Source: Bacillota bacterium
Lineage (GTDB): Bacteria; Bacillota; DULZ01
Direction of reading: 5' to 3'
DNA: 64,000 nucleotides
Assembly: GCA_050951405.1 (NCBI GenBank)
Contig: JBMNIZ010000016.1
Coordinates: 65,544 to 129,543 of the forward strand
Part shown: piece after piece, positions 1 through 64,000 of the stretch
How the letters are laid out: each line of letters starts with the position of its first letter
Numbering within the stretch: position 1 is the first letter of the stretch
Notes under the pieces: generated by a model
The model's input: the letters and a program-made list of their open reading frames with translations, nothing else
What the model was told of the DNA's origin: nothing
The model's database searches: none
Translations under genes and position numbers: made by a program

Positions 1-58
1 CTTAAAAAAAATATGTGCTATGATTAATTTTTTTATTTATTTTTAAAAAACTTGGCCA

Positions 59-286
59 TTAATTATTTAGATGAACAATTGTAGTGCCGTCTTCATTGGC
101 TGTAAGTTTGTACTCAATATTGATGATGCCCTTCGTCCGAATATGGATATATCTTTTACAGTGGCGGCATTTGATAATGACTGTATCTCCGTCGATCTGA
201 CAGACGATTTTTTTGCATTGACATCTGAAGTTTTGCATTTCGGCCCCCCCTTTATCATAAGCAATAAAGGAAAAAAACAAATTCAC
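59..286 (-). CDS. Small Cys-rich zinc-finger protein resembling the Mu Com family; probable start at the internal Met (MQNFRCQCKK..., ~59..238)
   Basis: Translation shows an RCxC...(20 aa)...CxHCK pattern (FRCQCKKIVCQIDGDTVIIKCRHCKRYIHI) typical of Com-type C4 zinc fingers; sits beside the IS nest at the window edge. Confidence 0.35.
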   Translation of the reverse strand: MNLFFSFIAYDKGGAEMQNFRCQCKKIVCQIDGDTVIIKCRHCKRYIHIRTKGIINIEYKLTANEDGTTIVHLNN

Positions 287-542
287 TGTTCTTGGTGCCG
301 GCTAATCCAGCTTTGAAAAATTATTATTGCTACATACTAAGATGAAAGTTTTCTATGCCTATCCCCTCCTGTCTTTGCAAGGCAATTCCAGAACCAGATC
401 AGGCGACTATTGTTCATCCAGGAGAGTTATTGCATATTGGAGCTTCAAAGAGCAGCGTATGGTAGAGTCAAATTTCACATAGCTGGGGAGCCGGTTCTTT
501 TTGGTTCACCCCTTTCAAGGAACCTCCCCATTTTTGTTAAAG

Positions 543-582
543 GGCCGGCTCCACAAAAGGAACCGGCCTTTTTTACTCTATT
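543..582 (+). terminator. Candidate intrinsic terminator (GC hairpin ggccgg...ccggcc followed by a T6 run)
   Basis: gggccggctccacaaaaggaaccggcc followed by ttttttactc, read directly from the sequence. Confidence 0.3.
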
Positions 583-1035
583 TGATGGTGACTCAGCCTT
601 TTGCCTCTGACCTGGTCTGAAAATATGAAATTTTAGGTGAAATTTTTCCCGATCCTCTTGGTTTTTATCCCTATTATAAGATACTATTCCCAGCCTAGAT
701 TCTACGCTGCGGCCAAATATCCTGCTGGAAATGTGCGTAATTTCACTATTTGCCGGTTAATAGCTTTTCTACTGTAATATATTCGGGATTAGTTGAAAAA
801 GTCCTGCCTGATATTGCATTTGAATAAAAAATATTGATAAAATATTGTAAAAGAGCAACATTAATCTTGCCCTATTATCTCCTGAGGCGGAGCAAGTGCG
901 GGTTACAAAGAGAAGTCCAGGTGCGCTTGCCTGAAAAACCGAAAAGAGTGTCAATAACTTATGAAAATGTCACCCCAAAAGATAGTTAATTATCGTTAGA
1001 AAATGTCATCTTTAACCTGGCTATTGGGATGATAG

Positions 1036-1107
1036 CTGGCTGCCTGGCAACGTCAAGGGCGAGCTTTAGCGAGTTCATCTTGACCCTTGACGTTGCCAGG
1101 CAGCCAG
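1036..1107. repeat. 72-bp quasi-palindrome inside IS-A (24-bp perfect IR arms around a 24-bp core); the core orientation differs between the two IS-A copies
   Basis: Arms ctggctgcctggcaacgtcaaggg / cccttgacgttgccaggcagccag; core cgagctttagcgagttcatcttga. Confidence 0.85.
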
Positions 1108-1142
1108 CAGAGTAATAGTTAGCCAGGTTAAAACAACGTGTT

Positions 1143-2489
1143 TTAAGCCATTTTTGAGAGAAATATTTCTTCGAGCATCGCGAGTATTTCTTGATCACTT
1201 TCGGTAAAGGCCAGTTTTTTCACAAGTCTATGACCGTACTTGTAGTAATGGCTGTCCGGTGGTGACCATTTCTTTCTCTCTTTTGCAGGAGCCTTGTCCT
1301 GTATCTTCTTTGACTTAACGAACGGCATTGTATCGTATATAGCACCCTTATAGGCCACTTTAATACCGAAATGAGGGCTAGTAAGTACATCTATGCGGGC
1401 ACTTTTGGGTAGTGGAGGAAGTTCCTTGGACTGAATAATCTTAAAATGTTTACTGTAAAAGGAAAATACTCCACCATTGTCAAATGTACGCTGCTTAACG
1501 ATGCAAAGGATGTGGTCTATGCACAGGTTTGAAGGTACGGGTCTGAAAGCACATTCGGTATTTTCAGGCTCTACCGCAAACCGCTTATTAAACTTGTATA
1601 TGTACTTTGCTAAAAAGGCATTAGCCTCATCCAAAGTGTTGATGTTGTTACGCTTAAACTCGACCGGTAGTCTACTTTGCAGCGTTTCCCACAGACGTTC
1701 CACACGGCCCTTTGCTTGAGGTGAACGTGCGGTAATAATGGTTACACCCATCTCTTCCATAGCACGGCCAAACTGGGTTGGTTTTGTTCTTTTACCTGCC
1801 AACTGTTCTTCAATAGACAGTTTATCCTTTAAAGGTGATTTGAAAATGGTATGGCTGTCGGAATAGATACTAACCGGGATGCCGAAATTTTCAAACATAA
1901 AGCGCATAACTTCAAAGTACCCCTGGAGGCATTCATTCTTAGCCAGGTATAAGGCTACCACTTTGCCTGTAGCATCATCAATACCACCATGCAGGCTAAA
2001 CTTTTCGCTGGTACCAAACCATTCATAGGGCGTAGCATCCATCTGGATTAAAAGCCCTTCCTGGGGTTTACGCTTTCTAGTGCGATGGGGCTTAAACCTC
2101 CTACGTTTTTTCGGGCTTTCAAAGCCCGACTTCTTTAGCAGCTTGTAAAGCGCTGAATAGCTGATATTAATTTGTTCATGCTCTGCCAGCATTTCCTGAA
2201 AGTGCAAGAAATTAGCGTTTTTGTAGGTATCTGACTTTTTAAGGTTAATAATTGTCTGGGCAGTTTGATCCGGGATGGCATGATAAGGTTTTTTGCCTTT
2301 GTTTTTATGGACTAGGAAAGACGCCCCCTGTTCTTGCACTCCTTTCTTGAGGCGGAGTATTTGTCTTTCGCAAAGTCCAAGGCTCTCAGATGCTTCTTTG
2401 ACTGTGATATGCCCTTCGATGAGTTTGGTAATTACTAAAAACCTATTAAGTTGTTTTTGGGACATAAGATAATACACCTCGTTATCCAT
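1143..2489 (-). CDS. DDE transposase (N-terminal HTH plus rve integrase-core domain), 448 aa
   Basis: ORF translation (…MDATPYEWFG…SIYSDSHTIF…RVERLWETLQ) matches the rve DDE-transposase architecture; identical ORF at 42659-44006. Confidence 0.8.
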   Translation of the reverse strand: MDNEVYYLMSQKQLNRFLVITKLIEGHITVKEASESLGLCERQILRLKKGVQEQGASFLVHKNKGKKPYHAIPDQTAQTIINLKKSDTYKNANFLHFQEMLAEHEQINISYSALYKLLKKSGFESPKKRRRFKPHRTRKRKPQEGLLIQMDATPYEWFGTSEKFSLHGGIDDATGKVVALYLAKNECLQGYFEVMRFMFENFGIPVSIYSDSHTIFKSPLKDKLSIEEQLAGKRTKPTQFGRAMEEMGVTIITARSPQAKGRVERLWETLQSRLPVEFKRNNINTLDEANAFLAKYIYKFNKRFAVEPENTECAFRPVPSNLCIDHILCIVKQRTFDNGGVFSFYSKHFKIIQSKELPPLPKSARIDVLTSPHFGIKVAYKGAIYDTMPFVKSKKIQDKAPAKERKKWSPPDSHYYKYGHRLVKKLAFTESDQEILAMLEEIFLSKMA

Positions 2490-2740
2490 AGTGACATTTT
2501 ATCAAGATAATTAACAAGATGACATTATCATAAGATAACAACACTGAAAAGGTAAGTTGTAAAATTAATTGCCGCATTTAATAAAAAATAGAGACTCAAG
2601 GCTAATGTTAATGGCCATGATAAAATCGACATAAATGGTCACGAAAAACCCGCAAAACCGGTCATTTAGAAAAGGAAAAAAGCTCGTTCCCTACAACATT
2701 TTCATTGGAACCAAAACATTAAAGAAGGGAACGAGCAAAA

Positions 2741-4222
2741 ATGACAGGAGTGTGGGAAATCGTGAACATTCAAGAATGTCGGAAAGCCGGCCTAAGTAAG
2801 ACCGCCACAGCACAGCGTTTAAACCTGGACCGTGGCACCGTAGCAAAATATTGGGATGTTGAAGAGCCTTTGAAAGCACCACCGGTCTACCAGCGAAGTT
2901 CCAAAATCGATCTTTACAAAGAGTATATCACAAATCGACTGGAAAAATGGCCTGAACTGTTTGCAGAAACAATTTATGAAGAAATTAAAAAAATGGGATA
3001 TAAAGGCTCCGCAAGAACCGTCCGGCGCTACGTCTCTAAGGTACGACCAAAACTTTCCCGGGAATACAAACCCTATGAAACCCTGCCAGGTGAACAAGCC
3101 CAGGTTGACTGGGGCCACTTAGGCACCATTGTCGAAAACGGCCGGCGGGTTAAGCTTTATGTCTTTGTTTTCTGCCTAAGTTGGTCAAGAGAAAGATATG
3201 CGGAGTTCATCACTTCCCTCAATATGGCCGTCTTTAACGCCTGCCTACATCGAGCTTTCGAGTATGTGGGAGGGATTCCCGAAACAATCCTCTTTGACAA
3301 CGCCAAAACTGTGGTAGCGGAACGAGTAGGTACGATAGTGAGGTTTAATTCTACCCTTCTGGAACTGGCTTTAAGATATGGCTTCACACCCAAAGCATGT
3401 TGGATCAATGATCCGGAAAGCAAGGGCAAAGTAGAATCCAATGTCAAGTACTTGAAAAAGAGCTTCTACTACGGGCGGGAATTTAAGAACTTGGAAGACC
3501 TAAACCAGCAGTTGCAGGTGTGGCTTAAGGAAGTGGCCAATGCTAAAGTCCATGGCACCACCGGTAAAATACCTCAAGAACGCCTAATAGAAGAACGAAA
3601 CTATCTAAAACCGTTGCCGGCAATCGAAGCACCCTTACCCGTCTATGAAACCCGGAAAGCCAGCAAAACAGCCCTTATCTCCGTAGACAACAACAAATAT
3701 TCAGTCCCCGCTAAACTGGCCCGTAAAACAGTACATTTCAGGCGATACGAGGACAGGATTGAAATTCTAGATGATGAGCACGTAGTAGCTGTACATACCT
3801 TGGTAAAAGGTAAAAACCAAGTAATCATTAACGATGACCACTACCCTGAGCATCAAAAAATGAAACAAAGGCCTAAACATCCACTGCAAGCTGAGTTTGA
3901 AGCCTTGGCCCCGGTGGCCGAAGAATACCTGCAGCACCTTAGCCAACGCCGGGAAGGGCACCTTAGAGAACAGATGCAGAAGATCATCTCCCTAAAAGAA
4001 GATTACAGTGCTTCTGAAATCAATGCAGCCATGGAACGAGCTCTTAAGTTTGGAGCTATTGGTTACGCAAAGTTAAAATCAATACTGCAAAAACAATCCC
4101 AGAACCCCAATATTCTGCCTACAGTAGGTTCCAACAGAGCCAATTACAAGCTGGATAACCTTCCTTACCAAGTAGAAGTAGAACGCCGGGATACCAGCTA
4201 TTACGAGGAGGTTATCCAGTGA
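2741..4222 (+). CDS. istA: IS21-family transposase IstA (HTH plus DDE integrase core), 493 aa
   Basis: Translation, and the 4-bp overlap with downstream istB that is typical of IS21. Confidence 0.85.
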   Translation: MTGVWEIVNIQECRKAGLSKTATAQRLNLDRGTVAKYWDVEEPLKAPPVYQRSSKIDLYKEYITNRLEKWPELFAETIYEEIKKMGYKGSARTVRRYVSKVRPKLSREYKPYETLPGEQAQVDWGHLGTIVENGRRVKLYVFVFCLSWSRERYAEFITSLNMAVFNACLHRAFEYVGGIPETILFDNAKTVVAERVGTIVRFNSTLLELALRYGFTPKACWINDPESKGKVESNVKYLKKSFYYGREFKNLEDLNQQLQVWLKEVANAKVHGTTGKIPQERLIEERNYLKPLPAIEAPLPVYETRKASKTALISVDNNKYSVPAKLARKTVHFRRYEDRIEILDDEHVVAVHTLVKGKNQVIINDDHYPEHQKMKQRPKHPLQAEFEALAPVAEEYLQHLSQRREGHLREQMQKIISLKEDYSASEINAAMERALKFGAIGYAKLKSILQKQSQNPNILPTVGSNRANYKLDNLPYQVEVERRDTSYYEEVIQ

Positions 4223-5007
4223 TTAGACAAATACCAACCGCCGATCGGAAAACCCTGGAACAGAATTTAAAAAGGTTAAGACTTCCCCATATTAGAAACA
4301 TCCTTGACGATGTTAATGAATTGGCGCTGGAAGAAGAACCATCCTACCTGGATTTCTTAGCCTATGTTATTAACAAGGAGGTGGAACATAGAGACAAGAC
4401 CCAACAAGAAAAAAGAATGAAAAGAGCCTGCTTTCCCCAGATAAAGACTTTGGAAGAATTTGATTTTAGTTTCCAAAACAGCATCACCCAACAAAGCATC
4501 TATGATCTGGCAACCCTTCAATTTATCGAAGCCAAGGAGAACATCATCTTTCTGGGTCCACCGGGAGTAGGCAAGAGCCACCTGGCCATTGCCCTGGGAG
4601 TTAAGGCAGTGCTAAAAGGTTACCAAGTCCGTTTTTACACACTCACGGACCTCATTGCCGAGCTTTATGCAGCTTTAGCCGATAACAGCCTGAACAGAAA
4701 GATTAACAATATCTTAAAAAATGACCTTATCATTCTGGACGAACTGGGCTATGTGTCCATGGATGAAACCGCATCAGACCATATTTTCCAGCTGGTCACC
4801 AAAGCTTACGAAAACCGTTCTTTGATCATTACCAGCAACCTGGATTTTGGAGAATGGGGCACTCTTTTTGTGAACATGAGTACTGCTGCAGCTATCTTAG
4901 ATCGCTTACTACACCATGCCCATGTGTTTAACCTTAGGGGGAACAGTTATCGGGTAAGAAACCGATTAATACAACCAACAAATAAGATAGCGGCAACTAC
5001 AGGCTAA
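4219..5007 (+). CDS. istB: IS21-family helper ATPase IstB (AAA+, Walker A GPPGVGKSHLA), 262 aa
   Basis: Translation shows a Walker A motif and a DnaC/IstB-like sequence. Confidence 0.85.
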   Translation: MIRQIPTADRKTLEQNLKRLRLPHIRNILDDVNELALEEEPSYLDFLAYVINKEVEHRDKTQQEKRMKRACFPQIKTLEEFDFSFQNSITQQSIYDLATLQFIEAKENIIFLGPPGVGKSHLAIALGVKAVLKGYQVRFYTLTDLIAELYAALADNSLNRKINNILKNDLIILDELGYVSMDETASDHIFQLVTKAYENRSLIITSNLDFGEWGTLFVNMSTAAAILDRLLHHAHVFNLRGNSYRVRNRLIQPTNKIAATTG

Positions 5008-5188
5008 ATAAACCGGATTAAGCGAGTGCGAATTGCCTAGGAGGCGTTCCGCTACGCTCCACTGCCTCCTAGGCAATTCCTCTACCGTTATCGCAAGGAT
5101 TAAATTCTGTATGACTGCTGGTTTTTCATGGCCAAAATTGCTGGTTTTTTAGTGACCAAAAATGCGGTTTTTCAAATGGCCATTGACA

Positions 5189-5217
5189 TTTAATAAAAAA
5201 TAGAGACTCAAGGCTAA
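5189..5217. repeat. 29-bp direct repeat tttaataaaaaatagagactcaaggctaa, also at 2577-2605, flanking the IS21 insertion (apparent target duplication of IS30 left-end sequence)
   Basis: The uninterrupted IS30 copy 2 (63617-63660, reverse complement) has this sequence only once. Confidence 0.75.
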
Positions 5218-5271
5218 ACCTCTGATATGTTTAAGGTAACTACGCTTAAAAACATAAAGGAGGCAAAGCAC

Positions 5272-6330
5272 ATGAGTCAACTCAATTGTACCACGACTTC
5301 CCGCCGCTTTAAACACATCACTGTAAAAGAACGCTATCAGATTGAAATTCTTCTAAAGGAGAAGAAGTCACCCAGCGAGATAGCAAAGCTGTTAGGCAAG
5401 CATAAGCGAACCATCGAACGTGAGATTGCCCGTGGAACTGTCAGGATGCTGAGAAGCGACCTGGTTTATGTTGATAGATACTGTGCAGATACAGCAGAGC
5501 GAATATACCGGGAGAGAGCTGCTAATAAGGGAGCATGCTTAAAGATCGGTCATGACCATGGACTAGCCGATTACATTGAAAAAAAGATTATCAAAGAGGG
5601 ATATACCCCTGACGCAGTCATTGGCGAAATCCGGGCAAAAGGCTTAAAATTTAAGACTAGTATATGCACAAAAACGCTCTATAACTATATCGACAAAGAA
5701 GTATTTGCAAATATAACAAATAAAAACCTTCCAGTAAAACGAGTACCTAAAAAAAATCGCCATAAGAGGGTACGAGTTGCCCACAACAATCTAAAAGGCA
5801 GAAGCATTGAAGAAAGACCTGCGGCAGCTAATACTCGTGAAGAAGCCGGCCATTGGGAGATGGATTGTGTTGTAAGCGGCAAAGGGAAAGGCAAAGCCGC
5901 ACTCTTAGTTCTAACAGAACGCAAGTTTAGAAAAGAGATTATCCGAAAGATGCCGGAAAAGACACAGAAATCAGTGAAGAAAACGCTGGATAGGCTTGAA
6001 AGAGAGTACGGAGCACGCTTTTCAGAAGTGTTCAAAACCATTACGGTAGATAACGGAAGCGAGTTTCTTAACAGTGTAGAATTAGAGAGTTCAATCAGAA
6101 AGCCGGGCACTCATCGGACTAAAATCTATTATGCTCACCCATTCAGCGCATGGGAACGTGGGTCCAATGAAAATGCTAATAAGCTAATACGTCGGTTTAT
6201 TCCAAAGGGCACAGATATCAGCAAGCTTAAACAGAAAGATATTAGGCGAATTGAGAACTGGATGAATAATTACCCAAGAAAAATTCATGGATATAAATCT
6301 GCCAATGAGATGGCAAAGATGGCAGTATAA
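5272..6330 (+). CDS. IS30-family transposase (HTH plus DDE), ~352 aa from the Met with an RBS (aaggagg N7 ATG)
   Basis: Translation MSQLNCTTTSRRFKHITVKERYQIEIL... has an IS30-like HTH and rve core; identical ORF at 62513-63571 on the minus strand. Confidence 0.8.
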   Translation: MSQLNCTTTSRRFKHITVKERYQIEILLKEKKSPSEIAKLLGKHKRTIEREIARGTVRMLRSDLVYVDRYCADTAERIYRERAANKGACLKIGHDHGLADYIEKKIIKEGYTPDAVIGEIRAKGLKFKTSICTKTLYNYIDKEVFANITNKNLPVKRVPKKNRHKRVRVAHNNLKGRSIEERPAAANTREEAGHWEMDCVVSGKGKGKAALLVLTERKFRKEIIRKMPEKTQKSVKKTLDRLEREYGARFSEVFKTITVDNGSEFLNSVELESSIRKPGTHRTKIYYAHPFSAWERGSNENANKLIRRFIPKGTDISKLKQKDIRRIENWMNNYPRKIHGYKSANEMAKMAV

Positions 6331-6523
6331 TCAGAGGATGCCAAAATATGGGTGGCAATTAAACTTGCAATTCCCCTGATGGGAAAAATTCTGCTAAGAT
6401 ATTGACTTCCAGAAAGGAGTATATTAAGCTGAAATTGGACCGATGGGTTTAATACCTGAACCAGCGGATCAAACATTTGACTGAGGAGTTTTCTGCACTG
6501 TTCTTGTCACCGAAGGAGGAACA

Positions 6524-7144
6524 ATGGTTACTAAGGAATCCCGTAAAGAAAAAGAAAGAAACTTTAGAAGAAAAATAATCGCTGATGCGGCCGAAAGACT
6601 TTTTTCCGCAAATACTTTTGAATTCGTCACGATGGAGGACATCGCCAGTGAAGCGGAATTTGCCAAAGGCACTCTTTATCAATATTTTAACAGCAAGGAT
6701 GATATTTTTGCCTATGTGATTTGCCGCAGCATCGATGAAATCTGCGAAAAAATCAAGAAAGAATGTTTGTCTGAGCAGACCGGACAGGAATCCCTGGAAA
6801 AGCTCATTGCTATTTATTACGAGTACTTACAGGAACGAAAAAACCTGTATATATCTTTCATCCGCCTCCAATTAAGCAACGCCTTACCGGAAGAAATTGT
6901 GACCAGAGTAACGAATTCACACCAGCAGAAAATGAAACTGGTGCAGCAGGTAATTGAACGCGGCCTTGAGGAAAAAATTTTTCTCCATGAGGATGCACAA
7001 ATGCTGCTGAAGACCATTGACGGCATCGTCAGGGGTTTTAATTTTACTTTTATCAGCGATGAATATGTAATAGACAGAGAAGAAAGCATTGGTTTAATAA
7101 AAAAGGTGCTATTCGGGGGAATTCTGGCTAAACGAGGCAGGTGA
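6524..7144 (+). CDS. TetR/AcrR-family transcriptional regulator, 206 aa
   Basis: N-terminal TetR HTH (IIADAAERLFSANTFEFVTMEDIASEAEFAKGTLYQYF). Confidence 0.8.
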   Translation: MVTKESRKEKERNFRRKIIADAAERLFSANTFEFVTMEDIASEAEFAKGTLYQYFNSKDDIFAYVICRSIDEICEKIKKECLSEQTGQESLEKLIAIYYEYLQERKNLYISFIRLQLSNALPEEIVTRVTNSHQQKMKLVQQVIERGLEEKIFLHEDAQMLLKTIDGIVRGFNFTFISDEYVIDREESIGLIKKVLFGGILAKRGR

Positions 7145-7198
7145 TTTGCGTCATGTGATTTGTTTAACCGGTCACAAATTAAATCACGGAAAGGAGTA
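7142..7198. promoter_or_regulatory. Candidate operator: gtgatttg x2 direct plus caaatcac inverted around a palindromic aaccggt, between the TetR gene and the symporter gene
   Basis: Read from the sequence; TetR-family proteins bind short palindromes next to their own or divergent genes. Confidence 0.15.
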
Positions 7199-7206
7199 CT
7201 GATTGG

Positions 7207-8613
7207 ATGGCAGGCATCGATTGGAGTTTCTTTGTAAGCATGGCTTACCTCTGTGTTTTTCTGTTGATTGGTACCTTTTTGCGTGCTCACTTGCGAATTC
7301 TACAAAGATGCTTGATTCCTGTTCCCATTATTGCCGGTTTTTTAGCAATAATATTTGGACAGTATGTGTTTAAGGTCATTGACCCGGATGAAATGGCTAC
7401 CTTAGTTTATCACTTCCTCACCCTATCATTTATTGCCATGGGTTTACGCGGCTCAAGAGTCAAACATAGTTACGGGACTATCACCACTCTTTTCATCCAC
7501 AATTTCGGCCACAATATTCAAGGTTTAATCGGCCTTTTTTTTACTCTTTTTCTTTTGCTCACCTACCTACCTGACATCTTCCCTACTTTTGGTATCATGC
7601 TCAACCTGGGTTTTGCCAACAGTCCGGGAGTAGCCTACAGCATCGGTACTGCCTGGGAAGGAATGGGTTTTGCAGGTGGAGGTCAAGTAGGTTTAACAGT
7701 GGGGGCTATCGGCTTTTTGGTTGCTTATGTTCTTGGTATTATTCTTGTCAATTGGGGTATTCGCACCAATAAAACTCACTATTTCAAAGGAATGGATGAA
7801 ATTCCCCAATCAGTATTTCGGGGTATCATCAAAAAAGATGAAGCCAAAGTGGAAGCAGGCAAACAAAATATGGCCCCAGAAGCTATGGATTCACTGACTT
7901 TGCATGTGGCCATCGTCGGAACAATTTTTTTAATGACTTACTTTTTCTTGATCAATCTTACCGGATGGATGGCCGGTTTTGGAGATCTGGGTCAAGACCT
8001 GGCCAATGTTATCGGTGGTTTTGGTTTCCTTTTCGGAGTATTGATTGCCTTTGTGGTTCGTAAAATATTGTTGACCACTAATTTGGACTATCTCATCGAT
8101 GACGGACTGTTGAGCAGATTGGGCGGCACCTTTGTAGATTTGATGATCTTGACTGGTATTGCGGGTATCTCTTTTGTAGTCATCAAAGCCTACCTGTTGG
8201 AGATCATCCTGCTCAGCATTATTGGCACTATTTGCATTCCTTTGACCACATACTATTTTGTTGATAAAATGCAGATCGACTTCAAGTTTGAACGGTTTAT
8301 ATCCTTATTTGGCATGCTCACCGGTACGGTGGCCTCGGGACTGGCCCTGCTAAGAATTGTTGACCCCCACTACGATACACCTGTTGCCGAGGATCTGGTG
8401 TATGCTGGAGGAATGAACCTGATTTTATCATTGCCATTATTATTCTTAATCAATATTCCCGCTTTGGGCTACGTCAAGGGGGAATCTATAAAGTCCATCC
8501 TCTTTGTAATCGGATGCCTGGCTGCATATTTTTTGACCATGTTTCTGGTCTGGAAGATATATGCGGTCTCTTATTTTAGGAAAAGAGAAAAATCAGAAGT
8601 CCTGGGCCAATAA
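7207..8613 (+). CDS. Sodium/glutamate symporter (GltS/ESL) family membrane transporter, 468 aa
   Basis: Multi-TM protein with sequence blocks that align to E. coli GltS (CLIPVPIIAGFL..., ...SPGVAYSIGT..., ...LTGTVASGLALLRIV...). Confidence 0.55.
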   Translation: MAGIDWSFFVSMAYLCVFLLIGTFLRAHLRILQRCLIPVPIIAGFLAIIFGQYVFKVIDPDEMATLVYHFLTLSFIAMGLRGSRVKHSYGTITTLFIHNFGHNIQGLIGLFFTLFLLLTYLPDIFPTFGIMLNLGFANSPGVAYSIGTAWEGMGFAGGGQVGLTVGAIGFLVAYVLGIILVNWGIRTNKTHYFKGMDEIPQSVFRGIIKKDEAKVEAGKQNMAPEAMDSLTLHVAIVGTIFLMTYFFLINLTGWMAGFGDLGQDLANVIGGFGFLFGVLIAFVVRKILLTTNLDYLIDDGLLSRLGGTFVDLMILTGIAGISFVVIKAYLLEIILLSIIGTICIPLTTYYFVDKMQIDFKFERFISLFGMLTGTVASGLALLRIVDPHYDTPVAEDLVYAGGMNLILSLPLLFLINIPALGYVKGESIKSILFVIGCLAAYFLTMFLVWKIYAVSYFRKREKSEVLGQ

Positions 8614-8787
8614 TCCTAAAACACTTTTAAGAAGCCGCCAAAGCCGGATAAAAAACTGTTTTAGTTGGCTAGGATCTTATATTACTGTTGCCGGAGAGGG
8701 CACTCCCGCCTTGGATCATACTTGAACAATCTTTCAGGGATTGCGGCATCCAAAAAGCAATTAATCCTACTATATAAACATTGAACA

Positions 8788-8833
8788 GGCAAGGGTACTA
8801 TCCTGAAGGGCAGCACCCTTGCCTAATTTTTCC
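8788..8833 (+). terminator. Candidate terminator after the symporter gene (9-bp GC stem ggcaagggt/acccttgcc, long loop, then taattttt)
   Basis: Read from the sequence; the loop is unusually long. Confidence 0.25.
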
Positions 8834-9188
8834 AAACAATGTGCAGCTGTCGCCTAATTTATTCATCATAAATGAATTTGTGCCAGGCCGGGCCTTTTGA
8901 TTGCAACATCCAAATAATCTTATAAATTATCTAAAGATATTATAATTATGTGTAAATCCTATAAATTTAACAAAGACACTTAATAAATTTATTAGTAGTA
9001 TTTCTTTGAATAGTGCTACACTCATGACGATGCGACTATTATTATGATCATGATCCTTTTACCGGATCTTGAGCCGAAAGCAGAAAGGGGTGATTTCCGG
9101 AAATACTTGATTGAGCTCGAAGCTGCAAAATAAACAGGACCAGCAAGAACCGATTTAGGGTTAAATACAATCAAGAAACCCTTAACCG

Positions 9189-10559
9189 GTGTCAGAACCC
9201 CTGTTTTCTCTCGTCTCTGTACTAAAAAATTCGAAAGGAGAGGAAAAATTGAGCCCTGAACTGATCACCGTATTAATGTTTGCCTGTCTTTTTATCAGCT
9301 TATTCATGGGCCTACCTGTGGCTCTCGGCCTGGGCGGTACCGCAGTTTTATTTGCCGCATTGATGAGCCCTCATACTTTACTTGCTGCTCCCAGCGCGTT
9401 TTTCTATACTCCCTGGCAGCATGTTCTGGTGACGATTCCCTTATTTCTGTTTATGGGGAATCTGATCAGATATTCAGGTATCGCTGAAGCTGCCTATGAT
9501 GCGGCATATAAATTAATCGGCCACCTACCTGGTGGATTAGCCATGGGTACAGTAGCAGTCTGCACTCTTTTTGCTGCCGTCACTGGGATCACTCCCCCGG
9601 CTACCATTACCATGGGGCAAATTGCTTACCCCTCCATGATGAAGTATAAATATCACAGAGGGATAGCCATCGGTGCCATCGGTGCAGGTGGAGCCTTGGG
9701 TGCCCTTATTCCTCCCAGTGTACCCTTTATATTTTACGGTCTTTTAGCTAAAGAATCCATAGGGGCTCTTTTCTTGGGGGGGATCGTACCGGGATTGCTT
9801 CTGGCCTTCTTATACATGGCATATATTGGTATCAGGTGCAAAATACAGCCTCATATGGGACCGGCCTTACCTCCAGATGAAAGATTTACTTTGAAAGAAA
9901 AAGTCACGTCCCTGCTAGCTATCTGGCCCTTCATTGTTCTCATTATCGTTGTATTAGGGGTCATCTGGCTCGGTGTGGCTACTCCCGCTGAAGCAGCCGC
10001 TTTCGGCGCTGCCGGCGCTCTTCTCATTAACCTCATTTATCGCAGGCTTACCTGGGAAATATTTAAAACTTCCATTTCCACCACAGTAAAACTGGTGGGA
10101 ATGGGATTCTGGATCCTGATCGGCGCCAATCTGTTTGTGAACGTCTTCAGCGCCTTGGGCTGTCAGGACGTTGTTACCTCCACTGTTCTGGGCATGCCCG
10201 GCGGTAATATGGGTGTCATTATTATGATGATGATCGTCATCATGATTTTAGGCATGGTGATGGATGACTGGGCTATTATCATGCTGGTCACTCCCCTGTA
10301 TGTACCCATCCTCCACGAGCTCGGCATCTCCACCCTCTGGTTCGGTATACTATTCATTGTTAATATTCAGATCGCTTACCTGTCACCGCCATTCGGTTTT
10401 GTTTTGTTCTGGATTAAGAGCATATTACCCAAGGATGTCACCATGGGGGATGTTTATTTATCGGTCTTCCCGTTCATTATCCTGCAAATCATCGGTTTAT
10501 CTTTGTTAATCATTTTCCCGGAAATCGGTTTATGGCTACCTAGTACGATGCTTAAATAG
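9189..10559 (+). CDS. dctM: TRAP transporter large permease subunit (DctM family), 456 aa as given; the real start may be an internal Met
   Basis: Polytopic membrane protein with a DctM-like sequence (GLPVALGLGGTAVLFAALM...); followed by dctP and dctQ. Confidence 0.8.
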   Translation: MSEPLFSLVSVLKNSKGEEKLSPELITVLMFACLFISLFMGLPVALGLGGTAVLFAALMSPHTLLAAPSAFFYTPWQHVLVTIPLFLFMGNLIRYSGIAEAAYDAAYKLIGHLPGGLAMGTVAVCTLFAAVTGITPPATITMGQIAYPSMMKYKYHRGIAIGAIGAGGALGALIPPSVPFIFYGLLAKESIGALFLGGIVPGLLLAFLYMAYIGIRCKIQPHMGPALPPDERFTLKEKVTSLLAIWPFIVLIIVVLGVIWLGVATPAEAAAFGAAGALLINLIYRRLTWEIFKTSISTTVKLVGMGFWILIGANLFVNVFSALGCQDVVTSTVLGMPGGNMGVIIMMMIVIMILGMVMDDWAIIMLVTPLYVPILHELGISTLWFGILFIVNIQIAYLSPPFGFVLFWIKSILPKDVTMGDVYLSVFPFIILQIIGLSLLIIFPEIGLWLPSTMLK

Positions 10560-10594
10560 ACGGATTGCTTGACTTATTGCCCATGCTCAGGACC

Positions 10595-10654
10595 TCTGTT
10601 TATTTCACTATACTTCATACCAAGTCTGTTTATTTCACTATACTTCATACCAAG
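10595..10654. repeat. Perfect 30-bp tandem duplication (tctgtttatttcactatacttcataccaag x2), ~95 bp upstream of dctP
   Basis: Read directly from the sequence. Confidence 0.9.
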
Positions 10655-10749
10655 ATGGAATAATACACCAAAGGAGGTGTTTATAAACGATAATTGTTGT
10701 ACAGTACCTCTGTAAACGAAAGTATTATCAAGGGAAAGGGGTATGAGTA

Positions 10750-11865
10750 ATGAGAAAACATTTGACCTTGTTACTTGCAGTGCTGCTGGTATTCTGCGTT
10801 ATCGCTGTGGTTGGCTGTGGTGGGGGCTCAAAACCACCGGCAGAAGAACCCAAAGGAAATGGTGCCGAAGCTGAATATGGGCCTCCGGATACGGTAACCA
10901 AGTGGGTCTTCCAGCCCTGCTTTGATTCAGGAGACGCGGGCTGGGCCAAAGGTGTAGTGCCCTGGATTGAAGAGGTGGAAAAAGTAACCGAAGGCACGGT
11001 TCAAATTGAGTTGCTGGCTGCCGGCTCCATTACCAGTGGAGACGAAGCCTTTGGTGCCTGTTCTGCCGGGATGATCGATGTTTATGCCGGCTGGGCCACT
11101 GTCTATGGTGGAGACATGCCTGAAGGGATGTTGGCCTATGGATTGGCCATGGGTGCCGATACTCCGGAAGAAGCCTGGGAAGCCATGTGGGGAGATCCCA
11201 AATATCGAATCGGAGAAATTGTGCAAGAAGCCGCCCACGAGCATAATGTCCACTGGATAGGCTGGACCTGCCAAGGGCCCAATTCCGTTTTCTCAAACTT
11301 CCCCATCCGTCGCCTGGAGGATTTCGCCGGGCATAAACTTAGAGCCGGCGGCCCGCAAGCCATCTTCCTGCAAGCCATGGGGGGCACACCCGTCTCCCTG
11401 CCTGCCAGTGAAATTTACATGTCTATCACTCTAGGCACCATCGAAGGGACCCTCTGGGACTACTGCCGGCTATGCCGTGATATGAAGTATCACGAAGTAA
11501 TGTCAAATATGCCATGCTGCCCGGCTGGTGCCCCACCCAACACCAGGAGATCTACGTCAATCTGGACAAGTGGAATGCACTGAATGACTGGCAGAGAGAT
11601 CGGATCAGCGAAGTCTTCGAGCCCAATTACTTCAAAACCAGCCAGACTGCATGCTGATGGCGTTGAGGCCGCCATCCAGGCCTTGCAGGACCAGCGGCGG
11701 TGAGGTGATCACTCTGTCTGACGAAGAGGTGGAAAGGATGCGTGTCAAAGCCATAGAAGAAATATGGCCCAAGGTCGCCGCATTCCTCAGAACGCTGTAC
11801 CCGGGGTGTTGAACTGTGGAAACAATTCCTCCAGGATAAAGGAAAAATATAAGATAGAATAGTAT
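10750..11865 (+). CDS. dctP: TRAP transporter substrate-binding lipoprotein (DctP family); reading frame broken at least three times between ~11470 and 11820 (pseudogene or assembly errors)
   Basis: Lipoprotein signal LLAVLLVFCVIAVVGCGG and a DctP-like body; the C-terminal segments (...YAMLPGWCPTQHQEIYVNLDKWNALNDWQRD..., ...GEVITLSDEEVERMRVKAIEEIWPKVAAFL..., ...ELWKQFLQDKGKI*) are in three different frames. Confidence 0.7.
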
Positions 11866-11893
11866 ACGATCAGAAGGGGGCGTATTGGGCACG

Positions 11894-12408
11894 ATGGGGG
11901 TCTGGACCAAGGTTGAGCGGCTGATTGATTCCCTTAGCCGAATTATTGGGCAGAATAGGTTGGCTTGATCGTGATTTACAGTCTGGTCTTCGGACTGACA
12001 GACGTGATCCTGCGCTACTTTCTCAACCGGCCCTCCCTGTGGATCTCTGTCACCGTACAGTATGCCATGGTGTTGCTGGCGTGCGTATCCGGGGCATACG
12101 CCCTCAACCACGATGCTTTTGTGAAGCTGGACCTTTTCTATGCTCGTTTTTCGCCGCGGACTCAAGGCAATCTGCGACATATTGACCTTCTCTCTTTACG
12201 TTGCTATACTTGTCTGTGCTCATCTGGAAGGGAATGCAAGCAGCCGCCCATTCCATTGCCATACGCCAGAGTGACACCAACGGCCATTCCCATACCTCTT
12301 TATCATCTCAAATCCTTCATACCTGTAGGAGCATTCTTTACACTTCTGGTAGCTATTAAGAAACTGGTTCAGGACTTCCAGATCTTAATTAAAGGTAGTG
12401 CAAACTAA
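11894..12408 (+). CDS. dctQ: TRAP transporter small permease (DctQ family), frame-disrupted (N-terminal MGVWTKVERLIDSLSRIIGQ in another frame)
   Basis: Translation fragments in two frames match the DctQ topology and N-terminus. Confidence 0.6.
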
Positions 12409-12451
12409 AAGCTACCTGAGTGTAACAACATGACGGGCACCCCCTTCATTA

Positions 12452-12487
12452 TAAAAACCCCCCAGGTTGTACCTGGGGGGTTTTTCA
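12452..12487. terminator. Bidirectional intrinsic terminator between convergent dctQ and the M20 gene (aaaaaccccccagg-ttgta-cctggggggttttt)
   Basis: Perfect 9-bp GC stem flanked by A5 and T5. Confidence 0.85.
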
Positions 12488-12510
12488 ACTAAAGATCACT
12501 AGATGATTCC

Positions 12511-13646
12511 CTATCCTTCCCAATTGAGCATAGTGGCCAAATAGATCTGGGAAGCTTTCAAAAGCTCATCTAATGATACTCTTTCATTTTCCTTATAAAC
12601 ATTGTCTTGGAGTTTTCCCGGCCCAAAAATAACTCCTTTAATTCCACGTCTTCTGTACACTGTGCATTCAGCCGTTCCAATATAACCGGAATATGTTACC
12701 GGAATCCCTACTTGAGAGCAGGATTGGGCCACTGTCCGGACAATTTTATCATCACGGCATATTTCCCAAGGTTCTCTTCTCTCCAGTTCGTTGATCTCCG
12801 CCTGAAAATCGGGGATTTCATTTTTCAGACATCGAAATATATTCTCCATCTCCTGCCAGATGCAATCAGGGGTCTGACCCGGTACCAATCGCACATCCAC
12901 ATTGAGAGTACAATGGTCCGGGATGACTCCCCAAGCTTCTCCGCCGTGGATCATGGTGGTTTGCCAAAAAGTTTCTCCCAGGACCGGGTGTTTTTGGAGA
13001 GAAAAAGAGTGCTCCTCCATCTTATTCATTAGCTTCAAGGCTCTGTGGATGGCATTGACCCCGGCCCCTTTCACAGAAGCATGAGCCGTCTGCCCAAACA
13101 CGGTGACTTCCGCCCACATGCGACCTTTACTGCAGATCTGCACTTCCAGATTGGTAGGTTCGCAGCAAATCGCCCTTTCCACATCAGAGATGAAAGAACT
13201 CTCTGCCAACTTCTTTGCTCCCATCATTAAGTTTTCTTCATCAACCGTAGCCGCTAAGATGATGTCACCTTTGGGCCTGACTTTGTTGGCAGCAAGAGTG
13301 CCCATGGCCACCATCACAGAAGCCAACCCGCCCTTGGCATCGGCGGCCCCTCTGCCATACAGAAATCCGTTGCTGATTTCACCCGAAAAAGGGCCATAGT
13401 CCCAGCGTTTAGCCTCATAAGAGCTGACGGGGACCACATCCATATGGCTGGAAAACAAGATAGAGGAGGAGCCTCGCCCTTCTCCCGGTAACCGGGCCAC
13501 AACATTATACCTTCCGGGAAGCACTTCTTGCGATGAACAGTCTCAATGCCCTTGGCTCTCCATATAACTCCGCACATATTCGGCCCACTTCCGCTCTCAT
13601 TGCCGGGGGGGTTGATGCTGGGCATTCGCACCAATTGCCGGGCCAC
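12511..13646 (-). CDS. M20A-family metallo-amidohydrolase (ArgE/DapE/N-acyl-amino-acid deacylase type); one frameshift near 13520-13560
   Basis: Motifs SSHMDVVPV, GRGAADAKGG and EENLMMGAKKL plus a dimerisation domain; the N-terminus (MARQLVRMPSINPPGNESG) is in an overlapping ORF. Confidence 0.75.
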
Positions 13647-13936
13647 CTGCAGTCAGAGTCATCGATATTGATTAGATCAATGATAGCTATTGTCACCACT
13701 CTTCAAAAGCGCCATCATGCAAGATCTCCTCGCTGCTTTCTGCAAAACATGACGATCGAACCTGAAAAGATAGAGAAAATTCCTGAGAATAAGTCAGGAA
13801 ACCCTTTTAAAAAATTATGCGAAGTAAAAACACGTGAAATGACCAAAGCAACACCCTCTAGTGCCCCGGGGAACAGGTATGCAAAACCCGGCGCTATAAT
13901 GCAGCTCTTGGTCGATTCAGAACATATCAACCAATT

Positions 13937-14008
13937 CATGTGGGAGCACCCTCCCTTGAGTCCAGATCTACCAGCTAGTAGATTGACAAAGGGAGGGGCT
14001 CCCACATG
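13937..14008. repeat. 21-bp inverted repeat (catgtgggagcaccctccctt ... aagggaggggctcccacatg) with a 30-bp spacer, in the ~470-bp gap between xsc and the M20 gene
   Basis: Read from the sequence; one indel or mismatch between the arms. Confidence 0.8.
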
Positions 14009-14115
14009 AAAACATACGGAACCCCGCTAGAAGTCAACTTGAGCAATTTTGATGCCTGGTCCCGAGCATTTATTGATTCGTCCGCGAGCTGCCTCATCTT
14101 CCCTTACGCCTGCTC

Positions 14116-15851
14116 TTACCAGTTCCGGTGATCCAAGTGGGCATACTTGGGCAGCAAGCGGGTGGGCAAAGCCAGGGCGTCTTTCCGGAAGGGAGGCGCC
14201 AGCATGCTCCCGTCTACCATGAATTCCAGCACCACCGGCACTTCCGAACGTGAAGGCTTCGTCCAAGTGCGTCCTTGATGTTCTCCGGCTTGTCGAATCT
14301 GAATGCCTTTGGCGCCCATGACTTCCGCAACCTTGGCCCAGCTGGGGGCTTTGATGTCCGCTCCCACAAAACGGTTGTTGTAGAAGTCGACCTGGTTTTT
14401 CTTTTCCGCTCGCCCAGGCCCCGTTGTTGAAGACGCAGGCAATGACGGGCAGGTTCTGCTCGACGGCGGTCATGACTTCGTAGAAGCTCATCCCCCAGGC
14501 CCCGTCACCCACAATGGCCAGGACCGGGCTTTCGGGGCTGCCCAGTTTGGCGCCCAAGGCCGCCTGTATAGGCAAAGCCCGTGTTCCCGAAGGTCAGGCA
14601 GGCAATGTGTTTTTTGGGCTGGGTGAATCTCAGGTAGCTATTGGCTGTGGAAGAAACGTTACCGATATCGGTGGTAACGATGGTGTCCTTGGGCATGAAG
14701 TTGGCTATTTCGTAGAGTGCTCTTCTGGGGTTAATAGGGTTACCATCTTTTAGAGCCAGTTCTTTGATTTCTTGGTCCCAGGCTTGTTGTTTTTCTTTGA
14801 TTTTAGCCATTTTTTCCTGGTCTACTGGTCTTTGTTCTTTGGCTTTTAGGATGTTTAAGATTTCTTGAGAGGCTATTTTGGCGTCTCCTACGATGCCCAC
14901 TTCTACCGGGTGTCTTCTGCCGATCTGGGTAGGGTTGATGTCGATCTGGATGATTTTTTGGTTACCGGTAAAGTAGGTGATGTCGTATTGGGGCAGGGTA
15001 CCAAAGACTGAGAGTCTGGTACCGATAGCAAAGATCACGTCTGCTTCTTTGATGGAGTTCATGGCTCCTTTGGAGCCCATGTAGCCGATGGGTCCCACCC
15101 AGTAGGGGCTATCGCTGGGGAAGGCATCGTTATGCAGGTAGGATACGGCTACCGGGGCAGTCAAATACTCCGCCAGTTGGGCAATCACGTGGATGGCACC
15201 TGCGTCTACTGCTCCTCTTCCGGAGAGGATGGCCGGGTTTTTGGCTTCGGACAGTATTTTTGCTGCTCTTTCAAGGATTTCTTTATCCGGTGTTTGTTTG
15301 GTGGTGGCCCGGTATTTTTCCGGTGGCAGGATCTCGTCTTCCAGTTCGCCGTAGAAGTAGTCCCTGGGGATGTCCAGATAGACGGGCCCTCTTTGGGCGT
15401 AGGCGATCCGGAAGGCGGTCCTGACACAGTCTGCCGCCCGGCTGGGGTGCGGTACTCTGAAGGCTGCTTTGGTGACTGGTTTGAAGATGGACACCTGGTC
15501 CGCTTCCTGGAAGCCGTCCCAGCCCACGGTGGCGCTGCCGGCCGAGGGGCCTAAAATGACCATGGGGGTGTGGGCATGGTAGGCGGTGGCCACGCTGGTG
15601 ACCAGGTTGGTGATGCCGGGGCCGTTTTGGCCGGTGCAGACGCCGATTTTGCCGCTCACCCGGCCGTAGGCGTCCATCATGTGGCCGGCGGTGTGTTCAT
15701 CGCGCACCGGGATGAATTTGATGCCGGCGGCGGGAAACAGGTCCAGCATGTCCATGAAGGCTGAGCCCACGATCCCGGCGCAGTATTCCACTCCTTCTGC
15801 TACCAGTTGTTCCACGATGGCTTCGCTGGGGGTCATTTTTACTTTTGCCAT
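14116..15851 (-). CDS. xsc: Sulfoacetaldehyde acetyltransferase (TPP-dependent, Xsc); frameshifted at least twice in the 14400-14600 region
   Basis: TPP-enzyme N-terminus ([34 protein letters not shown]...GQNGPGITN), DGAWGM motif and C-terminal [18 protein letters not shown], which match my recollection of Xsc more closely than acetolactate synthase. Confidence 0.65.
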
Positions 15852-15933
15852 TTGTCGGCCTCCTATTAAGTTTTTATTGTCTATGGTCTATGCCAAAGAT
15901 ACCTTGGCTCCAGGGGCAGCTGCTATCGAAAGC

Positions 15934-17316
15934 TACTGATTCTTTTCCAGTGCCGCCCGCACTGCGCTGGCAATCTGATCGATTTCTTCTTTCGTAACAA
16001 CCAGGGCAGGGGCAAAACCCACCACATTATTTAAGCCCGGTATACTTCGGTTGGTTTTGCCGATCACCACCCCTTCTTCTTTCGTTCGCTGCCACAATCT
16101 TATTCACGTACTCTTCGCTGGCGGGAGCTTTGGTCTTTTTGTCTGCTACCAGCTCTATGCCGGCAAACAATCCTCTACCCCTTACTTCTCCCACGGTGGG
16201 GAAGCTTTCCAGTTCCTTGAGGCTTTGCAACATATATGCGCCCATTTCTTTACTTCTGTCGCAGAGTTTTTCTTCTTCAATAATCCGGATATTTTCCAAA
16301 GCTGCCGCCGCTCCACCTGCACATCCCCCGTAGGTGCTGATGTCGCGGAAGTAGGCCAGTTTGTCTTTCGGTTCGTTCAAAAACTGTTTGAAGATTTCTT
16401 CTTTGGCCATGGTAGCTGAAATGGGTACGTAGGAACTGGCCAACCCTTTGGCCATGGTGATCATATCCGGATCCACGTCATAATGCAGGTGTCCAAACCA
16501 TTTTCCTGTCCGACCAAATCCGTTGACCACTTCATCCAGAATCAGCAGCACTTCATATTTCCTGCAGATTTCTTGGATGACAGGCAGATATTCATCCACT
16601 GGGACGATCATGCCGCCCCCTGCGGTCATGGGTTCCAGGATTACTGCTGCAACTGTGTCCGGATCTTCTTTTTTAATGATATCTTCTAAAGCATGGGCAC
16701 ATTCCAGGTCGCAGCCGGGATAAGACTTACCAAAGTGGCACCGGTAGCAAAGACAGTGGGGCATCTCCACAAAGCCGGGTGCCAGCGGCTCATAGTGAGC
16801 TTTCCTTTCCTGTTGGCCTGAAGCGCTCAAGGTGGCCAGGGTTGTGCCGTGGTAATCCCGATGTCGATAGATTATCTTATACTTGGTGTTTTTGTCTCCA
16901 TACTTCAGTTTAAAATACTGCCTGCTCATTTTAAAGGCTTTTTCATTGGCTTCAGAACCGCTGTTGGAAAAATACACCCTTTGCAGCCTAGGAAGCAATT
17001 CAGTCAGTTTATCTGCCAGCTTGATGGTGGGGATATTAGCTAAAGAAAGTGCATAATAGGGCATATTCTTCAACTGTTCATAAACAACTTTTGCTATACT
17101 TTCCCTGCCATAACCCACATTGACGCACCATACTCCTCCGGCTACCGCATCCAAATACTCTTTTCCCGTACTGTCTTTCAGGATACAGCCATTCCCTTCA
17201 ATCATGATGGGAGGCGCCTGCTTCTGAAAAACGCTGTGTTGGGTTAAATGATGCCACAGGTGCTCTAGGTCTTTCTGCTGGAGCTGCTTCAAGTCATTGG
17301 TTGCCTTATTCTCCAT
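15934..17316 (-). CDS. tpa: Class-III (omega) aminotransferase, probably taurine:pyruvate aminotransferase; one frameshift near 16040
   Basis: PLP fold class III sequence; sits immediately upstream of xsc as in known taurine-degradation loci; the true C-terminus (...PGLNNVVGFAPALVVTKEEIDQIASAVRAALEKNQ*) is in another frame. Confidence 0.6.
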
Positions 17317-17651
17317 TCGGGTTAACCTCCTTTATTTTTTTCTTCCCAGCCATGCAGCCCCATCATGGCTTGCCGCGCCACCACAAAATACTGCATAGAT
17401 GAGGAAGTTAAGTTTACTGTACCATGATTGGAAATAGTAGGCTTAATAAAAGGATTTAGTATTTTTTATGAAATCTTTGGAGCTTAAACCGTTCTTATAT
17501 TATCTTTGGCATTATTATTAAAATCCTTGGAACTTTCCTCAAAGAAAAAAGCCGTGCCGCTTAAACCGAAGCACCACAGCTTTTCATTTCAGTTTGTACA
17601 TTATCCGGTTATAACCATAGGAGCGGAAAACAGAGAAAGCGGTGGATTTTT

Positions 17652-18417
17652 ATTTCCATTGAGAAAATTGCCTGCGATACTCAGAGGGACAAATACCCAA
17701 ATTTTTTTTAAAGACAGCAGTCAAATAACTATTGTTACTCAATCCTACCCGGCTGGCAATTTCATCTACGGAATCATTGGTTGACAACAGCAGTTCCTTT
17801 GCCTTGGCAATTCTTACCTCGGTTATGTACTCGGTAATGCCTTGGCCAGTCGTTTTTTTGAAAACAGTGCTGATGTAAGAAGGGTTATAATAGAGAAGCT
17901 CTGCAAAGGTATTGCAAGGTTAGTCTTTGATCGTAATTTTCTAGGATGAATTTCTTGATTTTGCGCACAGTATCATTTTCCTGCTCTCCGGTCACCGCAT
18001 CCTGGGGATGGCCGTGGAGCACCTCTTCTTCTCCATTTCTTTTCTCTTCAATAAAGTCAATCACGCGCTGTATAGATGCTACTAACTCTTGTGGACGGAC
18101 AGGTTTTAGAAGATAGTCGGCAGCTCTTAGTTTCAGGCTGAATTGGAATAGGAAAAACTGCTATAGGCCGTTATAAATATCACTTCCACCCTTTGGTCCA
18201 TTTCTTTAATTGTTTTCACAGCATCCAGACCATTCATTCCCGGCATTTTAATATCGATAAGAATAATCTCCGCCCTGGTCGTACTGAACAATTTTATCGC
18301 TTCATACCCATCAGCAGCCTCCCCCACGATTTTTACCGGCAATTGGCTGTCACAAATCTGCTTGTACAAGACCTGTCTTTCCAGCTCTTCATCCTCTACG
18401 ATCAGGAGCTTGTACAT
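17652..18417 (-). CDS. Two-component response regulator, CheY-like receiver plus AraC-type HTH output (YesN-like); at least two frameshifts
   Basis: REC domain (LLIVEDEELE...ILIDIKMPGMNGLD...) and AraC HTH (...ITEYITEVRIAKAKELLLSTNDSVDEIASRVGLSNNSYLTAVFKK...EYRRQFSQWK*). Confidence 0.7.
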
Positions 18418-18497
18418 GAAATACCTGCCGCCTCCTTTCAACAATCAAGTAATATTGTCAGGCCGTTACTCCCCGAAAACAACCGGCCGTGATGATC

Positions 18498-19763
18498 TTA
18501 ATAATGTGAAAGTTGCAGCAAGCTTCCGGACGTTTTTTCGCCGGGCAACAATACTTTGACCTGGGTCTTGCCCTTTTCCTGAACAATCCTCAACCCGAAA
18601 TCAGCCCCGAAACATAATTGCAACCGGCTGTGAACATTGATCAAGCCCAGGCTATCTTTTTTGACAATCGCGTCCAGACAGTTGGGAAAGTTCTTGACGA
18701 TTTCCGCTGGCATGCCCAATCCGTTATCCTCCACCACCAGCTCAATTCCGTCGTCTAAGGTCCGGCCGCTGATCAAAACGTAGCCATTGCCCTGTTTGGG
18801 TTCAAGACCGTGCATAATGGCATTTTCCACCAAGGGCTGTAAGGTAAAATAAGGCAATTCCACTTCCATCAGCCGGTTATCCATCTCAATTCTATAATTC
18901 AACCTTTCACCAAACCTTATTTTCATTAACTGCAAATAATTCTCCACATTGCGCAGTTCTTCTTTCAGCGTAACTAGTTCACCGGACCTGGTTAAATTGT
19001 ATCTGAGGATTTCTGAGAGGGAGTAAACCACTTCCAAGGCTTCAGTCTTTTTATCTAAGAAAATCAATCCGGACAGAGTATTTAAGGTATTGAAGAGAAA
19101 ATGCGGTTGGATTTGCGATTGAAGATTTTTCAATTCCGCCAAGCGCAAGCTGTTTTCCAGTTCTGTCTTAGTTTTCGATTCTAAAATATGTACTATCTTT
19201 TGTTTCAGTCGCCCTTCCTGTTCTTTTGCCCGAAAAATCAATTCGGTGATATAATTGACCACAAATTGAATCAAGTTGGAGATGGCGGCACACTTTTCAT
19301 GGCTGATCACTTTAATCTGCAAAAAGGAATCCACCAACATCTCCCGAGTAAAGCCCAAATCACTGGTAGCTTTTAACATTTTTCCCAATGTTTTTTCATT
19401 GGGTACTTCCAGGTGGATCTGGCAACAAGTAATTGAACCCAAAAATAAATCTTGCACAATAATCGGCAAGGCCATGACCAAAGCACCCGCATGACAAGGA
19501 GCCATGGCCACCTGCCCTTTGTTGGCCGAGTGAAACCCAACGCTGGCTTTAGATTCGATGCAGCGCCTCAATCCTTTTTCCGTGGAACAGATATATTTAC
19601 AGAAACCGGTATAGTAATTATGCTCCACTAATGGAAATCCTAAATTGTCATTCACATCTATGGTAATATCCATCACATTATTGATACTTTTAATGAATTG
19701 GAGCATTTTATCATTTTCTATGAGAAGCAAAAGTTCCGGTTTTTCTGTTGGCAAGAGCATCAC
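18498..19763 (-). CDS. Sensor histidine kinase with an N-terminal PocR-type ligand-binding domain and no evident TM segments (cytoplasmic), HisKA_3/HATPase_c C-terminus, 421 aa
   Basis: PocR-like Cys/His-rich N-terminus, then QIQPHFLFNTLN (H-box) and a GHKL ATPase (VEDNGLGM). Confidence 0.7.
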   Translation of the reverse strand: MMLLPTEKPELLLLIENDKMLQFIKSINNVMDITIDVNDNLGFPLVEHNYYTGFCKYICSTEKGLRRCIESKASVGFHSANKGQVAMAPCHAGALVMALPIIVQDLFLGSITCCQIHLEVPNEKTLGKMLKATSDLGFTREMLVDSFLQIKVISHEKCAAISNLIQFVVNYITELIFRAKEQEGRLKQKIVHILESKTKTELENSLRLAELKNLQSQIQPHFLFNTLNTLSGLIFLDKKTEALEVVYSLSEILRYNLTRSGELVTLKEELRNVENYLQLMKIRFGERLNYRIEMDNRLMEVELPYFTLQPLVENAIMHGLEPKQGNGYVLISGRTLDDGIELVVEDNGLGMPAEIVKNFPNCLDAIVKKDSLGLINVHSRLQLCFGADFGLRIVQEKGKTQVKVLLPGEKTSGSLLQLSHY

Positions 19764-19999
19764 CCCAAAAGATATTATCGCCCTTTATGCCGGAGCTGAA
19801 AAAAGCCGGTAAAAATAGCAAAAGCAACTTATAAGTAAATAAAATCACAAAATCTAAGCTGCGTCTTTTGCTCAAAATTTTACAGGTCCCATCCAAATTC
19901 CTTTAAAAAAATTTGTTATTCTATTGATTACTGATCTAATCTTTTATAAATATCATATAGCATTTTACTATTTATTTCAATAGCAGCAGTTTTTGCTTT

Positions 20000-21064
20000 C
20001 TATTTGAGCCCATTCCTCTTATAGCTATGTCCCATCCGCGAGGCAAAGTAGAACAGTAGAATCCTGGCAATGGCTGCCGCTGGCACCGCCAACAGCATGC
20101 CCAGAACACCATAAAGCTTGCCGCCCAACAGAAGGACAAAAATTACCGTTAAAGGATGCAGCCCAACGCTGGAGCCCAAAACTTTTGGTGAGATAATATT
20201 GCTCTCCAATTGTTGAACAACCACCATCACCACGAGGACGGAAAGGGCCATCTTTTTGGAATGCAAAATGGCCAGGGCTAGAGCGGGGATGGCCCCAATA
20301 ATAGGCCCAAAGTACGGGATAATATCGGCCAGTCCGGCAATCATACCCAAGAGAAAGGGAAAATCCAGCCCAATGAGAAAAAAACCTGTAGACGTCAGCA
20401 GACCCACGAGCAATGCAACTAGAAGGTGACCTCGGACAAACTTCATCAAAACTTGATCAATTTCCTGCCAAAGGTAGAGAAATTCCCAGCGCCAACGGAC
20501 TGGGATCATCTCCAGAAAACGCCTGCTGATTTCTTTCTGATCGAGGAGGATATAAAAGGCCAGAACAGGAGAGATGATTATGCTGAATGTATGGGAAAAA
20601 ATGCCTAGAAGGCCGCTGATGATTTGTCCCATTGTACCGGTCAAGGCCTGCTCCACATTAAAGATAACGTTATCAATTTCCAGACGAAGGCTTTCCGGAA
20701 TAATAATCCTTTGGTAATCAGCGTAAAAGTCCTGCAAAATTGCATGTACCTGTCTGGTGTAAGTGGGAATGGAATACATCAATACGTCCAGCTGACGCCA
20801 GAAAATAGGAATGAAATAAGTACCCATCAAGGCAAAACCTATGATCAGCAGTAAATAGGTCAGCAGAATACTGCTGCTGCGGGAAAGTTTTTTTTCTTGC
20901 CAAAATTCTACAGCAGGATTTAGTACATAGGCCAAGAAGAAGGCCAGAAAGAAGGGAATGAGGATACTCCTGATCCAATAGAGAAAAACGCCTGCGATAA
21001 ATAGGCCAGCGGCTATCAGAAATAGACGTAGGATTTTGGGGGATATTACCAGTTTATTCACCAC
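20000..21064 (-). CDS. AI-2E (PerM/YhhT/TqsA) family transporter, 354 aa
   Basis: Eight-TM protein with AI-2E-family sequence. Confidence 0.7.
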   Translation of the reverse strand: MVNKLVISPKILRLFLIAAGLFIAGVFLYWIRSILIPFFLAFFLAYVLNPAVEFWQEKKLSRSSSILLTYLLLIIGFALMGTYFIPIFWRQLDVLMYSIPTYTRQVHAILQDFYADYQRIIIPESLRLEIDNVIFNVEQALTGTMGQIISGLLGIFSHTFSIIISPVLAFYILLDQKEISRRFLEMIPVRWRWEFLYLWQEIDQVLMKFVRGHLLVALLVGLLTSTGFFLIGLDFPFLLGMIAGLADIIPYFGPIIGAIPALALAILHSKKMALSVLVVMVVVQQLESNIISPKVLGSSVGLHPLTVIFVLLLGGKLYGVLGMLLAVPAAAIARILLFYFASRMGHSYKRNGLK

Positions 21065-21121
21065 TTTCCTGCCGGTTTCCGGTAGACCCTGGGAAGAAAA
21101 AGTGAGGGGGCAACCCTCACT

Positions 21122-21322
21122 TTACTTTTTCCAGATTTCTTTCACTCCGTCCTTAACTCCTTCCATGGCTCTTTGCGCTTTGACTGAAATGCGTCTGGTC
21201 CGGTTTTGTATATCTGTCATGGCTTCATCCTGGATCTTTTTGCCGGGAGCTGCCAGGAGATTGCTGAGGAAGCCCCCCAGCAATCCTCCGGTGATGACTC
21301 CTCGCCAAAATTCTCTGGCCAT
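21122..21322 (-). CDS. Small hypothetical protein (YtxH-like, Gly-rich amphipathic), 66 aa
   Basis: ORF only. Confidence 0.3.
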   Translation of the reverse strand: MAREFWRGVITGGLLGGFLSNLLAAPGKKIQDEAMTDIQNRTRRISVKAQRAMEGVKDGVKEIWKK

Positions 21323-21342
21323 TTCTTTATACCTCCTCTGCC

Positions 21343-21543
21343 TTAAACATCATTATCCAAAGAAACCAGCTGTCCATCTTCTGCCACTTGGTAAAAACGA
21401 TTATAAGTATCAAACTCAACAAAACAATTCCAACAGTAATATTGATCAGAACCGATTTTTCCTACCTGACGTCCTCCGCAAGCCGGGCAAGGCAACATCC
21501 TATTCCATCCTCCCATATCCTTTGAAGACAAAGGGTTTTTCAT
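21343..21543 (-). CDS. Small C4 zinc-ribbon protein (CPACGG...CWNC), 66 aa
   Basis: Two CxxC pairs in the ORF. Confidence 0.35.
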   Translation of the reverse strand: MKNPLSSKDMGGWNRMLPCPACGGRQVGKIGSDQYYCWNCFVEFDTYNRFYQVAEDGQLVSLDNDV

Positions 21544-21655
21544 CTAGCATTGCCAGAAAACCGAAGAAAAATACAAAAAAGCTCCCGCCGGGAGCCCTTA
21601 TAATAAAAAATATTGACTTTAGGACCTGCCTAAAAAAGCAAAATCACCCGATTTT

Positions 21656-22730
21656 TTAGTTCAATAATTTCCGCTCAATAGTGCCTCCACCCACCACCAA
21701 ATCATTTTGATAGAAGACAACAGCTTGCCCCGGAGTGACTGCCTTCTGCGGCTTGCTGAACTCCACTCGTACACCATCCGCAGTCGGTTTAATCAGAGCC
21801 GGCACTTCGGCAGCCCGATAGCGAATTTTCACGGTACCCAGAAAAGGGCCGGTCAACTCATCAAAGGGCAAAAAATTATTATCGATGGAAATGAGGCCGT
21901 CAGCTTTTAGTTGGGAACTATCACCAACAATGACCGCATTTCGGCTGGGATCAATATCAATAACATAGGCCGGATAACCTAGAGCTAATCCCAGGCCCCT
22001 TCTTTGTCCAATGGTATAATGGGCGATGCCTTGATGCTGCCCCAAAACGTTACCTTCCCGATCAAGGAAAGGACCAGGATTTCTGGCCAGCTCAGATCTT
22101 TCTTGAATGAAACGCCTGTAATCATTGTCGGGGATAAAGCATATTTCCTGGCTTTCCGCCTTGTCAGCTACCGGTAGTCCAAGGTGGCCGGCGATTTGAC
22201 GGATCTGCGATTTCAAATAATCTCCCAACGGAAGCAGTGTCCGCTGCAGCTCCCCTTGCCGGAATCCATAAAGAAAATAAGATTGGTCCTTGTTCCGATC
22301 CTTACCTTTAAGTAAAAGGTACCTTTTTCTTTTTTCGTCGTATTTTATCCTGGCATAATGGCCGGTAGCCACATAGTCTATTTCCAGTTCCCCGGCCTTT
22401 TGTAGCAAAGCCTGAAAGCGAAAAATCCGGTTGCATACAACACAGGGATTAGGGGTACGTCCCCTTAAGTACTCCTTGACAAAATAGTCGATTACTTTTT
22501 GAGAAAAAAGATGCTTGAAATTTAACACATAATGAGGAATATCCAGCTTGCCGGCAACCCGCCTGGCATCTTCTATGGCTGATAAGGAACAGCAACCCAC
22601 TTCTCCTTTGGGCAGGGGAGTCATCATCCGGCCAGATTTGCATAGTAACGCCAGTAACCTGGTACCCCTGTTTTTTCAGTAGATAGGCGGCTATAGAACT
22701 ATCTACCCCTCCACTCATAGCCACCAGCAC
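21656..22730 (-). CDS. mnmA: tRNA-specific 2-thiouridylase MnmA; frameshift near 22600
   Basis: N-terminal PP-loop ([10 protein letters not shown]) in one frame, conserved MnmA body in the next; downstream of nifS/nifU as in Bacillus. Confidence 0.8.
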
Positions 22731-22768
22731 TTTGGATTGGTATCACCCATTTTACCACCTCAGAGGAA

Positions 22769-23143
22769 TCAGCAGGCTTGTCTTTTAGAACAATAGTTTT
22801 CAATGGCTTTTTGCAAAGCATCCGCCGCCAAATTGGAACAGTGCATTTTTTGGGGAGGTAATCCATCCAGGGCTTCTGCCACTTTCTTGTTGGTGATTTC
22901 TCTGGCTTCCTGGAGGGTTTTGCCTTTAACCATTTCTGTAATCATGCTACTGGTAGCAATAGCAGCACCACAGCCAAAAGTCTTGAATTTAATATCGGTA
23001 ATAATGTCTTTTTCCACTTTGATATAGATCCGCATAATATCACCACAAACGGCATTGCCCACTTCCCCTACTCCATCAGCCCCTTCCAGTTCTCCCACAT
23101 TTCTGGGGCTAGTGAAGTGATCCATCACTTTCTCGCTATACAT
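22769..23143 (-). CDS. nifU: Fe-S cluster assembly scaffold NifU/IscU
   Basis: MYSEKVMDHFTSPRNVG...CGD...GCGAA...HCS motifs. Confidence 0.85.
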   Translation of the reverse strand: MYSEKVMDHFTSPRNVGELEGADGVGEVGNAVCGDIMRIYIKVEKDIITDIKFKTFGCGAAIATSSMITEMVKGKTLQEAREITNKKVAEALDGLPPQKMHCSNLAADALQKAIENYCSKRQAC

Positions 23144-24350
23144 AGTGATATATCTCCTCTCCTGCAGAATTATTCTGTTTTTCCACCCGGTCAAATAAAG
23201 GGGACATGGCCCGGAGCCGTTCCACAATAGGAGGCAGTACTTCTAAAACATAATTAATATCTTCTTCAGTATTATCCCTCCCCAAGGTCATCCGCAGGGA
23301 GCCATGGGCAATTTCATGGGGTAGGCCCATGGCCAAAAGGACGTGGGATGGATCCAGTGAGCCAGAAGTACAAGCAGAACCGCTGGAGGCGGCAATCCCT
23401 TTCATGTCCAGATTTAAAAGAAGAGATTCCCCTTCAACATAACGAATACTCACATTAACGTTTCCCGGTACTCTCTTTATTGGATGCCCGTTTAACTGCA
23501 CATGAGGAATGAGATCCATGATTCCGTTAATCAACTTATCTCGTAAATATACCAGCTTTTCTTCCTGATCTAGTTCCAGATGTGCCAGTTCCGCCGCCTT
23601 GCCAAAAGCCACAATGCCTGGCAGATTTTCCGTACCCGGGCGTCTTTTTCTTTCCTGGCCTCCCCCATGCTGGCCAGGTTCAATTTTCGTTCCTTTGCGA
23701 ATATATAAACACCCAACACCTTTGGGACCGTAGATTTTATGGGCTGAAGCCGAAAGTAAATCCACATTGAGGGAGTTTACATCAACGGGGATTTTGCCCA
23801 CGCTCTGTACCGCATCACTGTGGAAAATTACTCCTCTAACCCTGGCCAGTTTCCCGATTTCCTCAATGGGTTGAATGGTGCCCACCTCATTGTTCACATG
23901 CATCACGCTGATGAGGATTGTCTCGGGCCGTAAGAGATTCTCTACATCGTCAACATGAACCAAACCTTCCCTGTCAACTGGTAAGTAAGAGACTTCAAAA
24001 CCTTGTTTTTCCAGGTACTTGCCGCTATCCAGGGCAGCATGGTGCTCAATACTGGAAATGATCACATGGTTGCCCTTTTTTCTATTGGCCAGGGCAGCAC
24101 CGATTATGGCCAGATTGTCTGCTTCAGTACCACCACTGGTGAAAACGATTTCCTCAGGCCTTGCCCCAATCAGACGGGCAACCTGCTCCCTGGCTTCTTC
24201 GAGAGCTTTCTTCCCTATTCGTCCAAAACCATGAATACTGGATGGGTTTCCAAAATACTGAGTTAAATACTTGGCCATAACTTCTGCGACTTCCGGTCGC
24301 ACGGGAGTTGTGGCGCTGTGATCAAGATATACCGTTCTCACCTTTTTCAC
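23136..24350 (-). CDS. nifS: Cysteine desulfurase (NifS/IscS, class V aminotransferase), 404 aa
   Basis: PLP Lys motif (SASAHKIYGPKG) and active-site Cys (SSGSACTS). Confidence 0.85.
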   Translation of the reverse strand: MKKVRTVYLDHSATTPVRPEVAEVMAKYLTQYFGNPSSIHGFGRIGKKALEEAREQVARLIGARPEEIVFTSGGTEADNLAIIGAALANRKKGNHVIISSIEHHAALDSGKYLEKQGFEVSYLPVDREGLVHVDDVENLLRPETILISVMHVNNEVGTIQPIEEIGKLARVRGVIFHSDAVQSVGKIPVDVNSLNVDLLSASAHKIYGPKGVGCLYIRKGTKIEPGQHGGGQERKRRPGTENLPGIVAFGKAAELAHLELDQEEKLVYLRDKLINGIMDLIPHVQLNGHPIKRVPGNVNVSIRYVEGESLLLNLDMKGIAASSGSACTSGSLDPSHVLLAMGLPHEIAHGSLRMTLGRDNTEEDINYVLEVLPPIVERLRAMSPLFDRVEKQNNSAGEEIYHYV

Positions 24351-24400
24351 CTCTTTTAAGAAAATATGAAGACAAATTTTAGATATAGTACATATAAGAA

Positions 24401-24862
24401 TTATTTTCGCTGGAAATTCTTCTCAGCTTCATTACACATGTCTTTCAGTGTAATAGAATCAACCACCTCGGTGATACTGTCCCTCACTCTGGCCCAGATT
24501 TCACGGGTAATACAGGTTTTAGCTCGCCGGCAATCTTCAGGTTCCACTTCATTAACGCATTCTACGGGAGCAATGGGCCCATCCAAAACCCGGATCACAT
24601 CCCCTACTGTGATTTCCTGGGCTGGCTTTCCCAGGAGATACCCACCCTGAGCCCCCCTAATACTTTTGACCAGGCCCGCTTTCCGAAGACTGGAAAAAAG
24701 CTGCTCCAGGTAGTGGTCGGAAATATCCTGCCTTTCAGCAATGCTTCTCAAGGAGACGGGGCCCTCTCCTTGTCTTAAAGCCAGATCGAAAATAGCACGC
24801 AAACCATACTCACCCCTGGTTGTTAACTTCACTAGCCACGCCACCCCTCCCTTGGTCATCAA
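24401..24862 (-). CDS. Rrf2-family transcriptional regulator (IscR/CymR-like)
   Basis: Rrf2 HTH (KLTTRGEYGLRAIFDLA...); upstream of nifS. Confidence 0.8.
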   Translation of the reverse strand: MMTKGGVAWLVKLTTRGEYGLRAIFDLALRQGEGPVSLRSIAERQDISDHYLEQLFSSLRKAGLVKSIRGAQGGYLLGKPAQEITVGDVIRVLDGPIAPVECVNEVEPEDCRRAKTCITREIWARVRDSITEVVDSITLKDMCNEAEKNFQRK

Positions 24863-24950
24863 TTCCTACTGGTTTACTCGGTTTTGTCCTATCATAGCAA
24901 TAAAAAATTTGTTTGTCAATACTAAACCGACCGATTTACTACGAATTAAT

Positions 24951-26268
24951 TTATTCTTTTTTCGGCTTGGCCGAAAGCCTTTCCCTCAATACATTCTCAA
25001 AGCCATTTTCTCCCGGTTGATAATACTTGACTCCGGCCAAGTTGTCCGGTAAGTACTTTTGAAAGACGTAATTCCCAGGGAAATCGTGGGGATACAGGTA
25101 GTCCCTTACCATGTCCCATCTGCCTGGCCCCTGGATAACTGGCATCTCGCAAGTGAATGGGAACCGGTGTCAGGGTTTTATTCCTCACGTCCCCCTGGGC
25201 CTGGTCCATAGCTTTGGTTACCGAATTGCTTTTCGGGGCACAGGCCAGGTAAATTACTGCTTCTGCCAGGGGCAGACGGGCCTCGGGTAGGCCAACAAAT
25301 TCCAAAGCCTGGGCGGCCCCATTGGCAATCAGCAGTGCCTGAGGATCTGCCAAGCCAATGTCCTCGGCAGCCAAAATAATCATGCGCCTGGCGATAAAGC
25401 GAGGATCTTCACCTGCTAGCCAGCATTCTGCTAAACCAGTGCAAGGCCCCATCCGGATCGGAACCTCGCAGGCTTTTGATGAAGGCGGAAATAACATCGT
25501 AATGCTGGTCACCGGTTTTATCGTATAAGACGGCTCTTTGTTGGATGGATTCCTCGGCAATTTCCAGGGTAATGCTCCTTTTTCCTTCAGCATCGGGAGA
25601 AGTAGTCAGGGCAGCCAGTTCCAGAGCATTTAAAGCCCGGCGAGCATCACCCTGAGCCACATCTATAATATGCTCCAAAGCATCGGAACTTATCGAAACT
25701 TGAAGATTTCCCAATCCCCTTTTCTCGTCTTTGAGGGCCCTCTGCGCAATCTCCAGAATATCGTCTCTTTTTAGGGGATATAAAGGAAAAATCAAAGACC
25801 GGGAGAGCAAGGCTCCATTGACTTCAAAATAGGGATTTTCAGTAGTGGCACCAATCAGAGTAATTATGCCCTGTTCTACGGCCGGCAGCAGTGCATCTTG
25901 CTGGGCTTTATTGAAACGGTGAATCTCATCAATAAAGAGAGATAGTTCGTCTTCTGCCACATGCCCAACCTCTCTCCCGCTTCTTCAATAATCTTGCGAA
26001 TATCGCTGATGCTTGCGGAAACAGCATTCAGTTGGATAAATTCCGCCGCAGTGGTTGAAGCAATAACCTTGGCTAAAGCCGTTTTTCCCGTACCGGGAGG
26101 TCCGTAAAAAATTGCTGAGGACAGCTGATCGGCCTGAATGGCACGTCTAAGCAATTTGCCTTCGCCCACAATATGCTCTTGTCCCACATATTCATCCAGA
26201 GAACGGGGCTGCATTCTTAGGGCCAAGGGGAGCATTTTTCCCCAGGTATCGTTCTCTACCATAGTCAA
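24951..26268 (-). CDS. rarA: Replication-associated recombination protein A (RarA/MgsA, AAA+); two frameshifts
   Basis: Three overlapping ORFs that together give the Walker A (GPPGTGKT), the RarA middle and the C-terminal domain. Confidence 0.75.
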
Positions 26269-26391
26269 ACAAATTCACTTTTTCAGCCCTCCCTTAAAAA
26301 AATCACTTTAAGAATGCTAAAGCGGTTAGTTATAACTAACCGCCGGAAAATCCTCGCACACCGCTTCAATTGCCATTTACTGTTCGACTAA

Positions 26392-26733
26392 CTAAAGCAC
26401 TTGAGAAACGAATTTCTTCAAGGCTTCTTTTGGTTGGTAACCAATCAGCTGGCCTGTCAGTTGCCCCTGGTTAAATAGAATCAGGGTGGGAATGCTCATA
26501 ATATCAAATTGGGCTGCGATTTCCCCATAGGAATCAACATCCAGCTTAGCTACCTTGATTTTTCCCCGGTACTCTTCCGCCAATTGTTCCACTAAAGGAG
26601 CAATCATGCGGCAAGGTCCGCACCAACCGGCCCAAAAATCCACCAGTACCGGAATATCGGAATCTAATACTTCCATTTGAAAATTTTCGTCAGTCAAATG
26701 AATAATGTTATTTGATCCAGACATCTGCATCAC
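26392..26733 (-). CDS. trxA: Thioredoxin
   Basis: WCGPC active site, 113 aa. Confidence 0.9.
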   Translation of the reverse strand: MMQMSGSNNIIHLTDENFQMEVLDSDIPVLVDFWAGWCGPCRMIAPLVEQLAEEYRGKIKVAKLDVDSYGEIAAQFDIMSIPTLILFNQGQLTGQLIGYQPKEALKKFVSQVL

Positions 26734-26825
26734 CCTATTTTTAAAATATTTTCAACATCAGCCAGGCAACCGAACGCAAGTTCACCATACTCAGCCGCCA
26801 AATCCTTCCTGCTTGTACAACCTAG

Positions 26826-26885
26826 GGGTATTATAATATACTGTTTTGCCAAATGCAATTATCAAGAGGAACCGGCCAGCAGATC
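26826..26885. repeat. ~55-60-bp direct repeat (…tatactgttttgccaaatgcaattatcaagaggaaccggccagcagatcg), repeated at 28897-28950; target duplication of the IS1634-family insertion
   Basis: Near-perfect duplicate flanking the element; the second copy overlaps the 3' end of tcdA. Confidence 0.8.
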
Positions 26886-28896
26886 GCGTTTCTTTTACAC
26901 CTGATTTAGAGATGCGAATTCTAAACCCCTTGCGGCATAAGGCCTTAAGGGGGAATTTTTTATGAATTTTTGTCATTTTTCCATGGCATTATTTGGCATA
27001 ATGTGGTATAATTAAATAAATATCGACACTCAGAGACGGAGGTTCTTAATGTGTACCTAAAAAAATCTTATCGAAAAGACACGGGGAGGACTTATCTTTC
27101 TATCGCTCAGAAATACAGGGATCCAGAGACAGGTATTTCCACTGACCGTACTGTTAAATCCCTTGGTTACCTTGACGAACTGGAGAAAATATACGATGAC
27201 CCTATCGCCCACTTCAAAGAGCTTGCCCGGAAAATGACTGAAGAGGAAAATGCCCAAAAGAAGTTGACTTTGTCCATCAATATGGAGGAAAAACTTGCTC
27301 CTAATACTGATAACAGAAAGAATTTTGGCTATGCGGCAATTTTAAAGATTTATCATGAATTGGGTTTGGATGTGTTTTTCAAGAATAAGTCCAGGCATGA
27401 GAATTTTAAGTTCAATACGAATTCCATCATGATGCTTTTGGTTATCTCCAGGCTCCTTTCTCCCGGCTCCAAGAAAAAGGCTTTTGAGGAAAAAGGGCGG
27501 TATTTTGAGCGTTTTCATTTTTCTTTGGCGGATGTTTACCGGTCCCTCTCTCATTTTTCGAAGATTGCCAAGGAATTTCAAAGGTATTTGAATGCTCAGA
27601 TCAGTGAGAAGTATGGGCGTAATACTAAGACCATCTATTATGATGTGACCAATTTCTATTTTGAGATTGATGAGGGGGATGAGTTCCGTAAGTTCGGGTT
27701 GTCAAAGGAAAACCGTCGGAATCCTATTGTGCAGATGGGATTGGCTATGGATGCTGATGGGATACCTCTTCATTATGATTTGTTTCCTGGTAATACGGTT
27801 GATAAGGAGACCTTTCGGCCGGTTATCGGGGAAGTAAGAAGAAATTATGATACGGGCAGGATTATTGTTGTTGCTGATATGGGGATTATTACGGGGGATA
27901 ATATTTTTTATCTTCAGGGTAAGGAGAAGGGAAGGAATTTTAACGGTTATGTGTTCAGTTTTTCGGTCAGGGGCGGCACTCAAGAGTTTAAGGAGTATGT
28001 CCTTTCTGATGAGGGTTACGTAGATCAAAATGGCAAGCCTGCCGATGAAAATGCTGATTTCAAGATGAAAAGCAGGGTCATTGCCAGGTAAATCAATGTA
28101 ACGTTGCCTAGTGGAAAAAAGACAAGGAAAACGGTGTATGAAAAGCAGGTGGCTTTCTGGGGAAGAAAATATGCTTTAAAGGCTCAGGCTGAACGGGAAG
28201 AGCTTTTAAAAAAGGCTTTTGATTTGGCGGCTAATCCTCAGAGCTACAATAAGGCTACTTCTTATGGGGCGGCCAGGTATGTGAAGAATCTTAAGTTTGA
28301 TGAGAAGACGGGAGAGGTTCTTGCGGTTAAGGAGCGTCCGGTTGTGGACTGGGAAAGGGTTAGGGAAGAGGCCAAGTATGATGGCTACTATGCGATTGTC
28401 ACCAGTGAATTGGATATGTCTGATGTTGAAATAATTGATACTTACCGGGGTTTGTGGAAGATTGAGGAGACTTTCCGGATTACTAAGGGGGTTTTGGAGA
28501 CCCGCCCGGTGTATGTATCTCTTCAGGATCATATTAATGCTCATTTTTTGATTTGCTTCATCGCGCTTACGATTATGAGGATTATGCAAAGAAAAACGGG
28601 CAATGTTTATTCTGCGGAACAGATTATTGAGTGTCTTCATAGGATTTCTTGCTCAAAGGAGCATGAAAATGTTTATTTGTTCGATTACAGAACTGAGGTT
28701 TCCGATGCTATTGGGAAGGCCTTGGGGATTGATTTTACCAACAAGAGGCTTCGTCTTGGGGACATTAAAAAAATTTTGGGTCAGGTCAAAAAATGAGCTT
28801 TTCCCCTACATCTTTGTGATAAATTCGAAAAGCCGCTAGCTCTTGTGTGGCAAGAGTTTGCGGCTCTTTTTTTGGTGGTTTGCTGTAAAAGTCGGG
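26886..28896 (+). mobile_element. IS1634-family (IS4 superfamily) insertion sequence, ~2.0 kb
   Basis: IS1634-like transposase flanked by a long direct repeat, as IS1634-family elements characteristically show. Confidence 0.7.
27051..28796 (+). pseudogene. IS1634-family DDE transposase interrupted by an in-frame TAA stop at 28089-28091 (346-aa and 230-aa halves in the same frame)
   Basis: (28104-27051) is divisible by 3 and the two ORFs join into one ~580-aa IS1634-type transposase. Confidence 0.6.
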
Positions 28897-28925
28897 ATTA
28901 TATACTGTTTTGCCAAATGCAATTA

Positions 28926-29825
28926 TCAAGAGGAACCGGCCAGCAGATCGTTAATGACGGCGCCGGCGGCAATCATACCAATCACAGGAGGAACAAAGGA
29001 AATGCTCCCCAAGATCTTCCCAGCCCCGGCGTTCTTCTCTGCTTCTATCTCTTCGCACACCTTTAAAGGAGGCTTGGGGGAATAGACCACCTTCACTCCT
29101 TTTTTTATACCTTTTTTCCGCAGTTGTTTCCGCACAATTTTAGCCAAGGGGCAGCCTGAGGTTTCCGAAATATCCGCTATCGTGAAGCCGGTGGGATCTG
29201 TTCTGTTTCCCGCTCCCATACAGGAGACAAGAGCACGCCCCTGCAGAAAACACCGTTCAATAAGATCCACTTTACTAGGCACAGTGTCCATGGCATCGAC
29301 TATGTAATCATAGGGAGCCGCCAGGAATTGTTCTCCTTGGTCGGGCGAATAGTATGCACGAACCGCCTCTATTTCCAAATTGGGATTAATATCCAAAAGC
29401 CTCTGCTTTATCACGTCCACCTTGGCTTTTCCCAAAGTGCTCATCAGAGCCGGAAGCTGCCGGTTCAAATTGGACAAACAAATAACATCGTAATCGACTA
29501 GGGTCAGCTTACCAATTCCAGCTCGGGCCAAGGCCTCAACGGCAAAGGAACCTACTCCGCCAATACCAAAAACGGCAACCCAAGAGCTTCCAAGTCTGTC
29601 CACTCCCGCCTCCCCGATCAGCAGCCGGGTGCGAGAAAATTGATCATCCATTATCATTTCTCCCGCATAAAAATAACTAAACCCCACAAATGCCGTGTTC
29701 GCCGTGGTTTTGAACCTGCTCTCCGCAGGTGGGTGCCCTCCTGACTGCTTAATGCGTCCTTCTACTAGAAAGGCATGCACTCCACAGCCAGAGACCAGGC
29801 TCCCTATGTGTTGGTGTTGGCTCAA
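28926..29825 (-). CDS. tcdA: ThiF/MoeB-family tRNA threonylcarbamoyladenosine dehydratase (TcdA/YrvM-like); likely start at an internal Met (~29655)
   Basis: GIGGVGS Rossmann motif and conserved body; position between aspS and trxA/rarA matches B. subtilis yrvM. Confidence 0.65.
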   Translation of the reverse strand: MSQHQHIGSLVSGCGVHAFLVEGRIKQSGGHPPAESRFKTTANTAFVGFSYFYAGEMIMDDQFSRTRLLIGEAGVDRLGSSWVAVFGIGGVGSFAVEALARAGIGKLTLVDYDVICLSNLNRQLPALMSTLGKAKVDVIKQRLLDINPNLEIEAVRAYYSPDQGEQFLAAPYDYIVDAMDTVPSKVDLIERCFLQGRALVSCMGAGNRTDPTGFTIADISETSGCPLAKIVRKQLRKKGIKKGVKVVYSPKPPLKVCEEIEAEKNAGAGKILGSISFVPPVIGMIAAGAVINDLLAGSS

Positions 29826-29895
29826 AACTATCGGCTACCACGCGCATCGCAGGGCGGATTCGTTTCATTTTTCGTCCTTATCGTAGCATAATTTC

Positions 29896-31787
29896 CTAGG
29901 TTTTGCAAGGGTAATCACTGCCAGAAACCAGTGCTGATTTATGCAGGGAGTGTACTCTATTCTTTGTCTGGCCGGTAGCGGAATATACCTGTCCTTTTTC
30001 TGGACAGTCTGCTTTAATGTGCAGTTCTTTCAGCTGCTTATCCGAAACCGGAGACGGGGCGCCGGTCATTAAGTCGGCTGCACTCTGGGTTTTGGGAAAA
30101 GCAATAACGTCCCTGATGGTGATCTTTCCCCGCCATAGAGCATGACCAGAGCGGTCGAGACCAAAGGCAATACCTCCATGGGGAGGTGTCCCATATTCGA
30201 ATGCCTCCAGCAGAAAACCAAACTTTTCCTGGGCTTCCTCCGGACCGAGACCCAAAAGAGAGAATAGTTTTTCCTGGATCTCCCTCCGGTGGATCCGGAT
30301 GCTGCCCCCGCCTATTTCCACACCATTCAAGACTCAAGTCATAAGCTTTAGCCCGGGCCCGGGCAGGGTCCTTCTCCAGCAACTCCAGATCCTCTTCTAC
30401 CGGTGAGGTAAAAGGATGGTGAATGGCCACGTAACGCTTTTCCTCCTGGTCGTATTCCAACAGGGGAAAATCAACGACCCAGCAAAAGCTGAACTGATCA
30501 GGGTCTATTAACTGAAGCCTTTTACCGAATTCCTCTCTGAGAGAGCCAAGACTTGCGGCTCAGCCACTTCCGGCCGGTCCGCCACAAAAAGAAGCAAATC
30601 ACCGGCTTCCGGCCTCCAAGCGCGTCACAAAGAGCCTCGAGTTCCCCGGCGGAAAAGAATTTCAGAATGGGGGATTTGGGTCCCTCACCGCCCAGACTGA
30701 TCCAGGCCAGACCTTTGGCGCCGTAAACCGCTGCCATTTTGGTTAAGTCGTCAATCTCTTTTCTGGAATAGTGGGAACAGCCGGGAACCCTCAATCCTTT
30801 CACCCGACCGCCCCGGGCACACACGGAAGCAAAAACCTTGAATTGACAGGTCGGCGACCAGGTCGGTGATGTCTTTTAACTCCAACCCAAAACGCAAGTC
30901 CGGCTTGTCCGAACCAAACCTGTCCAAGGCTTCCTGATAGGTCAAACGGGGAAAAGGGGTCTCCAGTTCCACTCCCAAAGTAGCATGGAAAATGTAGGCC
31001 ACCATTTCTTCCACCAAGGTCAACACGTCTTCCCTCTCCACAAAGGACATCTCCATATCTAACTGGAGTGAATTCCGGTTGCCGGTCGGCTCGTAAATCT
31101 TCATCACGAAAACATCTGACAATCTGAAAATATTTGTCCAGGCCTGCCACCATCAGAATCTGTTTGAAAATTTGCGGTGACTGGGGCAGGGCAAAAAACT
31201 TGCCGGGATGCACCCGGCTGGGAACAAGGTAATCCCTGGCCCCTTCCGGAGTGCTTTTAGTTAACATGGGAGTCTCTATTTCTAGAAAGCCTTTTTCATC
31301 CAGATAATCACGGATGGCCTTACAGGTCTTATGTCGTATGGCAAGAGTCTTTTGCATGTCAGGGCGCCGTAAGTCCAGGTACCGGTATTGCAGACGGATG
31401 GTTTCATCTACTTCAATATTTTCCGCAATATAAAAGGGCGTGGTTTTGGCGGTATTCAAAACCCGTAATTCCGTCACTTCCACTTCAATTTCTCCTGTTG
31501 GTAAGGAGGGATTGAAGGTACCTTCCGGTCGTATCCTGACGATTCCAGCAATGGCAATGACATATTCATTCCGGACCGTCTCAGCTTTTTCAAATGCCTG
31601 CCGGGCAGAATCAGGGCTTAGAACGATCTGGACCAATCCGGACCTGTCCCTTAAATCCATAAAAATCAATCCACCATGATCTCTTCTTTTGTTCACCCAT
31701 CCCATCAAGACAACTTCTTCATTGATGTGTTCCCTCTCAAATTGCCGCAAAAATGGGTTCTTTTTAAGCCCTCCATGGTCTCAACCA
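29896..31787 (-). CDS. aspS: Aspartyl-tRNA synthetase; at least three frameshifts
   Basis: Four overlapping ORFs carrying the OB fold, class II motifs and C-terminus; the start overlaps the hisS stop (ATGGTTGA). Confidence 0.8.
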
Positions 31788-33088
31788 TTGTTTTTCAAGA
31801 CCTCCCTTGTATATCTGAGAATATTGGACACCACTTCTTCCAGAGGAAACCTGGCCTGTTCTCCTGTAGTCAGGTCTTTGAAATTGATTTCCTGTTGTTT
31901 CCACTCATCTTCTCCCAGAAAGATGACAAAGCGAAAGCCGCTTTTATCGGCAAATTTAAGCTGGGATTTGAGGCTCCGGTCCAGATAGTCCATCTCCGCC
32001 AGTCAGCCCTTCTTTGCGCAGTTGATGGAGCAGTTGAAAAGCAAGACGGCGAACATCCCTCCCGGTGGTGGCCAGGAAAATGCCATTGGACCTGGTCGCA
32101 GTGACGGTAGCGAGTCCAGCTTTTTCAGCAACAAAAGGATCCGCTCCAGACCAAGCCCGAATCCGATGCCGGGTACCGGAGGCCCACCAATTTCCTCCAC
32201 CAAGCCCATCATATCTGCCCTCCGCCGCCGACGGCGCTTTGCGCACCGATGCCCGGGGCAATAACCTCAAAGGCTGTGTTGGTATAGTAATCCAGGCCGC
32301 GGACCAGAAGCGGGTCCACTCGGTAAGGAGATTTCACCCATATCCAAATATCCCTGCACCTGCTCAAAGTGCGATTGGCAGCTATCGGCAAAGAGCATCG
32401 GTAATGGTAGGCGCCTCCCTGAGCATAGCTCCTGGCAGGCTGTCACTTTTGCAGTCAAATATGCGCAGTGGGTTCCGGTCAAATCTTCCCGTGGCAGGTG
32501 GGACAGAAGCCGCCCAAGTCGCGGACGCAAATATTCCTGGAGAAGCTTTTTGTGGACCAGGCCGACACTCGGGGCATCCCACGCTGTTCAGCACCAACTG
32601 TAGGTTTTGCAGTCCCAGCCTTTGATAAAAATCCATGGCCAAGATAATGACCTCTGCGTCCACCGCAGGGTCAGCGGAGCCGAACACTTCCACCCCAAAT
32701 TGAGTGAAACTGCCTCAATCTGCCGGCTCTGGGGCCTGCCGTAGCGAAACATGGGACCCAGATAATAGAGTTTGGTTGGCTGGGCCTGGGCATACAGTTT
32801 GTTTTCCAAGAAGGCCCGGACCGTAGGCGCAGTGCCTTCCGGTCTCAAAGTGATGCTCCTTTCCCCCCGGTCCAGAAAGGTATACATTTCCTTCTCCACA
32901 ATATCCGTGGTCTCCCCCACACCCCTCAGGAACAGTTCCGTATGTTCAAAAATGGGAGTGCGGATTTCCCGGTAGCCGTATTGGGAGCATATTTCGTGAA
33001 TTGTTTTCTCCAGTGATCCTCCATTGCTCCGTCTCACCGGGAAGGATGTCGCTGGTGCCCCGTGGGTCGTGTTGATCAGCATCGTCAC
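31781..33088 (-). CDS. hisS: Histidyl-tRNA synthetase; multiple frameshifts
   Basis: Conserved blocks [24 protein letters not shown] and the C-terminal anticodon-binding domain, spread over several frames. Confidence 0.8.
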
Positions 33089-33104
33089 CCTTCCTCCTTT
33101 ACCT

Positions 33105-33387
33105 TCACAAGATAAAAAAACAAAAGCCCCCGTCCCCGCCAGCTTTCTAGGGACGGGAGCCTATCCCGCGGTACCACCCTACTTGAACAGGTCAACACAG
33201 TTCCACTTTCTTCCTAACGGCTTTGCACCGGGCATGCCTACCGGGACAACAATCCTTTCGGGTGCCAGCTCCCAGGTGTTTTTCCCGAGCAGCCTTTGAA
33301 AGGGACTTACAGCCACGGTCCCTTCTTTCTGGCAAAGATTCTGCTCGGTACTCCCCTGATCATGGCTATTCCAGATCTTTAATTCCT
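33105..33387 (-). promoter_or_regulatory. T-box riboswitch leader of the hisS-aspS operon
   Basis: Minus strand carries the T-box consensus AGUAGGGUGGUACCGCGGG, then a terminator (CCCGUCCC...GGGACGGG plus a U-run) just before hisS; specifier codon not determined. Confidence 0.8.
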
Positions 33388-33393
33388 CAAATT

Positions 33394-33422
33394 ATTTTAA
33401 TCAATTACCGGCAGGAAGTCAA
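33394..33422 (-). promoter_or_regulatory. Sigma-A-type promoter for the T-box/hisS transcript (TTGACT, 17 bp, TAAAAT)
   Basis: Read on the minus strand. Confidence 0.55.
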
Positions 33423-33471
33423 TTTGCATCGATCTTTTGCTCAGGTGAAAAAGGGGTTGGAAGCTTTTTCT

Positions 33472-34068
33472 TCAGCCAAGGTGGTTTCCGGTCCATGGCC
33501 TGGATAAATGATCCGGTCCCCAGGTCAGGGTAAATATCTTCTCTGTGTCCACGGATTCAATCAAAGAACGATAAGAGCCTCCCGGCAAATCCGTTCGCCC
33601 GATGGAGCCGGCAAAAAGCGTATCTCCAGTAAAAAGGTATTCACCTTCATCCAGGCAGATACATCCGGGGGTATGCCCGGGAGTATGTATAACCTGTAAT
33701 GTGATTTCCTCACCAATTTTAATTTGATCGCCGTCTTGCAGCAGTTGATCGGCAGAAGTCCCCTGTACTGAAGAAGCTGAATAGGAAAGCAAACTTTTTC
33801 GCGGATCGGTCAAAAAGCCCGCGTCTCCTTCATGGATCAGGATCTTGGCTCCGGTGGCTTCTTTCAGCTCCCCATTAGCTGCTATGTGATCACCATGTCC
33901 ATGGGTGTTGATAATATACTTGAGCTGAAGCTGAAGAGAGGCAATTTCTTGCAGAATTTTTTCCCCGTCTCCGCCGGGATCAATCACCGCAGCTTCTCTT
34001 GTTTCCTCGCATCCGAGCACATAACAGTTAGTTGCCAAAACCCCCACTTGCAATCTTTTAATCAGCAT
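33472..34068 (-). CDS. MBL-fold metallo-hydrolase (glyoxalase II-like), 198 aa; C-terminus possibly frame-disrupted
   Basis: HxHxDH motif (THGHGDH). Confidence 0.75.
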   Translation of the reverse strand: MLIKRLQVGVLATNCYVLGCEETREAAVIDPGGDGEKILQEIASLQLQLKYIINTHGHGDHIAANGELKEATGAKILIHEGDAGFLTDPRKSLLSYSASSVQGTSADQLLQDGDQIKIGEEITLQVIHTPGHTPGCICLDEGEYLFTGDTLFAGSIGRTDLPGGSYRSLIESVDTEKIFTLTWGPDHLSRPWTGNHLG

Positions 34069-34085
34069 TTTTTCACCAACCTTTT

Positions 34086-34530
34086 TTATTGTTTACTATC
34101 CAACAGTATGGTCACCGGTCCCTCATTATAAATTTCCACCAGCATTTCTTCCTGAAACCGACCACTGGATACTCGCACCCCTTTTTGGCGGACGGCATTG
34201 ATAAACTCCTCATACATTTTCCTGGCTAGAGGGGGAGGAGCGGCCTTAATAAAGCTGGGCCTCCTTCCTTTCCGGCAATACCCATAAAGAGTAAACTGGG
34301 AGACCACTAATAGCTCTCCCCCCACATCCAGCAAGGATCGGTTCATTTTTCCTTTATCATCGGGGAAAATGCGCAGAGTTCAGTGTTTTTTCCACCAGGT
34401 AATCCAGATCTTCTTTGGTATCATCATGAGTGACCCCCAACAGAACCACCAAGCCCTTCTCAATCTGGCCCACAGTTCGTCCCATTACTTGTACCTTGGC
34501 TTCTTTTACTCTTTGCAGTAGAAGCTCGCA
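34086..34530 (-). CDS. dtd: D-aminoacyl-tRNA deacylase; one frameshift
   Basis: C-terminal SQFTLYG motif in the ORF, N-terminus in an adjacent frame; conserved position downstream of relA. Confidence 0.7.
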
Positions 34531-34545
34531 TCTCCATCCCTTTCT

Positions 34546-36705
34546 TTAAGTCGGTGTTACTCGTCTTACTTCCATTACATCTTTAACTTTCCTGATCTTA
34601 TTCATGATATACTCCAAATGTTCCAGGCCGCGAATTTCCACTTTTAAATCCACAGCAGCCAAACCGTTCTTAGTGGCCCTGGCATTGACAGCATTGATAA
34701 TGGTTTTGGTATCAGTAATGGCCGTCATGATATCCATAGCCAGCCGGGGCCTATCAATGGCCACTGCCTCGATCCTGGCCTGGTAAATCCCCTCTCCTTC
34801 TGCATTCCAAGACACTTTAATAATTCTTTCCCGGTTTTCTCCGTGGGGATGAAGCACATTGGGACAATCGGACCGATGAACGGATATGCCTCTGCCCCTG
34901 GTAATGTATCCCACAATCTCATCCCCCGGCAGTGGATTACAGCAGCGGGAAAGCCGAACCACCACGTTCTCCACTCCTTCCACAATAACGCCGTGAGAAG
35001 GTTTATGGGAATCCTGCCAGGGTGAGACCAGGGGCGCCGGAGCCGCTTTTTCGCTCACTGCGTTTAACAATTTCCCTCAGTTTGGCAACAACTTGCAGGG
35101 GAGTGACCACACCATCGGCCAATGCAATATATAGTTCATCAACGCCGGCTAGATTAAATTTTTTGAGCCACCTCCTGCAGGTTAGGCAGACGTAAATCTT
35201 CATCCCCAAAGCCGTTTTTCCTAGCTTCCTTGTCCAATGCTTCTTTTCCCTTGGCGATGTTCTCTTCCCGTATTTCCTTTTTAAACCACTGGCGGATGCG
35301 GTTTTTTGCCTGGGAAGTCTTGACAATGTTTAGCCAATCCCGACTGGGACCGCTGGATTTAGATGTAAGAATTTCTACGATGTCACCGGTTTTTAGTTTA
35401 TAATCCAGAGGCACTATCCGGCCATTAACCTTGGCCCCGCACACATCGATGTCCCACATCAGTATGAACCCGATAGGCAAAATCTATGGGGACGGAACCG
35501 GCTGACAGCTCCACCACATCTCCTTTAGGAGTAAAAACATAGACCCGGTCAGAAAACAAGTCAATTTTTAAAGAATCCATGAATTCCCTGGCATCCCTTA
35601 GCTCTCGCTGCCATTCCAGAAGCTGCCTCAACCAGGAAAGCTTGTCTTCAAACTCTCTATCATTTCCCGCTTTGCCTTCTTTATAGCGCCAATGGGCCGC
35701 AATACCATATTCTGCCGTTCTATGCATTTCCCAGGTCCTGATTTGAATTTCAAAGGGCTCCCCTTTTGGTCCGATGACTGTAGTGTGAAGGGATTGGTAC
35801 ATATTGGGCTTAGGCATGGCAATGTAGTCTTTAAATCGTCCGGGAATAGGCTTCCAGAGGGAATGGATTATACCCAAAGATCCATAGCAATCCTTCACTG
35901 TATTCACAATTACTCGCACTGCAATTAAATCATAGATCTCACTCAGGCTTTTTCCTTGTTTGGTCATTTTATTATAAATGCTATAAAAATGCTTGGGACG
36001 GCCCTGAATATCAGCCTCAATATTCATTTCCGCCAATTGCTGGCGAAGAATCTCAATCACTTCATTGATATAGGCCTCCCTCTCCTGTCTTTTCATGGAA
36101 ATGCTCTGCACAATTTGATAATACTGCTCAGCTTCTAAATAGCGTAAGGCTAGATCCTCCAACTCCCATTTCAACTTGAAAATCCCCAGACGATGGGCCA
36201 GAGGGGCAAAGATTTCCAAAGTCTCTTCCGCAATTTCCCGCTGTTTTTCCGGGAGCTGATGTTTAAGAGTGCGCATATTGTGGAGCCGGTCAGCCAATTT
36301 AATCAAAATGACCCGGATGTCTTTGGCCATAGCTAAAAACATCTTCCGCAAATTATCTACCTGTTGCTCTTCTTTCGACTTGAACTCGATCCGGCTGAGC
36401 TTGGTGACGCCGTCAACTAAAAGAGCAACTTCATCGCCAAAATGCTCCCTGATTTCCTCCAGATCCGTATCTGTATCTTCCACCACGTCATGGAGAAGAC
36501 CGGCCACAATGGTGGTAAGATCAAGCTGCAAGCCGGCCAAAACCCGGGCCACACCCAGAGGATGAGTAATGTAATCCTCTCCTGACCGACGCTTTTGGCC
36601 GCTATGCGCCCGTGAGGCGAATTGATAGGCATTCCTGACTAATTCCGCATCCACACTGGGATGGTATGACTGTATTTCCTGAATAAGTTGTTCTACAGGA
36701 TCCAC
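34546..36705 (-). CDS. relA: GTP pyrophosphokinase / (p)ppGpp synthetase-hydrolase RelA/SpoT; at least three frameshifts
   Basis: HD plus synthetase in the 426-aa ORF, TGS and ACT domains in three further overlapping ORFs. Confidence 0.85.
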
Positions 36706-36758
36706 ACGATCACCTCCGGGGCAGTGGAGAAGAGGAAAGTTTTTAGGCTAAAGGCAAC

Positions 36759-39710
36759 TCAATCAGCTTGGACTCCTCCCAACAAAAAGTCGGTTATCCG
36801 GTCATCTTCTTGGTTTAACAGAGATTTTAAGAAGTAAAAAGAACTCTTTTCCTTCTCTCCCTGCCTAAACTCCCCTGAACTTTCCAATTCTTCCCACTCC
36901 GTCTCTTTCCATATCCTGAAAGCATGTTTCAAAGCCGGCCGGGAATACCGGGGAAAGCTGATCCTTAACGCCTGGATTAATTTTTGCCGGTCCGGTTTTT
37001 TCCCTTCTATGCAGCTCATTTCTTTGACTTTATTCAGCACGGGGATAATGGTACTTTTTCCCGGGAAAATCGTCTTTAGAATGTTTTCGTTGTTTTTAAG
37101 ATCTTGCTGATTCCAGAGCAGGTGTACGGATAGAGGACTTAAGCCTGGCCTGCTTTTCAAATAAAACTCTTCCAGGCTGAAGGGCACATCAAAAATTAGT
37201 CGCTGCGTCTTCCCCGTTTCCGACGAAATCCTCAAGTCCAACAGCTCATTGGTAACGATGATTTCCGCCAGCTGATGGTGAACTGCATTTAAAACCTGTT
37301 GTCTCTGGCTGGCACAAAGTCCTGAATGGGAATACCAAATTTTTCGCCCACGCCCCGGCATCATTTTTTTTAGGCGGTGATATAAGTCCAGCACTCTTTG
37401 TTTCTGATTGACATAAACGACTAAGAGCTGATTGCTTTTTCCCGCCAACTCCTCCAGGTGATCCAGCTTGTTTCGGAAATCCAAGAAGAATTTTTGAAAG
37501 TCAAAGTTGACCGGGGATTTGATTCTTTGAAAAGACAGACTAATAGCTGTCTCCATCAGTTCAGGTACAACGGATTCCGGTGTATCCAAGCCTGGAAATT
37601 TCAGCCATACTAGCCGGCAATCCGGATCTGCATTAAAAGCTTGGTCAGAATTAATAGAAAAAATGATTTCCGAAGGGGCAAGAAAAACATCGATGTCTGC
37701 GATCGGTATTTTCTCTCCAGGAAATAATCTTTCTCTTTCCCGGTCCAACCTGGTACAACTGAGACCATATTCCTGTAAACAGTCCACCAGAAAACGATAG
37801 TACAAGGCCATAATTCTCTTGGTGGGAAAGACCACCAGAGACTTGTGCCCCCTCTGCCGGTTGAATCGGATGATTTCCAGCAGCAGGTCAAACTGTTGAA
37901 AGCCATTTAAGCAAAAGTAATCTTGACGTCCTGCTTTCACTGTGGAGAAAGAAAAATAACCACCGGACTTGACAGAATTGGGCGTCTCCTCTTCTGGGAA
38001 ACGGAAATCTTTGATTTTTAACTGCATTTTCTCCTGTCCATTCCAAACGTTTCTTTCTATGCTGAAAACCAAATCCGTGTTTTGTTCCAATGCGGCTGCG
38101 GTTTCCGTCAAATGGCCAAAATTAAAAGCAATGGCTTCTAATTGGGAAGTCTCCGCCAAGACCTTCAATTTGAGATGTTTGCCCTCCCTGCCCACTACCC
38201 GGCAGTCCAGGAGACCGGTTTGACGGCAAAGCAGCACAGGCTCCGGATTACTGTAGCCAAAAGGCTGGAGGGCCTCCAGTTCCCTCATCAGGTTCTCATC
38301 CAGTTGTCCCGGTAGTACCTCCGCATCCACCATTAAAGTGGGCTGAGATACCTCTTGCACCAGTCTGGGCCGGGCATATGCGTTGATCTTTTCTTTAAAC
38401 TTTCCTAGTTGGGAAGTTTCCAGAGTAAGGCCGACGGCTTGTTCATGTCCACCGGCTTTAATCAGCATTTCCCGGCAGCTTTCTAAAGCGCGGTACAAAT
38501 TAAAGCCCGGAATACTCCTGCCGGAACCTCTGGCCTGCTCTCCCTCGACAGCCAGCAGTATCACCGGTTTTCCGTAGATATCCACCATTTTCGAAGCAAC
38601 TGTTCCCAGAATACCCGCATGCCAAAGAGGAGAGGAAAGGACGACTATATTTTCCCCTTCCGGATCATATTCTTTTTCCAGAAGAGAGACGGCATCTTTG
38701 AGAAATTGCTGTTCTAACAACTGGCGAGTTTCATTATGAACATTTAAAAGATGAGCCAGCTCTCTTCCTTCCTGTTCCGAATCCGTCAAAAGCAGCTCCA
38801 ATGCGGGAAGGGCACTATCCATCCGGCCGGCGGCATTTAAGCGGGGAGCCAAGATAAAGGCTACTTGATTGGGTGTCAAAAGCTTACCTTCCAACCCGGT
38901 AGCCTGCAACAAGGCTCTTAGACCTGCCCTCCTGGTCTGGAATAAAAGTTTCAATCCGTGCGTAGCCAGAATCCGGTTTTCACCGGTCAAAGGCACCACA
39001 TCTGCAATAGTCCCCAAAGCCACCAAATCAAGGTAGCTTCCCCCCAGGATCCCTCCTACCGGCAGCAGGCCAGACTCCTCTTCCACGGCCTGGGCCAATT
39101 TAAAGGCCACCCCTACCCCGGCCAAATCACCCAGATTCCGGCCATCAGCCATAAATTTGGGATTGACCAGGATAGCTTCTTCCGGTAGGTCGAGACCCGG
39201 TTCATGGTGGTCAGTAATAATAAAATCCAATCCCATCTTTTTTCCCCAGGCCACCTCTTCCACGGCAGAAATGCCGCAGTCCACAGTAACAATCAAAGAA
39301 ACCCCTTGAGTGCTTGCCTGCTCCAGAGCGAATCGATGGAGGCCGTAGCCTTCCGATCGGTCCGGTATGTAATAGGAGACCTCAGCATTCAACCGACGCA
39401 AAAGAGAAACCATGAGGGCCGTGGATGTCAAGCCATCCACATCATAATCTCCATAAACCATGATCTTTTCCCCGCCACTAAGAGCACGGCGGAGACGATA
39501 AACAGCTTCTTTTATTCCCGGAATGATCCAAGGGGAACTTAAATCGCTAAGGGAATTGCGCAGAAATAACCGGGCCTCGGAAACAGAAGAAATACCTCTA
39601 TTGATTAAAACCTGGGCCACAGGAGAGGAAATAGGCAGTTGGCTGATCAGATCACGTTGTAAAGACCAATCAGGCTCTGCTAAAGACCACTTTTTGCCGG
39701 AAAAACTCAT
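36759..39710 (-). CDS. recJ: Single-stranded-DNA-specific exonuclease RecJ (DHH/DHHA1/OB) with a ~400-aa C-terminal extension carrying degenerate SF2 helicase C-domain-like motifs
   Basis: DHH motifs (VYGDYDVDG, DHH) in the first ~620 aa; the extension contains ...LLVVYVNQKQRVLDLYHRLKK...WYSHSGLCASQRQQVLNAVHHQLAEIIVTNELLDLRISSETGKTQRLIFDVPFSLEEFYLKSRPG. Confidence 0.8.
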   Translation of the reverse strand: MSFSGKKWSLAEPDWSLQRDLISQLPISSPVAQVLINRGISSVSEARLFLRNSLSDLSSPWIIPGIKEAVYRLRRALSGGEKIMVYGDYDVDGLTSTALMVSLLRRLNAEVSYYIPDRSEGYGLHRFALEQASTQGVSLIVTVDCGISAVEEVAWGKKMGLDFIITDHHEPGLDLPEEAILVNPKFMADGRNLGDLAGVGVAFKLAQAVEEESGLLPVGGILGGSYLDLVALGTIADVVPLTGENRILATHGLKLLFQTRRAGLRALLQATGLEGKLLTPNQVAFILAPRLNAAGRMDSALPALELLLTDSEQEGRELAHLLNVHNETRQLLEQQFLKDAVSLLEKEYDPEGENIVVLSSPLWHAGILGTVASKMVDIYGKPVILLAVEGEQARGSGRSIPGFNLYRALESCREMLIKAGGHEQAVGLTLETSQLGKFKEKINAYARPRLVQEVSQPTLMVDAEVLPGQLDENLMRELEALQPFGYSNPEPVLLCRQTGLLDCRVVGREGKHLKLKVLAETSQLEAIAFNFGHLTETAAALEQNTDLVFSIERNVWNGQEKMQLKIKDFRFPEEETPNSVKSGGYFSFSTVKAGRQDYFCLNGFQQFDLLLEIIRFNRQRGHKSLVVFPTKRIMALYYRFLVDCLQEYGLSCTRLDRERERLFPGEKIPIADIDVFLAPSEIIFSINSDQAFNADPDCRLVWLKFPGLDTPESVVPELMETAISLSFQRIKSPVNFDFQKFFLDFRNKLDHLEELAGKSNQLLVVYVNQKQRVLDLYHRLKKMMPGRGRKIWYSHSGLCASQRQQVLNAVHHQLAEIIVTNELLDLRISSETGKTQRLIFDVPFSLEEFYLKSRPGLSPLSVHLLWNQQDLKNNENILKTIFPGKSTIIPVLNKVKEMSCIEGKKPDRQKLIQALRISFPRYSRPALKHAFRIWKETEWEELESSGEFRQGEKEKSSFYFLKSLLNQEDDRITDFLLGGVQAD

Positions 39711-39910
39711 CTTCCCTGCCTCCATGAGTTCATTATAAAATAAGCTATTCCATATCGCAAGGTATGGGGGCCATCTCCAGCTGATCGCTCTGAAGCATTC
39801 ATCATTATCGAAAGCCCTGGTTTGGGATATGGTTTTATCCACATAAAAAACAAACCGGCAAAACCGGTTTTCAGCCTTCGAACCGTTTATTACTAAGAGA
39901 TACGACCCCT

Positions 39911-40270
39911 CTATAGCCCATCTGCGCCCGGAAATGGAGGGGCGGAACTATTGGTTTCGTTTATACTCCCCGGCTGTTCCTCATCTGGCTCCGCAGCTTT
40001 TAACTGTTGCAGTTCACTTTCCAGCTTCTTGATTCTCCCTTCCGCCTCTTTCAATTTCCAGATTAACCCGATCTGTTTGAAAGAGCCCAAAATAAAAATG
40101 ATAACAGCTCCAATAACAGCGGAACCGAGAATGACAAGAACTAAGGAAATATCGGCAAATTCCCAATTGAGAAACCTAATATCCACCAAAGATGCGTTTT
40201 GAATGGCAAAGATCGCCACAATCAAGGCAAAAACTAAGGCCAAAATCCAATAAAATTGCATTTTTCTCAT
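39911..40270 (-). CDS. LapA/DUF1049-type small membrane protein with a C-terminal coiled coil, 119 aa
   Basis: Two TM segments, then a charged coiled-coil tail. Confidence 0.5.
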   Translation of the reverse strand: MRKMQFYWILALVFALIVAIFAIQNASLVDIRFLNWEFADISLVLVILGSAVIGAVIIFILGSFKQIGLIWKLKEAEGRIKKLESELQQLKAAEPDEEQPGSINETNSSAPPFPGADGL

Positions 40271-40390
40271 CTCCCGGCCAATTTTTTCTAGTATTCTTCA
40301 TGATCCCTTAGAATCCTCCTCCACCGGTAATGATAGTGAACAAAGAAAAACAGCCCGGCATTTTCCGAGCTGTGCTAGCTACAAATGTAA

Positions 40391-41269
40391 CTAATGAGAG
40401 CTGGCATGTTTGAAAGCTTTCTTCTCGCCAACCCTTGTTCTCAAGTCATACCAGAGGGAAGGCGCAATGCAAATTGAAGAATAAGTTCCCACAACGGTCC
40501 CGATCAAGAGAGCCAGGGAAAATACTTTAGTCGTCTCTCCTCCCAGGGTCAGCAAGGACACCAAAGCCAGTGCCACGGTAAGAGAAGTGTTAATGGAACG
40601 AACGATAGTCTGCCGGACGCTGGTATCCGTGATCTTCTCCAGGCTGACTTTCTTCATCAGACCCAGATTTTCACGGACCCTGTCGAAAATGACAATGGTA
40701 TTATTAATGGAATAGCCGATGATAGTCAGAAGGGCTGCCACAAAAGCGCCGTCCACCTCCAATTGGAGCAGAGAAAAAATACTAACTGTAACCAACACAT
40801 CGTGGATTAAGGGAATTACGGCAGAAATTCCAAAAGTCCACTCAAAGCGGAAGGAAATGTAAATGATCATCAAAACTGCCGCAATGGCCAGGGCGTAAAG
40901 TGCGTTCAAAGTCAGTTCCTGCCCGATAACCGCTCCGATTTTTTCATTCCGATGGACCTCAATTTGTCCGAACTCTGCCTGAAAGGAAGCCAGCATTTCC
41001 CTATTTTCCTCTTCCCCCAACTCCTCGGTACGAATCACAAATTCGCGGTCTGTTGCTACCTCTTGAATGGAAAATCCCGATAAGCCCCGTGTTTCAAGAA
41101 AATCATGTAACTTTGAGCTGGAAACTTCCTGGGCAAACTGAATCTGAAGCACATTGCCACCGGTAAAATCGATGCCCCAGTTTATTCCTTGAAAAGCCAG
41201 GGAAATCAAGCCTACCAGCAGTATAACCAGGGAAATAGTATACCAGATCTTTCTGCGACTGATGATCAT
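40391..41269 (-). CDS. secF: Protein translocase subunit SecF
   Basis: Translation; adjacent to secD. Confidence 0.9.
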   Translation of the reverse strand: MIISRRKIWYTISLVILLVGLISLAFQGINWGIDFTGGNVLQIQFAQEVSSSKLHDFLETRGLSGFSIQEVATDREFVIRTEELGEEENREMLASFQAEFGQIEVHRNEKIGAVIGQELTLNALYALAIAAVLMIIYISFRFEWTFGISAVIPLIHDVLVTVSIFSLLQLEVDGAFVAALLTIIGYSINNTIVIFDRVRENLGLMKKVSLEKITDTSVRQTIVRSINTSLTVALALVSLLTLGGETTKVFSLALLIGTVVGTYSSICIAPSLWYDLRTRVGEKKAFKHASSH

Positions 41270-42513
41270 CAGGCCTTTTCCCCTCCTTTGACCCCGTAGT
41301 ATTTCAATTGATTAAACAAACCGGACGAAATCGTCAAGCGCAGGAGCCAACGGGTCAAAGTAATGGCGGTAAACATACTGACTAAAATACCAACGCTCAG
41401 CGTAACCGCAAAACCACGAATGGGTCCTGTGCCAAGATAGTAAAGAATCACCGCCGCCAGCAGGGTGGTAACATTGGCATCGACAATTGTCACGAAAGCC
41501 CTTTTAAAACCTGCTTCTACGGCTGCCCGGAGGGTTTTGCCGTTGCGGAGCTCATCCTTAATCCTTTCATAAATCAGGATATTGGCATCCACCGCCATCC
41601 CTACGGAAAGGAGAAGACCTGCTATCCCCGGCAGAGTGAGCACTGCTTCCAGAAAATGCAAAACAGCCAGCACAATAATCCCGTAGATGACCAAGGAAAG
41701 ATTGGCCACAAAACCAGGGACCCGGTAGATAAACAGCATGAAAAGTCCGATGGCTATCAGGCCTACTACTGCTGCCACCTTGCTTTTATTTAAAGAATCC
41801 AGACCCAAAGTAGGACCTACAGACTGTTTAGCGATCACTTCCGTATCAACTGGAAGGGCTCCACCTCTGAGAAGAGCCGCCAGATTGGCCGCGTCATCAA
41901 AGGTCTCAAATCCTCCTCCGATCACTGCAGCGCCACTGGGAATGGGCTCGTCCACGCTGGGATTAGAGATGAGCTGATCATCCAGATAAATACCAATTCG
42001 GTTGCGGGGATCGGAGGACGGGTATTTTGCCGCCTCTGTCGTAGCCCGGGCAAAAGACTTCGTCCCTTCTGCATCAAACTGTAATGCAATCTCAGGTCGA
42101 TTATTAACGGGATTGTGCGTCGCTCTGGCATCTTTCAAATGCCTTCCCTCTAGAATCGTCTCCCCGGCCGAGTTTTTAAACTCCAACATGGCAGTTTTGC
42201 CAATGAGCTCGACAGCTTCTTCCGGATCCTCCAGACCGGCCAACTCGACAATTAGGCGTTTTTCCCCTGCCCTCTGGATCCTGGGTTCAGAAATACCCAA
42301 TTGGTCAACTCTTTCTCTAATAACAGCCTTCAGCTGATTCATATCATCATCAGTAACCACTTGACCTGGCTTTTCCTTGGCTTGCAATGTTACCTGCACC
42401 CCACCCCGAAGATCCAAACCCAATTCCAGGGCATTGAGAAGGGGCTTGTAAGAAAGAACGCCTGCAACAATAATGATCAGCGTGACTGCAATTAATTTGC
42501 TTGCCCGTCCCAA
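41269..42513 (-). CDS. secD: Protein translocase subunit SecD
   Basis: Translation. Confidence 0.9.
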   Translation of the reverse strand: MGRASKLIAVTLIIIVAGVLSYKPLLNALELGLDLRGGVQVTLQAKEKPGQVVTDDDMNQLKAVIRERVDQLGISEPRIQRAGEKRLIVELAGLEDPEEAVELIGKTAMLEFKNSAGETILEGRHLKDARATHNPVNNRPEIALQFDAEGTKSFARATTEAAKYPSSDPRNRIGIYLDDQLISNPSVDEPIPSGAAVIGGGFETFDDAANLAALLRGGALPVDTEVIAKQSVGPTLGLDSLNKSKVAAVVGLIAIGLFMLFIYRVPGFVANLSLVIYGIIVLAVLHFLEAVLTLPGIAGLLLSVGMAVDANILIYERIKDELRNGKTLRAAVEAGFKRAFVTIVDANVTTLLAAVILYYLGTGPIRGFAVTLSVGILVSMFTAITLTRWLLRLTISSGLFNQLKYYGVKGGEKA

Positions 42514-42591
42514 CCGCTTCCCCTCCTTGTGTTTCGCAAATAACTATACCATACCCTAAGATTATAAACCTCCCCCTTCTCCTTGTCAACG

Positions 42592-42607
42592 TTTGGAAAA
42601 ACTTGCT
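42592..42607. repeat. 16-bp direct repeat gtttggaaaaacttgc flanking IS-A copy 2 (second copy at 44202-44217); apparent target duplication
   Basis: Perfect copies sit immediately outside both IS-A ends. Confidence 0.8.
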
Positions 42608-42658
42608 GTTGTTATCTTGTGATAATGTCATCTTGTTAATTATCTTGATAAAATGTAC

Positions 42659-44006
42659 TATGGATAACGAGGTGTATTATCTTATGTCCCAAAAACAACT
42701 TAATAGGTTTTTAGTAATTACCAAACTCATCGAAGGGCATATCACAGTCAAAGAAGCATCTGAGAGCCTTGGACTTTGCGAAAGACAAATACTCCGCCTC
42801 AAGAAAGGAGTGCAAGAACAGGGGGCGTCTTTCCTAGTCCATAAAAACAAAGGCAAAAAACCTTATCATGCCATCCCGGATCAAACTGCCCAGACAATTA
42901 TTAACCTTAAAAAGTCAGATACCTACAAAAACGCTAATTTCTTGCACTTTCAGGAAATGCTGGCAGAGCATGAACAAATTAATATCAGCTATTCAGCGCT
43001 TTACAAGCTGCTAAAGAAGTCGGGCTTTGAAAGCCCGAAAAAACGTAGGAGGTTTAAGCCCCATCGCACTAGAAAGCGTAAACCCCAGGAAGGGCTTTTA
43101 ATCCAGATGGATGCTACGCCCTATGAATGGTTTGGTACCAGCGAAAATTTTAGCCTGCATGGTGGTATTGATGATGCTACAGGCAAAGTGGTAGCCTTAT
43201 ACCTGGCTAAGAATGAATGCCTCCAGGGGTACTTTGAAGTTATGCGCTTTATGTTTGAAAATTTCGGCATCCCGGTTAGTATCTATTCCGACAGCCATAC
43301 CATTTTCAAATCACCTTTAAAGGATAAACTGTCTATTGAAGAACAGTTGGCAGGTAAAAGAACAAAACCAACCCAGTTTGGCCGTGCTATGGAAGAGATG
43401 GGTGTAACCATTATTACCGCACGTTCACCTCAAGCAAAGGGCCGTGTGGAACGTCTGTGGGAAACGCTGCAAAGTAGACTGCCGGTCGAGTTTAAGCGTA
43501 ACAACATCAACACTTTGGATGAGGCTAATGCCTTTTTAGCAAAGTACATATACAAGTTTAATAAGCGGTTTGCGGTAGAGCCTGAAAATACCGAATGTGC
43601 TTTCAGACCCGTACCTTCAAACCTGTGCATAGACCACATCCTTTGCATCGTTAAGCAGCGTACATTTGACAATGGTGGAGTATTTTCCTTTTACAGTAAA
43701 CATTTTAAGATTATTCAGTCCAAGGAACTTCCTCCACTACCCAAAAGTGCCCGCATAGATGTACTTACTAGCCCTCATTTCGGTATTAAAGTGGCCTATA
43801 AGGGTGCTATATACGATACAATGCCGTTCGTTAAGTCAAAGAAGATACAGGACAAGGCTCCTGCAAAAGAGAGAAAGAAATGGTCACCACCGGACAGCCA
43901 TTACTACAAGTACGGTCATAGACTTGTGAAAAAACTGGCCTTTACCGAAAGTGATCAAGAAATACTCGCGATGCTCGAAGAAATATTTCTCTCAAAAATG
44001 GCTTAA
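42659..44006 (+). CDS. DDE (rve) transposase of IS-A copy 2, 448 aa
   Basis: Identical to the copy-1 protein apart from one residue; the 501-aa ORF in the track is an upstream read-through extension. Confidence 0.8.
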
Positions 44007-44065
44007 AACACGTTGTTTTAACCTGGCTAACTATTACTCTGCTGGCTGCCTGGCAACGTCAAGGG

Positions 44066-44137
44066 CGAGCTTTAGCGAGTTCATCTTGACCCTTGACGTT
44101 GCCAGACAGCCAGCTATCATCCCAATAGCCAGGTTAA
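44066..44137. repeat. Quasi-palindrome of IS-A copy 2 with its core in the opposite relative orientation to copy 1
   Basis: Core 44090-44113 cgagctttagcgagttcatcttga is identical on the + strand in both copies even though the elements are inverted. Confidence 0.85.
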
Positions 44138-44265
44138 AGATGACATTTTCTAACGATAATTAACTATCTTTTGGGGTGACATTTTCATAAGTTATTGACA
44201 CGTTTGGAAAAACTTGCGAGAGAATAGCAATGCAAAATAGCAGGAGTAAGAATCCCGCAGCCAAG

Positions 44266-44296
44266 CTGTCTGCACATTTGATGAAAAAACCGGCTC
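44266..44296 (-). terminator. Intrinsic terminator after mazF (ccggcctgagagccgg plus T6 on the minus strand)
   Basis: Read from the sequence. Confidence 0.6.
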
Positions 44297-44313
44297 TCAG
44301 GCCGGCAAACTGA

Positions 44314-44718
44314 TCAGGAGCTCTGCTTTTGCAGGTAACTCCGGTTTTGCAACTTTTGCAAGGTGCTTAAACCCAGGCTTAATTCAATGGCAGTATCAAC
44401 CTTTTGCATTGTTTCCGGAGAAAGCCTGCCCAAATAATTGTCATTTGTAAAGCAAGCCTTGTCCAAGGTGCGAATTTGAGAAAAAAGAGCCACATGGTCT
44501 TTTTGCAACCCATTCTGGTTATTGCGATTAATGGGCACTGCAAAAATAAGGCGCTTGGCACGCAGCGTGTGGGAAAGAGGCACGACGATAACGCTATTGC
44601 AAAAACGATTGCCGATATCGTTCTGGATAACCAGCACTGGGCGCAAAATCTCCCGGCCCTGTCTGTCCATTCCCAAATTGACCATGAAAAGGTCTCCCCG
44701 CCGAATCATCACTCCCAT
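44314..44718 (-). CDS. mazF: MazF/PemK-family type II toxin (mRNA interferase), 134 aa
   Basis: RGDLFMVNLG...RPVLVIQND signature. Confidence 0.8.
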   Translation of the reverse strand: MGVMIRRGDLFMVNLGMDRQGREILRPVLVIQNDIGNRFCNSVIVVPLSHTLRAKRLIFAVPINRNNQNGLQKDHVALFSQIRTLDKACFTNDNYLGRLSPETMQKVDTAIELSLGLSTLQKLQNRSYLQKQSS

Positions 44719-44888
44719 CCTTAACCCCCCAGCCCTGTCTCTTCCAGTTTTTGCAATACTCTGTTCTCTATCTCCTGCCAGCTCTCCTCAAGAGTGAATC
44801 CCCAAAATGATAAAAGAGTATAGTCTCTGGCGATTCTTTCCGGCAAATCCTCTTTAAAACCGAATAAACGGGCTAACCAAGACATGAT
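44715..44888 (-). CDS. Putative cognate antitoxin (57 aa, MSWLARLFGFKEDLPERIARDY...), overlapping the mazF start by 4 bp
   Basis: Small ORF found by hand and not in the supplied track; the overlap ATGGGAGTGA is typical of TA operons. Confidence 0.5.
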
Positions 44889-45003
44889 TTCACCCCTTTT
44901 TCACTACACAAATCAGTATAGATTAATTGTTGGACAAAGCTTTTCCAATTCCTTTTTCGATTCCTGTCTTTTATTGGCAATTATTGGAGATATGGCCGGC
45001 CCA

Positions 45004-45031
45004 AATAAAAAAAGTCCTTTCACAAGGACTT
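45004..45031 (-). terminator. Intrinsic terminator after yajC (aagtccttgtgaaaggactt plus T7)
   Basis: Read from the sequence. Confidence 0.7.
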
Positions 45032-45045
45032 CTTCAAAAATTTGC

Positions 45046-45315
45046 TTACTCGTCTCTTCCTAAAATACGGCCCACGGCAGTTTTTTCGATCTCAATTTCT
45101 GTCTTATCGGCAATTCGAATAGTCAAAATGTCGTCTTTTATTTTCAGCACCCGCCCATGTATTCCGCCAATTGTGACGATGTGATCATTCACTTTAACAG
45201 AATCAAGCATTTGCTGTCTTTGCCTCTGTTGTTTTTGCTGAGGCCTAATCATCAAAAAGTAGATGATGGCAAAAAATATGCCCAGATAAATAAGGGTTCC
45301 TGTCCACTGTTGCAA
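45046..45315 (-). CDS. yajC: Preprotein translocase subunit YajC
   Basis: Translation. Confidence 0.85.
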   Translation of the reverse strand: MQQWTGTLIYLGIFFAIIYFLMIRPQQKQQRQRQQMLDSVKVNDHIVTIGGIHGRVLKIKDDILTIRIADKTEIEIEKTAVGRILGRDE

Positions 45316-45378
45316 TGTTCCAACATCCTTCCTAATATTTTTTTCAATAGAGTTCTACGGTTATTGGCCAAATCCTTT

Positions 45379-46506
<1,128 letters not shown>

Positions 46507-47532
46507 CTAGATAAGAAACATGGCATCGCCAAAACTGAAAAAACGGTAATTATTTTCGATGGCCTTCTGGTAAGCGTAGCGAATTAATTCAATTCCCGCG
46601 AAAGCGCTCACTAACATCAATAAGCTGGAACGTGGCAAATGAAAATTGGTAATCAAACAGTCGGTCAGCTTGAAACTGTAACCCGGGTAAATAAAAATAT
46701 CCGTCCAACCTTGAGAGGGATACAGCAATCCATCATTGCCGACAGCTGTTTCCAAGGTCCGTACGGTAGTAGTACCAACGGCAATGACCCTTCTCTTTGC
46801 CGCCTTGGCCCGGTTGATTATTTGTGCCGCTTCCTTCCCTATCCGATAGTACTCGCTGTGCATGGTATGCTTTTCTATCTCCTGAACTTGTACCGGCCTG
46901 AAAGTACCCAGTCCCACATGGAGAGTCAATTCAACTATTTCCACTCCTTTGGCTCGGATCCTGGCAAGCAAATCTTCGGTAAAATGAAGACCGGCCGTAG
47001 GTGCCGCCACAGAGCCTGAGTGCCTGGCATAAATGGTCTGATACCGATCCGGGTCTCGAAGGGGTTGATGAATATAAGGGGGTAATGGGGTCTGCCCCAA
47101 TTCCTCCAGTTTTTCGTCAAAACTGCCCTGGAAGGAGAATTGCAGAACACGTCCTCCTGCATCGGTAGCTTCCTTCACCAGGGCCGTCATCTCCCCGGAC
47201 CCAAATACTATCTCAGTACCCGGCCTGGCCCTCTTCCCTGGTTTTACCAAAGCCTCCCAGCGGCAGTGATCTAATCTCCGCAGAAGCAGGGCCTCTATTT
47301 TTGCCCCTGTTGGCTGTTTCCTGCCAACGAGCCTGGCCGGAATAACCTTGGTATTATTCATGACCAGCACGTCCCCGGGGAAAAGATAATCGGAGATCTC
47401 AAAAAACCGGCGGTGTTCAATTTTTTGCCGGAGGCGATCCACCACCATTAACCGAGCCCGGTCCCGGGGTTCTATCGGCTCCTGGGCAATCAAACTTTCC
47501 GGTAAATCATAATCAAACTCTTCTATTCTCAT
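46507..47532 (-). CDS. queA: S-adenosylmethionine:tRNA ribosyltransferase-isomerase
   Basis: Translation. Confidence 0.9.
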   Translation of the reverse strand: MRIEEFDYDLPESLIAQEPIEPRDRARLMVVDRLRQKIEHRRFFEISDYLFPGDVLVMNNTKVIPARLVGRKQPTGAKIEALLLRRLDHCRWEALVKPGKRARPGTEIVFGSGEMTALVKEATDAGGRVLQFSFQGSFDEKLEELGQTPLPPYIHQPLRDPDRYQTIYARHSGSVAAPTAGLHFTEDLLARIRAKGVEIVELTLHVGLGTFRPVQVQEIEKHTMHSEYYRIGKEAAQIINRAKAAKRRVIAVGTTTVRTLETAVGNDGLLYPSQGWTDIFIYPGYSFKLTDCLITNFHLPRSSLLMLVSAFAGIELIRYAYQKAIENNYRFFSFGDAMFLI

Positions 47533-47542
47533 AGGTTTTTCC

Positions 47543-48961
47543 TTAAAACGGCTCTATAGTTAGCCTGCCGTCATTTTTACCCTGATTATAATAGTGTTCA
47601 ATTATTTGTCGGTAGTTATACCCTGCTTCAGCCATTCCCCAAGCCCCCCACTGGCTCATTCCCACTCCATGCCCGTGTCCCCAACCCTCAAAAGTAACTG
47701 TGTCAAAGCTCTGTGGCAAAATGGACCGAAGGGAGTTTTCTCCTGCCAGGTAAATTGATGGGGAGTTGGAAAGAAGCACTTCGCTCCCTGCCGTTACAAC
47801 CTTTACCCCTTCAATTGAATTAAGAGCTAATACCTGCCCCTCCCCATTGGTAACGAAAACCGTCGCATCGGAAATTATCTGGAAAAGGGTGCTTTTCAGC
47901 CCCAGAACTGATCGTATTTTATCCCGAAAGATACTCTTCGTGCCTGCGGTTCCGATCAAATCCAGCCTGGATACCCGGCCAGAAGGGGTGAGATGGGGAG
48001 CGCCCCGGCGATCCTCCTGGCTGATCTTCAATCTCAATAACTTGCCGATAGCTATTTGATCTTCCGGATGAGACTGATTCCAGGCTTGGATTTTCTGCTC
48101 CAACTCTTGGAGGCTATAGCTTTGTTGCCAGCAGTAGGTATTAGCCGGCCATCCACCGGGGGTCTGGTGCGGATATTGAAGGACATAAGCATCGTAGGGA
48201 GAAGGCACTCCTTTTAAGTAGGGCAATTCCTTTTCCCAGACATTTTCACTGTTCTCAGTGTGACCGCCTCCATTGGCATGAAAAAAAGCTTGAATCAATT
48301 CCCCGTCATAATTAATTACCAACCCCTCGGTAGCGCGGATGGCTTCGTAAATCCTTTCCATTCCCGGCACAGTCTCCGCCTCGTAGCCCCCATAAACTTG
48401 AGTTGAAGTATCGGCGGAGAGATCATAATAAGCCGAGGGATTTCGATTACTCAAAGCATAGGTACGGGAAACTACCGCCTGGGCTTTTAGAGCTTCCAAA
48501 GGCGCCGTCACGCCCATTTCCTTGACCAGCACACCGGCCAGATAATTCTCCAGGTCCACCACATTAACGGCCATCAGCCCGGAAGATTCGTTATAAATAT
48601 AAAGGTCGCCCCGGTAGCGAAGATTCCGATAGCGAAATAAATTGAGCCCGGAGGAATCTTCCGCCTGGAGCAAAAGAGGACCCTTCACAGAGATATCCAA
48701 CGCTTGCCCATCTCTGGCCAAGCGATAACTAGGACCTTCCTTACTGACGGACCATTTTTCGCCAACGGCAATCCTAGCCACAGCCAACCCATGGGCACAG
48801 TCCACCAATTGATAAGAACCATCGGCCACTTCAAATTCAACAATGGATACATCCCGTTGAAGAAGAACCCGTACATCAGCCCTAGAGGCGGCCCAGCCAT
48901 CTGTCCCAAAAGGGAAAAAAACGATCAGTAGAGATGCTGCCAGGGTAATCAGTGCTCTCAA
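47543..48961 (-). CDS. SpoIID/LytB-domain protein (sporulation-type lytic transglycosylase / amidase enhancer), 472 aa with signal peptide
   Basis: SpoIID/LytB-like sequence. Confidence 0.7.
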   Translation of the reverse strand: MRALITLAASLLIVFFPFGTDGWAASRADVRVLLQRDVSIVEFEVADGSYQLVDCAHGLAVARIAVGEKWSVSKEGPSYRLARDGQALDISVKGPLLLQAEDSSGLNLFRYRNLRYRGDLYIYNESSGLMAVNVVDLENYLAGVLVKEMGVTAPLEALKAQAVVSRTYALSNRNPSAYYDLSADTSTQVYGGYEAETVPGMERIYEAIRATEGLVINYDGELIQAFFHANGGGHTENSENVWEKELPYLKGVPSPYDAYVLQYPHQTPGGWPANTYCWQQSYSLQELEQKIQAWNQSHPEDQIAIGKLLRLKISQEDRRGAPHLTPSGRVSRLDLIGTAGTKSIFRDKIRSVLGLKSTLFQIISDATVFVTNGEGQVLALNSIEGVKVVTAGSEVLLSNSPSIYLAGENSLRSILPQSFDTVTFEGWGHGHGVGMSQWGAWGMAEAGYNYRQIIEHYYNQGKNDGRLTIEPF

Positions 48962-49150
48962 TGGCCATTCTTTCCTCTCTCAAATTCAACATAATTCTTA
49001 CTCATTTTTCGACAAGCATTTCCAAAGTCCTTCCACCGGGAAACTAATCCCACTTATCCGAGGTAAATCACTTCATTTCCGGCAAAAGAAAAAGGCCCCG
49101 CTTTTCAAATGGCTGCAGGACCTGTCCTTAAATGAGTGCGAATTCAAGGC

Positions 49151-50419
49151 TCAGGTTTTATTTCCCTTGTTATTTGGTTTGCCTGGATGGCGGCTGTGGT
49201 GAGGAGCAGATTGTAACTCCCTTCTGCCTTTTATGCTTGATGGGGATTTCTTCTCTTCTTCATTCTCTTTCTCTTGCAACGATTTTTTTTCTTGGCCATA
49301 ATTCTTTTCTTTATCTTTTTCCCTCTTGCTGCTTTCCGGCCTTGTTTTTTTCTCCTCCTGCCGGAAACCGCTGAAGCGAGCTTTTGACAAAGCACTTTCC
49401 AGCCATGAAGGAAGCTTCTTTTCATTATCGGATTTAATATTTCTTCCGATATCTGTCTTTCCTTTCAAGTCAGGCTTCGTTTTATGATCCCGCTTTACCA
49501 CTTCAACTTTGTTTTGCGGTGTTCTGCCTTTTTTGTCATTACCCTCCTCAGTTTTTTTGTCCTGAAGATCTTCCTTTTTCTTCCCAGGCAGTTTATTTTT
49601 CACTTTTTGTTCCAATGCTTTCAGGTCTTTTTCTTTTTTAGCTTGTGTTACCAGTTTTTGAAAGTCACCTCCGGCCGAAGCTATCGCAGACTGAATACTC
49701 CTCTTCTGCAAATGGGAGGCTTCTATGGGCAAACCTTCTTGCAGACCTTCCAGCATGATCACATATTTCCCCACAGAAAGATTGAATTCCTGAGCTTGAG
49801 GTCGAAGTTCCGACGGCACCACGAGAACATCCACGGAAGCTCGGACATTGGTACTCTCAAGTACCTGACTGGCCTTTTCCATTAATTGTGCCGAAAGCCC
49901 TTGATCCTGTTTCTGCCCACCCTCGTCCTGCGAACTGACTGTGATCAAAATATTGTTCTCTTTGGCAGCATGAAAAAAACCCAATTCTGACGCTCTCCGC
50001 ACGGTGAGAGGTATAACCTCTTCGATAGGCTGGTGCATAATGTTTTGCCCTTCTATCAATCGCTCTGCTTCTGCATTAAGAGCATTAACCCTAATCACGC
50101 GCAGATCCCGGTCCAATCCGTACTCCAGACTGGGATTAATGTCCAGAGTAACCCAAGCGACCTCAGCCATTTTGCCAGCGGTGAGTACTGCCGGCAAAAT
50201 GGAAAAAGGAAGGAAGAGAAAGATGAGCGCAGCCGCTACTGCTACCAGAGCCAGTTTTGACTTCCGGGAAGGTTTTTCCTGGCCTGACAGAAAGATTTCC
50301 TCACCTACTTGAGGCATGGCTCCCTGTAACCGTTCTTTAAGAAAATGCCCGTCTCGGGTCATGATCACTACATAAGGAGGGTCTACCTTCATCACCAATC
50401 CACTAATCTTTTTTTGCAC
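49151..50419 (-). CDS. rsgI: Anti-sigma-I factor RsgI-like: N-terminal anti-sigma domain, one TM, an extracytoplasmic domain, then a ~170-aa K/E-rich low-complexity tail
   Basis: N-terminus VQKKISGLVMKVDPPYVVIMTRDGHFL is the RsgI_N signature; immediately downstream of sigI. Confidence 0.7.
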   Translation of the reverse strand: MQKKISGLVMKVDPPYVVIMTRDGHFLKERLQGAMPQVGEEIFLSGQEKPSRKSKLALVAVAAALIFLFLPFSILPAVLTAGKMAEVAWVTLDINPSLEYGLDRDLRVIRVNALNAEAERLIEGQNIMHQPIEEVIPLTVRRASELGFFHAAKENNILITVSSQDEGGQKQDQGLSAQLMEKASQVLESTNVRASVDVLVVPSELRPQAQEFNLSVGKYVIMLEGLQEGLPIEASHLQKRSIQSAIASAGGDFQKLVTQAKKEKDLKALEQKVKNKLPGKKKEDLQDKKTEEGNDKKGRTPQNKVEVVKRDHKTKPDLKGKTDIGRNIKSDNEKKLPSWLESALSKARFSGFRQEEKKTRPESSKREKDKEKNYGQEKKSLQEKENEEEKKSPSSIKGRRELQSAPHHSRHPGKPNNKGNKT

Positions 50420-51196
50420 CTGTCAGACCTCCTCCCTTTTGATCTTTCAGGTAACTTTTCAAATAAGGGTATTGTCCCGATAAAGCCAGCACTAAAGCCA
50501 AAATGTACTTGCGCTGTCTTTCCAAGGTTTTGCGGCTAACCTGTACTAATGGCTCCAGGCTTTTTAAAGGCAGTTCTTTTTTTCGAAAACGTGTTTTTTT
50601 AATTGGTCATGCTCCAGAATGATGTTAGCCACTTGCAAAGCCCGCTCCCTGGCATCCCGGTGTTTTGGGCAAACCCGAACAATTTCCTCCAGGGTAATGC
50701 CAAGCCCCTCTAAAACCTCCACAAAAGAGTTTATCTCCTCCTGCCTTTCTCTGATCTCTTCTCCGGCCAAATAATGGTCAATGGCTTTTTCATTGGCTAT
50801 TTTTTCCAAGACGTTTGCTTCTTCCTCAGGGGCATCGCGCATCAGGCCGGAGAAGGGAATGGCATTTTTATGTTTGCCTTCCCGGCGGAAATAGTCAATC
50901 AGGCGTCTCCGAATAAGAATCTCGGCAAAAGTCAGAAAACTGCTCCCTTTTGTGCGATCATATTGATCAATGGCCTGATTAAAGGCTAATAGGGACAGAC
51001 TATATTCATCATCTTCTCTGCTGATATAGCGTCCACTGACTTGGGAGCAGGTTTTCAAAAGAAAAGGGGAAAATCGTTTCAAAAGATCTTCCCGCACCTG
51101 GACATCCCCTGATTGGGCTCTGATCAACAGCTGATCAAAATCCATCTGAGCCAGTGTGGATGCATTCTTCTTGGAAAGCAGCCGCAACTGCCTCAC
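50402..51196 (-). CDS. sigI: RNA polymerase sigma-I factor SigI; frameshift in an A7 homopolymer near 50565
   Basis: Sigma-70 region 2 sequence; the true C-terminus (...VSRKTLERQRKYILALVLALSGQYPYLKSYLKDQKGGG...) is in another frame. Confidence 0.7.
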
Positions 51197-51278
51197 CTCT
51201 TTGATAAAAGAATTCGCCGGCCATTTCCTCTTTATGAGGGTAGCAGCTGATTGCTCCTGAATTTAAATACTGATTATG

Positions 51279-51530
51279 CTAACGGCGCAATACTATGTTC
51301 AGAATGATAGTCAAAAGAAGGCTTAAAAGAATACAGCTGGCTAAAGGAAAATAAATACTGAAATTTCCCTTCTGATAGAAAATATCTCCCGGAATTTTTC
51401 CCAGGAAAGGAAACAGCCGGCCCAGCCCCCAAAGGATTAATCCAAGGAAGGTAAGCAACAAGCCGAACTGAATAAGCATTTTGCCAAAGAAATTCCATTC
51501 TCCCAAAGCACTGATCCACCTTTCTTCCAA
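51279..51530 (-). CDS. DUF2905-type small membrane protein, 83 aa
   Basis: Translation. Confidence 0.5.
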   Translation of the reverse strand: MEERWISALGEWNFFGKMLIQFGLLLTFLGLILWGLGRLFPFLGKIPGDIFYQKGNFSIYFPLASCILLSLLLTIILNIVLRR

Positions 51531-51620
51531 GCTGTTCTATACAGTTTTATAATATCATAAAGAGCTTCACTTTTTACCAGAGAATACAACAGGCTGTACC
51601 CAGTACAGCCTCAACAAACA

Positions 51621-52121
51621 CTACTTGCTTTTTAGAAACTTCTCTTGAATAAAACCTACGATGCCGGCACTGTCATCCAAATCAAATTCCGGCACTCCGA
51701 TGTTCAAGGGAACATTAGTTGCCACAGCAATTAATTCTTCCCGCTTACAAAGAAGCGTATCGGACACTTCTGATCGGAAAACTTCGATTTTGGGTTTATC
51801 CTGCCTCTTGTAGCCTTCCGTAATAATCAGATCCACATGATCGAGCTTGCTGGCAATTTCAGCCAGAGTCTTTTCCCTATCAACTTTCTCAATAATTGCC
51901 ATTTTTTGAGGGGAGGAAATTACCACAATATCGGCTCCGGCCCTGGCATGCTTCCAGGTATCTTTTCCAGGTCGGTCTATGTCAAAACCATGCACATCGT
52001 GCTTAATAACGGCCACCCGGTAGCCTCTTTTTTTTATTTCGGGCAGCAGTTTTTCTAATAAAGTCGTTTTTCCCACCTTTGATTTGCCCACAACAGAAAT
52101 AATTGGTACCAATTTAACCAT
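51621..52121 (-). CDS. mobB: Molybdopterin-guanine dinucleotide biosynthesis adapter MobB
   Basis: P-loop GKSKVGKTTL plus MobB body. Confidence 0.85.
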   Translation of the reverse strand: MVKLVPIISVVGKSKVGKTTLLEKLLPEIKKRGYRVAVIKHDVHGFDIDRPGKDTWKHARAGADIVVISSPQKMAIIEKVDREKTLAEIASKLDHVDLIITEGYKRQDKPKIEVFRSEVSDTLLCKREELIAVATNVPLNIGVPEFDLDDSAGIVGFIQEKFLKSK

Positions 52122-53349
52122 CCCATCCTCCCTGTATAATTATTTTTACCTGACTGCCTGCCTCCAGGGGTCCCGTGCCCGCCGGAATATCGATCAAAGC
52201 ATTGCAAGCAACTAATGACCGAAGTATTCCCGGATTCTGCTTTCCTGCCAATTTGACCTGCCAAATGTTTTCCTTCCATGAAGCAACGCCCCGTAAGATT
52301 CGTCTCTGGGGGCTTTTCTTCTGAAAAGCTTCCACCAGGATCCCTTGAACGGTGAGTCGATACAGCTGCTCATAACCAGCCAAGTACCGAATTAAGGGCC
52401 GGGCCAATAGTTCAAAAGCAATTGACGCTGCCCCCGGATTTCCCGAGAGTCCCAGCAAGACCTTTCCATCCCTAACAGCCCCCACGGCTGCGGTGCCGGG
52501 ACGAATGTCAATTTTCCAGAACAGGACTTTCGCTCCGATTTTTTCAAAGGTTTCCTTAACTACGTCATAATCTCCTACGGAAGCGCCACCAGTAGTAATC
52601 ACCAGATCAGTTTCCGCCAGCGCCTTTTCCAACCTCTCCCCCAACGTCTGCGGCTCATCAGCCACCGTGCCAAGATTTACGGGAATAGCCCCCGCTTCTT
52701 GGACAGCCACCATCAGAGAGTAAAGATTGCTGTTCCGGATTTTGCCGGGAACTAAGGGTTGGTGAACTTCTACCAGTTCATCTCCTGTACTGATAATGGC
52801 GATGGAGGGCCGGCGAAATACCCGGGGATTGGTGCAACCTAAAGAGGCCAGCAAACCGGCAGCACCCGGAGTAATTACACTGCCTTTGCGCAAACCCCTT
52901 TCTCCTTTTTTTATATCTTCTCCCGCCCAGCAGATATTAGTACCAGGTAAAAAGGGATGTTTAATTCCCACTTTGTTTTCTGCCGACAAAGTGTCCTCAA
53001 AGCGAATAACAGCATCGGCTCCCGCCGGAATGGGTGCACCGGTCATTATTTTGGTGGCCGTCCCAGGAAGGACAGGATGCTTAGGCCAGCAACCAGCCGG
53101 TACTTCCTCCAGGATCCGAAGCCAGCAGGGACTTTCCTCGGTGGCTCCCTGGGTATCCTCAGCCCGAAAAGCGAACCCGTCCAAGGGGGAACGATGGAAG
53201 GGAGGAATATTGTTTTCCGCATAAATATCTTCTGCCAGCACTCGACCGCCAATTAGCTCCAAAGGCACCCGCTCAGAAGGCATTACTTCCATTAGATCAA
53301 AGAACAACTGACGAGCCTTCTCTAAGGGAATTAAAACCTGGGTGGTCAT
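52114..53349 (-). CDS. moeA: Molybdopterin molybdotransferase MoeA (start at MTTQVLIPLEKA)
   Basis: MoeA N/MoCF/C domains. Confidence 0.8.
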   Translation of the reverse strand: MTTQVLIPLEKARQLFFDLMEVMPSERVPLELIGGRVLAEDIYAENNIPPFHRSPLDGFAFRAEDTQGATEESPCWLRILEEVPAGCWPKHPVLPGTATKIMTGAPIPAGADAVIRFEDTLSAENKVGIKHPFLPGTNICWAGEDIKKGERGLRKGSVITPGAAGLLASLGCTNPRVFRRPSIAIISTGDELVEVHQPLVPGKIRNSNLYSLMVAVQEAGAIPVNLGTVADEPQTLGERLEKALAETDLVITTGGASVGDYDVVKETFEKIGAKVLFWKIDIRPGTAAVGAVRDGKVLLGLSGNPGAASIAFELLARPLIRYLAGYEQLYRLTVQGILVEAFQKKSPQRRILRGVASWKENIWQVKLAGKQNPGILRSLVACNALIDIPAGTGPLEAGSQVKIIIQGGWDG

Positions 53350-53350
53350 A

Positions 53351-54380
53351 TTAATTCCCTCCCTTGCCGAAGCCGCAATCGGGGAAACCACATTCCAGGC
53401 AGCCAGAGCACAGACCGCCATGGCCCAATCGAATAATATCTCGGCGCGATAATCTCTCTCCCGCCAAAATTCTGGGTAAAACAAGATCAAAAACCGTGGT
53501 GCTGTTATACATCACACATCCCGGTAAACCCAGAACCGGAATATCCCCAAAATAAGCCAACATGAGCATGGCACCAGGCAGAACAGGAGCTCCGTAACAA
53601 ATTATTTCGGCACCTGCCCCCTTAATGGCGGTAGGAGTCAGATCATCAGGATCCACCGACATGCCTCCCGTGGTAATAATCAAATGGCAGCCGGCTTCTT
53701 TGAAATGATTAACAGCATCAATAATAGCCTGTTTGTCATCGGGAACAACAATCTGCTCCAGAACTGTTGACCCAAAATGCTCAAGCTTTCTTTTGATCAC
53801 CGGCCCGAAAGCGTCCTTCGATTCTGCCGTAATAAATTTCATTCCCAGTAATAACCACCCCGCATGTTAATCGGTGAAAATCCTTAACCAGAATTACCCC
53901 AGGCCCTCCCGCGCACAGTTCCTCCGCCTGTTCAATTTTCTTTTCTTCGATCACCAGGGGAATCACCCGGGTGCCGCCAACAAGCTGATCGGAATAAACC
54001 ACCCGGTTGTTTTGCAGAGTAGCAACTACCATTTCCCCAATGGAATTAATCTTTTCCAGCAGAGGAACATCAATTTTTAAAAGGCCGAAATTTCTGGCAA
54101 TCAAATTGACCCTTCCTTCTTTCGGATCCGTCAAACGCACTCCTTCTCCCGCAATGGCCCTGGCCAGGCGAATTCCCCCTTCGTTTTCATGCAAGCTGCC
54201 GGGGCTTAGTTCCCAAACATAGATGTGATCTTTACCATTCCTCAGCAATTTAGGAATATCGTCTTTCGTAATGATGTGCCCTTTGGAAAAAAGAGGCCCT
54301 TTCCTTTTTCCGGGAACAATCTCGGTCACGTCATGGCAAAGGATCATCCCCACTGCATCTTCAACTTTAACCTTTTTCAT
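53351..54380 (-). CDS. MoeA-N-like plus MoCF-binding-domain protein (no MoeA C-domain), Cys-rich tail GHGGLCSGCLECGFPDCGFG; one frameshift near 53800
   Basis: Two overlapping ORFs; GG...TTGG MoCF-binding motif. Confidence 0.55.
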
Positions 54381-54986
54381 TATTTTCGCCCTCCATTTCT
54401 CCTGCAATGGCTCTGGCCTTTTGTAATTCCTCAGGAGTGTTGATATTAAAAAACGCCCTCGGGCTAATTCCTTTTTCCAGCAGTATATCTTGATCAATAT
54501 ATTTAACTGTTACCAGGGGATAAAAAGCAATTATTTTGGTAATGCCTTTCTCCAGACAGCTTTCGATAGGCTCAATACAGTTTTTGGAATAGACCGCAAA
54601 TAAAGGTTGAAAACGGTTCTTAAGCCTGGGAACGATTACATCATAATTCCCGGCATTCTCCAACATAAAAACAGCCAACTCCATTTCCAAAAAAGGCATA
54701 TCGCAGGCCACAATCAGGGAATGATTGTAAGAGGCCTTAATCAAACCCGCATGCATCCCACTTAAAGGCCCTTGGCCAAGAATAATATCCCTGGTAATGG
54801 TAACCTGCAGATATTCGTAAGCATCGGGTTCATTTGCCACTATAATAACTTCCCGAAAATACTTCTTGCAGGCCTTTACGGTCTTCTCGATTAGAGGTTC
54901 TTTCCCCAGGGTGAGAAAGCCTTGTTTCTTTTCATCCGGGTACTTTTACCGCCCGCCAAAATGATGGCCGATGCTTCAAGCAAAGT
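54367..54986 (-). CDS. mobA: Molybdenum cofactor guanylyltransferase MobA; frameshift near 54900
   Basis: N-terminus AIILAGGKSTRM in an adjacent frame. Confidence 0.7.
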
Positions 54987-54994
54987 AAAACACC

Positions 54995-55751
54995 TCATTT
55001 GGTGGTCCGGTCAACTTGTACCAGATCATCATCATAATCCACGGGCTTTTTTCTTACCAGCCTGGCAATTAAAATGCTGATTTCGTAAAGTAGAATCATG
55101 GTTCCCGCCATAAAGACCTGAGAAATCACATCAGGCGGCGTTAAGACGGCTCCTATTACAAAGCCGCCAAAATCACATATTTGCGCTTTTTCATCAAGAA
55201 CTGGGCGGAAATGATCCCGGCTCTGGTTAAAAATAAAACGATCAAAGGTAATTGGAAAATAAAGCCGAAAGGCAGCACAAATGCCAAAGAAAAGAAACAT
55301 ATCTGCTGACGGAAATCATAGCAGACAAACCTTCACCTGCTACCATCAGCAAAAATCCTGCTGCAAAACGGAAGACAGTGTAATAAGCAAAAGAAACTCC
55401 GCTGGCAAACAACACCAAGGAAATGGGAAGTAGGCTCAGAACGGCCCTTTTTTCGTTAGGGCGCAGGGCGGGAACAACATAGCCCCAAATCTGCCAAAAA
55501 AGCACAGGGGATACCAAAACCACCCCCGCCACAATTGAGATCTTCACTTTAGTAAGGAAGGCCTCCGTCATGCTAATATAAACTAAAGACACTTCAAATT
55601 CCTTGAGGGGATCAGTGGCCACCTCAAACAAAAAATCCCCCCAAGCAAAAAAACAAATCATGCTCCCTGCAAAAACGGCAATCACGCAGATTACAATTAC
55701 TCTGCGCAATTCTTCCAGATGTTCCACGATGGACATGTTTTTGTCATCCAT
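54995..55751 (-). CDS. tatC: Sec-independent (twin-arginine) translocase subunit TatC; one frameshift
   Basis: TatC TM signature across two overlapping ORFs. Confidence 0.75.
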
Positions 55752-55811
55752 ACTTTTACGCTCCTCCAGGGCAGCTTACATAAACAAAATGTGGGCATGG
55801 TTCGCCGGCTA

Positions 55812-56849
55812 TTAATCGCCTTCGGTATTGAAATGAAGAGCCTGCTGCTCCAGATCAGGTTTGCTTAAATTAAAATAACGATAAGTAAAGGGAGTAGCCA
55901 TCCTGCCCCGGGGTGTCCGCTGTAAAAAGCCCCTCTGCAACAAATAGGGCTCAAAGACATCTTCAACAGTGTCCGGTTCTTCCCCGATGGTAGCTGCCAG
56001 AGTGTCCAGACCCACTGGACCCCCGCCAAACTTATGGATAATGGTTAAAAGCATTTTCCGGTCCGTCTGATCAAGTCCTTCCTCGTCAATTTCCATCATT
56101 TCCAACCCCAACCGGGCAGTTTCCTGGTCAATAATACCATCAGCCTTTACTTCTGCATAATCCCTGACCCGTTTCAGGAGTCGGTTGGCAATTCTGGGAG
56201 TTCCCCGGGCCCGGGCAGCAATTTCCCTGGCGCCGGCCAGGTCAATCTTTACCCCCAGGATGCCTGCCGAACGGATGACAATTTGAGTCAGCTCTTCCGG
56301 TTCATAAAACTCCAATTTAGCGAAGAGACCAAAACGGTCACGAAGAGGAGAAGTCAAAAGGCCTGCCCGGGTAGTAGCGCCGATCAAGGTAAACCTGGGA
56401 AGATCCAATCTTATGGAGCGGGCACTTGGCCCTTTCCCAAGAATAATATCCAACACATAATCTTCCATTGCCGGATAAAGCACTTCTTCTATATTCCGGT
56501 TTAATCTGTGGATCTCATCGATAAAGAGCACATCTTTTTCTTCCAGGTTGGTTAAAATAGCCGCCAGATCCCCTGCCCTTTCTATAGCCGGTCCTGAAGT
56601 GGTCTTGATCTGAACTCCCATTTCATTGGCTATAATATTGGCCAAAGTTGTTTTTCCCAAACCGGGAGGACCGTAGAGCAGGAGGTGATCAAGTTCTTCA
56701 TTTCTTTGTTTGGCCGCTTCGATAAAAATCGACAGCGTCTCTTTGATTTTCGCCTGGCCGATATATTCCGCCAACCGACGCGGCCGCAAGTTCCCTTCTA
56801 TTTCGCTGTCACCTAGTAACCGGCTGCCTGATACAAATCTTTCATCCAA
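55812..56849 (-). CDS. ruvB: Holliday junction helicase RuvB
   Basis: Translation. Confidence 0.9.
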
Positions 56850-57489
56850 TGTCCTGCCTCCTAGCACGGGCACTTTCCCGTAATACAAAACGGATCAAAT
56901 CTTCCACCGATGAACCTTCTCCCAACATTTCTTTTCCCTTTACCAGGAGAGGAGTAACCTCTTCGCTGCTGTAGCCAAGACTAAGAAGACCATTGAAAGC
57001 ATCTCGGAAAATGGGATCCGGCCCTGCGAAAGCCGCCTCCGGCCTCCCATCTCCCTCCTGCCGGTAATAATTGGCCACTTTATCTTTTAACTCCAAGATA
57101 AGGCGCTGGGCAGTCTTTTTTCCTATACCCGGCATTTTCATCAAATAAGCCAAATCTTCAGCCAAGATAGCCTGCATGAGGGAATTATGGTCGGTGGCAC
57201 CGACGATATTTAAAGCTACCCGGGGCCCAATACCGGAAACACTAAGGAGAAGTTTAAAAAGATGTAAATCATCCTGCTGTAAAAAGCCAAATAAAGAAGC
57301 TTCATCTTCCCGCAAATGAAAATAAGTATGAACAGCGACATTTTCCCCCAAAGGGGGAAGGGCGGCAACCAATTTGGCTGGAATCACCACATGATAGCCT
57401 ATCCCACCCACATTAATCACAATGTTTTCCCCGTCCCGGTATTGCAGTTTTCCTTGCACGAACGCTATCAATAGTCGGCCTCCTTGCAT
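56842..57489 (-). CDS. ruvA: Holliday junction DNA-binding protein RuvA
   Basis: Translation. Confidence 0.85.
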
Positions 57490-57503
57490 CCATCCACAAG
57501 CAA

Positions 57504-58004
57504 CTATTCACCGTGCTGTCGGAAAATATCATTCAGTTTTCTGGAATGGGCATGACAAATAGCCACGGCCAGAGCATCGGCTGCATCGTCAGGGCTAGGC
57601 CTGGATTCTAAACGAAGAAGAACCCGCACCATTTCCTGAATCTGGTCCTTTTCCGCTCTACCATAACCCACTACCGCCTGCTTAACTTGCAAAGGAGTAT
57701 ATTCAAAAACAGGCAATCCCTTTTCCACAGCCGCAAGAAAAATTACGCCCCGTGCCTGTCCAACAGCTAGGGCTGTTTTGACATTCTTGTTAAAAAACAG
57801 CTCTTCAACAGCCACACACTGAGGCTTGCATCTATCGATAAGTTCTTTCATATTCTCATATATTTGTCGAAGCCTGAGAGGAGTTGGATCTTGCGAAGAA
57901 GTTCTGATACAGCCATATTCCTTTTGAATACATCGAGACCCGTCCACATCAATCACACCAAAACCAACAATAGCTGTTCCCGGATCAATACCCAGAATTC
58001 GCAA
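57504..58004 (-). CDS. ruvC: Crossover junction endodeoxyribonuclease RuvC
   Basis: Translation. Confidence 0.85.
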   Translation of the reverse strand: MRILGIDPGTAIVGFGVIDVDGSRCIQKEYGCIRTSSQDPTPLRLRQIYENMKELIDRCKPQCVAVEELFFNKNVKTALAVGQARGVIFLAAVEKGLPVFEYTPLQVKQAVVGYGRAEKDQIQEMVRVLLRLESRPSPDDAADALAVAICHAHSRKLNDIFRQHGE

Positions 58005-58115
58005 GCGGTCTCACCTCCCGATACATATTCTACATGGAATGAAATTAACCTGCAAGGCAATCCTGGAGAAGGAAGGCGGTTCAATAAAAAAGGTCGGCAA
58101 CTAAGCCGACCTTTT

Positions 58116-58664
58116 TTATTGAAATTCGTCCAGGCTATCCAATGCTTCCAGCATTTCCAGCTCATTGGGGAACTCCATACCCTCAGCAAGCAGCTTCTCT
58201 TTCCATTCCGGAGGCAGCTTATAAATATTAATCTGGGCAATCCTTTCCAGCTCCGCTTCTTTGCTAACCGGGCCGATAAAAATCCCCACATAATCCCCCA
58301 CGGCTTTGAGATGTCTTTTCTCCAAATCATCCGGACAGAAGCCTTTGACCTGCTTGAGAAGAACCGCTCTTAAATCATTTTGAAAATACTGCCAGTCCAA
58401 ATCCTTCTGATACAGGCGCTGCATTTCCTCCAAATATTTCCTGCTAACATGCCCCATGTTTTCGGAAAACTCATGGCCGCATGCTTCATAAATAGTGGTT
58501 ATTTCCACGTTGACCAGTTCATCGGCAGCTTTTTTTTCACCAAATGCCCGCAAGAAAAATAAGTTTCTTCCTGCACCGCTGCTTGCCTGATAATAAACAA
58601 ATCCTCCAAGCAAGACCACCAGCACGATCAAGTAAACATAAACTCTTTTATTGAAACCGCCCAT
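58116..58664 (-). CDS. BofC-like sporulation protein (N-terminal TM/signal; weak similarity to BofC); beside ruvA as in B. subtilis
   Basis: Synteny plus weak motif similarity (VEITTIYEACGHEF..., GDYVGIFIGPVSKE...). Confidence 0.35.
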   Translation of the reverse strand: MGGFNKRVYVYLIVLVVLLGGFVYYQASSGAGRNLFFLRAFGEKKAADELVNVEITTIYEACGHEFSENMGHVSRKYLEEMQRLYQKDLDWQYFQNDLRAVLLKQVKGFCPDDLEKRHLKAVGDYVGIFIGPVSKEAELERIAQINIYKLPPEWKEKLLAEGMEFPNELEMLEALDSLDEFQ

Positions 58665-58770
58665 TTTTCTCTCCCCATAATCTTCTTTTCAATCATCTAA
58701 TATTGCCAAGCTTTACCTGTAATATACGGGGAAAGGAAAAAGAGCTGGTTGTTTCCCGGTCCTATTTTAT

Positions 58771-59670
58771 CTAAATAACACCCAGAATCAGCATCGCCCC
58801 CAACATATAAACAGAAGCAACCTTGAACAAACCTGTATCAAATTGAGGGGAGGGCCTTCTCACATAGACTAAAGCAAGAATGATCAGGGCTATACTTAAC
58901 AAAACTAAAGAAATGAGACTGTATCCTTTAATCTCTATAAGATAAGCCGCCAAAACAATACTCAAACTGGCTAAGCCGGTTGACAGAGCAATCACCACTC
59001 TTGTGGTCTTTTCCCCGTATTTTTCCGGAAAGGTGGGAATACCGGCTTTGCGGTAGTCTGCCTGGTATTTGATCTGGATGGTCATGATGTGGATCGGGAT
59101 CCAGAACAAGATAGCAGCGGATAATAGCAGACCGATCAGGTCCACAGTTCCCAAAGCCAACACCCTCCCGGCCAATATCGGCATGCCGCCGGCTATTCCA
59201 CCAAAAAAAATGGATAGATAGCTTGTCCTTTTCAACCAGAGAGTATAGATTATGATGTTGGCTAAAAAACCAATGAATACAATCCATCCGAATAACGGTT
59301 TCAGTAGAAAAGCCCCTCCAACCCCTAAAAATGAAAGAAAAGCGCCAAAAACAAGAGCTTTTTCTGCACTCAATACTCCACTGGGGAGAGGCCTCCTTTT
59401 CGTGCGTTCCATTTTATTATCCAAATCACGATCCATGACCATGTTGATAGCAGTACAACCGCTGATGGCTAAAAAAAGGCTGATCAGCAGAGGCAGTACT
59501 GTTTTCCACTTGGTTGCAGAACAGGCCACAGTACCAAAACCGGCCCAGCCTGTTAAGACAAGTAAAAAAGTTTGTTTACTCTTAATGAGGCTCCAATATG
59601 CTTGCATTTTTTCCATGAGAACTTTTGCTGGTTTCAGTGTTTTCATGTTTAAACGCTGCTGGATATGCAC
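58771..59670 (-). CDS. UbiA-family prenyltransferase, probably protoheme IX farnesyltransferase (heme O synthase)
   Basis: NMVMDRDLDNKMERTKRRPL motif and 8-9 TM segments. Confidence 0.55.
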   Translation of the reverse strand: MHIQQRLNMKTLKPAKVLMEKMQAYWSLIKSKQTFLLVLTGWAGFGTVACSATKWKTVLPLLISLFLAISGCTAINMVMDRDLDNKMERTKRRPLPSGVLSAEKALVFGAFLSFLGVGGAFLLKPLFGWIVFIGFLANIIIYTLWLKRTSYLSIFFGGIAGGMPILAGRVLALGTVDLIGLLLSAAILFWIPIHIMTIQIKYQADYRKAGIPTFPEKYGEKTTRVVIALSTGLASLSIVLAAYLIEIKGYSLISLVLLSIALIILALVYVRRPSPQFDTGLFKVASVYMLGAMLILGVI

Positions 59671-59750
59671 CGGCCCCTTCTCCTTTCAAAGCTTGCGCAC
59701 ACAGCTAAATCACAAATCGGATCATACGTAAGCAGGGGCGCAACATTATG

Positions 59751-59774
59751 CAAAAAAAGACCTGCCGGAGCAGG
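59751..59774 (-). terminator. Intrinsic terminator after yebC (acctgc-tccg-gcaggt plus T7)
   Basis: Read from the sequence. Confidence 0.7.
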
Positions 59775-59785
59775 TAATCTGTAGT

Positions 59786-60541
59786 CTAGTTTCCCAACTG
59801 TTCCATTATCTCCTCCGGAATTTCAAAATTGGCATATACAGCCTGGACATCGTCATGGTCTTCCAACAATTCCATAAGCCTCAATACTTGCCTGGCCTGG
59901 TCCAGGTTCGTAATCTCCAGTGTATTCTGCGGGATCTTGCTCAATTCGGAAGATTTTATGACATAGCCTGCCTGGAGCAATGCATTCTTAACATGCTCGA
60001 AATCCTCCACTCCGGTAATTACTTCCACCATGTCGCCATCTATGGATACGTCTTCCGCCCCGGCTTCGATAGCATCAAGCATTAAGGCATCCTCATCTGT
60101 CCTGGAAGTCAATTCCAGACTGATTACACCTTTGTTTTCAAACATCCAGGCCACGCACCCTGTCTCCCCCAGGTTTCCACCATGACGGGAGAATAAATGG
60201 CGGATTTCTCCCGCAGTACGGTTGCGATTATCGGTCATAATATTCAAGAGTATGGCCACGCCGCCTGGGCCATAACCTTCGTATACAGTTTCTTCATAAT
60301 TGACCGCATCCAGACCGCCGGCAGCTTTTTGGATATTTCGCATGATAGTCTCATTGGGCATATTGGCACTTCTGGCCTTTTGAATAGCTGCCTTCAGGCG
60401 GGGATTTGCTTCAGGATCAGGCCCGGCTTCCTTGACAGCTACCATCAACTCTCTGCCAATTTTTGTGAATATTTTACCCCTTCTTTCATCTACTTTACTT
60501 TTGCGGTGCTTAATATTCGCCCACTTGGAATGACCTGCCAA
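59786..60541 (-). CDS. yebC: YebC/PmpR-family transcriptional regulator
   Basis: [14 protein letters not shown]... Confidence 0.9.
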
Positions 60542-60614
60542 ATTACTCCCTCCTTTAGCGGTTTAAGCAGACGAGCCCCCCATCTGCCATCAGACAGACC
60601 AAAACCTCCGAAGC

Positions 60615-61352
60615 TTAAGCATCTAGTGGTGTGGGTGGCGGGAAGCGTTTGTGTTCGCTTTTTTTCCTTAAGTATTCAATGCGCTCTTTGATAGCTGGAT
60701 CAGCTTGCCCCGTCTGTAAATAATGATCCAATTCGGCATATTTCAATCCTAATTCTTTTTCATCCGTCTGACCTGCCGCCAGACCTGCGGAGGGGGCTTT
60801 CAGGATGATGTCTTCAGGGACGTGAAGATAATAGGCCAGTTCCTTCACCTGGCTTTTTAGTAAGTGTCCGATGGGCTCCAAATCTACTCCCCCATCGCCG
60901 TACTTGGTAAAATACCCGGTCATGATTTCACTTTTATTTCCCGTTCCCAGCACCAAGCAATTATGGCAGGCGGCCACATAGTAAAGTGTAGCCATTCGCA
61001 GTCTGGGTTTAAGATTTAATCTAGCCATCTCGGCAGCGTCTCCATCATCAGGCATTGCCCTGGTCATTGTCTCTATCAGCAGATCATAGACCGGACCCAA
61101 ATCAATTATTTTGTAAGGCAGCTTGAAGGCTTGGGCCACCAACTCCCCATGGCTAACATCTTCTGCCTCACTGTAACAAGGCATAATTAGACCCAGGGCA
61201 CTTTTCCCAAAAGCCCGAACGGCCAAGGCAGCAACAACTGCTGAATCCAAGCCACCCGACAGGCCAAAGACAACCCCAACCGCACCTGCCTCCTGGACTT
61301 TTCTCTTCATCCATCCCACAATCTGATCCACACTCTCTGCCCTTGTTTCCAT
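60615..61352 (-). CDS. nadE: NH3-dependent NAD+ synthetase
   Basis: SGGLDS PP-loop. Confidence 0.85.
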   Translation of the reverse strand: METRAESVDQIVGWMKRKVQEAGAVGVVFGLSGGLDSAVVAALAVRAFGKSALGLIMPCYSEAEDVSHGELVAQAFKLPYKIIDLGPVYDLLIETMTRAMPDDGDAAEMARLNLKPRLRMATLYYVAACHNCLVLGTGNKSEIMTGYFTKYGDGGVDLEPIGHLLKSQVKELAYYLHVPEDIILKAPSAGLAAGQTDEKELGLKYAELDHYLQTGQADPAIKERIEYLRKKSEHKRFPPPTPLDA

Positions 61353-61390
61353 AACAGTCCTCCTCGATCTCTATTATTTTCGGCAATTAC

Positions 61391-61424
61391 AAAGAAAAAA
61401 CCTTCTTGCACAAGCAAAAAGGTT
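61391..61424 (-). terminator. Intrinsic terminator after cysK
   Basis: aacctt...aaggtt hairpin plus a T-run on the minus strand. Confidence 0.55.
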
Positions 61425-61446
61425 TGTCAGGATTGCAAAAGATTTC

Positions 61447-62364
61447 CTAAAACACATCGGCAGACAAGTACCTCTCTCCAGTATCAGGGGCGATAGCTAA
61501 GACCTTTGTGCCTGATCCAAGTTGACGGGCCACTTCCAAGGCGGCAAATGCAGCTGCCCCGGAAGAAATCCCCACCAAAACACCTTCTTCCCTGGCCAGG
61601 CGCCTGCTTGTTGCCAAGGCATCAACATCAGTCACGGGAATAATCCGGTCAATGATTCCGGTATTCAGTACTTTGGGGATAAAACCAGCACCAATTCCTT
61701 GAATCTTATGGGGTCCAGGTGCTTTCCCCGAAAGAACAGCCGAAGCCTCCGGTTCTACGGCAATAACCTCCAGCCCGGCAATTCTATTCTTCAGCACTTC
61801 GCCGATCCCAGTAATGGTGCCTCCTGTACCAACTCCGACAACCAGTGCATTTAATTTCCCTTCCATCTGTTCATAAATCTCCAAAGCGGTAGTTTCTCTG
61901 TGTATTTTGGGATTGGCGGGATTTTCAAATTGCTGGGCCATGAAATAATTCTTGTTTTTTCGGCAGAGCTCCAGCGCTTTGTTTATTGCTCCTTGCATCC
62001 CCTCAGATCCAGGAGTCAAGACGATTTCTGCTCCATAGGCAGCCATAAGCTTTCTTCTTTCTACACTCATGGTTTCAGGCATGACCAGAAGCAAACGATA
62101 ACCGCGAGAAGCTGCCACCATGGCCAATCCAATACCAGTGTTTCCACTAGTGGGCTCCACGATAACAGACCCTGGTCCCAGTTTGCCCTGCGCCTCTGCC
62201 TCCCTGATCATGCTGGCAGCAATTCGATCCTTAATACTGCCTCCCGGATTTGTAAACTCCAGTTTTAGATAAACCTGGCCGGCTCCTTCCGGCACAATAC
62301 GCCCTAATTTAAGCACCGGCGTTCTGCCAATCAATTGGGTAACATCCGCAGCCACCCGCATCAT
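61447..62364 (-). CDS. cysK: Cysteine synthase A (O-acetylserine sulfhydrylase)
   Basis: PLP motif SIKDR, GNTG. Confidence 0.85.
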
Positions 62365-62461
62365 ATCTCTCCTCATTCCAAGTATTTTGATCGGTTTTTG
62401 TGATTTAATTTAACAGCAAACTTTCCCCTCTGTCAAGAAAAAATCTTGCCAAAGATAGTTT

Positions 62462-63676
62462 AGGGGAATTGCAAGTTTAATTGCCACCCATATTTTGGCA
62501 TCCTCTGATTGATTATACTGCCATCTTTGCCATCTCATTGGCAGATTTATATCCATGAATTTTTCTTGGGTAATTATTCATCCAGTTCTCAATTCGCCTA
62601 ATATCTTTCTGTTTAAGCTTGCTGATATCTGTGCCCTTTGGAATAAACCGACGTATTAGCTTATTAGCATTTTCATTGGACCCACGTTCCCATGCGCTGA
62701 ATGGGTGAGCATAATAGATTTTAGTCCGATGAGTGCCCGGCTTTCTGATTGAACTCTCTAATTCTACACTATTAAGAAACTCGCTTCCGTTATCTACCGT
62801 AATGGTTTTGAACACTTCTGAAAAGCGTGCTCCGTACTCTCTTTCAAGCCTATCCAGCGTTTTCTTCACTGATTTCTGTGTCTTTTCCGGCATCTTTCGG
62901 ATAATCTCTTTTCTAAACTTGCGTTCTGTTAGAACTAAGAGTGCGGCTTTGCCTTTCCCTTTGCCGCTTACAACACAATCCATCTCCCAATGGCCGGCTT
63001 CTTCACGAGTATTAGCTGCCGCAGGTCTTTCTTCAATGCTTCTGCCTTTTAGATTGTTGTGGGCAACTCGTACCCTCTTATGGCGATTTTTTTTAGGTAC
63101 TCGTTTTACTGGAAGGTTTTTATTTGTTATATTTGCAAATACTTCTTTGTCGATATAGTTATAGAGCGTTTTTGTGCATATACTAGTCTTAAATTTTAAG
63201 CCTTTTGCCCGGATTTCGCCAATGACTGCGTCAGGGGTATATCCCTCTTTGATAATCTTTTTTTCAATGTAATCGGCTAGTCCATGGTCATGACCGATCT
63301 TTAAGCATGCTCCCTTATTAGCAGCTCTCTCCCGGTATATTCGCTCTGCTGTATCTGCACAGTATCTATCAACATAAACCAGGTCGCTTCTCAGCATCCT
63401 AACAGTTCCACGGGCAATCTCACGTTCGATGGTTCGCTTATGCTTGCCTAACAGCTTTGCTATCTCGCTGGGTGACTTCTTCTCCTTTAGAAGAATTTCA
63501 ATCTGATAGCGTTCTTTTACAGTGATGTGTTTAAAGCGGCGGGAAGTCGTGGTACAATTGAGTTGACTCATGTGCTTTGCCTCCTTTATGTTTTTAAGCG
63601 TAGTTACCTTAAACATATCAGAGGTTTAGCCTTGAGTCTCTATTTTTTATTAAATGCGGCAATTAATTTTACAACT
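62462..63676 (-). mobile_element. IS30-family element copy 2 (intact, 1215 bp), flanked by the 14-bp direct repeat gccaaagatagttt (62448-62461 and 63677-63690)
   Basis: Ends match copy 1; direct repeat read from the sequence. Confidence 0.8.
62513..63571 (-). CDS. IS30-family transposase (identical to the 5272-6330 product)
   Basis: Translation. Confidence 0.8.
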   Translation of the reverse strand: MSQLNCTTTSRRFKHITVKERYQIEILLKEKKSPSEIAKLLGKHKRTIEREIARGTVRMLRSDLVYVDRYCADTAERIYRERAANKGACLKIGHDHGLADYIEKKIIKEGYTPDAVIGEIRAKGLKFKTSICTKTLYNYIDKEVFANITNKNLPVKRVPKKNRHKRVRVAHNNLKGRSIEERPAAANTREEAGHWEMDCVVSGKGKGKAALLVLTERKFRKEIIRKMPEKTQKSVKKTLDRLEREYGARFSEVFKTITVDNGSEFLNSVELESSIRKPGTHRTKIYYAHPFSAWERGSNENANKLIRRFIPKGTDISKLKQKDIRRIENWMNNYPRKIHGYKSANEMAKMAV

Positions 63677-63816
63677 TACCGCCAAAGATAGTTTATTTCA
63701 GCACAAACTCAGATCCATGACTAGTATTTTTATTTTGTTCAGGTTTTCATACTCTACCATTAGTTTAACCGCTGATGCTGATCAGTTTTTCCTCATTCTC
63801 TTTTTTATTCAATATG

Positions 63817-63848
63817 AAAAGACTTCCTTGTGACCAGGAAGTCTTTTC
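63817..63848. terminator. Perfect 14-bp hairpin aaaagacttccttg-tgac-caaggaagtctttt; candidate terminator
   Basis: Read from the sequence; weak U-tract. Confidence 0.3.
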
Positions 63849-64000
63849 AGGGATTGAGTATTGGGAGGTTATTGGAAATTTACTTACTAGAAAATACACT
63901 CTGAGCTAGTTTATGAAACCCACGAGCATTGGCATGTTGCGATCCTTCAACCAACACTGCATTGGAGAAATTTGGGCAAGATGAATTCAGACAAAGCCCG

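Follow-up and report, generated by a model that had tools for sequence, protein, structure and literature searches.

Inversion of the apical loop of a long hairpin in one of two copies of an IS1202-family insertion sequence, and occurrence of the hairpin in other mobile elements

Background

Template switching between the arms of inverted repeats is known to produce inversion of the spacer together with homogenisation of the arms (PMC8604942, PMC8794818, PMC5453318). The locus described here resembles such events at inverted repeats and quasi-palindromes in that the spacer is exactly inverted, the change is a one-step, multi-nucleotide one, and an arm polymorphism is found alongside it. It differs from them in that a perfect 24-bp palindrome within a multicopy bacterial insertion sequence (IS) is concerned, in that the ancestral and the derived states occur together in one genome, and in that the mechanism is here one that we infer. 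A second point of comparison is provided by invertons and fim/hin-type phase variation, where a segment flanked by inverted repeats lies beside a promoter element and both orientations exist, as is also the case at the present locus. Segments inverted by a recombinase measure roughly 100 bp or more, which allows synapsis. The present locus departs from these systems by the lack of a recombinase, the size of the segment (24 bp), the occurrence of one orientation per locus in the contig data, and the maintenance of that orientation over long divergence.

The hairpin that carries the inverted spacer has likenesses of its own. Single-strand promoters and origins, namely Frpo/ssi of conjugative plasmids and sso of rolling-circle plasmids (PMC11541004, PMC4595007), as well as the minus origin of filamentous phages, share with it a long, imperfect and strand-asymmetric hairpin offering a duplex -35 and a -10, and on a small rolling-circle replicon the same hairpin core directly follows the rep gene. 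It differs from them in its hosts, which are DDE insertion sequences and have no described element of this kind, and in that any activity on single-stranded DNA is here a prediction. Single-strand origins of the ssoA type are recognised by two motifs, RSB (TTATGCCGAGAAAATTT) and CS-6 (TAGCGT) (PMC4598088). With the outward-facing promoters of other IS, the hairpin has in common a conserved -35 (TTGACN) and -10 (TAnnAT) lying 16-18 nt apart, ~100 nt inside the right end, and pointing outward; it is set apart from them by a -35 situated in a long covarying stem, a -10 situated in an internal loop, and the presence of the hairpin core in elements devoid of a -10.

In the present work, we analysed a stretch of 64,000 nucleotides from a Bacillota bacterium, hereafter the window, in which two copies of one IS differ by the orientation of such a spacer. 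We consider it likely that this difference reflects a single, derived and probably non-programmed event, in which the 24-nt apical loop of a long hairpin carried by the IS was inverted. Mutations of this class are known, and the flip adds a new case to them; the hairpin module is the better lead.

Results

Two inverted copies of an IS1202-family element

The two copies of the IS lie ~43 kb apart in one genome and are inverted relative to each other. Copy 1 occupies positions 949-2543 (minus strand; 1595 bp) and copy 2 positions 42607-44200 (plus strand; 1594 bp), each with TGT...ACA ends, which corrects the limits of 42608-44201 proposed for copy 2 in a previous, sequence-only reading of the same DNA. 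Copy 2 is bordered by a perfect 17-bp target duplication (CGTTTGGAAAAACTTGC; 42590-42606 and 44201-44217), and copy 1 is devoid of a target-site duplication. Each copy carries a DDE transposase gene (1143-2489, minus strand, encoding 448 aa in copy 1; 42660-44006, plus strand, in copy 2). In a profile search, the transposase scored 417 bits against NCBIfam transpos_ISNCY_2 (cut-off 250; E = 4.5e-125 for copy 1); its N-terminal HTH was recognised by Pfam HTH_28 above the cut-off, and the rve integrase core gave a sub-threshold score of 21.7 bits (Pfam cut-off 32.6). The ISTde1 subgroup is defined by 5'-TGT termini and direct target repeats of 15-17 bp (10.1101/2022.12.17.520857). Target duplications measured 17 bp at copy 2 and 16-17 bp at another locus (L009), and, judged by transposase type, TGT termini and target-repeat length, the element is a member of the ISTde1 subgroup of the IS1202 family. 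The two copies had been described as otherwise reverse complements of each other, which holds for their relative orientation but not for their identity, as they differ, besides the hairpin loop and a G/A difference in one hairpin arm, at 4 further sites, one of which leads to K163N in the transposase of copy 2 relative to copy 1.

Copy 1 is part of a nest of IS elements. Its left end abuts the end or a fragment of an IS30-family element (window 2544-6544; transposase 5227-6330), which is itself split by an IS21 element (istA 2741-4222, istB 4219-5007), and a second IS30-family copy is present at about 62462-63680. In contigs from other samples, the left junction of copy 1 is joined to different right flanks. 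Two contigs (L001 and L065; JGI 3300053716) show the same IS junction though their flanking DNA is only ~85% identical, the first ~82 nt of the right flank (window 44201-44282) being identical between them; this suggests either a strong target preference or transfer of the IS together with a short flank by recombination.

Exact inversion of the hairpin loop in copy 1

Both copies harbor, 35 nt past the transposase stop codon, a hairpin in which a 24-nt core is enclosed by two complementary arms of 24 bp (one of them CTGGCTGCCTGGCAACGTCAAGGG). Reading of the sequence, together with pattern and repeat searches, placed this hairpin in copy 1 at 1036-1059 (the distal arm in transposase sense, which holds a -35 hexamer, TTGACG, on the minus strand at 1056-1051), 1060-1083 (the core, or apical loop) and 1084-1107 (the proximal arm), and in copy 2 at 44042-44113 on the plus strand (arms 44042-44065 and 44090-44113; loop 44066-44089). 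The core coordinates of the sequence-only reading were thus right for copy 1, and those that it gave for copy 2 (44090-44113) belong to an arm. Its term "terminal hairpin" was likewise imprecise, as the structure is located 87-158 nt in from the right end, past the stop codon of the transposase gene and before the subterminal GGTGACATTTTC repeats.

On the plus strand, the cores of both copies read CGAGCTTTAGCGAGTTCATCTTGA, as the sequence-only reading had noticed. Given the opposite orientations of the two copies, the core is in element coordinates an exact reverse complement, at 24 of its 24 bases, and reads in transposase sense TCAAGATGAACTCGCTAAAGCTCG in copy 1 (orientation A) and CGAGCTTTAGCGAGTTCATCTTGA in copy 2 (orientation B). 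The probability of such a core match by chance is ~4^-24, and the arm pattern was produced by none of the window shuffles. The segment that has changed is exactly the spacer between the two perfect 24-bp inverted repeats. Stem, -35 and -10 are unaffected by the flip, which mirror-inverts the apex, so that in copy 1 a mini-stem replaces the T-rich bulge that normally precedes the -35. The G/A difference between the arms is also real: copy 2 has an A at 44106, where the element-equivalent position of copy 1 has a G, and this A creates a C-A mismatch in the stem of copy 2. As to the hypothetical 70-aa ORF that overlaps the hairpin, the inversion does alter it, as had been stated; we rejected it as a gene, and the alteration is probably meaningless, because neither its frame, nor its length, nor its start is conserved among the relatives. 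Flips of this kind call for caution, as in alignments of IS copies they look like 16 clustered substitutions.

Loop orientation across insertion sites

The exact transposase and its K163N variant were looked up in public assemblies, and metagenome contigs were scanned for the arm pattern. Sorting the insertion sites by their right-flank sequence yielded 11 distinct junctions, all of them read from assembled contigs. Orientation B (CGAGC...CTTGA in transposase sense, as in copy 2) was found at 10 of these 11 sites, and orientation A at the copy-1 junction only. This junction is in orientation A in both of the contigs that cover it, namely the window and JGI contig Ga0534105_02941 (L005), which may come from related samples or from the same one. 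L005 is 100% identical to window positions 1-2501, carries an IS256-like insertion in the left end of the IS, and lacks the IS21 element; on account of the last two features, the window and L005 represent different haplotypes or assemblies. A private SNP at IS position 875, common to copy 1 and L005, shows copy-specific assembly. Wherever several assembled contigs covered a site they agreed in loop orientation: A in both at the copy-1 locus, B in 3 of 3 at the copy-2 locus, and B in all of L002, L003 and L017 and in both L006 and L007; heterogeneity of low frequency may escape a comparison of contigs. A scan of a genome collection by protein returned only 4 loci. Copy 1 being the sole flipped copy found, nothing points to transposition of the flipped version.

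The near-identical IS copies vary otherwise at only ~8 positions in 1.6 kb, which points to a recent burst, and the occurrence of one 24-nt inversion among so few other changes fits a local hotspot. The combinations of SNPs among copies fail the four-gamete test, the arm G/A being found in all combinations with other SNPs, which may reflect exchange among copies or the chimeric nature of some metagenomic IS contigs. We had considered the arm G/A as a trace of quasi-palindrome correction and dropped this idea, since other pairs of SNPs fail the test too and recombination or chimeric assembly explains the pattern equally well. The ends of two contigs (L008 and L069) fall exactly within the hairpin, which makes the palindrome a breakpoint of assembly and calls for caution when the orientation of the loop is read from short-read assemblies. 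With respect to recombinases, the IS encodes only its DDE transposase, and none was found to recur in the flanks of ~10 loci.

Polarity of the inversion

The same loop, in orientation B, is present in relatives whose transposases are 90% (L061), 89% (L011, L016, L018, L024, L027, L030 and L062/63) and 74% (L012) identical to that of the window element. More distant elements have a different loop sequence with the same asymmetric design (L055, 76%; L056, 70%; L020, 65%), and the design is again encountered at 63-65% identity in the P0019 group, in Carboxydocella thermautotrophica and in Koleobacter methoxysyntrophicus. In transposase sense, a GC mini-stem (CGGGC-GAA-GCCCG, for instance) directly adjoins the 5' arm, and a T-rich bulge of 8-10 nt (TTCAYTTTA) separates this mini-stem from the 3' arm. 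Five IS3-family elements show the same arrangement, with the mini-stem 5' and the T-rich bulge 3'. As the hairpin-bearing IS1202-type relatives and these five IS3-family elements share the design of copy 2, orientation B is, from this comparison of sequences, the ancestral one and orientation A the derived one. One exception was found in a viral contig (L071), whose IS3-family element has the opposite loop orientation relative to its transposase. Thus, orientation has changed more than once in the wider family (copy 1 and L071), which is what a switch would predict likewise.

Architecture of the hairpin and a predicted outward promoter

The hairpin forms the top of a conserved, ~120-nt imperfect palindrome (window 1014-1129 and 44020-44135; also L011, L020, L043, L050, L055, L056 and L057). 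Its inner 8-bp stem (GTCAAGGG/CCCTTGAC) is invariant in all module-bearing IS1202-type relatives, and the next 12 stem positions vary with compensation, 10 of the 12 variable pairs changing on both sides in a stem alignment of 19 sequences, for which the apical loops were replaced by GAAA to make it gap-free. In this alignment, 88.9% of the cells are paired, compared with 20-44% in slid controls, and the covariation score was reached by none of 500 shuffles; wobble pairs modestly favour the transposase-sense strand. Further out, the two halves of the outer stem of the window element, AACCTGGCTA (1014-1023 in copy 1) and TAGCCAGGTT (1120-1129), pair with each other and covary with AACCGGGCTT/AAGCCCGGTT in other elements. 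DNA folds of the sense strand were predicted for 8 IS1202-type sequences (six lineages plus both loop orientations of the window) and share one architecture (z = -6.6 to -10.6), with an outer stem of 10-17 bp, an internal loop of ~11 x 11 nt, an inner stem of 20-26 bp and an asymmetric apex.

In the IS1202-type elements, the 3' arm holds TTGAC(N), and 16-18 nt downstream there follows TATCAT, TATAAT, TACAAT, TATTAT or TATGAT, in which T-12, A-11, A-8 and T-7 are invariant and from which the -35 is separated by a freely diverging spacer. In copy 1, the -10 hexamer TATCAT is at 1029-1034 on the minus strand, 16 nt after the -35 and within the ~11-nt internal loop of the predicted fold; in copy 2, the promoter spans 44093-44120 on the plus strand (-35 TTGACG, 44093-44098; -10 TATCAT, 44115-44120). 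The sequence pattern makes a sigma-70-like promoter on the distal arm of IS1202-type elements, pointing to the right IS end, a well-supported prediction. In the predicted fold, the -35 is in the duplex of the inner stem, the -10 begins 1-2 bases past this stem in the internal loop, and the outer stem starts from near +1, by virtue of which the modelled folded strand resembles an open promoter complex.

Several other readings of the hairpin were rejected. An antisense promoter starting from the proximal arm has no -10 at the right distance in any lineage, and a canonical intrinsic terminator is contradicted by the lack of a U-tract after the long stem; the apical mini-stem and the T-rich bulge would at best make a weak terminator. 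Resemblances to CtsR, LexA, Rex and Xer/attC-type sites were discarded after checking by eye. A scan of the IS against Rfam at a permissive E-value gave no matching family, the only matches being sub-threshold ones to miRNA precursors, as is typical of any long hairpin. Neither the hairpin sequence nor hairpins of IS1202 elements turned up in literature searches, and the two papers on the IS1202 family (10.1101/2022.12.17.520857 and PMC10132070) do not mention the hairpin.

Distribution of the hairpin module

Five IS3-family elements with orfA/orfB (L019, L023, L025, L026 and L029, all on metagenome contigs) carry the same 14-nt arms, GGCAATGTCAAGGG/CCCTTGACATTGCC. Their loops end in GCGTTCATCTYGA, the modules lie ~90 nt inside the right end with the same orientation to the transposase as in IS1202-type elements, and they are without a good -10. 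Given that the same arms are found in IS1202-type and IS3-family elements, the module is shared between two IS families. Identical arms also occur on a circular replicon of ~2.96 kb (L022; contig ORBV01082917), at 1170-1219, where they follow a rolling-circle Rep gene (PF23343, 4e-14; phrog_3419) at a distance of 50 nt from its stop codon. By analogy, the position of the module beside this gene suggests an origin-like or single-strand function. At a further locus (L021, 102-157), the same arms, together with a CGGGC...GCCCG mini-stem, make up a perfect palindrome with 20-bp arms, located in frame inside a topA-like ORF (Toprim/Topoisom_bac); a palindrome within a topoisomerase I ORF is reminiscent of the in-frame palindromic insertions of Rickettsia.

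Among viral contigs, the strict arm pattern gave no match, and relaxed patterns gave 7 loci of mixed relevance. One of these (L071, 12099-12138; IMG/VR UViG_3300022230_000143) has a loop that matches that of the window at 21 of 24 positions, in the opposite orientation to the transposase, in an IS3-family element beside a phage ORF. The loop is probably inside this element, the left end of which is absent from the locus.

The module is not found in every IS1202-type relative. It is absent from L064 (P0034 group), the transposase of which is ~60% identical, and in the P0077 group (L033-L042) an unrelated hairpin with 14-bp arms (ACTAATGTCATTGT/ACAATGACATTAGT) stands at the same place. Being absent or replaced in some IS1202-type relatives and present elsewhere, the module appears as a dispensable, portable and optional cassette. 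A BLAST search of plasmids with the IS returned no DNA match and protein relatives of at most 38% identity, and a scan for inverted repeats downstream of the transposase in two of these relatives (from Paenibacillus and C. estertheticum) detected no such hairpin.

Discussion

Origin of the flipped loop

The inversion is exact, its polarity is from B to A, and it is restricted to one locus. A hairpin-templated inversion by template switching, one of the two origins put forward in the sequence-only reading, fits the exact bounds, the exact reverse complement, the derived state and the presence at 1 of 11 sites. During replication, the nascent strand would switch template at one of the perfect 24-bp arms, the loop would then be copied from the opposite strand, and a switch back at the other arm would complete the inversion. 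A RecA-independent inversion between short inverted repeats would be an alternative route to the same product. The end points of the inversion lie somewhere within the two perfect 24-bp inverted repeats, and template switching and recombination between the arms would look alike in the sequence. We further infer that, over population time scales, the flip does not revert. As a one-step inversion of a 24-nt spacer at a perfect palindrome, it offers a clean case from bacteria, and may serve as a textbook example.

The other origin that had been put forward, a small invertible switch, would imply a programmed and reversible phase variation altering the behaviour of the IS, for example through the region upstream of the outward promoter or through RNA or DNA structure. 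It has in its favour that perfect inverted repeats bound the segment directly upstream of a conserved -35, and that both orientations exist in nature, in copy 1 of the window and, within another IS, in L071. Against it, 10 of 11 sites and all close relatives show one orientation, both contigs covering the flipped locus show orientation A, and the loop asymmetry is kept down to 63% transposase identity, which would hardly be expected of a freely flipping segment; moreover, there is neither in the IS nor near it an invertase or integrase, and the segments that recombinases are known to invert are far longer than a spacer of 24 bp. We therefore regard a programmed switch as very improbable. The possibility that an assembler traversed the palindrome loop the wrong way at copy 1 deserves attention, because the arms are reverse-complementary over 24 bp and the loop can be traversed either way in a de Bruijn graph whose k does not exceed 25; the two contigs that stop inside the hairpin, and the SNP patterns suggestive of some chimerism among IS contigs, are in line with it. 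Any k of 26 or more, on the other hand, ties the first base of the loop to non-palindromic flanking sequence, and modern assemblers finish at k much larger than 26. Furthermore, orientation A was recovered in two structurally different contigs (the window with its IS21 element and L005 with its IS256-like insertion), the flipped copy is marked by a private SNP, and the ten other sites were consistently assembled as B, all of which makes an artefact an improbable explanation.

The loop might also have come from another copy, by short-patch gene conversion or template switching with an inverted IS copy aligned in parallel through the palindromic arms. The two window copies are indeed mutually inverted, their 74-bp hairpin region constitutes a direct repeat on the plus strand with 99% identity, and the SNP patterns speak for exchange among copies. 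Against this, the 1.6-kb antiparallel homology of the IS should out-compete a parallel homology of 24 bp, and, as the product would be the same as that of an intramolecular event, the sequence favours neither route; we accord such an inter-copy origin a low probability. An inversion within a single hairpin, probably non-programmed, is the reading that we retain as likely.

What the module may do

The hairpin may quite possibly act, with a probability that we place somewhat below even, at the level of the transposase mRNA, as a 3' UTR structure with a part in stability or processing or in weak termination; it would then overlap an ordinary outward promoter. A more far-reaching and rather doubtful reading, built on the modelled fold and on analogy, is that the portable module is a previously undescribed single-stranded-DNA promoter or single-strand origin of the Frpo/ssi/sso kind. 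The transposase-sense strand, displaced in replicative circle formation, would fold into a mimic of an open complex, with a duplex -35, an unpaired -10 in a bubble of ~11 nt and a downstream duplex, and host RNA polymerase could prime or transcribe from this folded single strand. Such a function would serve copy-out-paste-in IS (IS1202/ISTde1 and IS3) and small rolling-circle replicons alike, and the flip of copy 1 would then be a natural mutant of the orientation-specific apical part of the module.

A single-strand function is favoured by the open-complex-like fold, by the rolling-circle rep neighbour and by the strand asymmetry; it is weakened by the absence of the ssoA motifs and by the fact that neither the IS3 versions nor that of the replicon have a -10. 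The folds of IS1202-type elements present the -35 and the -10 at canonical spacing, as Frpo/ssi-like elements do; this does not apply to the IS3-type elements, which have no good -10. We rejected a single-strand origin of the ssoA type, as an RSB-like sequence is lacking and CS-6 is seen only as TAGCGA in the window-type loop and is absent from the relatives. Should the module turn out to have such a single-strand function, DDE insertion sequences would have been assigned a cis-acting priming element for the first time, and the replicative step of copy-out-paste-in transposition, which is poorly understood, would become more accessible to study. The interest of the module also lies in its being a promoter-bearing, covarying hairpin that has passed between elements as different as two IS families, a rolling-circle replicon and phage-like contigs.

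Two observations concern the ends of the element. The right IS tip ends in TTGACA (window 949-960 and 44189-44200), and the left IS end has TG-n-GATAAT 14 nt from the tip (window 2500-2543 and 42607-42650). By analogy with the circles of IS3-family elements, the abutment of the two IS ends with a spacer of ~3 bp would form a junction promoter. In addition, the subterminal repeats, the hairpin arms of relatives and the alternative hairpin of the P0077 group have a heptamer in common, AATGTCA.

Follow-up and report, generated by a model that had tools for sequence, protein, structure and literature searches.

The genes at 6524-19763 raise two questions: whether they make up a pathway for taurine or a related C2 aminosulfonate in an uncultured spore-forming Bacillota, and why six of them are frameshifted. 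Comparing the window (the whole stretch of 64,000 nucleotides) with related contigs, we consider it probable that the locus is a taurine-type (C2 aminosulfonate) catabolic module and that its copy here is a mosaic of two lineages, blended at 11.0-16.5 kb.

Gene content and genomic position

The gene content and coordinates given by the first-pass annotation are right, and its TRAP transporter, PocR kinase and AraC regulator, TetR and M20 protein were all found:

6524-7144, + strand: TetR-family regulator (PF00440, 1.9e-14); intact
7207-8613, + strand: 468-aa polytopic membrane protein, distant relative of GltS/ESS-type symporters; intact
9189-10559, + strand: DctM, TRAP large permease (PF06808, TIGR00786); intact, likely start near 9249
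10750-~11853, + strand: DctP, TRAP solute-binding lipoprotein (PF03480); six insertion events
~11894-12408, + strand: DctQ, TRAP small permease (PF04290); five single-base insertions
12511-~13751, - strand: M20 (ArgE/DapE-type) metallohydrolase (PF01546, PF07687, TIGR01910); 11 insertion events in the 5' third
~14116-15851, - strand: predicted Xsc, sulfoacetaldehyde acetyltransferase (TIGR03457); five single-base insertions in the 3' third
~15933-17316, - strand: class-III aminotransferase, candidate Tpa (PF00202); final ~50 codons disrupted by an insertion at 16086
17650-~18417, - strand: REC-AraC response regulator, in ORF fragments; three frames, from a deletion at 18137 and an insertion at 17911
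18498-19763, - strand: PocR-His_kinase (PF10114, PF06580, PF02518); intact

As had also been noted at first pass, the window holds no linked pta or TauE gene, and none for PTAC. Since acetate kinase can make ATP straight from acetyl phosphate, the absence of pta is unsurprising.

The left border of the locus is occupied by a nest of insertion sequences identified with Pfam:

1143-6330: IS nest
1143-2489, - strand: rve-type transposase
2741-5007, + strand: IS21 IstA/IstB
5227-6330, + strand: IS30-like transposase/element

A further IS30-like copy, at 62462-63680, matches the one in the nest at 99.6% identity, and the IS21 element is missing from the otherwise identical contig L001. The locus is therefore not an IS-flanked island, since IS elements adjoin it on its left alone. 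The block of kinase, regulator, tpa and xsc genes lies beside AI-2E/mnmA in both lineages described below and has diverged to a degree like that of the core genes, which argues against a recent IS-borne import.

Origin of the frameshifts

In the window, 1-2-bp indels break six genes: those for DctP, DctQ, the M20 protein, Xsc, the aminotransferase and the REC-AraC regulator. Two related lineages bear on their origin: lineage A, represented by the intact copy in JGI contig L001, and lineage B, represented by Logan and ENA contigs (L093/L094/L006-type). Over 5187-11000 and 16500-22500 the window matches L001 at 100% identity, and over 22500-25900 it is 99-100% identical to L093, which defines two further features:

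11000-16500: blended-consensus zone, a site-by-site mix of lineages A and B
22500-22650: switch point inside mnmA, 100% lineage A to its left and 99-100% lineage B to its right

The centre of xsc is 96-97% identical to the lineage B type (L093/L094/L006), and its flanks are blended. Within the blended zones, single sites are drawn alternately from either haplotype, the G/C allele being taken at 55 of 66 and at 47 of 50 discordant sites (83-94%). Substitutions in the window all go one way (A<T<C<G), nearly all indels are insertions, and four of the five in xsc read as both haplotype alleles in tandem. In the core, where L093 is near-identical, one of the six insertions (at 25419) shows this tandem pattern.

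The window locus is thus most likely a chimeric, frameshifted consensus merging two related lineages, an assembly artefact and not gene decay, as judged from the other assemblies; in the real organisms the genes are most likely intact, as they are in L001 and L093, two independent contigs. Blending would account for the frameshifts and for part of the raised G+C at 11.0-16.5 kb. Digester-type metagenomes evidently contain both lineages together, a condition for haplotype collapse. On the other side, the preference for G/C alleles is hard to account for by a consensus caller, and the indels at 18137, 17911 and 16086, which interrupt sequence that otherwise matches L001 at 100%, could be real.

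These observations lend something to two other explanations. True decay, with frameshifts creating pseudogenes, IS elements expanding and the taurine pathway dead in the organism, would fit the six broken genes, the several IS families with repeated copies in the window, and the three indels in L001-identical sequence. We nevertheless regard it as improbable: the same kind of indel splits the essential aspS, probably breaks relA as well (truncated at 426 aa) and affects rarA, rrf2 and mnmA; the one-directional substitutions, the excess of insertions and the tandem alleles speak against it; and independent assemblies whose flanks are 100% identical to the window hold the genes intact. A biological mosaic, in which recent homologous recombination between the two lineages left a heteroduplex that underwent patchy, G/C-biased repair (GC-biased gene conversion), would explain the sharp switch at ~22.6 kb and the site-by-site alternation with its favoured G/C alleles. 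The large 100%-identical blocks would then record true gene flow of 17 kb between species that differ by ~15-20% in their core. We give this reading hardly any credence, because repair is not known to leave both alleles in tandem, here frameshifting at least five genes, because essential core genes carry the same insertions, and because the co-occurrence of the lineages supplies the setting for collapse.

Xsc and the adjoining aminotransferase

The TPP enzyme is firmly predicted to be Xsc. Its intact orthologue scores 815 bits against TIGR03457 (cutoff 676) and 388 bits against the acetolactate synthase model acolac_lg, so that the comparison proposed at first pass favours Xsc and an acetolactate synthase can be rejected; the 448-aa N-terminal fragment left in the window reaches 616 bits on its own. 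Sulfoacetaldehyde is the only known substrate of Xsc.

The aminotransferase is Tpa-like, and a candidate taurine:pyruvate aminotransferase, by context only. Its intact orthologue matches PRK07678 at 552 bits and falls below every cutoff of the GABA, ornithine and BioA equivalog models, in line with the first-pass reading. Orthologues with 57-75% identity lie directly beside xsc at nine or more other loci (L007, L009, L018, L019, L032, L058, L065, L075 and L090), once, in L007, in the order ald-aminotransferase-xsc, and it is the recurrence of these arrangements in other genomes that points to Tpa. Homologues have also been named taurine-pyruvate aminotransferase automatically by JGI and UniRef.

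Transporters and TetR regulator

DctM matches PF06808 (5e-81) and TIGR00786 (303 bits, cutoff 268), is 79-85% identical to its counterparts in L007, L090, L091 and L092, and owes its likely start near 9249 to comparison with a 436-aa orthologue. DctP carries a VVGC lipobox; its intact orthologue in L001 has 364 aa, and the closest solved structure is a distant lactate binder at 101 bits only. The intact DctQ of L001 has 169 aa. The 468-aa permease has no Pfam or NCBIfam match of its own, so its placement in the GltS family is indirect and only at a distance: PF03616 matches 13 of 37 homologues (best E-value 1.7e-20), and JGI names the protein an ESS family glutamate:Na+ symporter. It is not conserved with the module in the other genomes compared. 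The TetR regulator weakly resembles Bacillus FadR (73 bits, cutoff 200) and was seen alongside the module in just two of these genomes, the window and L001.

M20 hydrolase, two-component pair and recurrence of the module

Co-transcription of the M20 gene downstream of xsc, as first suggested, is not supported, since ~316 bp separate the two in the intact copy. The only model that the protein passes is the broad one for the ArgE/DapE subfamily (TIGR01910 family). Throughout its clade, marked by the signature YKENE / TAEC, the last metal-binding His is replaced by Tyr; the site-1 metal ligands are kept, and so is the catalytic Glu-Glu pair. The enzyme may hydrolyze a taurine conjugate, and might not be a normal hydrolase because the canonical last His ligand is missing. 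It could instead be a housekeeping ArgE/DapE deacylase placed there by chance, or a protein without catalytic activity that works with the PocR kinase, producing or presenting its inducing signal. We rate this alternative as rather unlikely. The broad model match and the altered ligand suit it, as does the position of the orthologues immediately upstream of the kinase gene, and not beside tpa/xsc, in four genomes (L007, L090, L091, L092). Against it, the retained catalytic residues argue for an enzyme, and linkage to the aminotransferase, TRAP and two-component genes persists through rearrangement in six loci (68-75% identity), which would be unexpected for a housekeeping gene.

The kinase joins an N-terminal PocR domain (PF10114) to His_kinase (PF06580) and HATPase_c (PF02518) domains. 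Its only hydrophobic stretch falls inside the PocR domain, and it has no membrane-anchored sensor architecture. The intact response regulator of L001 has 255 aa. Our literature search found no paper linking a PocR-kinase and REC-AraC pair of this type to taurine.

The layout had been presented as unusual and undescribed. Several anaerobic Bacillota in fact share it: the M20 protein, PocR kinase, REC-AraC regulator, DctMPQ and aminotransferase recur, in shuffled order, in five or more other genomes of the phylum (L001, L007, L091, L092 and L090, the cultured Desulfitibacter alkalitolerans; protein identities 51-85%); the search did find no paper describing the combination of M20, two-component, TRAP and Tpa genes, and we regard its recurrence as a new lead. 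L091 and L092 carry the module not with xsc but with an aldehyde dehydrogenase of 505-517 aa and a microcompartment locus, and no glycyl-radical sulfolyase is visible in either, so the shared substrate could extend beyond taurine. The shared front end (TRAP, M20, two-component system, Ald, aminotransferase) might then serve a wider class of omega-amino compounds, such as beta-alanine or hypotaurine and their amides, with Xsc as one of several interchangeable back ends. L093, in which an aldehyde dehydrogenase follows xsc in place of M20, agrees with such breadth, and omega-transaminases of this class often take several substrates. We nonetheless think this reading unlikely, given the aminotransferase adjacent to xsc in the window, L001, L007 and L090 and the single known substrate of Xsc.

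Proposed pathway

For a taurine-type module, we propose that sulfonate uptake runs through the lipoprotein-anchored TRAP transporter DctPQM. The cytoplasmic M20 deacylase could free taurine from an amide conjugate such as an N-acyl one, the weakest step of the scheme. Judging from family and gene context, the Tpa-type aminotransferase would convert taurine and pyruvate to sulfoacetaldehyde and alanine, and Xsc, by its family membership, is predicted to convert sulfoacetaldehyde and phosphate to acetyl phosphate and sulfite. The cytoplasmic PocR-domain kinase and REC-AraC regulator might respond to an intracellular ligand by turning the genes on.

Comparison with known systems

Anaerobic fermentation or respiration of taurine through Ald, Tpa and Xsc is known from Desulfonispora thiosulfatigenes, and the Tpa step also from Bilophila wadsworthia. 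The locus shares with this pathway a TIGR03457-family Xsc (66% identity to that of D. thiosulfatigenes over the 448-aa fragment) and an adjoining class-III aminotransferase; the D. thiosulfatigenes xsc gene has an unrelated neighbourhood. The sister locus L007 includes alanine dehydrogenase; the loci of the window and L001 differ from Ald-Tpa-Xsc systems in having no ald, pta or TauE, and the window locus adds an attached M20 gene and is regulated by a PocR kinase paired with an AraC-type response regulator.

The Xsc sequences closest to ours (82-85% identical; L004, L088) sit in sulfoacetate-type clusters with an aldehyde dehydrogenase, an ADP-forming CoA ligase and TctABC, and in one case TauE. 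Described sulfoacetate clusters combine SauCD/SauS/SauXYZ with Xsc (PMC10413351). Apart from xsc, the window locus has none of the genes of these clusters, and its Xsc would be fed by an aminotransferase.

Proteobacterial TauKLM TRAP/TauR loci likewise place a TRAP-type importer beside catabolic genes, and an N-acetyltaurine locus (naaS/naaT/naaR/naaABC) is described in Cupriavidus necator and Ruegeria pomeroyi (PMC4334477). With these our locus would share a logic of uptake, optional amide hydrolysis, transamination and Xsc. It differs in its hydrolase, an ArgE/DapE-type M20 protein with an altered metal site, in a two-component regulator in place of LysR/GntR types, and in its Gram-positive anaerobic host. 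The pair itself matches YesM/YesN-type systems in combining a PF06580 His_kinase with REC-AraC, and its sensor domain is the PocR domain of propanediol regulators, here fused to a kinase. Unlike YesM/YesN-type systems, it has no extracytoplasmic sensor, and its genes are linked to predicted sulfonate catabolism.

Gene content of the sulfonate locus

The sulfonate locus is real and is a taurine-type module, as the first-pass annotation had said, and the copy of it carried by the window is very probably a mis-assembled mosaic. ORF listing together with Pfam and NCBIfam scans confirmed the genes that had been reported for 6524-19763, which are arranged with their surroundings as follows.

6524-19763, + strand: TetR regulator; 468-aa membrane protein; TRAP transporter components DctM, DctP and DctQ
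6524-19763, - strand: M20 hydrolase; TPP enzyme; class-III aminotransferase; REC-AraC response regulator; PocR-His_kinase sensor
Left of the locus: three insertion sequences, an rve-type element, IS21 (IstA/IstB) and an IS30-like element
Right of the locus: AI-2E permease; two small ORFs, one of them YrzR; mnmA
Past mnmA: the usual Firmicutes block iscS/rarA ... aspS/hisS/relA/recJ/secDF/tgt/queA/ruvAB

All three components of the TRAP transporter are present (PF03480, the solute-binding protein, PF04290 and PF06808), and DctM scores 303 bits against TIGR00786 (cutoff 268). A PDB sequence search with DctP returned only distant lactate and dicarboxylate binders and hence no clue to the ligand. 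The 468-aa membrane protein has no profile match of its own, even at E=10; among its full-length homologues (25-37% identical), 13 of 37 match PF03616, with a best E-value of 1.7e-20. By this homology it is probably a distant relative of the GltS-type Na+/glutamate symporters and a predicted carrier.

No gene for pta, PTAC or TauE is linked to the locus in the window, and the absence of pta is unremarkable in an anaerobe able to use acetate kinase. No riboswitch or leader came up at the locus when the window and five related loci were scanned against Rfam, and a promoter and terminator consensus scan of the intact copy scored no higher than shuffled sequence. The sole Rfam matches in the window lie outside the locus: a 6S RNA (29677-29858, - strand, 115 bits), which overlaps the annotated start of a ThiF-family ORF, and a T-box leader (33146-33372, - strand, 108 bits) upstream of the hisS/aspS region. 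Two adjoining ORFs of 346 and 230 aa at 27051-28796 (+ strand) are without a Pfam match; they run opposite to their neighbours, with a strongly positive GC skew of +0.22 to +0.27.

Xsc and its aminotransferase partner

By its profile scores the TPP enzyme is Xsc; an acetolactate synthase, which it is not, would have told against the first-pass annotation. The intact orthologue at 10001-11731 of L001, a JGI metagenome contig, scores 815.4 bits against TIGR03457 (equivalog cutoff 676.4) versus 388.5 against acolac_lg, and the 448-aa fragment from the window alone reaches 616.5 bits versus 293.5 for acetolactate synthase. Xsc holds the N, M and C domains of TPP enzymes (PF02776, PF00205 and PF02775), and the fragment is 66% identical to Xsc of the taurine fermenter Desulfonispora thiosulfatigenes. 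A PDB sequence search found no close solved structure. Among the best 80 Xsc loci of GTDB representatives, which do not include the source species, the nearest Xsc is 80% identical.

The adjacent aminotransferase has the class-III/omega aminotransferase fold (PF00202, 5e-85) and is a PRK07678-type omega-transaminase (552 bits, cutoff 488). It passes no GABA, ornithine or BioA model, falling below the equivalog cutoffs of bioA (298 bits, cutoff 405) and argD (272 bits, cutoff 410). Its gene adjoins xsc in the window, in L001 and in L007, L009, L018, L019, L032, L058, L065, L075, L090 and L093. Orthologues that are 57-72% identical lie directly beside xsc in 8 of the best 80 Xsc loci of species-representative genomes, and one that is 75% identical does so in Desulfitibacter alkalitolerans (L090). 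The classical ald-tpa-xsc trio occurs in L007, and ald next to the aminotransferase gene in L091 and L092. Many homologues at 60-68% identity have been automatically named taurine-pyruvate aminotransferase; the nearest solved structure belongs to an uncharacterised Bacillus enzyme, and the solved taurine:2-oxoglutarate aminotransferase 6jix is distant (180 bits). The name Tpa rests on this context, and we treat the enzyme as a candidate Tpa.

Assembly of the window copy

The window is part of a contig of 207 kb from a metagenome-assembled genome (MAG), whose proteins have accessions MGI65536xx and locus tags ACOX37_*. Six genes here, those for DctP, DctQ, the M20 hydrolase, Xsc, the aminotransferase and the response regulator, are broken across at least two reading frames, and xsc is interrupted by five insertions. 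In L001, which represents what we call lineage A, all locus genes are intact and in the same order. Identity to L001 is 100% at 5187-11000 and 16500-22500, just 84-98% at 11000-16500, and falls to about 80-88% past 22500. Nearly all indels relative to L001 within 11000-16500 are 1-2-bp insertions in the window, and substitutions run in one direction, from A to T, C or G, from T to C or G, and from C to G (order A<T<C<G); outside the centre of xsc, this anomalous zone has no GC-to-AT change relative to L001.

Lineage B is represented by Logan and ENA contigs, namely L006, L094 and the 20-kb L093. The centre of xsc (14500-15500) is 96-97% B-type, and on both sides of it the window alternates between A and B site by site; of the discordant sites, 55 of 66 and 47 of 50 carry the G/C allele (83-94%). 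Four of the five bases inserted within xsc are A and B alleles written in tandem; where A reads GATT-GAC and B reads AATC-GAC, for example, the window has GATTCGAC. Between 22500 and 25900, identity of the window to lineage B is 99-100% (10 mismatches over 3.3 kb), and six insertions disrupt rarA, rrf2 and mnmA; of these, at least the one at 25419 again lies at an A/B-discordant site. Further on, the essential aspS (30751-31750) is split between frames and relA (35425-36705) is truncated to only 426 aa.

Gene decay or recombination might be invoked for frameshifts and mosaicism of this sort. The evidence does not point to either, since haplotypes alternate in a base-dependent manner, both alleles are written in tandem and essential genes are frameshifted. 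From these patterns it is very probable that two co-occurring lineages were collapsed into one sequence during assembly or polishing. Outside the locus, too, the contig has the appearance of a mosaic of related strains or species. The preference of the consensus for G/C is a feature for which this reading offers no ready explanation. Methylation-type or homopolymer sequencing errors were rejected as the cause of the indels, because most insertions fall outside homopolymers and cluster where the haplotypes differ.

The indel problem is contig-wide (aspS, relA, and mnmA/rrf2/rarA at 22600-25900) and not peculiar to the sulfonate locus. Lineage switches are sharp at 22500-22650 and about 25900-26000, past the latter of which the window is just 76-80% L093-type. 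The contig illustrates how collapsing two co-occurring lineages gives rise to spurious frameshifts, G+C shifts and 'islands', and the pseudogenes of this MAG warrant suspicion from any user.

Ancestry of the locus

The locus had been described as an IS-flanked island with an unusual gene set. Insertion sequences border it on the left only; the right border, with AI-2E, YrzR and mnmA, has none, so that mobile elements or repeats do not stand at both ends as in a genomic island. For the block of kinase, regulator, aminotransferase and xsc we also found neither presence and absence between close relatives nor divergence far below the core. The order mnmA-YrzR-small ORF-AI-2E-PocR kinase-regulator-aminotransferase-Xsc is common to lineages A and B. 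Protein identity between the two is 82-84% for the kinase and regulator and 89-90% for the aminotransferase and Xsc, next to 86-93% for the neighbouring core proteins Rrf2, IscS, NifU and MnmA. The same site and core-like divergence in both lineages argue that the sensor-tpa-xsc block is older than their split and, as judged from these comparisons, no recent IS-borne import. Since high G+C is a property of xsc in the intact copy as well, the composition signal stems partly from the gene itself and partly from blending.

The variable part of the locus is the segment downstream of xsc. In lineage A this holds M20, TRAP, the 468-aa permease and TetR, followed by the IS elements; in lineage B a 468-aa aldehyde dehydrogenase (L093, 13227-14633) comes directly after xsc, in the place of M20. 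The IS21 element is an additional insertion in the window, missing from L001. Two related rve-type transposases of 448 and 501 aa have terminal sequence in common (2494-2605 and 42607-42656), and the IS30-like copies at 5187-6400 and 62462-63680 are 99.6% identical.

A conserved module with a two-component sensor

The gene set is not unique either. M20, PocR kinase, REC-AraC regulator, DctMPQ and aminotransferase recur in four more loci, in shuffled order and at 51-85% protein identity. The four loci are arranged as follows.

L007 (uncultured Bacillota bacterium): M20-kinase-regulator-ald-aminotransferase-xsc-DctMPQ
L090 (Desulfitibacter alkalitolerans): aminotransferase-xsc-...-M20-kinase-regulator-...-DctMPQ
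L091 and L092 (Peptococcaceae MAGs): ald-aminotransferase-aldehyde dehydrogenase-M20-kinase, then regulator-second kinase-DctQPM, beside a microcompartment locus

In these four loci M20 lies directly upstream of the kinase gene. That the linkage outlasts rearrangement argues for a shared function; the 468-aa permease and TetR, found in lineage A only, stand outside the conserved module. The kinase is without a membrane-anchored sensor domain and should, on this domain layout, sense a cytoplasmic ligand.

In L007, pylC-/pylD-like pyrrolysine biosynthesis genes directly adjoin the module (270-2677). On the contig of L092, the microcompartment locus adjoining the M20/Ald/aminotransferase module (L096, 880-8611) encodes EutN, BMC shell proteins, an RnfC-like protein, EutQ, an aldehyde dehydrogenase, a PduL-type PTAC and Amidohydro_2, with no recognisable signature enzyme within 10 kb. 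Within the same distance, no glycyl-radical isethionate lyase is visible beside the L092 module.

The M20 hydrolase

The M20 protein belongs to the ArgE/DapE subfamily (TIGR01910, 235 bits, cutoff 217.6), with catalytic and dimerisation domains (PF01546 and PF07687) and no signal peptide, and passes none of the equivalog models DapE, ArgE and YgeY. We aligned seven members of the module-linked clade, to which the window gene (12511-13751) belongs, with eleven more distant homologues. The full di-metal ligand set (His, bridging Asp, Glu, Glu, His) with catalytic Glu is incomplete in the module-linked members: HMDVV, GRGAADAKGG, DEE and CEPT preserve the remaining ligands together with the catalytic Glu-Glu pair, and the last metal-binding His is Tyr in all seven (xHKENE to YKENE). 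Relatives have this His, as does the solved structure 7uoi. The clade further shows GTTDG changed to (G/A)TAEC and ADMKGG to ADAKGG; Tyr and (G/A)TAEC occur in 7/7 taurine-locus members and 0/11 of the more distant homologues.

Our best guess, offered tentatively, is that M20 acts as a cytoplasmic amidohydrolase that would free taurine from an imported amide conjugate and pass it to Tpa. Alternatively, the protein could act with the kinase, either by generating its signal or as a non-catalytic partner. On another view, suggested by L091 and L092, which carry the module without xsc, the module as a whole would be the entry point for a wider range of omega-amines. Staying with the amidohydrolase reading, possible substrates, as they might occur in guts or digesters, include N-acetyltaurine and N-acyl taurates. 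A wider proposal, which we regard as somewhat doubtful, is that the M20 Tyr clade is a new amidohydrolase of strict anaerobes dedicated to taurine conjugates and, together with the TRAP transporter and with the fused PocR kinase and its AraC regulator as the first two-component sensor for a taurine-type sulfonate, forms a portable front end for different desulfonation back ends (by Xsc or by aldehyde dehydrogenase).

Relation to known sulfonate systems

In guts, sediments and digesters, much of the sulfite and H2S comes from taurine and its conjugates. Conversion of taurine by Tpa and Xsc, through sulfoacetaldehyde, into acetyl phosphate and sulfite is textbook knowledge; to our knowledge, its entry routes and regulation in Gram-positive anaerobes are poorly described. 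The literature searched contained nothing relevant that ties M20, PocR or Desulfitibacter to taurine, and no description of PocR-kinase/AraC two-component control or of an attached M20 clade with an altered metal site. Several genomes, including that of a cultured organism, conserve both features. The unit of M20, PocR two-component system, TRAP and Tpa thus supplies a candidate conjugate hydrolase, transporter and sensor, which can be tested in cultured Desulfitibacter alkalitolerans. What gives the locus its value is the lead offered by this conserved M20/sensor front end, together with the warning that its contig provides.

The closest relatives of Xsc (82-85% identical) are placed in other gene contexts in the three loci examined. 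One of these (L087) has an aldehyde dehydrogenase and otherwise unrelated neighbours. The other two, L004 and L088, carry SauS/SauCD, an aldehyde dehydrogenase, an ADP-forming CoA ligase and TctABC (with TauE in one of the two), and resemble the described sulfoacetate-type clusters (PMC10413351). Xsc enzymes that are much alike are thus coupled to different feeder pathways. Both contexts occur in Desulfitibacter alkalitolerans, which has one of its two xsc copies in each. For the proposed role of the M20 hydrolase, the parallel is the N-acetyltaurine NaaS logic of proteobacteria (PMC4334477), in which amide hydrolysis feeds the taurine route.

Follow-up and report, generated by a model that had tools for sequence, protein, structure and literature searches.

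An M20 amidohydrolase conserved beside taurine catabolic genes is a candidate for releasing taurine from amides

The gene at the center of this work encodes an M20 amidohydrolase and lies next to genes for taurine catabolism in a stretch of DNA from a Bacillota bacterium (64,000 nucleotides, referred to here as the window), which raises the question of what such an enzyme might contribute to the use of taurine. The original prediction, made from the sequence alone, was that it hydrolyzes an amide conjugate such as N-acetyltaurine or gamma-glutamyl-taurine and releases taurine before transamination. The features of the locus are listed here by their positions in the window; L176 is a 47.6-kb JGI contig that carries the window's own locus.

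6524-7144, plus strand: TetR regulator, in the same unit as the membrane protein that follows
7207-8613, plus strand: divergent ESS/GltS-superfamily membrane protein, assigned via homologs with PF03616
9189-10559, plus strand: dctM (TRAP transporter), intact, convergent on the M20 gene
10750 to ~11849, plus strand: dctP (TRAP transporter), frame-broken in the window, intact in L176
~11895-12408, plus strand: dctQ (TRAP transporter), frame-broken in the window, intact in L176
12452-12487, no strand assigned: bidirectional intrinsic terminator, perfect 15-bp stem, 3-nt loop, A5/T5 flanks
12511-13718, minus strand: M20 (ArgE/DapE-family) amidohydrolase gene, from Pfam, NCBIfam and homolog comparison
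13719-14115, minus strand: xsc-M20 spacer, 397 bp, conserved with L096, L097, L101 and L176
14116-15851, minus strand: xsc, sulfoacetaldehyde acetyltransferase (TIGR03457), 3' third frame-broken by artefactual insertions
~15939-17316, minus strand: tpa-type class III (omega) aminotransferase, from Pfam and NCBIfam, 3' end frame-broken
17650-18444, minus strand: response regulator with AraC-type output domain; a +1 and a -1 indel spread it across three frames
18498-19763, minus strand: PocR-domain sensor histidine kinase, from Pfam, open reading frame intact

The repaired translation of the M20 gene matched PF01546 Peptidase_M20 (8e-37) and PF07687 M20_dimer, the inserted lid domain (8e-22), with a weaker match to M28, and exceeded the cut-off of 217.6 bits of TIGR01910, "ArgE/DapE family deacylase" (231 bits for the repaired window sequence and 235 bits for the intact L176 allele), confirming its identity as an ArgE/DapE-type M20 deacylase. 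The gene starts at the ATG at 13718, 5' of which lies the ribosome-binding site AGGAG (13730-13726); the extent of 12511-13646 given earlier therefore described a real gene, with an upper limit set ~70 nt short. Its position on the xsc/tpa strand, downstream of both genes, holds as first described, but it does not follow xsc directly, since a 397-bp spacer with a hairpin separates it from the end of xsc at 14116. The stop codon lies 24 nt before the hairpin at 12452-12487, which likewise terminates the convergent TRAP genes (last position, 12408). This hairpin is indeed the perfect bidirectional terminator that had been proposed, with T-runs on both sides and a folding energy of -31.1 kcal/mol (z -4.4); a simple terminator scan overlooked it because its A and T runs pair.

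The neighboring genes form a tpa-xsc taurine catabolic set, i.e., a bona fide Xsc beside a class III aminotransferase. On TIGR03457 (cut-off, 676 bits), Xsc reached 815 bits as the intact L176 allele and 616 bits over the first 448 amino acids in the window, and the Tpa-type aminotransferase reached 552 bits on NF005812 (cut-off, 488 bits). The TRAP binding protein DctP resembles lactate-type and uncharacterized binders only (best, 2zzv; E 2e-29), a distant relationship that made solved structures uninformative about its ligand. The TRAP transporter could simply import free taurine, a point against a hydrolytic first step, as the hydrolase would then be left without an obvious substrate. A search of positions 9000 to 21000 against Rfam for a riboswitch or other known RNA gave chance-level matches only. 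A CCAAAGAT-like repeat was found 5' of tpa and dctM and, as it was not convincingly present 5' of M20, was rejected as a regulator motif common to the three genes.

A homolog search among 5.8 billion proteins returned one near-identical sequence (P0001, the L176 allele) and ~8 clusters at 69 to 77% identity, including proteins from Peptococcaceae bacterium BICA1-8 and Desulfitibacter alkalitolerans, followed by a sister group at 46 to 57% and the general family below 45%. The M20 gene adjoins tpa/xsc-type genes in about a dozen related anaerobes. Every locus of the clade with enough flanking sequence carried tpa, the PocR kinase/AraC-type regulator, a TRAP transporter, and either Xsc or a CoA-acylating methylmalonate/malonate-semialdehyde dehydrogenase (MMSDH), and the clade members with this gene set (61 to 93% identity) represent at least eight distinct locus types. 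Their gene orders fall into three architectures (HK, histidine kinase; RR, response regulator). The first, Tpa-(Xsc and/or MMSDH)-M20-HK(-RR), is found in BICA1-8, L008, L009, and Desulfitibacter; the second, M20-HK-RR-(Ald or PntAB)-Tpa-Xsc-DctMPQ, in L011, L098, and in part L010; and the third, HK-RR-Tpa-Xsc-M20 convergent on DctMPQ, in the window and L176, with Tpa-Xsc-M20 shared by L097 and L101. Individual orders are Ald-Tpa-MMSDH-M20-HK in L003 and L009, Tpa-Xsc-(MMSDH remnants)-M20-HK-RR-Pnt-TRAP in L005, and M20-HK-RR-Ald-Tpa-Xsc-TRAP in L011 and L098. In the sister clade, the M20 gene likewise lies beside transporters, omega-aminotransferases, MMSDH, or bona fide Xsc, as in L091 (DctPQM [TRAP]-M20-aminotransferase), L092 (carbamoylase-type M20, MMSDH, M20, SSF), and L093 from Dehalobacterium formicoaceticum (Amidohydro_3 fragment, SSF, M20, PntAB, Xsc with 881 bits).

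As a control, we inspected 70 M20 loci at 27 to 41% identity among the matches listed in a genome scan. None of them contained Xsc, and they showed only weak matches (26 to 34%) to generic class III aminotransferases or aldehyde dehydrogenases. The scan of genome contigs had one close relative among the matches listed, and an exact-match DNA scan of metagenome contigs with a 28-mer gave no match. The link between M20 and taurine catabolism, originally drawn from one locus, is thus not a chance neighborhood: the gene set is conserved in at least eight locus types and missing at the 70 distant loci listed. The comparison raises the taurine-conjugate deacylase reading from a single-locus guess to a conserved association.

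Given this association in the clade and its absence at distant loci, gene context gives good reason to propose that M20 frees taurine (in some relatives, beta-alanine) from an amide taken up by the cell. In the recurring set, the transporter, M20, and an omega-aminotransferase are joined either by Xsc, which is specific for sulfoacetaldehyde, or by MMSDH, which acts on malonate semialdehyde. The simplest reading of this set is that M20 would hydrolyze an imported amide to yield an omega-amino acid with a two-carbon spacing, namely taurine where Xsc occurs, as in the window and its intact alleles, and beta-alanine where MMSDH occurs. We therefore propose, with somewhat less than even confidence, that M20 belongs to a distinct ArgE/DapE subfamily and feeds the taurine pathway as a cytoplasmic metallo-amidohydrolase. 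An anionic taurine amide, probably with a short acyl group, would be imported, most likely by the adjacent TRAP transporter; M20 would cleave the amide and release taurine; Tpa would transaminate taurine to sulfoacetaldehyde; and Xsc would convert the latter to acetyl phosphate and sulfite, with the gene set under the control of the PocR kinase and the AraC-type regulator. From the gene arrangement we infer what class of substrate is used, which way flux runs, and that transporter and substrate match. In relatives with MMSDH instead of Xsc, the same enzyme family may release beta-alanine, the carboxylate analogue of taurine.

The same loci lend themselves to another reading, which we regard as unlikely: M20 would act on conjugates of beta-alanine or other omega-amino acids (e.g., N-acetyl- or N-carbamoyl-beta-alanine, or a beta-alanyl peptide), and its link to taurine would come only from a shared promiscuous aminotransferase. 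The window M20 gene would then survive from an ancestral beta-alanine cluster that had gained xsc by insertion. Consistent with this, the aldehyde dehydrogenase gene that separates tpa from M20 in L003 and L009 encodes MMSDH, as does that of L092 (524 and 458 bits on TIGR01722; cut-off, 448.5 bits), L092 additionally encodes a carbamoylase-type M20 protein, and Desulfitibacter keeps MMSDH only as fragments between intact xsc and M20. Half of the relatives pair M20 with this beta-alanine-type dehydrogenase, so taurine is not the sole candidate amine product for the family. On the other hand, at least six locus types have bona fide Xsc and no MMSDH (window/L176, L097/L101, L011, L098, L005, and L093 of the sister clade), and in the Xsc-only loci M20 is intact with its invariant catalytic residues. 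No remnant of MMSDH or Ald was found by tblastn in the xsc-M20 spacer.

That spacer also bears on how M20 is transcribed. It measures 397 bp in the window versus 315 to 348 bp in L176 and contains a strong conserved hairpin at ~13940-14010 (-60 kcal/mol in the chimeric window sequence, -33 kcal/mol in L176, and -44 kcal/mol in L101), followed 3' by an A/U-rich stretch in L176. A small open reading frame in the spacer (13715-14005) was rejected, since the indels between lineages are not multiples of three. We found no convincing promoter of M20's own in the window lineage. In MMSDH-type relatives, a terminator hairpin and a TTGGAA-17-TACAAT promoter precede M20. Seven relatives show a sigma-70-type promoter for M20 itself, located 3' of a terminator, with the PocR kinase gene 40 bp 3' of M20. 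In most relatives, M20 is thus predicted to head an M20-kinase operon and not to be transcribed with tpa and xsc, an observation that counts against M20 as the first step of the taurine pathway. Because of the conserved hairpin and the M20 promoters of most relatives, cotranscription of M20 with xsc in the window is doubtful.

The linkage to the kinase would also fit M20 as a repair enzyme for metabolites or as the source of an inducer, as opposed to an enzyme that starts the use of an imported nutrient. As a repair enzyme, M20 would rehydrolyze intracellular N-acetyltaurine made from taurine and the acetyl phosphate or acetyl-CoA of the pathway; as an inducer source, it would make a small molecule sensed by the cytoplasmic PocR kinase. 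Besides the promoter and kinase arrangement of the seven relatives, the occurrence of M20 with either TRAP or SSF transporters speaks for such a role, as it ties the enzyme to the pathway rather than to one importer. However, the idea is pure inference, the kinase gene of the window is not adjacent to M20, and we know of no repair role of M20 enzymes in a taurine pathway, so we consider this reading quite improbable.

We then turn to the protein itself, for which the nearest solved relatives are DapE and ArgE. In a Foldseek search with an AF2 model of homolog P0004 (72 to 73% identical to the window protein; pLDDT, 94.2), the top match was Enterococcus faecium DapE (7uoi; TM score, 0.87; E 2.5e-39; 29% identity), followed by ArgE, other DapEs, 5-nitroanthranilate aminohydrolase, carnosinase CN2, and carboxypeptidase G2. 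The two-domain fold is shared with DapE and ArgE (TM scores of 0.81 for 5vo3 and 0.73 for Escherichia coli ArgE), as are the catalytic Glu, the His/Asp/Glu/Glu ligands, and the lid-domain His, whereas identity is only 22 to 29% and the gene context is catabolic (taurine/beta-alanine) instead of lysine or arginine biosynthesis. These matches, and TIGR01910 being the only curated model reached, would also be expected of an ordinary ArgE or DapE of biosynthesis, or of a general peptidase, whose place beside taurine genes is incidental. Against this reading, the protein scored below the cut-offs of the DapE models NF006365, TIGR01900, TIGR01246, and NF009557 (222/289, 136/304, 109/362, and 145/284, respectively) and of the ArgE model TIGR01892 (197 versus 297.7) and well below that of the YgeY equivalog model. 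Furthermore, synteny with tpa, the kinase/regulator, and TRAP genes is kept over 61 to 93% identity, the sister clade shows synteny with transporter, aminotransferase, and Xsc genes, and no arg or dap genes lie near M20 in the clade and sister loci examined. We consider an ordinary ArgE or DapE very unlikely. Amidohydro_3 (PF07969) had no match in the M20 protein, whose Pfam matches were limited to M20, M20_dimer, and M28.

Alignment of 42 homologs showed H87, D122, E156/E157, and the lid-domain H208 (P0004 numbering) to be invariant and the fourth ligand, E182, nearly so; the window protein has H83, D118, E152/E153, and E178. The exception in this catalytic core is the fifth metal ligand, H349 of Haemophilus influenzae DapE, which is replaced by Tyr in the window protein and in all clade members, so that the set of five ligands is incomplete. 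The motif reads DNV-Y-KENE only in the window's clade versus DNV-H-KENE in the sister group, and a neighboring active-site loop reads ATAECT in the clade instead of GTTDGT. When the sequence was aligned with the DapEs of E. faecium (7uoi) and H. influenzae (5vo3 and 3ic1), the Tyr fell exactly on H349 and the ATAEC loop on GGTSD. Given this altered site and the missed DapE and ArgE cut-offs, we class the protein as a member of the ArgE/DapE subfamily and fold that has a remodelled second metal site and is an ortholog of neither enzyme. The substitution means that the predicted activity should not be taken for granted. A catalytically impaired protein that partners the PocR kinase in ligand binding or regulation would explain why both changes are fixed in the clade and why its gene is tightly linked to that of the kinase. 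But the catalytic Glu, three of the other four metal ligands, and the lid-domain His are invariant, the remaining ligand, E182, is nearly so, and mono-zinc crystal forms of DapE are among the structural matches (4o23 and 3isz); DapE with one metal keeps activity. We give this reading little probability.

The window sequence itself calls for care, as homolog-guided tblastn revealed frame breaks in M20, xsc, tpa, the response regulator gene, dctP, and dctQ, with only the kinase gene and dctM intact. The longest M20 reading frame spans 12511-13524 (337 amino acids), with N-terminal pieces in three frames 5' of it. Compared to intact alleles, the 3' part of the gene up to ~13260 has two mismatches and three extra bases, and the 5' 260 nt contain at least 11 artefactual inserted bases. 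Four other assemblies of the window locus were retrieved through the exact sequence of the neighboring membrane protein. All genes are intact in L176 (DctM, 436 amino acids; DctP, 364; DctQ, 169; M20, 408; Xsc, 576; Tpa, 460; response regulator, 255; kinase, 420), and the intact M20 gene of 408 codons (397 from the better start, which corresponds to L176 positions 12886-14079) is present in L176, L177, and L178; dctP occupies L176 positions 11140-12234. A repaired reading frame, as originally called for, is thus needed in the window, but the cause is the assembly, and intact alleles exist in other assemblies.

The window and L176 share 97.0% identity across 13.5 kb; the window differs by 313 mismatches, 91 extra bases, and 2 missing bases. 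The divergence is confined to two blocks (11250-12300 and 13250-16100), outside of which the sequences are essentially identical, and all 91 insertions fall in bins that also hold mismatches. We then aligned the window and L176 with L101, a second lineage that is 89% identical in the block. At the 544 substitution sites between L176 and L101, the window agrees with L176 at 231 and with L101 at 286 (517 together); the remaining 27 are unique to the window (16) or different in all three (11). Sites of both types are interleaved within single 250-bp bins, and the window has a base wherever L176 or L101 has one (52 and 48 positions, respectively). Among L101-type contigs, tpa and xsc are full length in L101 and L097, and M20 is near-complete in L096. 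The two blocks are a collapsed consensus of two cooccurring strain alleles, not a haplotype, and the frameshifts are artefacts of assembly. Splits also affect housekeeping genes at other positions of the window (RarA/MgsA, MnmA, and a MobA-like gene), suggesting that the problem extends more widely, which matters for any other finding from this window. That M20, xsc, and tpa are real pseudogenes is scarcely credible despite the frame breaks, given the indel polarity of 91 to 2, the restriction of indels to blocks of two interleaved alleles with few sites of other origin, the split housekeeping genes, and the intact state of both parental alleles in independent assemblies. We also considered whether another contig, L001, is error-ridden; this was partly rejected, since the intact L176 allele agrees with L001 in both the spacer and M20, and the extra bases in that stretch therefore belong to the window.

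The proposal of gamma-glutamyl-taurine as the conjugate relied on a linked glutamate-type symporter, encoded at 7207-8613. This protein had no direct Pfam or NCBIfam match, nor one to PF03616 even at E ≤ 1, but homologs at 35 to 39% identity carry PF03616, and identity to Vibrio GltS is 23 to 30%, which makes it a distant member of the ESS/GltS superfamily. Its gene, which adjoins insertion sequence elements together with the TetR regulator gene, lies beside the TRAP genes only in the nearest relatives (L094, 88% identity; L176 to L179, identical protein) and was absent from all other M20 loci compared. The TetR-symporter unit (6524-8613) is thus probably separate from the M20 system, the transporter that travels with M20 is TRAP, and the clue has fallen away, leaving a weak case for gamma-glutamyl-taurine as a substrate; N-acetyltaurine is likewise a guess.

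Returning to a taurine-supplying amidohydrolase as the preferred reading, we can also imagine a broader one, which is possible although we would not expect it: the M20 clade with Tyr in place of His may be a third family of taurine/beta-alanine amide hydrolases, unrelated to the Ntn and Amidohydro_3 types, that also makes the signal inducing the pathway, given its apparent transcription with the PocR kinase gene in most relatives. Taurine conjugates are a large pool of sulfur and nitrogen, and deconjugation gates the production of sulfite and H2S by anaerobes; the deconjugases already known are Ntn bile-salt hydrolases, Amidohydro_3 enzymes, and PTER. If the proposal is true, M20 in the Xsc clusters of Peptococcaceae-like bacteria would be a new entry point to organosulfonate respiration, giving sulfite-respiring Firmicutes a route to feed on small taurine conjugates. 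It would also give a role to proteins whose present annotation stops at "M20 family metallopeptidase" and offer a case from nature of an ArgE/DapE enzyme whose second metal site is remodelled.

A literature search for M20 enzymes together with taurine catabolism or xsc retrieved no paper linking the two, the matches to "M20" being Tecan M200 plate readers. To our knowledge, none of the taurine-amide hydrolases known so far belongs to the M20 family, and the N-acetyltaurine amidohydrolase NaaS is not an M20 enzyme. Within M20, N-carbamoyl-beta-alanine amidohydrolase of Agrobacterium also accepts N-carbamoyl-taurine, but it belongs to the TIGR01879-type carbamoylase subfamily, which is represented by a separate gene in L092. 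In Cupriavidus necator and Ruegeria pomeroyi, NaaS has a transporter and a regulator of its own, encoded next to it (PMC4334477). The role proposed for the window M20 protein is similar, i.e., taurine release from an amide ahead of Tpa and Xsc, whereas NaaS is accompanied by an ABC transporter and a LysR regulator and M20 by TRAP and the PocR kinase/AraC-type regulator pair. Closer in setting are the taurine-selective Amidohydro_3 bile salt hydrolases (mBSH), whose genes cooccur with tpa, sarD, islA, or xsc in anaerobes and which did not cleave N-acetyltaurine (PMC13081988). They are metallo-amidases specific for taurine amides, as proposed for M20, and are encoded near taurine catabolic genes, but they belong to the TIM-barrel amidohydrolase superfamily and act on bile acid substrates; the Amidohydro_3 fragment of L093 adjoins a sister-clade M20 gene. 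Finally, PTER hydrolyzes both N-acetyltaurine and N-acetyl-beta-alanine (PMC13311154). Although PTER is eukaryotic, has a phosphotriesterase-related amidohydrolase fold, and lacks an operon context, its dual use of sulfonate and carboxylate beta-amino acid amides matches the alternation of Xsc and MMSDH around the M20 clade.

On the sequence evidence, two blocks of the window (11250-12300 and 13250-16100) are a fine-scale mix of two strain alleles, one of the type found in L176, a JGI contig carrying the same locus with intact genes, and the other of the type found in L101, a second lineage. The indels of both alleles are united in these blocks, and this union generates false frameshifts in dctP, dctQ, the M20 amidohydrolase gene, xsc and tpa; the stretch between the two blocks is nearly identical to L176. 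Three housekeeping genes in the window are also apparently split or N-terminally truncated:

24997-25960, RarA/MgsA, spread over two overlapping ORFs
21656-22627, MnmA, match beginning only at profile position 46
54367-54840, MobA-like gene, match beginning only at profile position 53

The same consensus problem as in the M20 region is the likely cause of these apparent breaks. The locus is adjoined by a cluster of mobile elements (1143-6330) comprising an rve-type transposase, IS21 IstA/IstB and IS30, two of which have further copies within the window (42649-44201 and 62462-63680), and L176 carries a Transposase_mut element at the place of the window's IS21.

The M20 protein itself has a remodeled metal site:

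about 12600-12700, altered active-site residues at the equivalents of H349 and G323-D327 of Haemophilus influenzae DapE

Throughout the window's M20 clade, the fifth metal ligand is fixed as Tyr instead of His, and the adjoining loop is fixed as ATAECT instead of GTTDGT, suggesting a site that would be either mononuclear or rebuilt with Cys or Glu.

The spacer between xsc and the M20 gene contains a strong, conserved hairpin:

13940-14010, hairpin in the window
14275-14335, hairpin in L176
3371-3442, hairpin in L101

Across these three sequences its folding energy is -33 to -60 kcal/mol (z of -4 to -7), and it may act as a terminator, attenuator or processing site. A CCAAAGAT-like motif recurs 5' of tpa (17317-17655) and 5' of dctM (8614-9250), with no clear copy upstream of the M20 gene; these repeats may be bound by the locus's AraC-type response regulator.

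In Desulfitibacter alkalitolerans, the methylmalonate-semialdehyde dehydrogenase (MMSDH) gene between xsc and M20 is reduced to fragments (L005 8947-9811; L102 415-1252), consistent with a switch of the cluster's aldehyde step from the beta-alanine type to the taurine type. Some relatives combine two hydrolase modules in one locus: in L008 (2251-6610), a module of SSF symporter, MMSDH-like dehydrogenase and His-type M20 adjoins the Tyr-type M20 with its TRAP genes, and in L092 (4674-10681), from the sister clade, a carbamoylase-type M20 lies next to the family M20. This pairing suggests that several conjugates feed one common aminotransferase. Among BICA1-8-type relatives (L003/L009 1-4400; L008 1-900), the DNA covered, which stops short of the microcompartment signature enzyme, shows tpa-MMSDH-M20 adjoined by microcompartment shell genes, by genes for enzymes (acetylating acetaldehyde dehydrogenase, PduL-type phosphotransacylase and beta-hydroxyacid dehydrogenase) and by a gene for an MFS transporter; this set of neighbors hints at a route of the isethionate microcompartment type.
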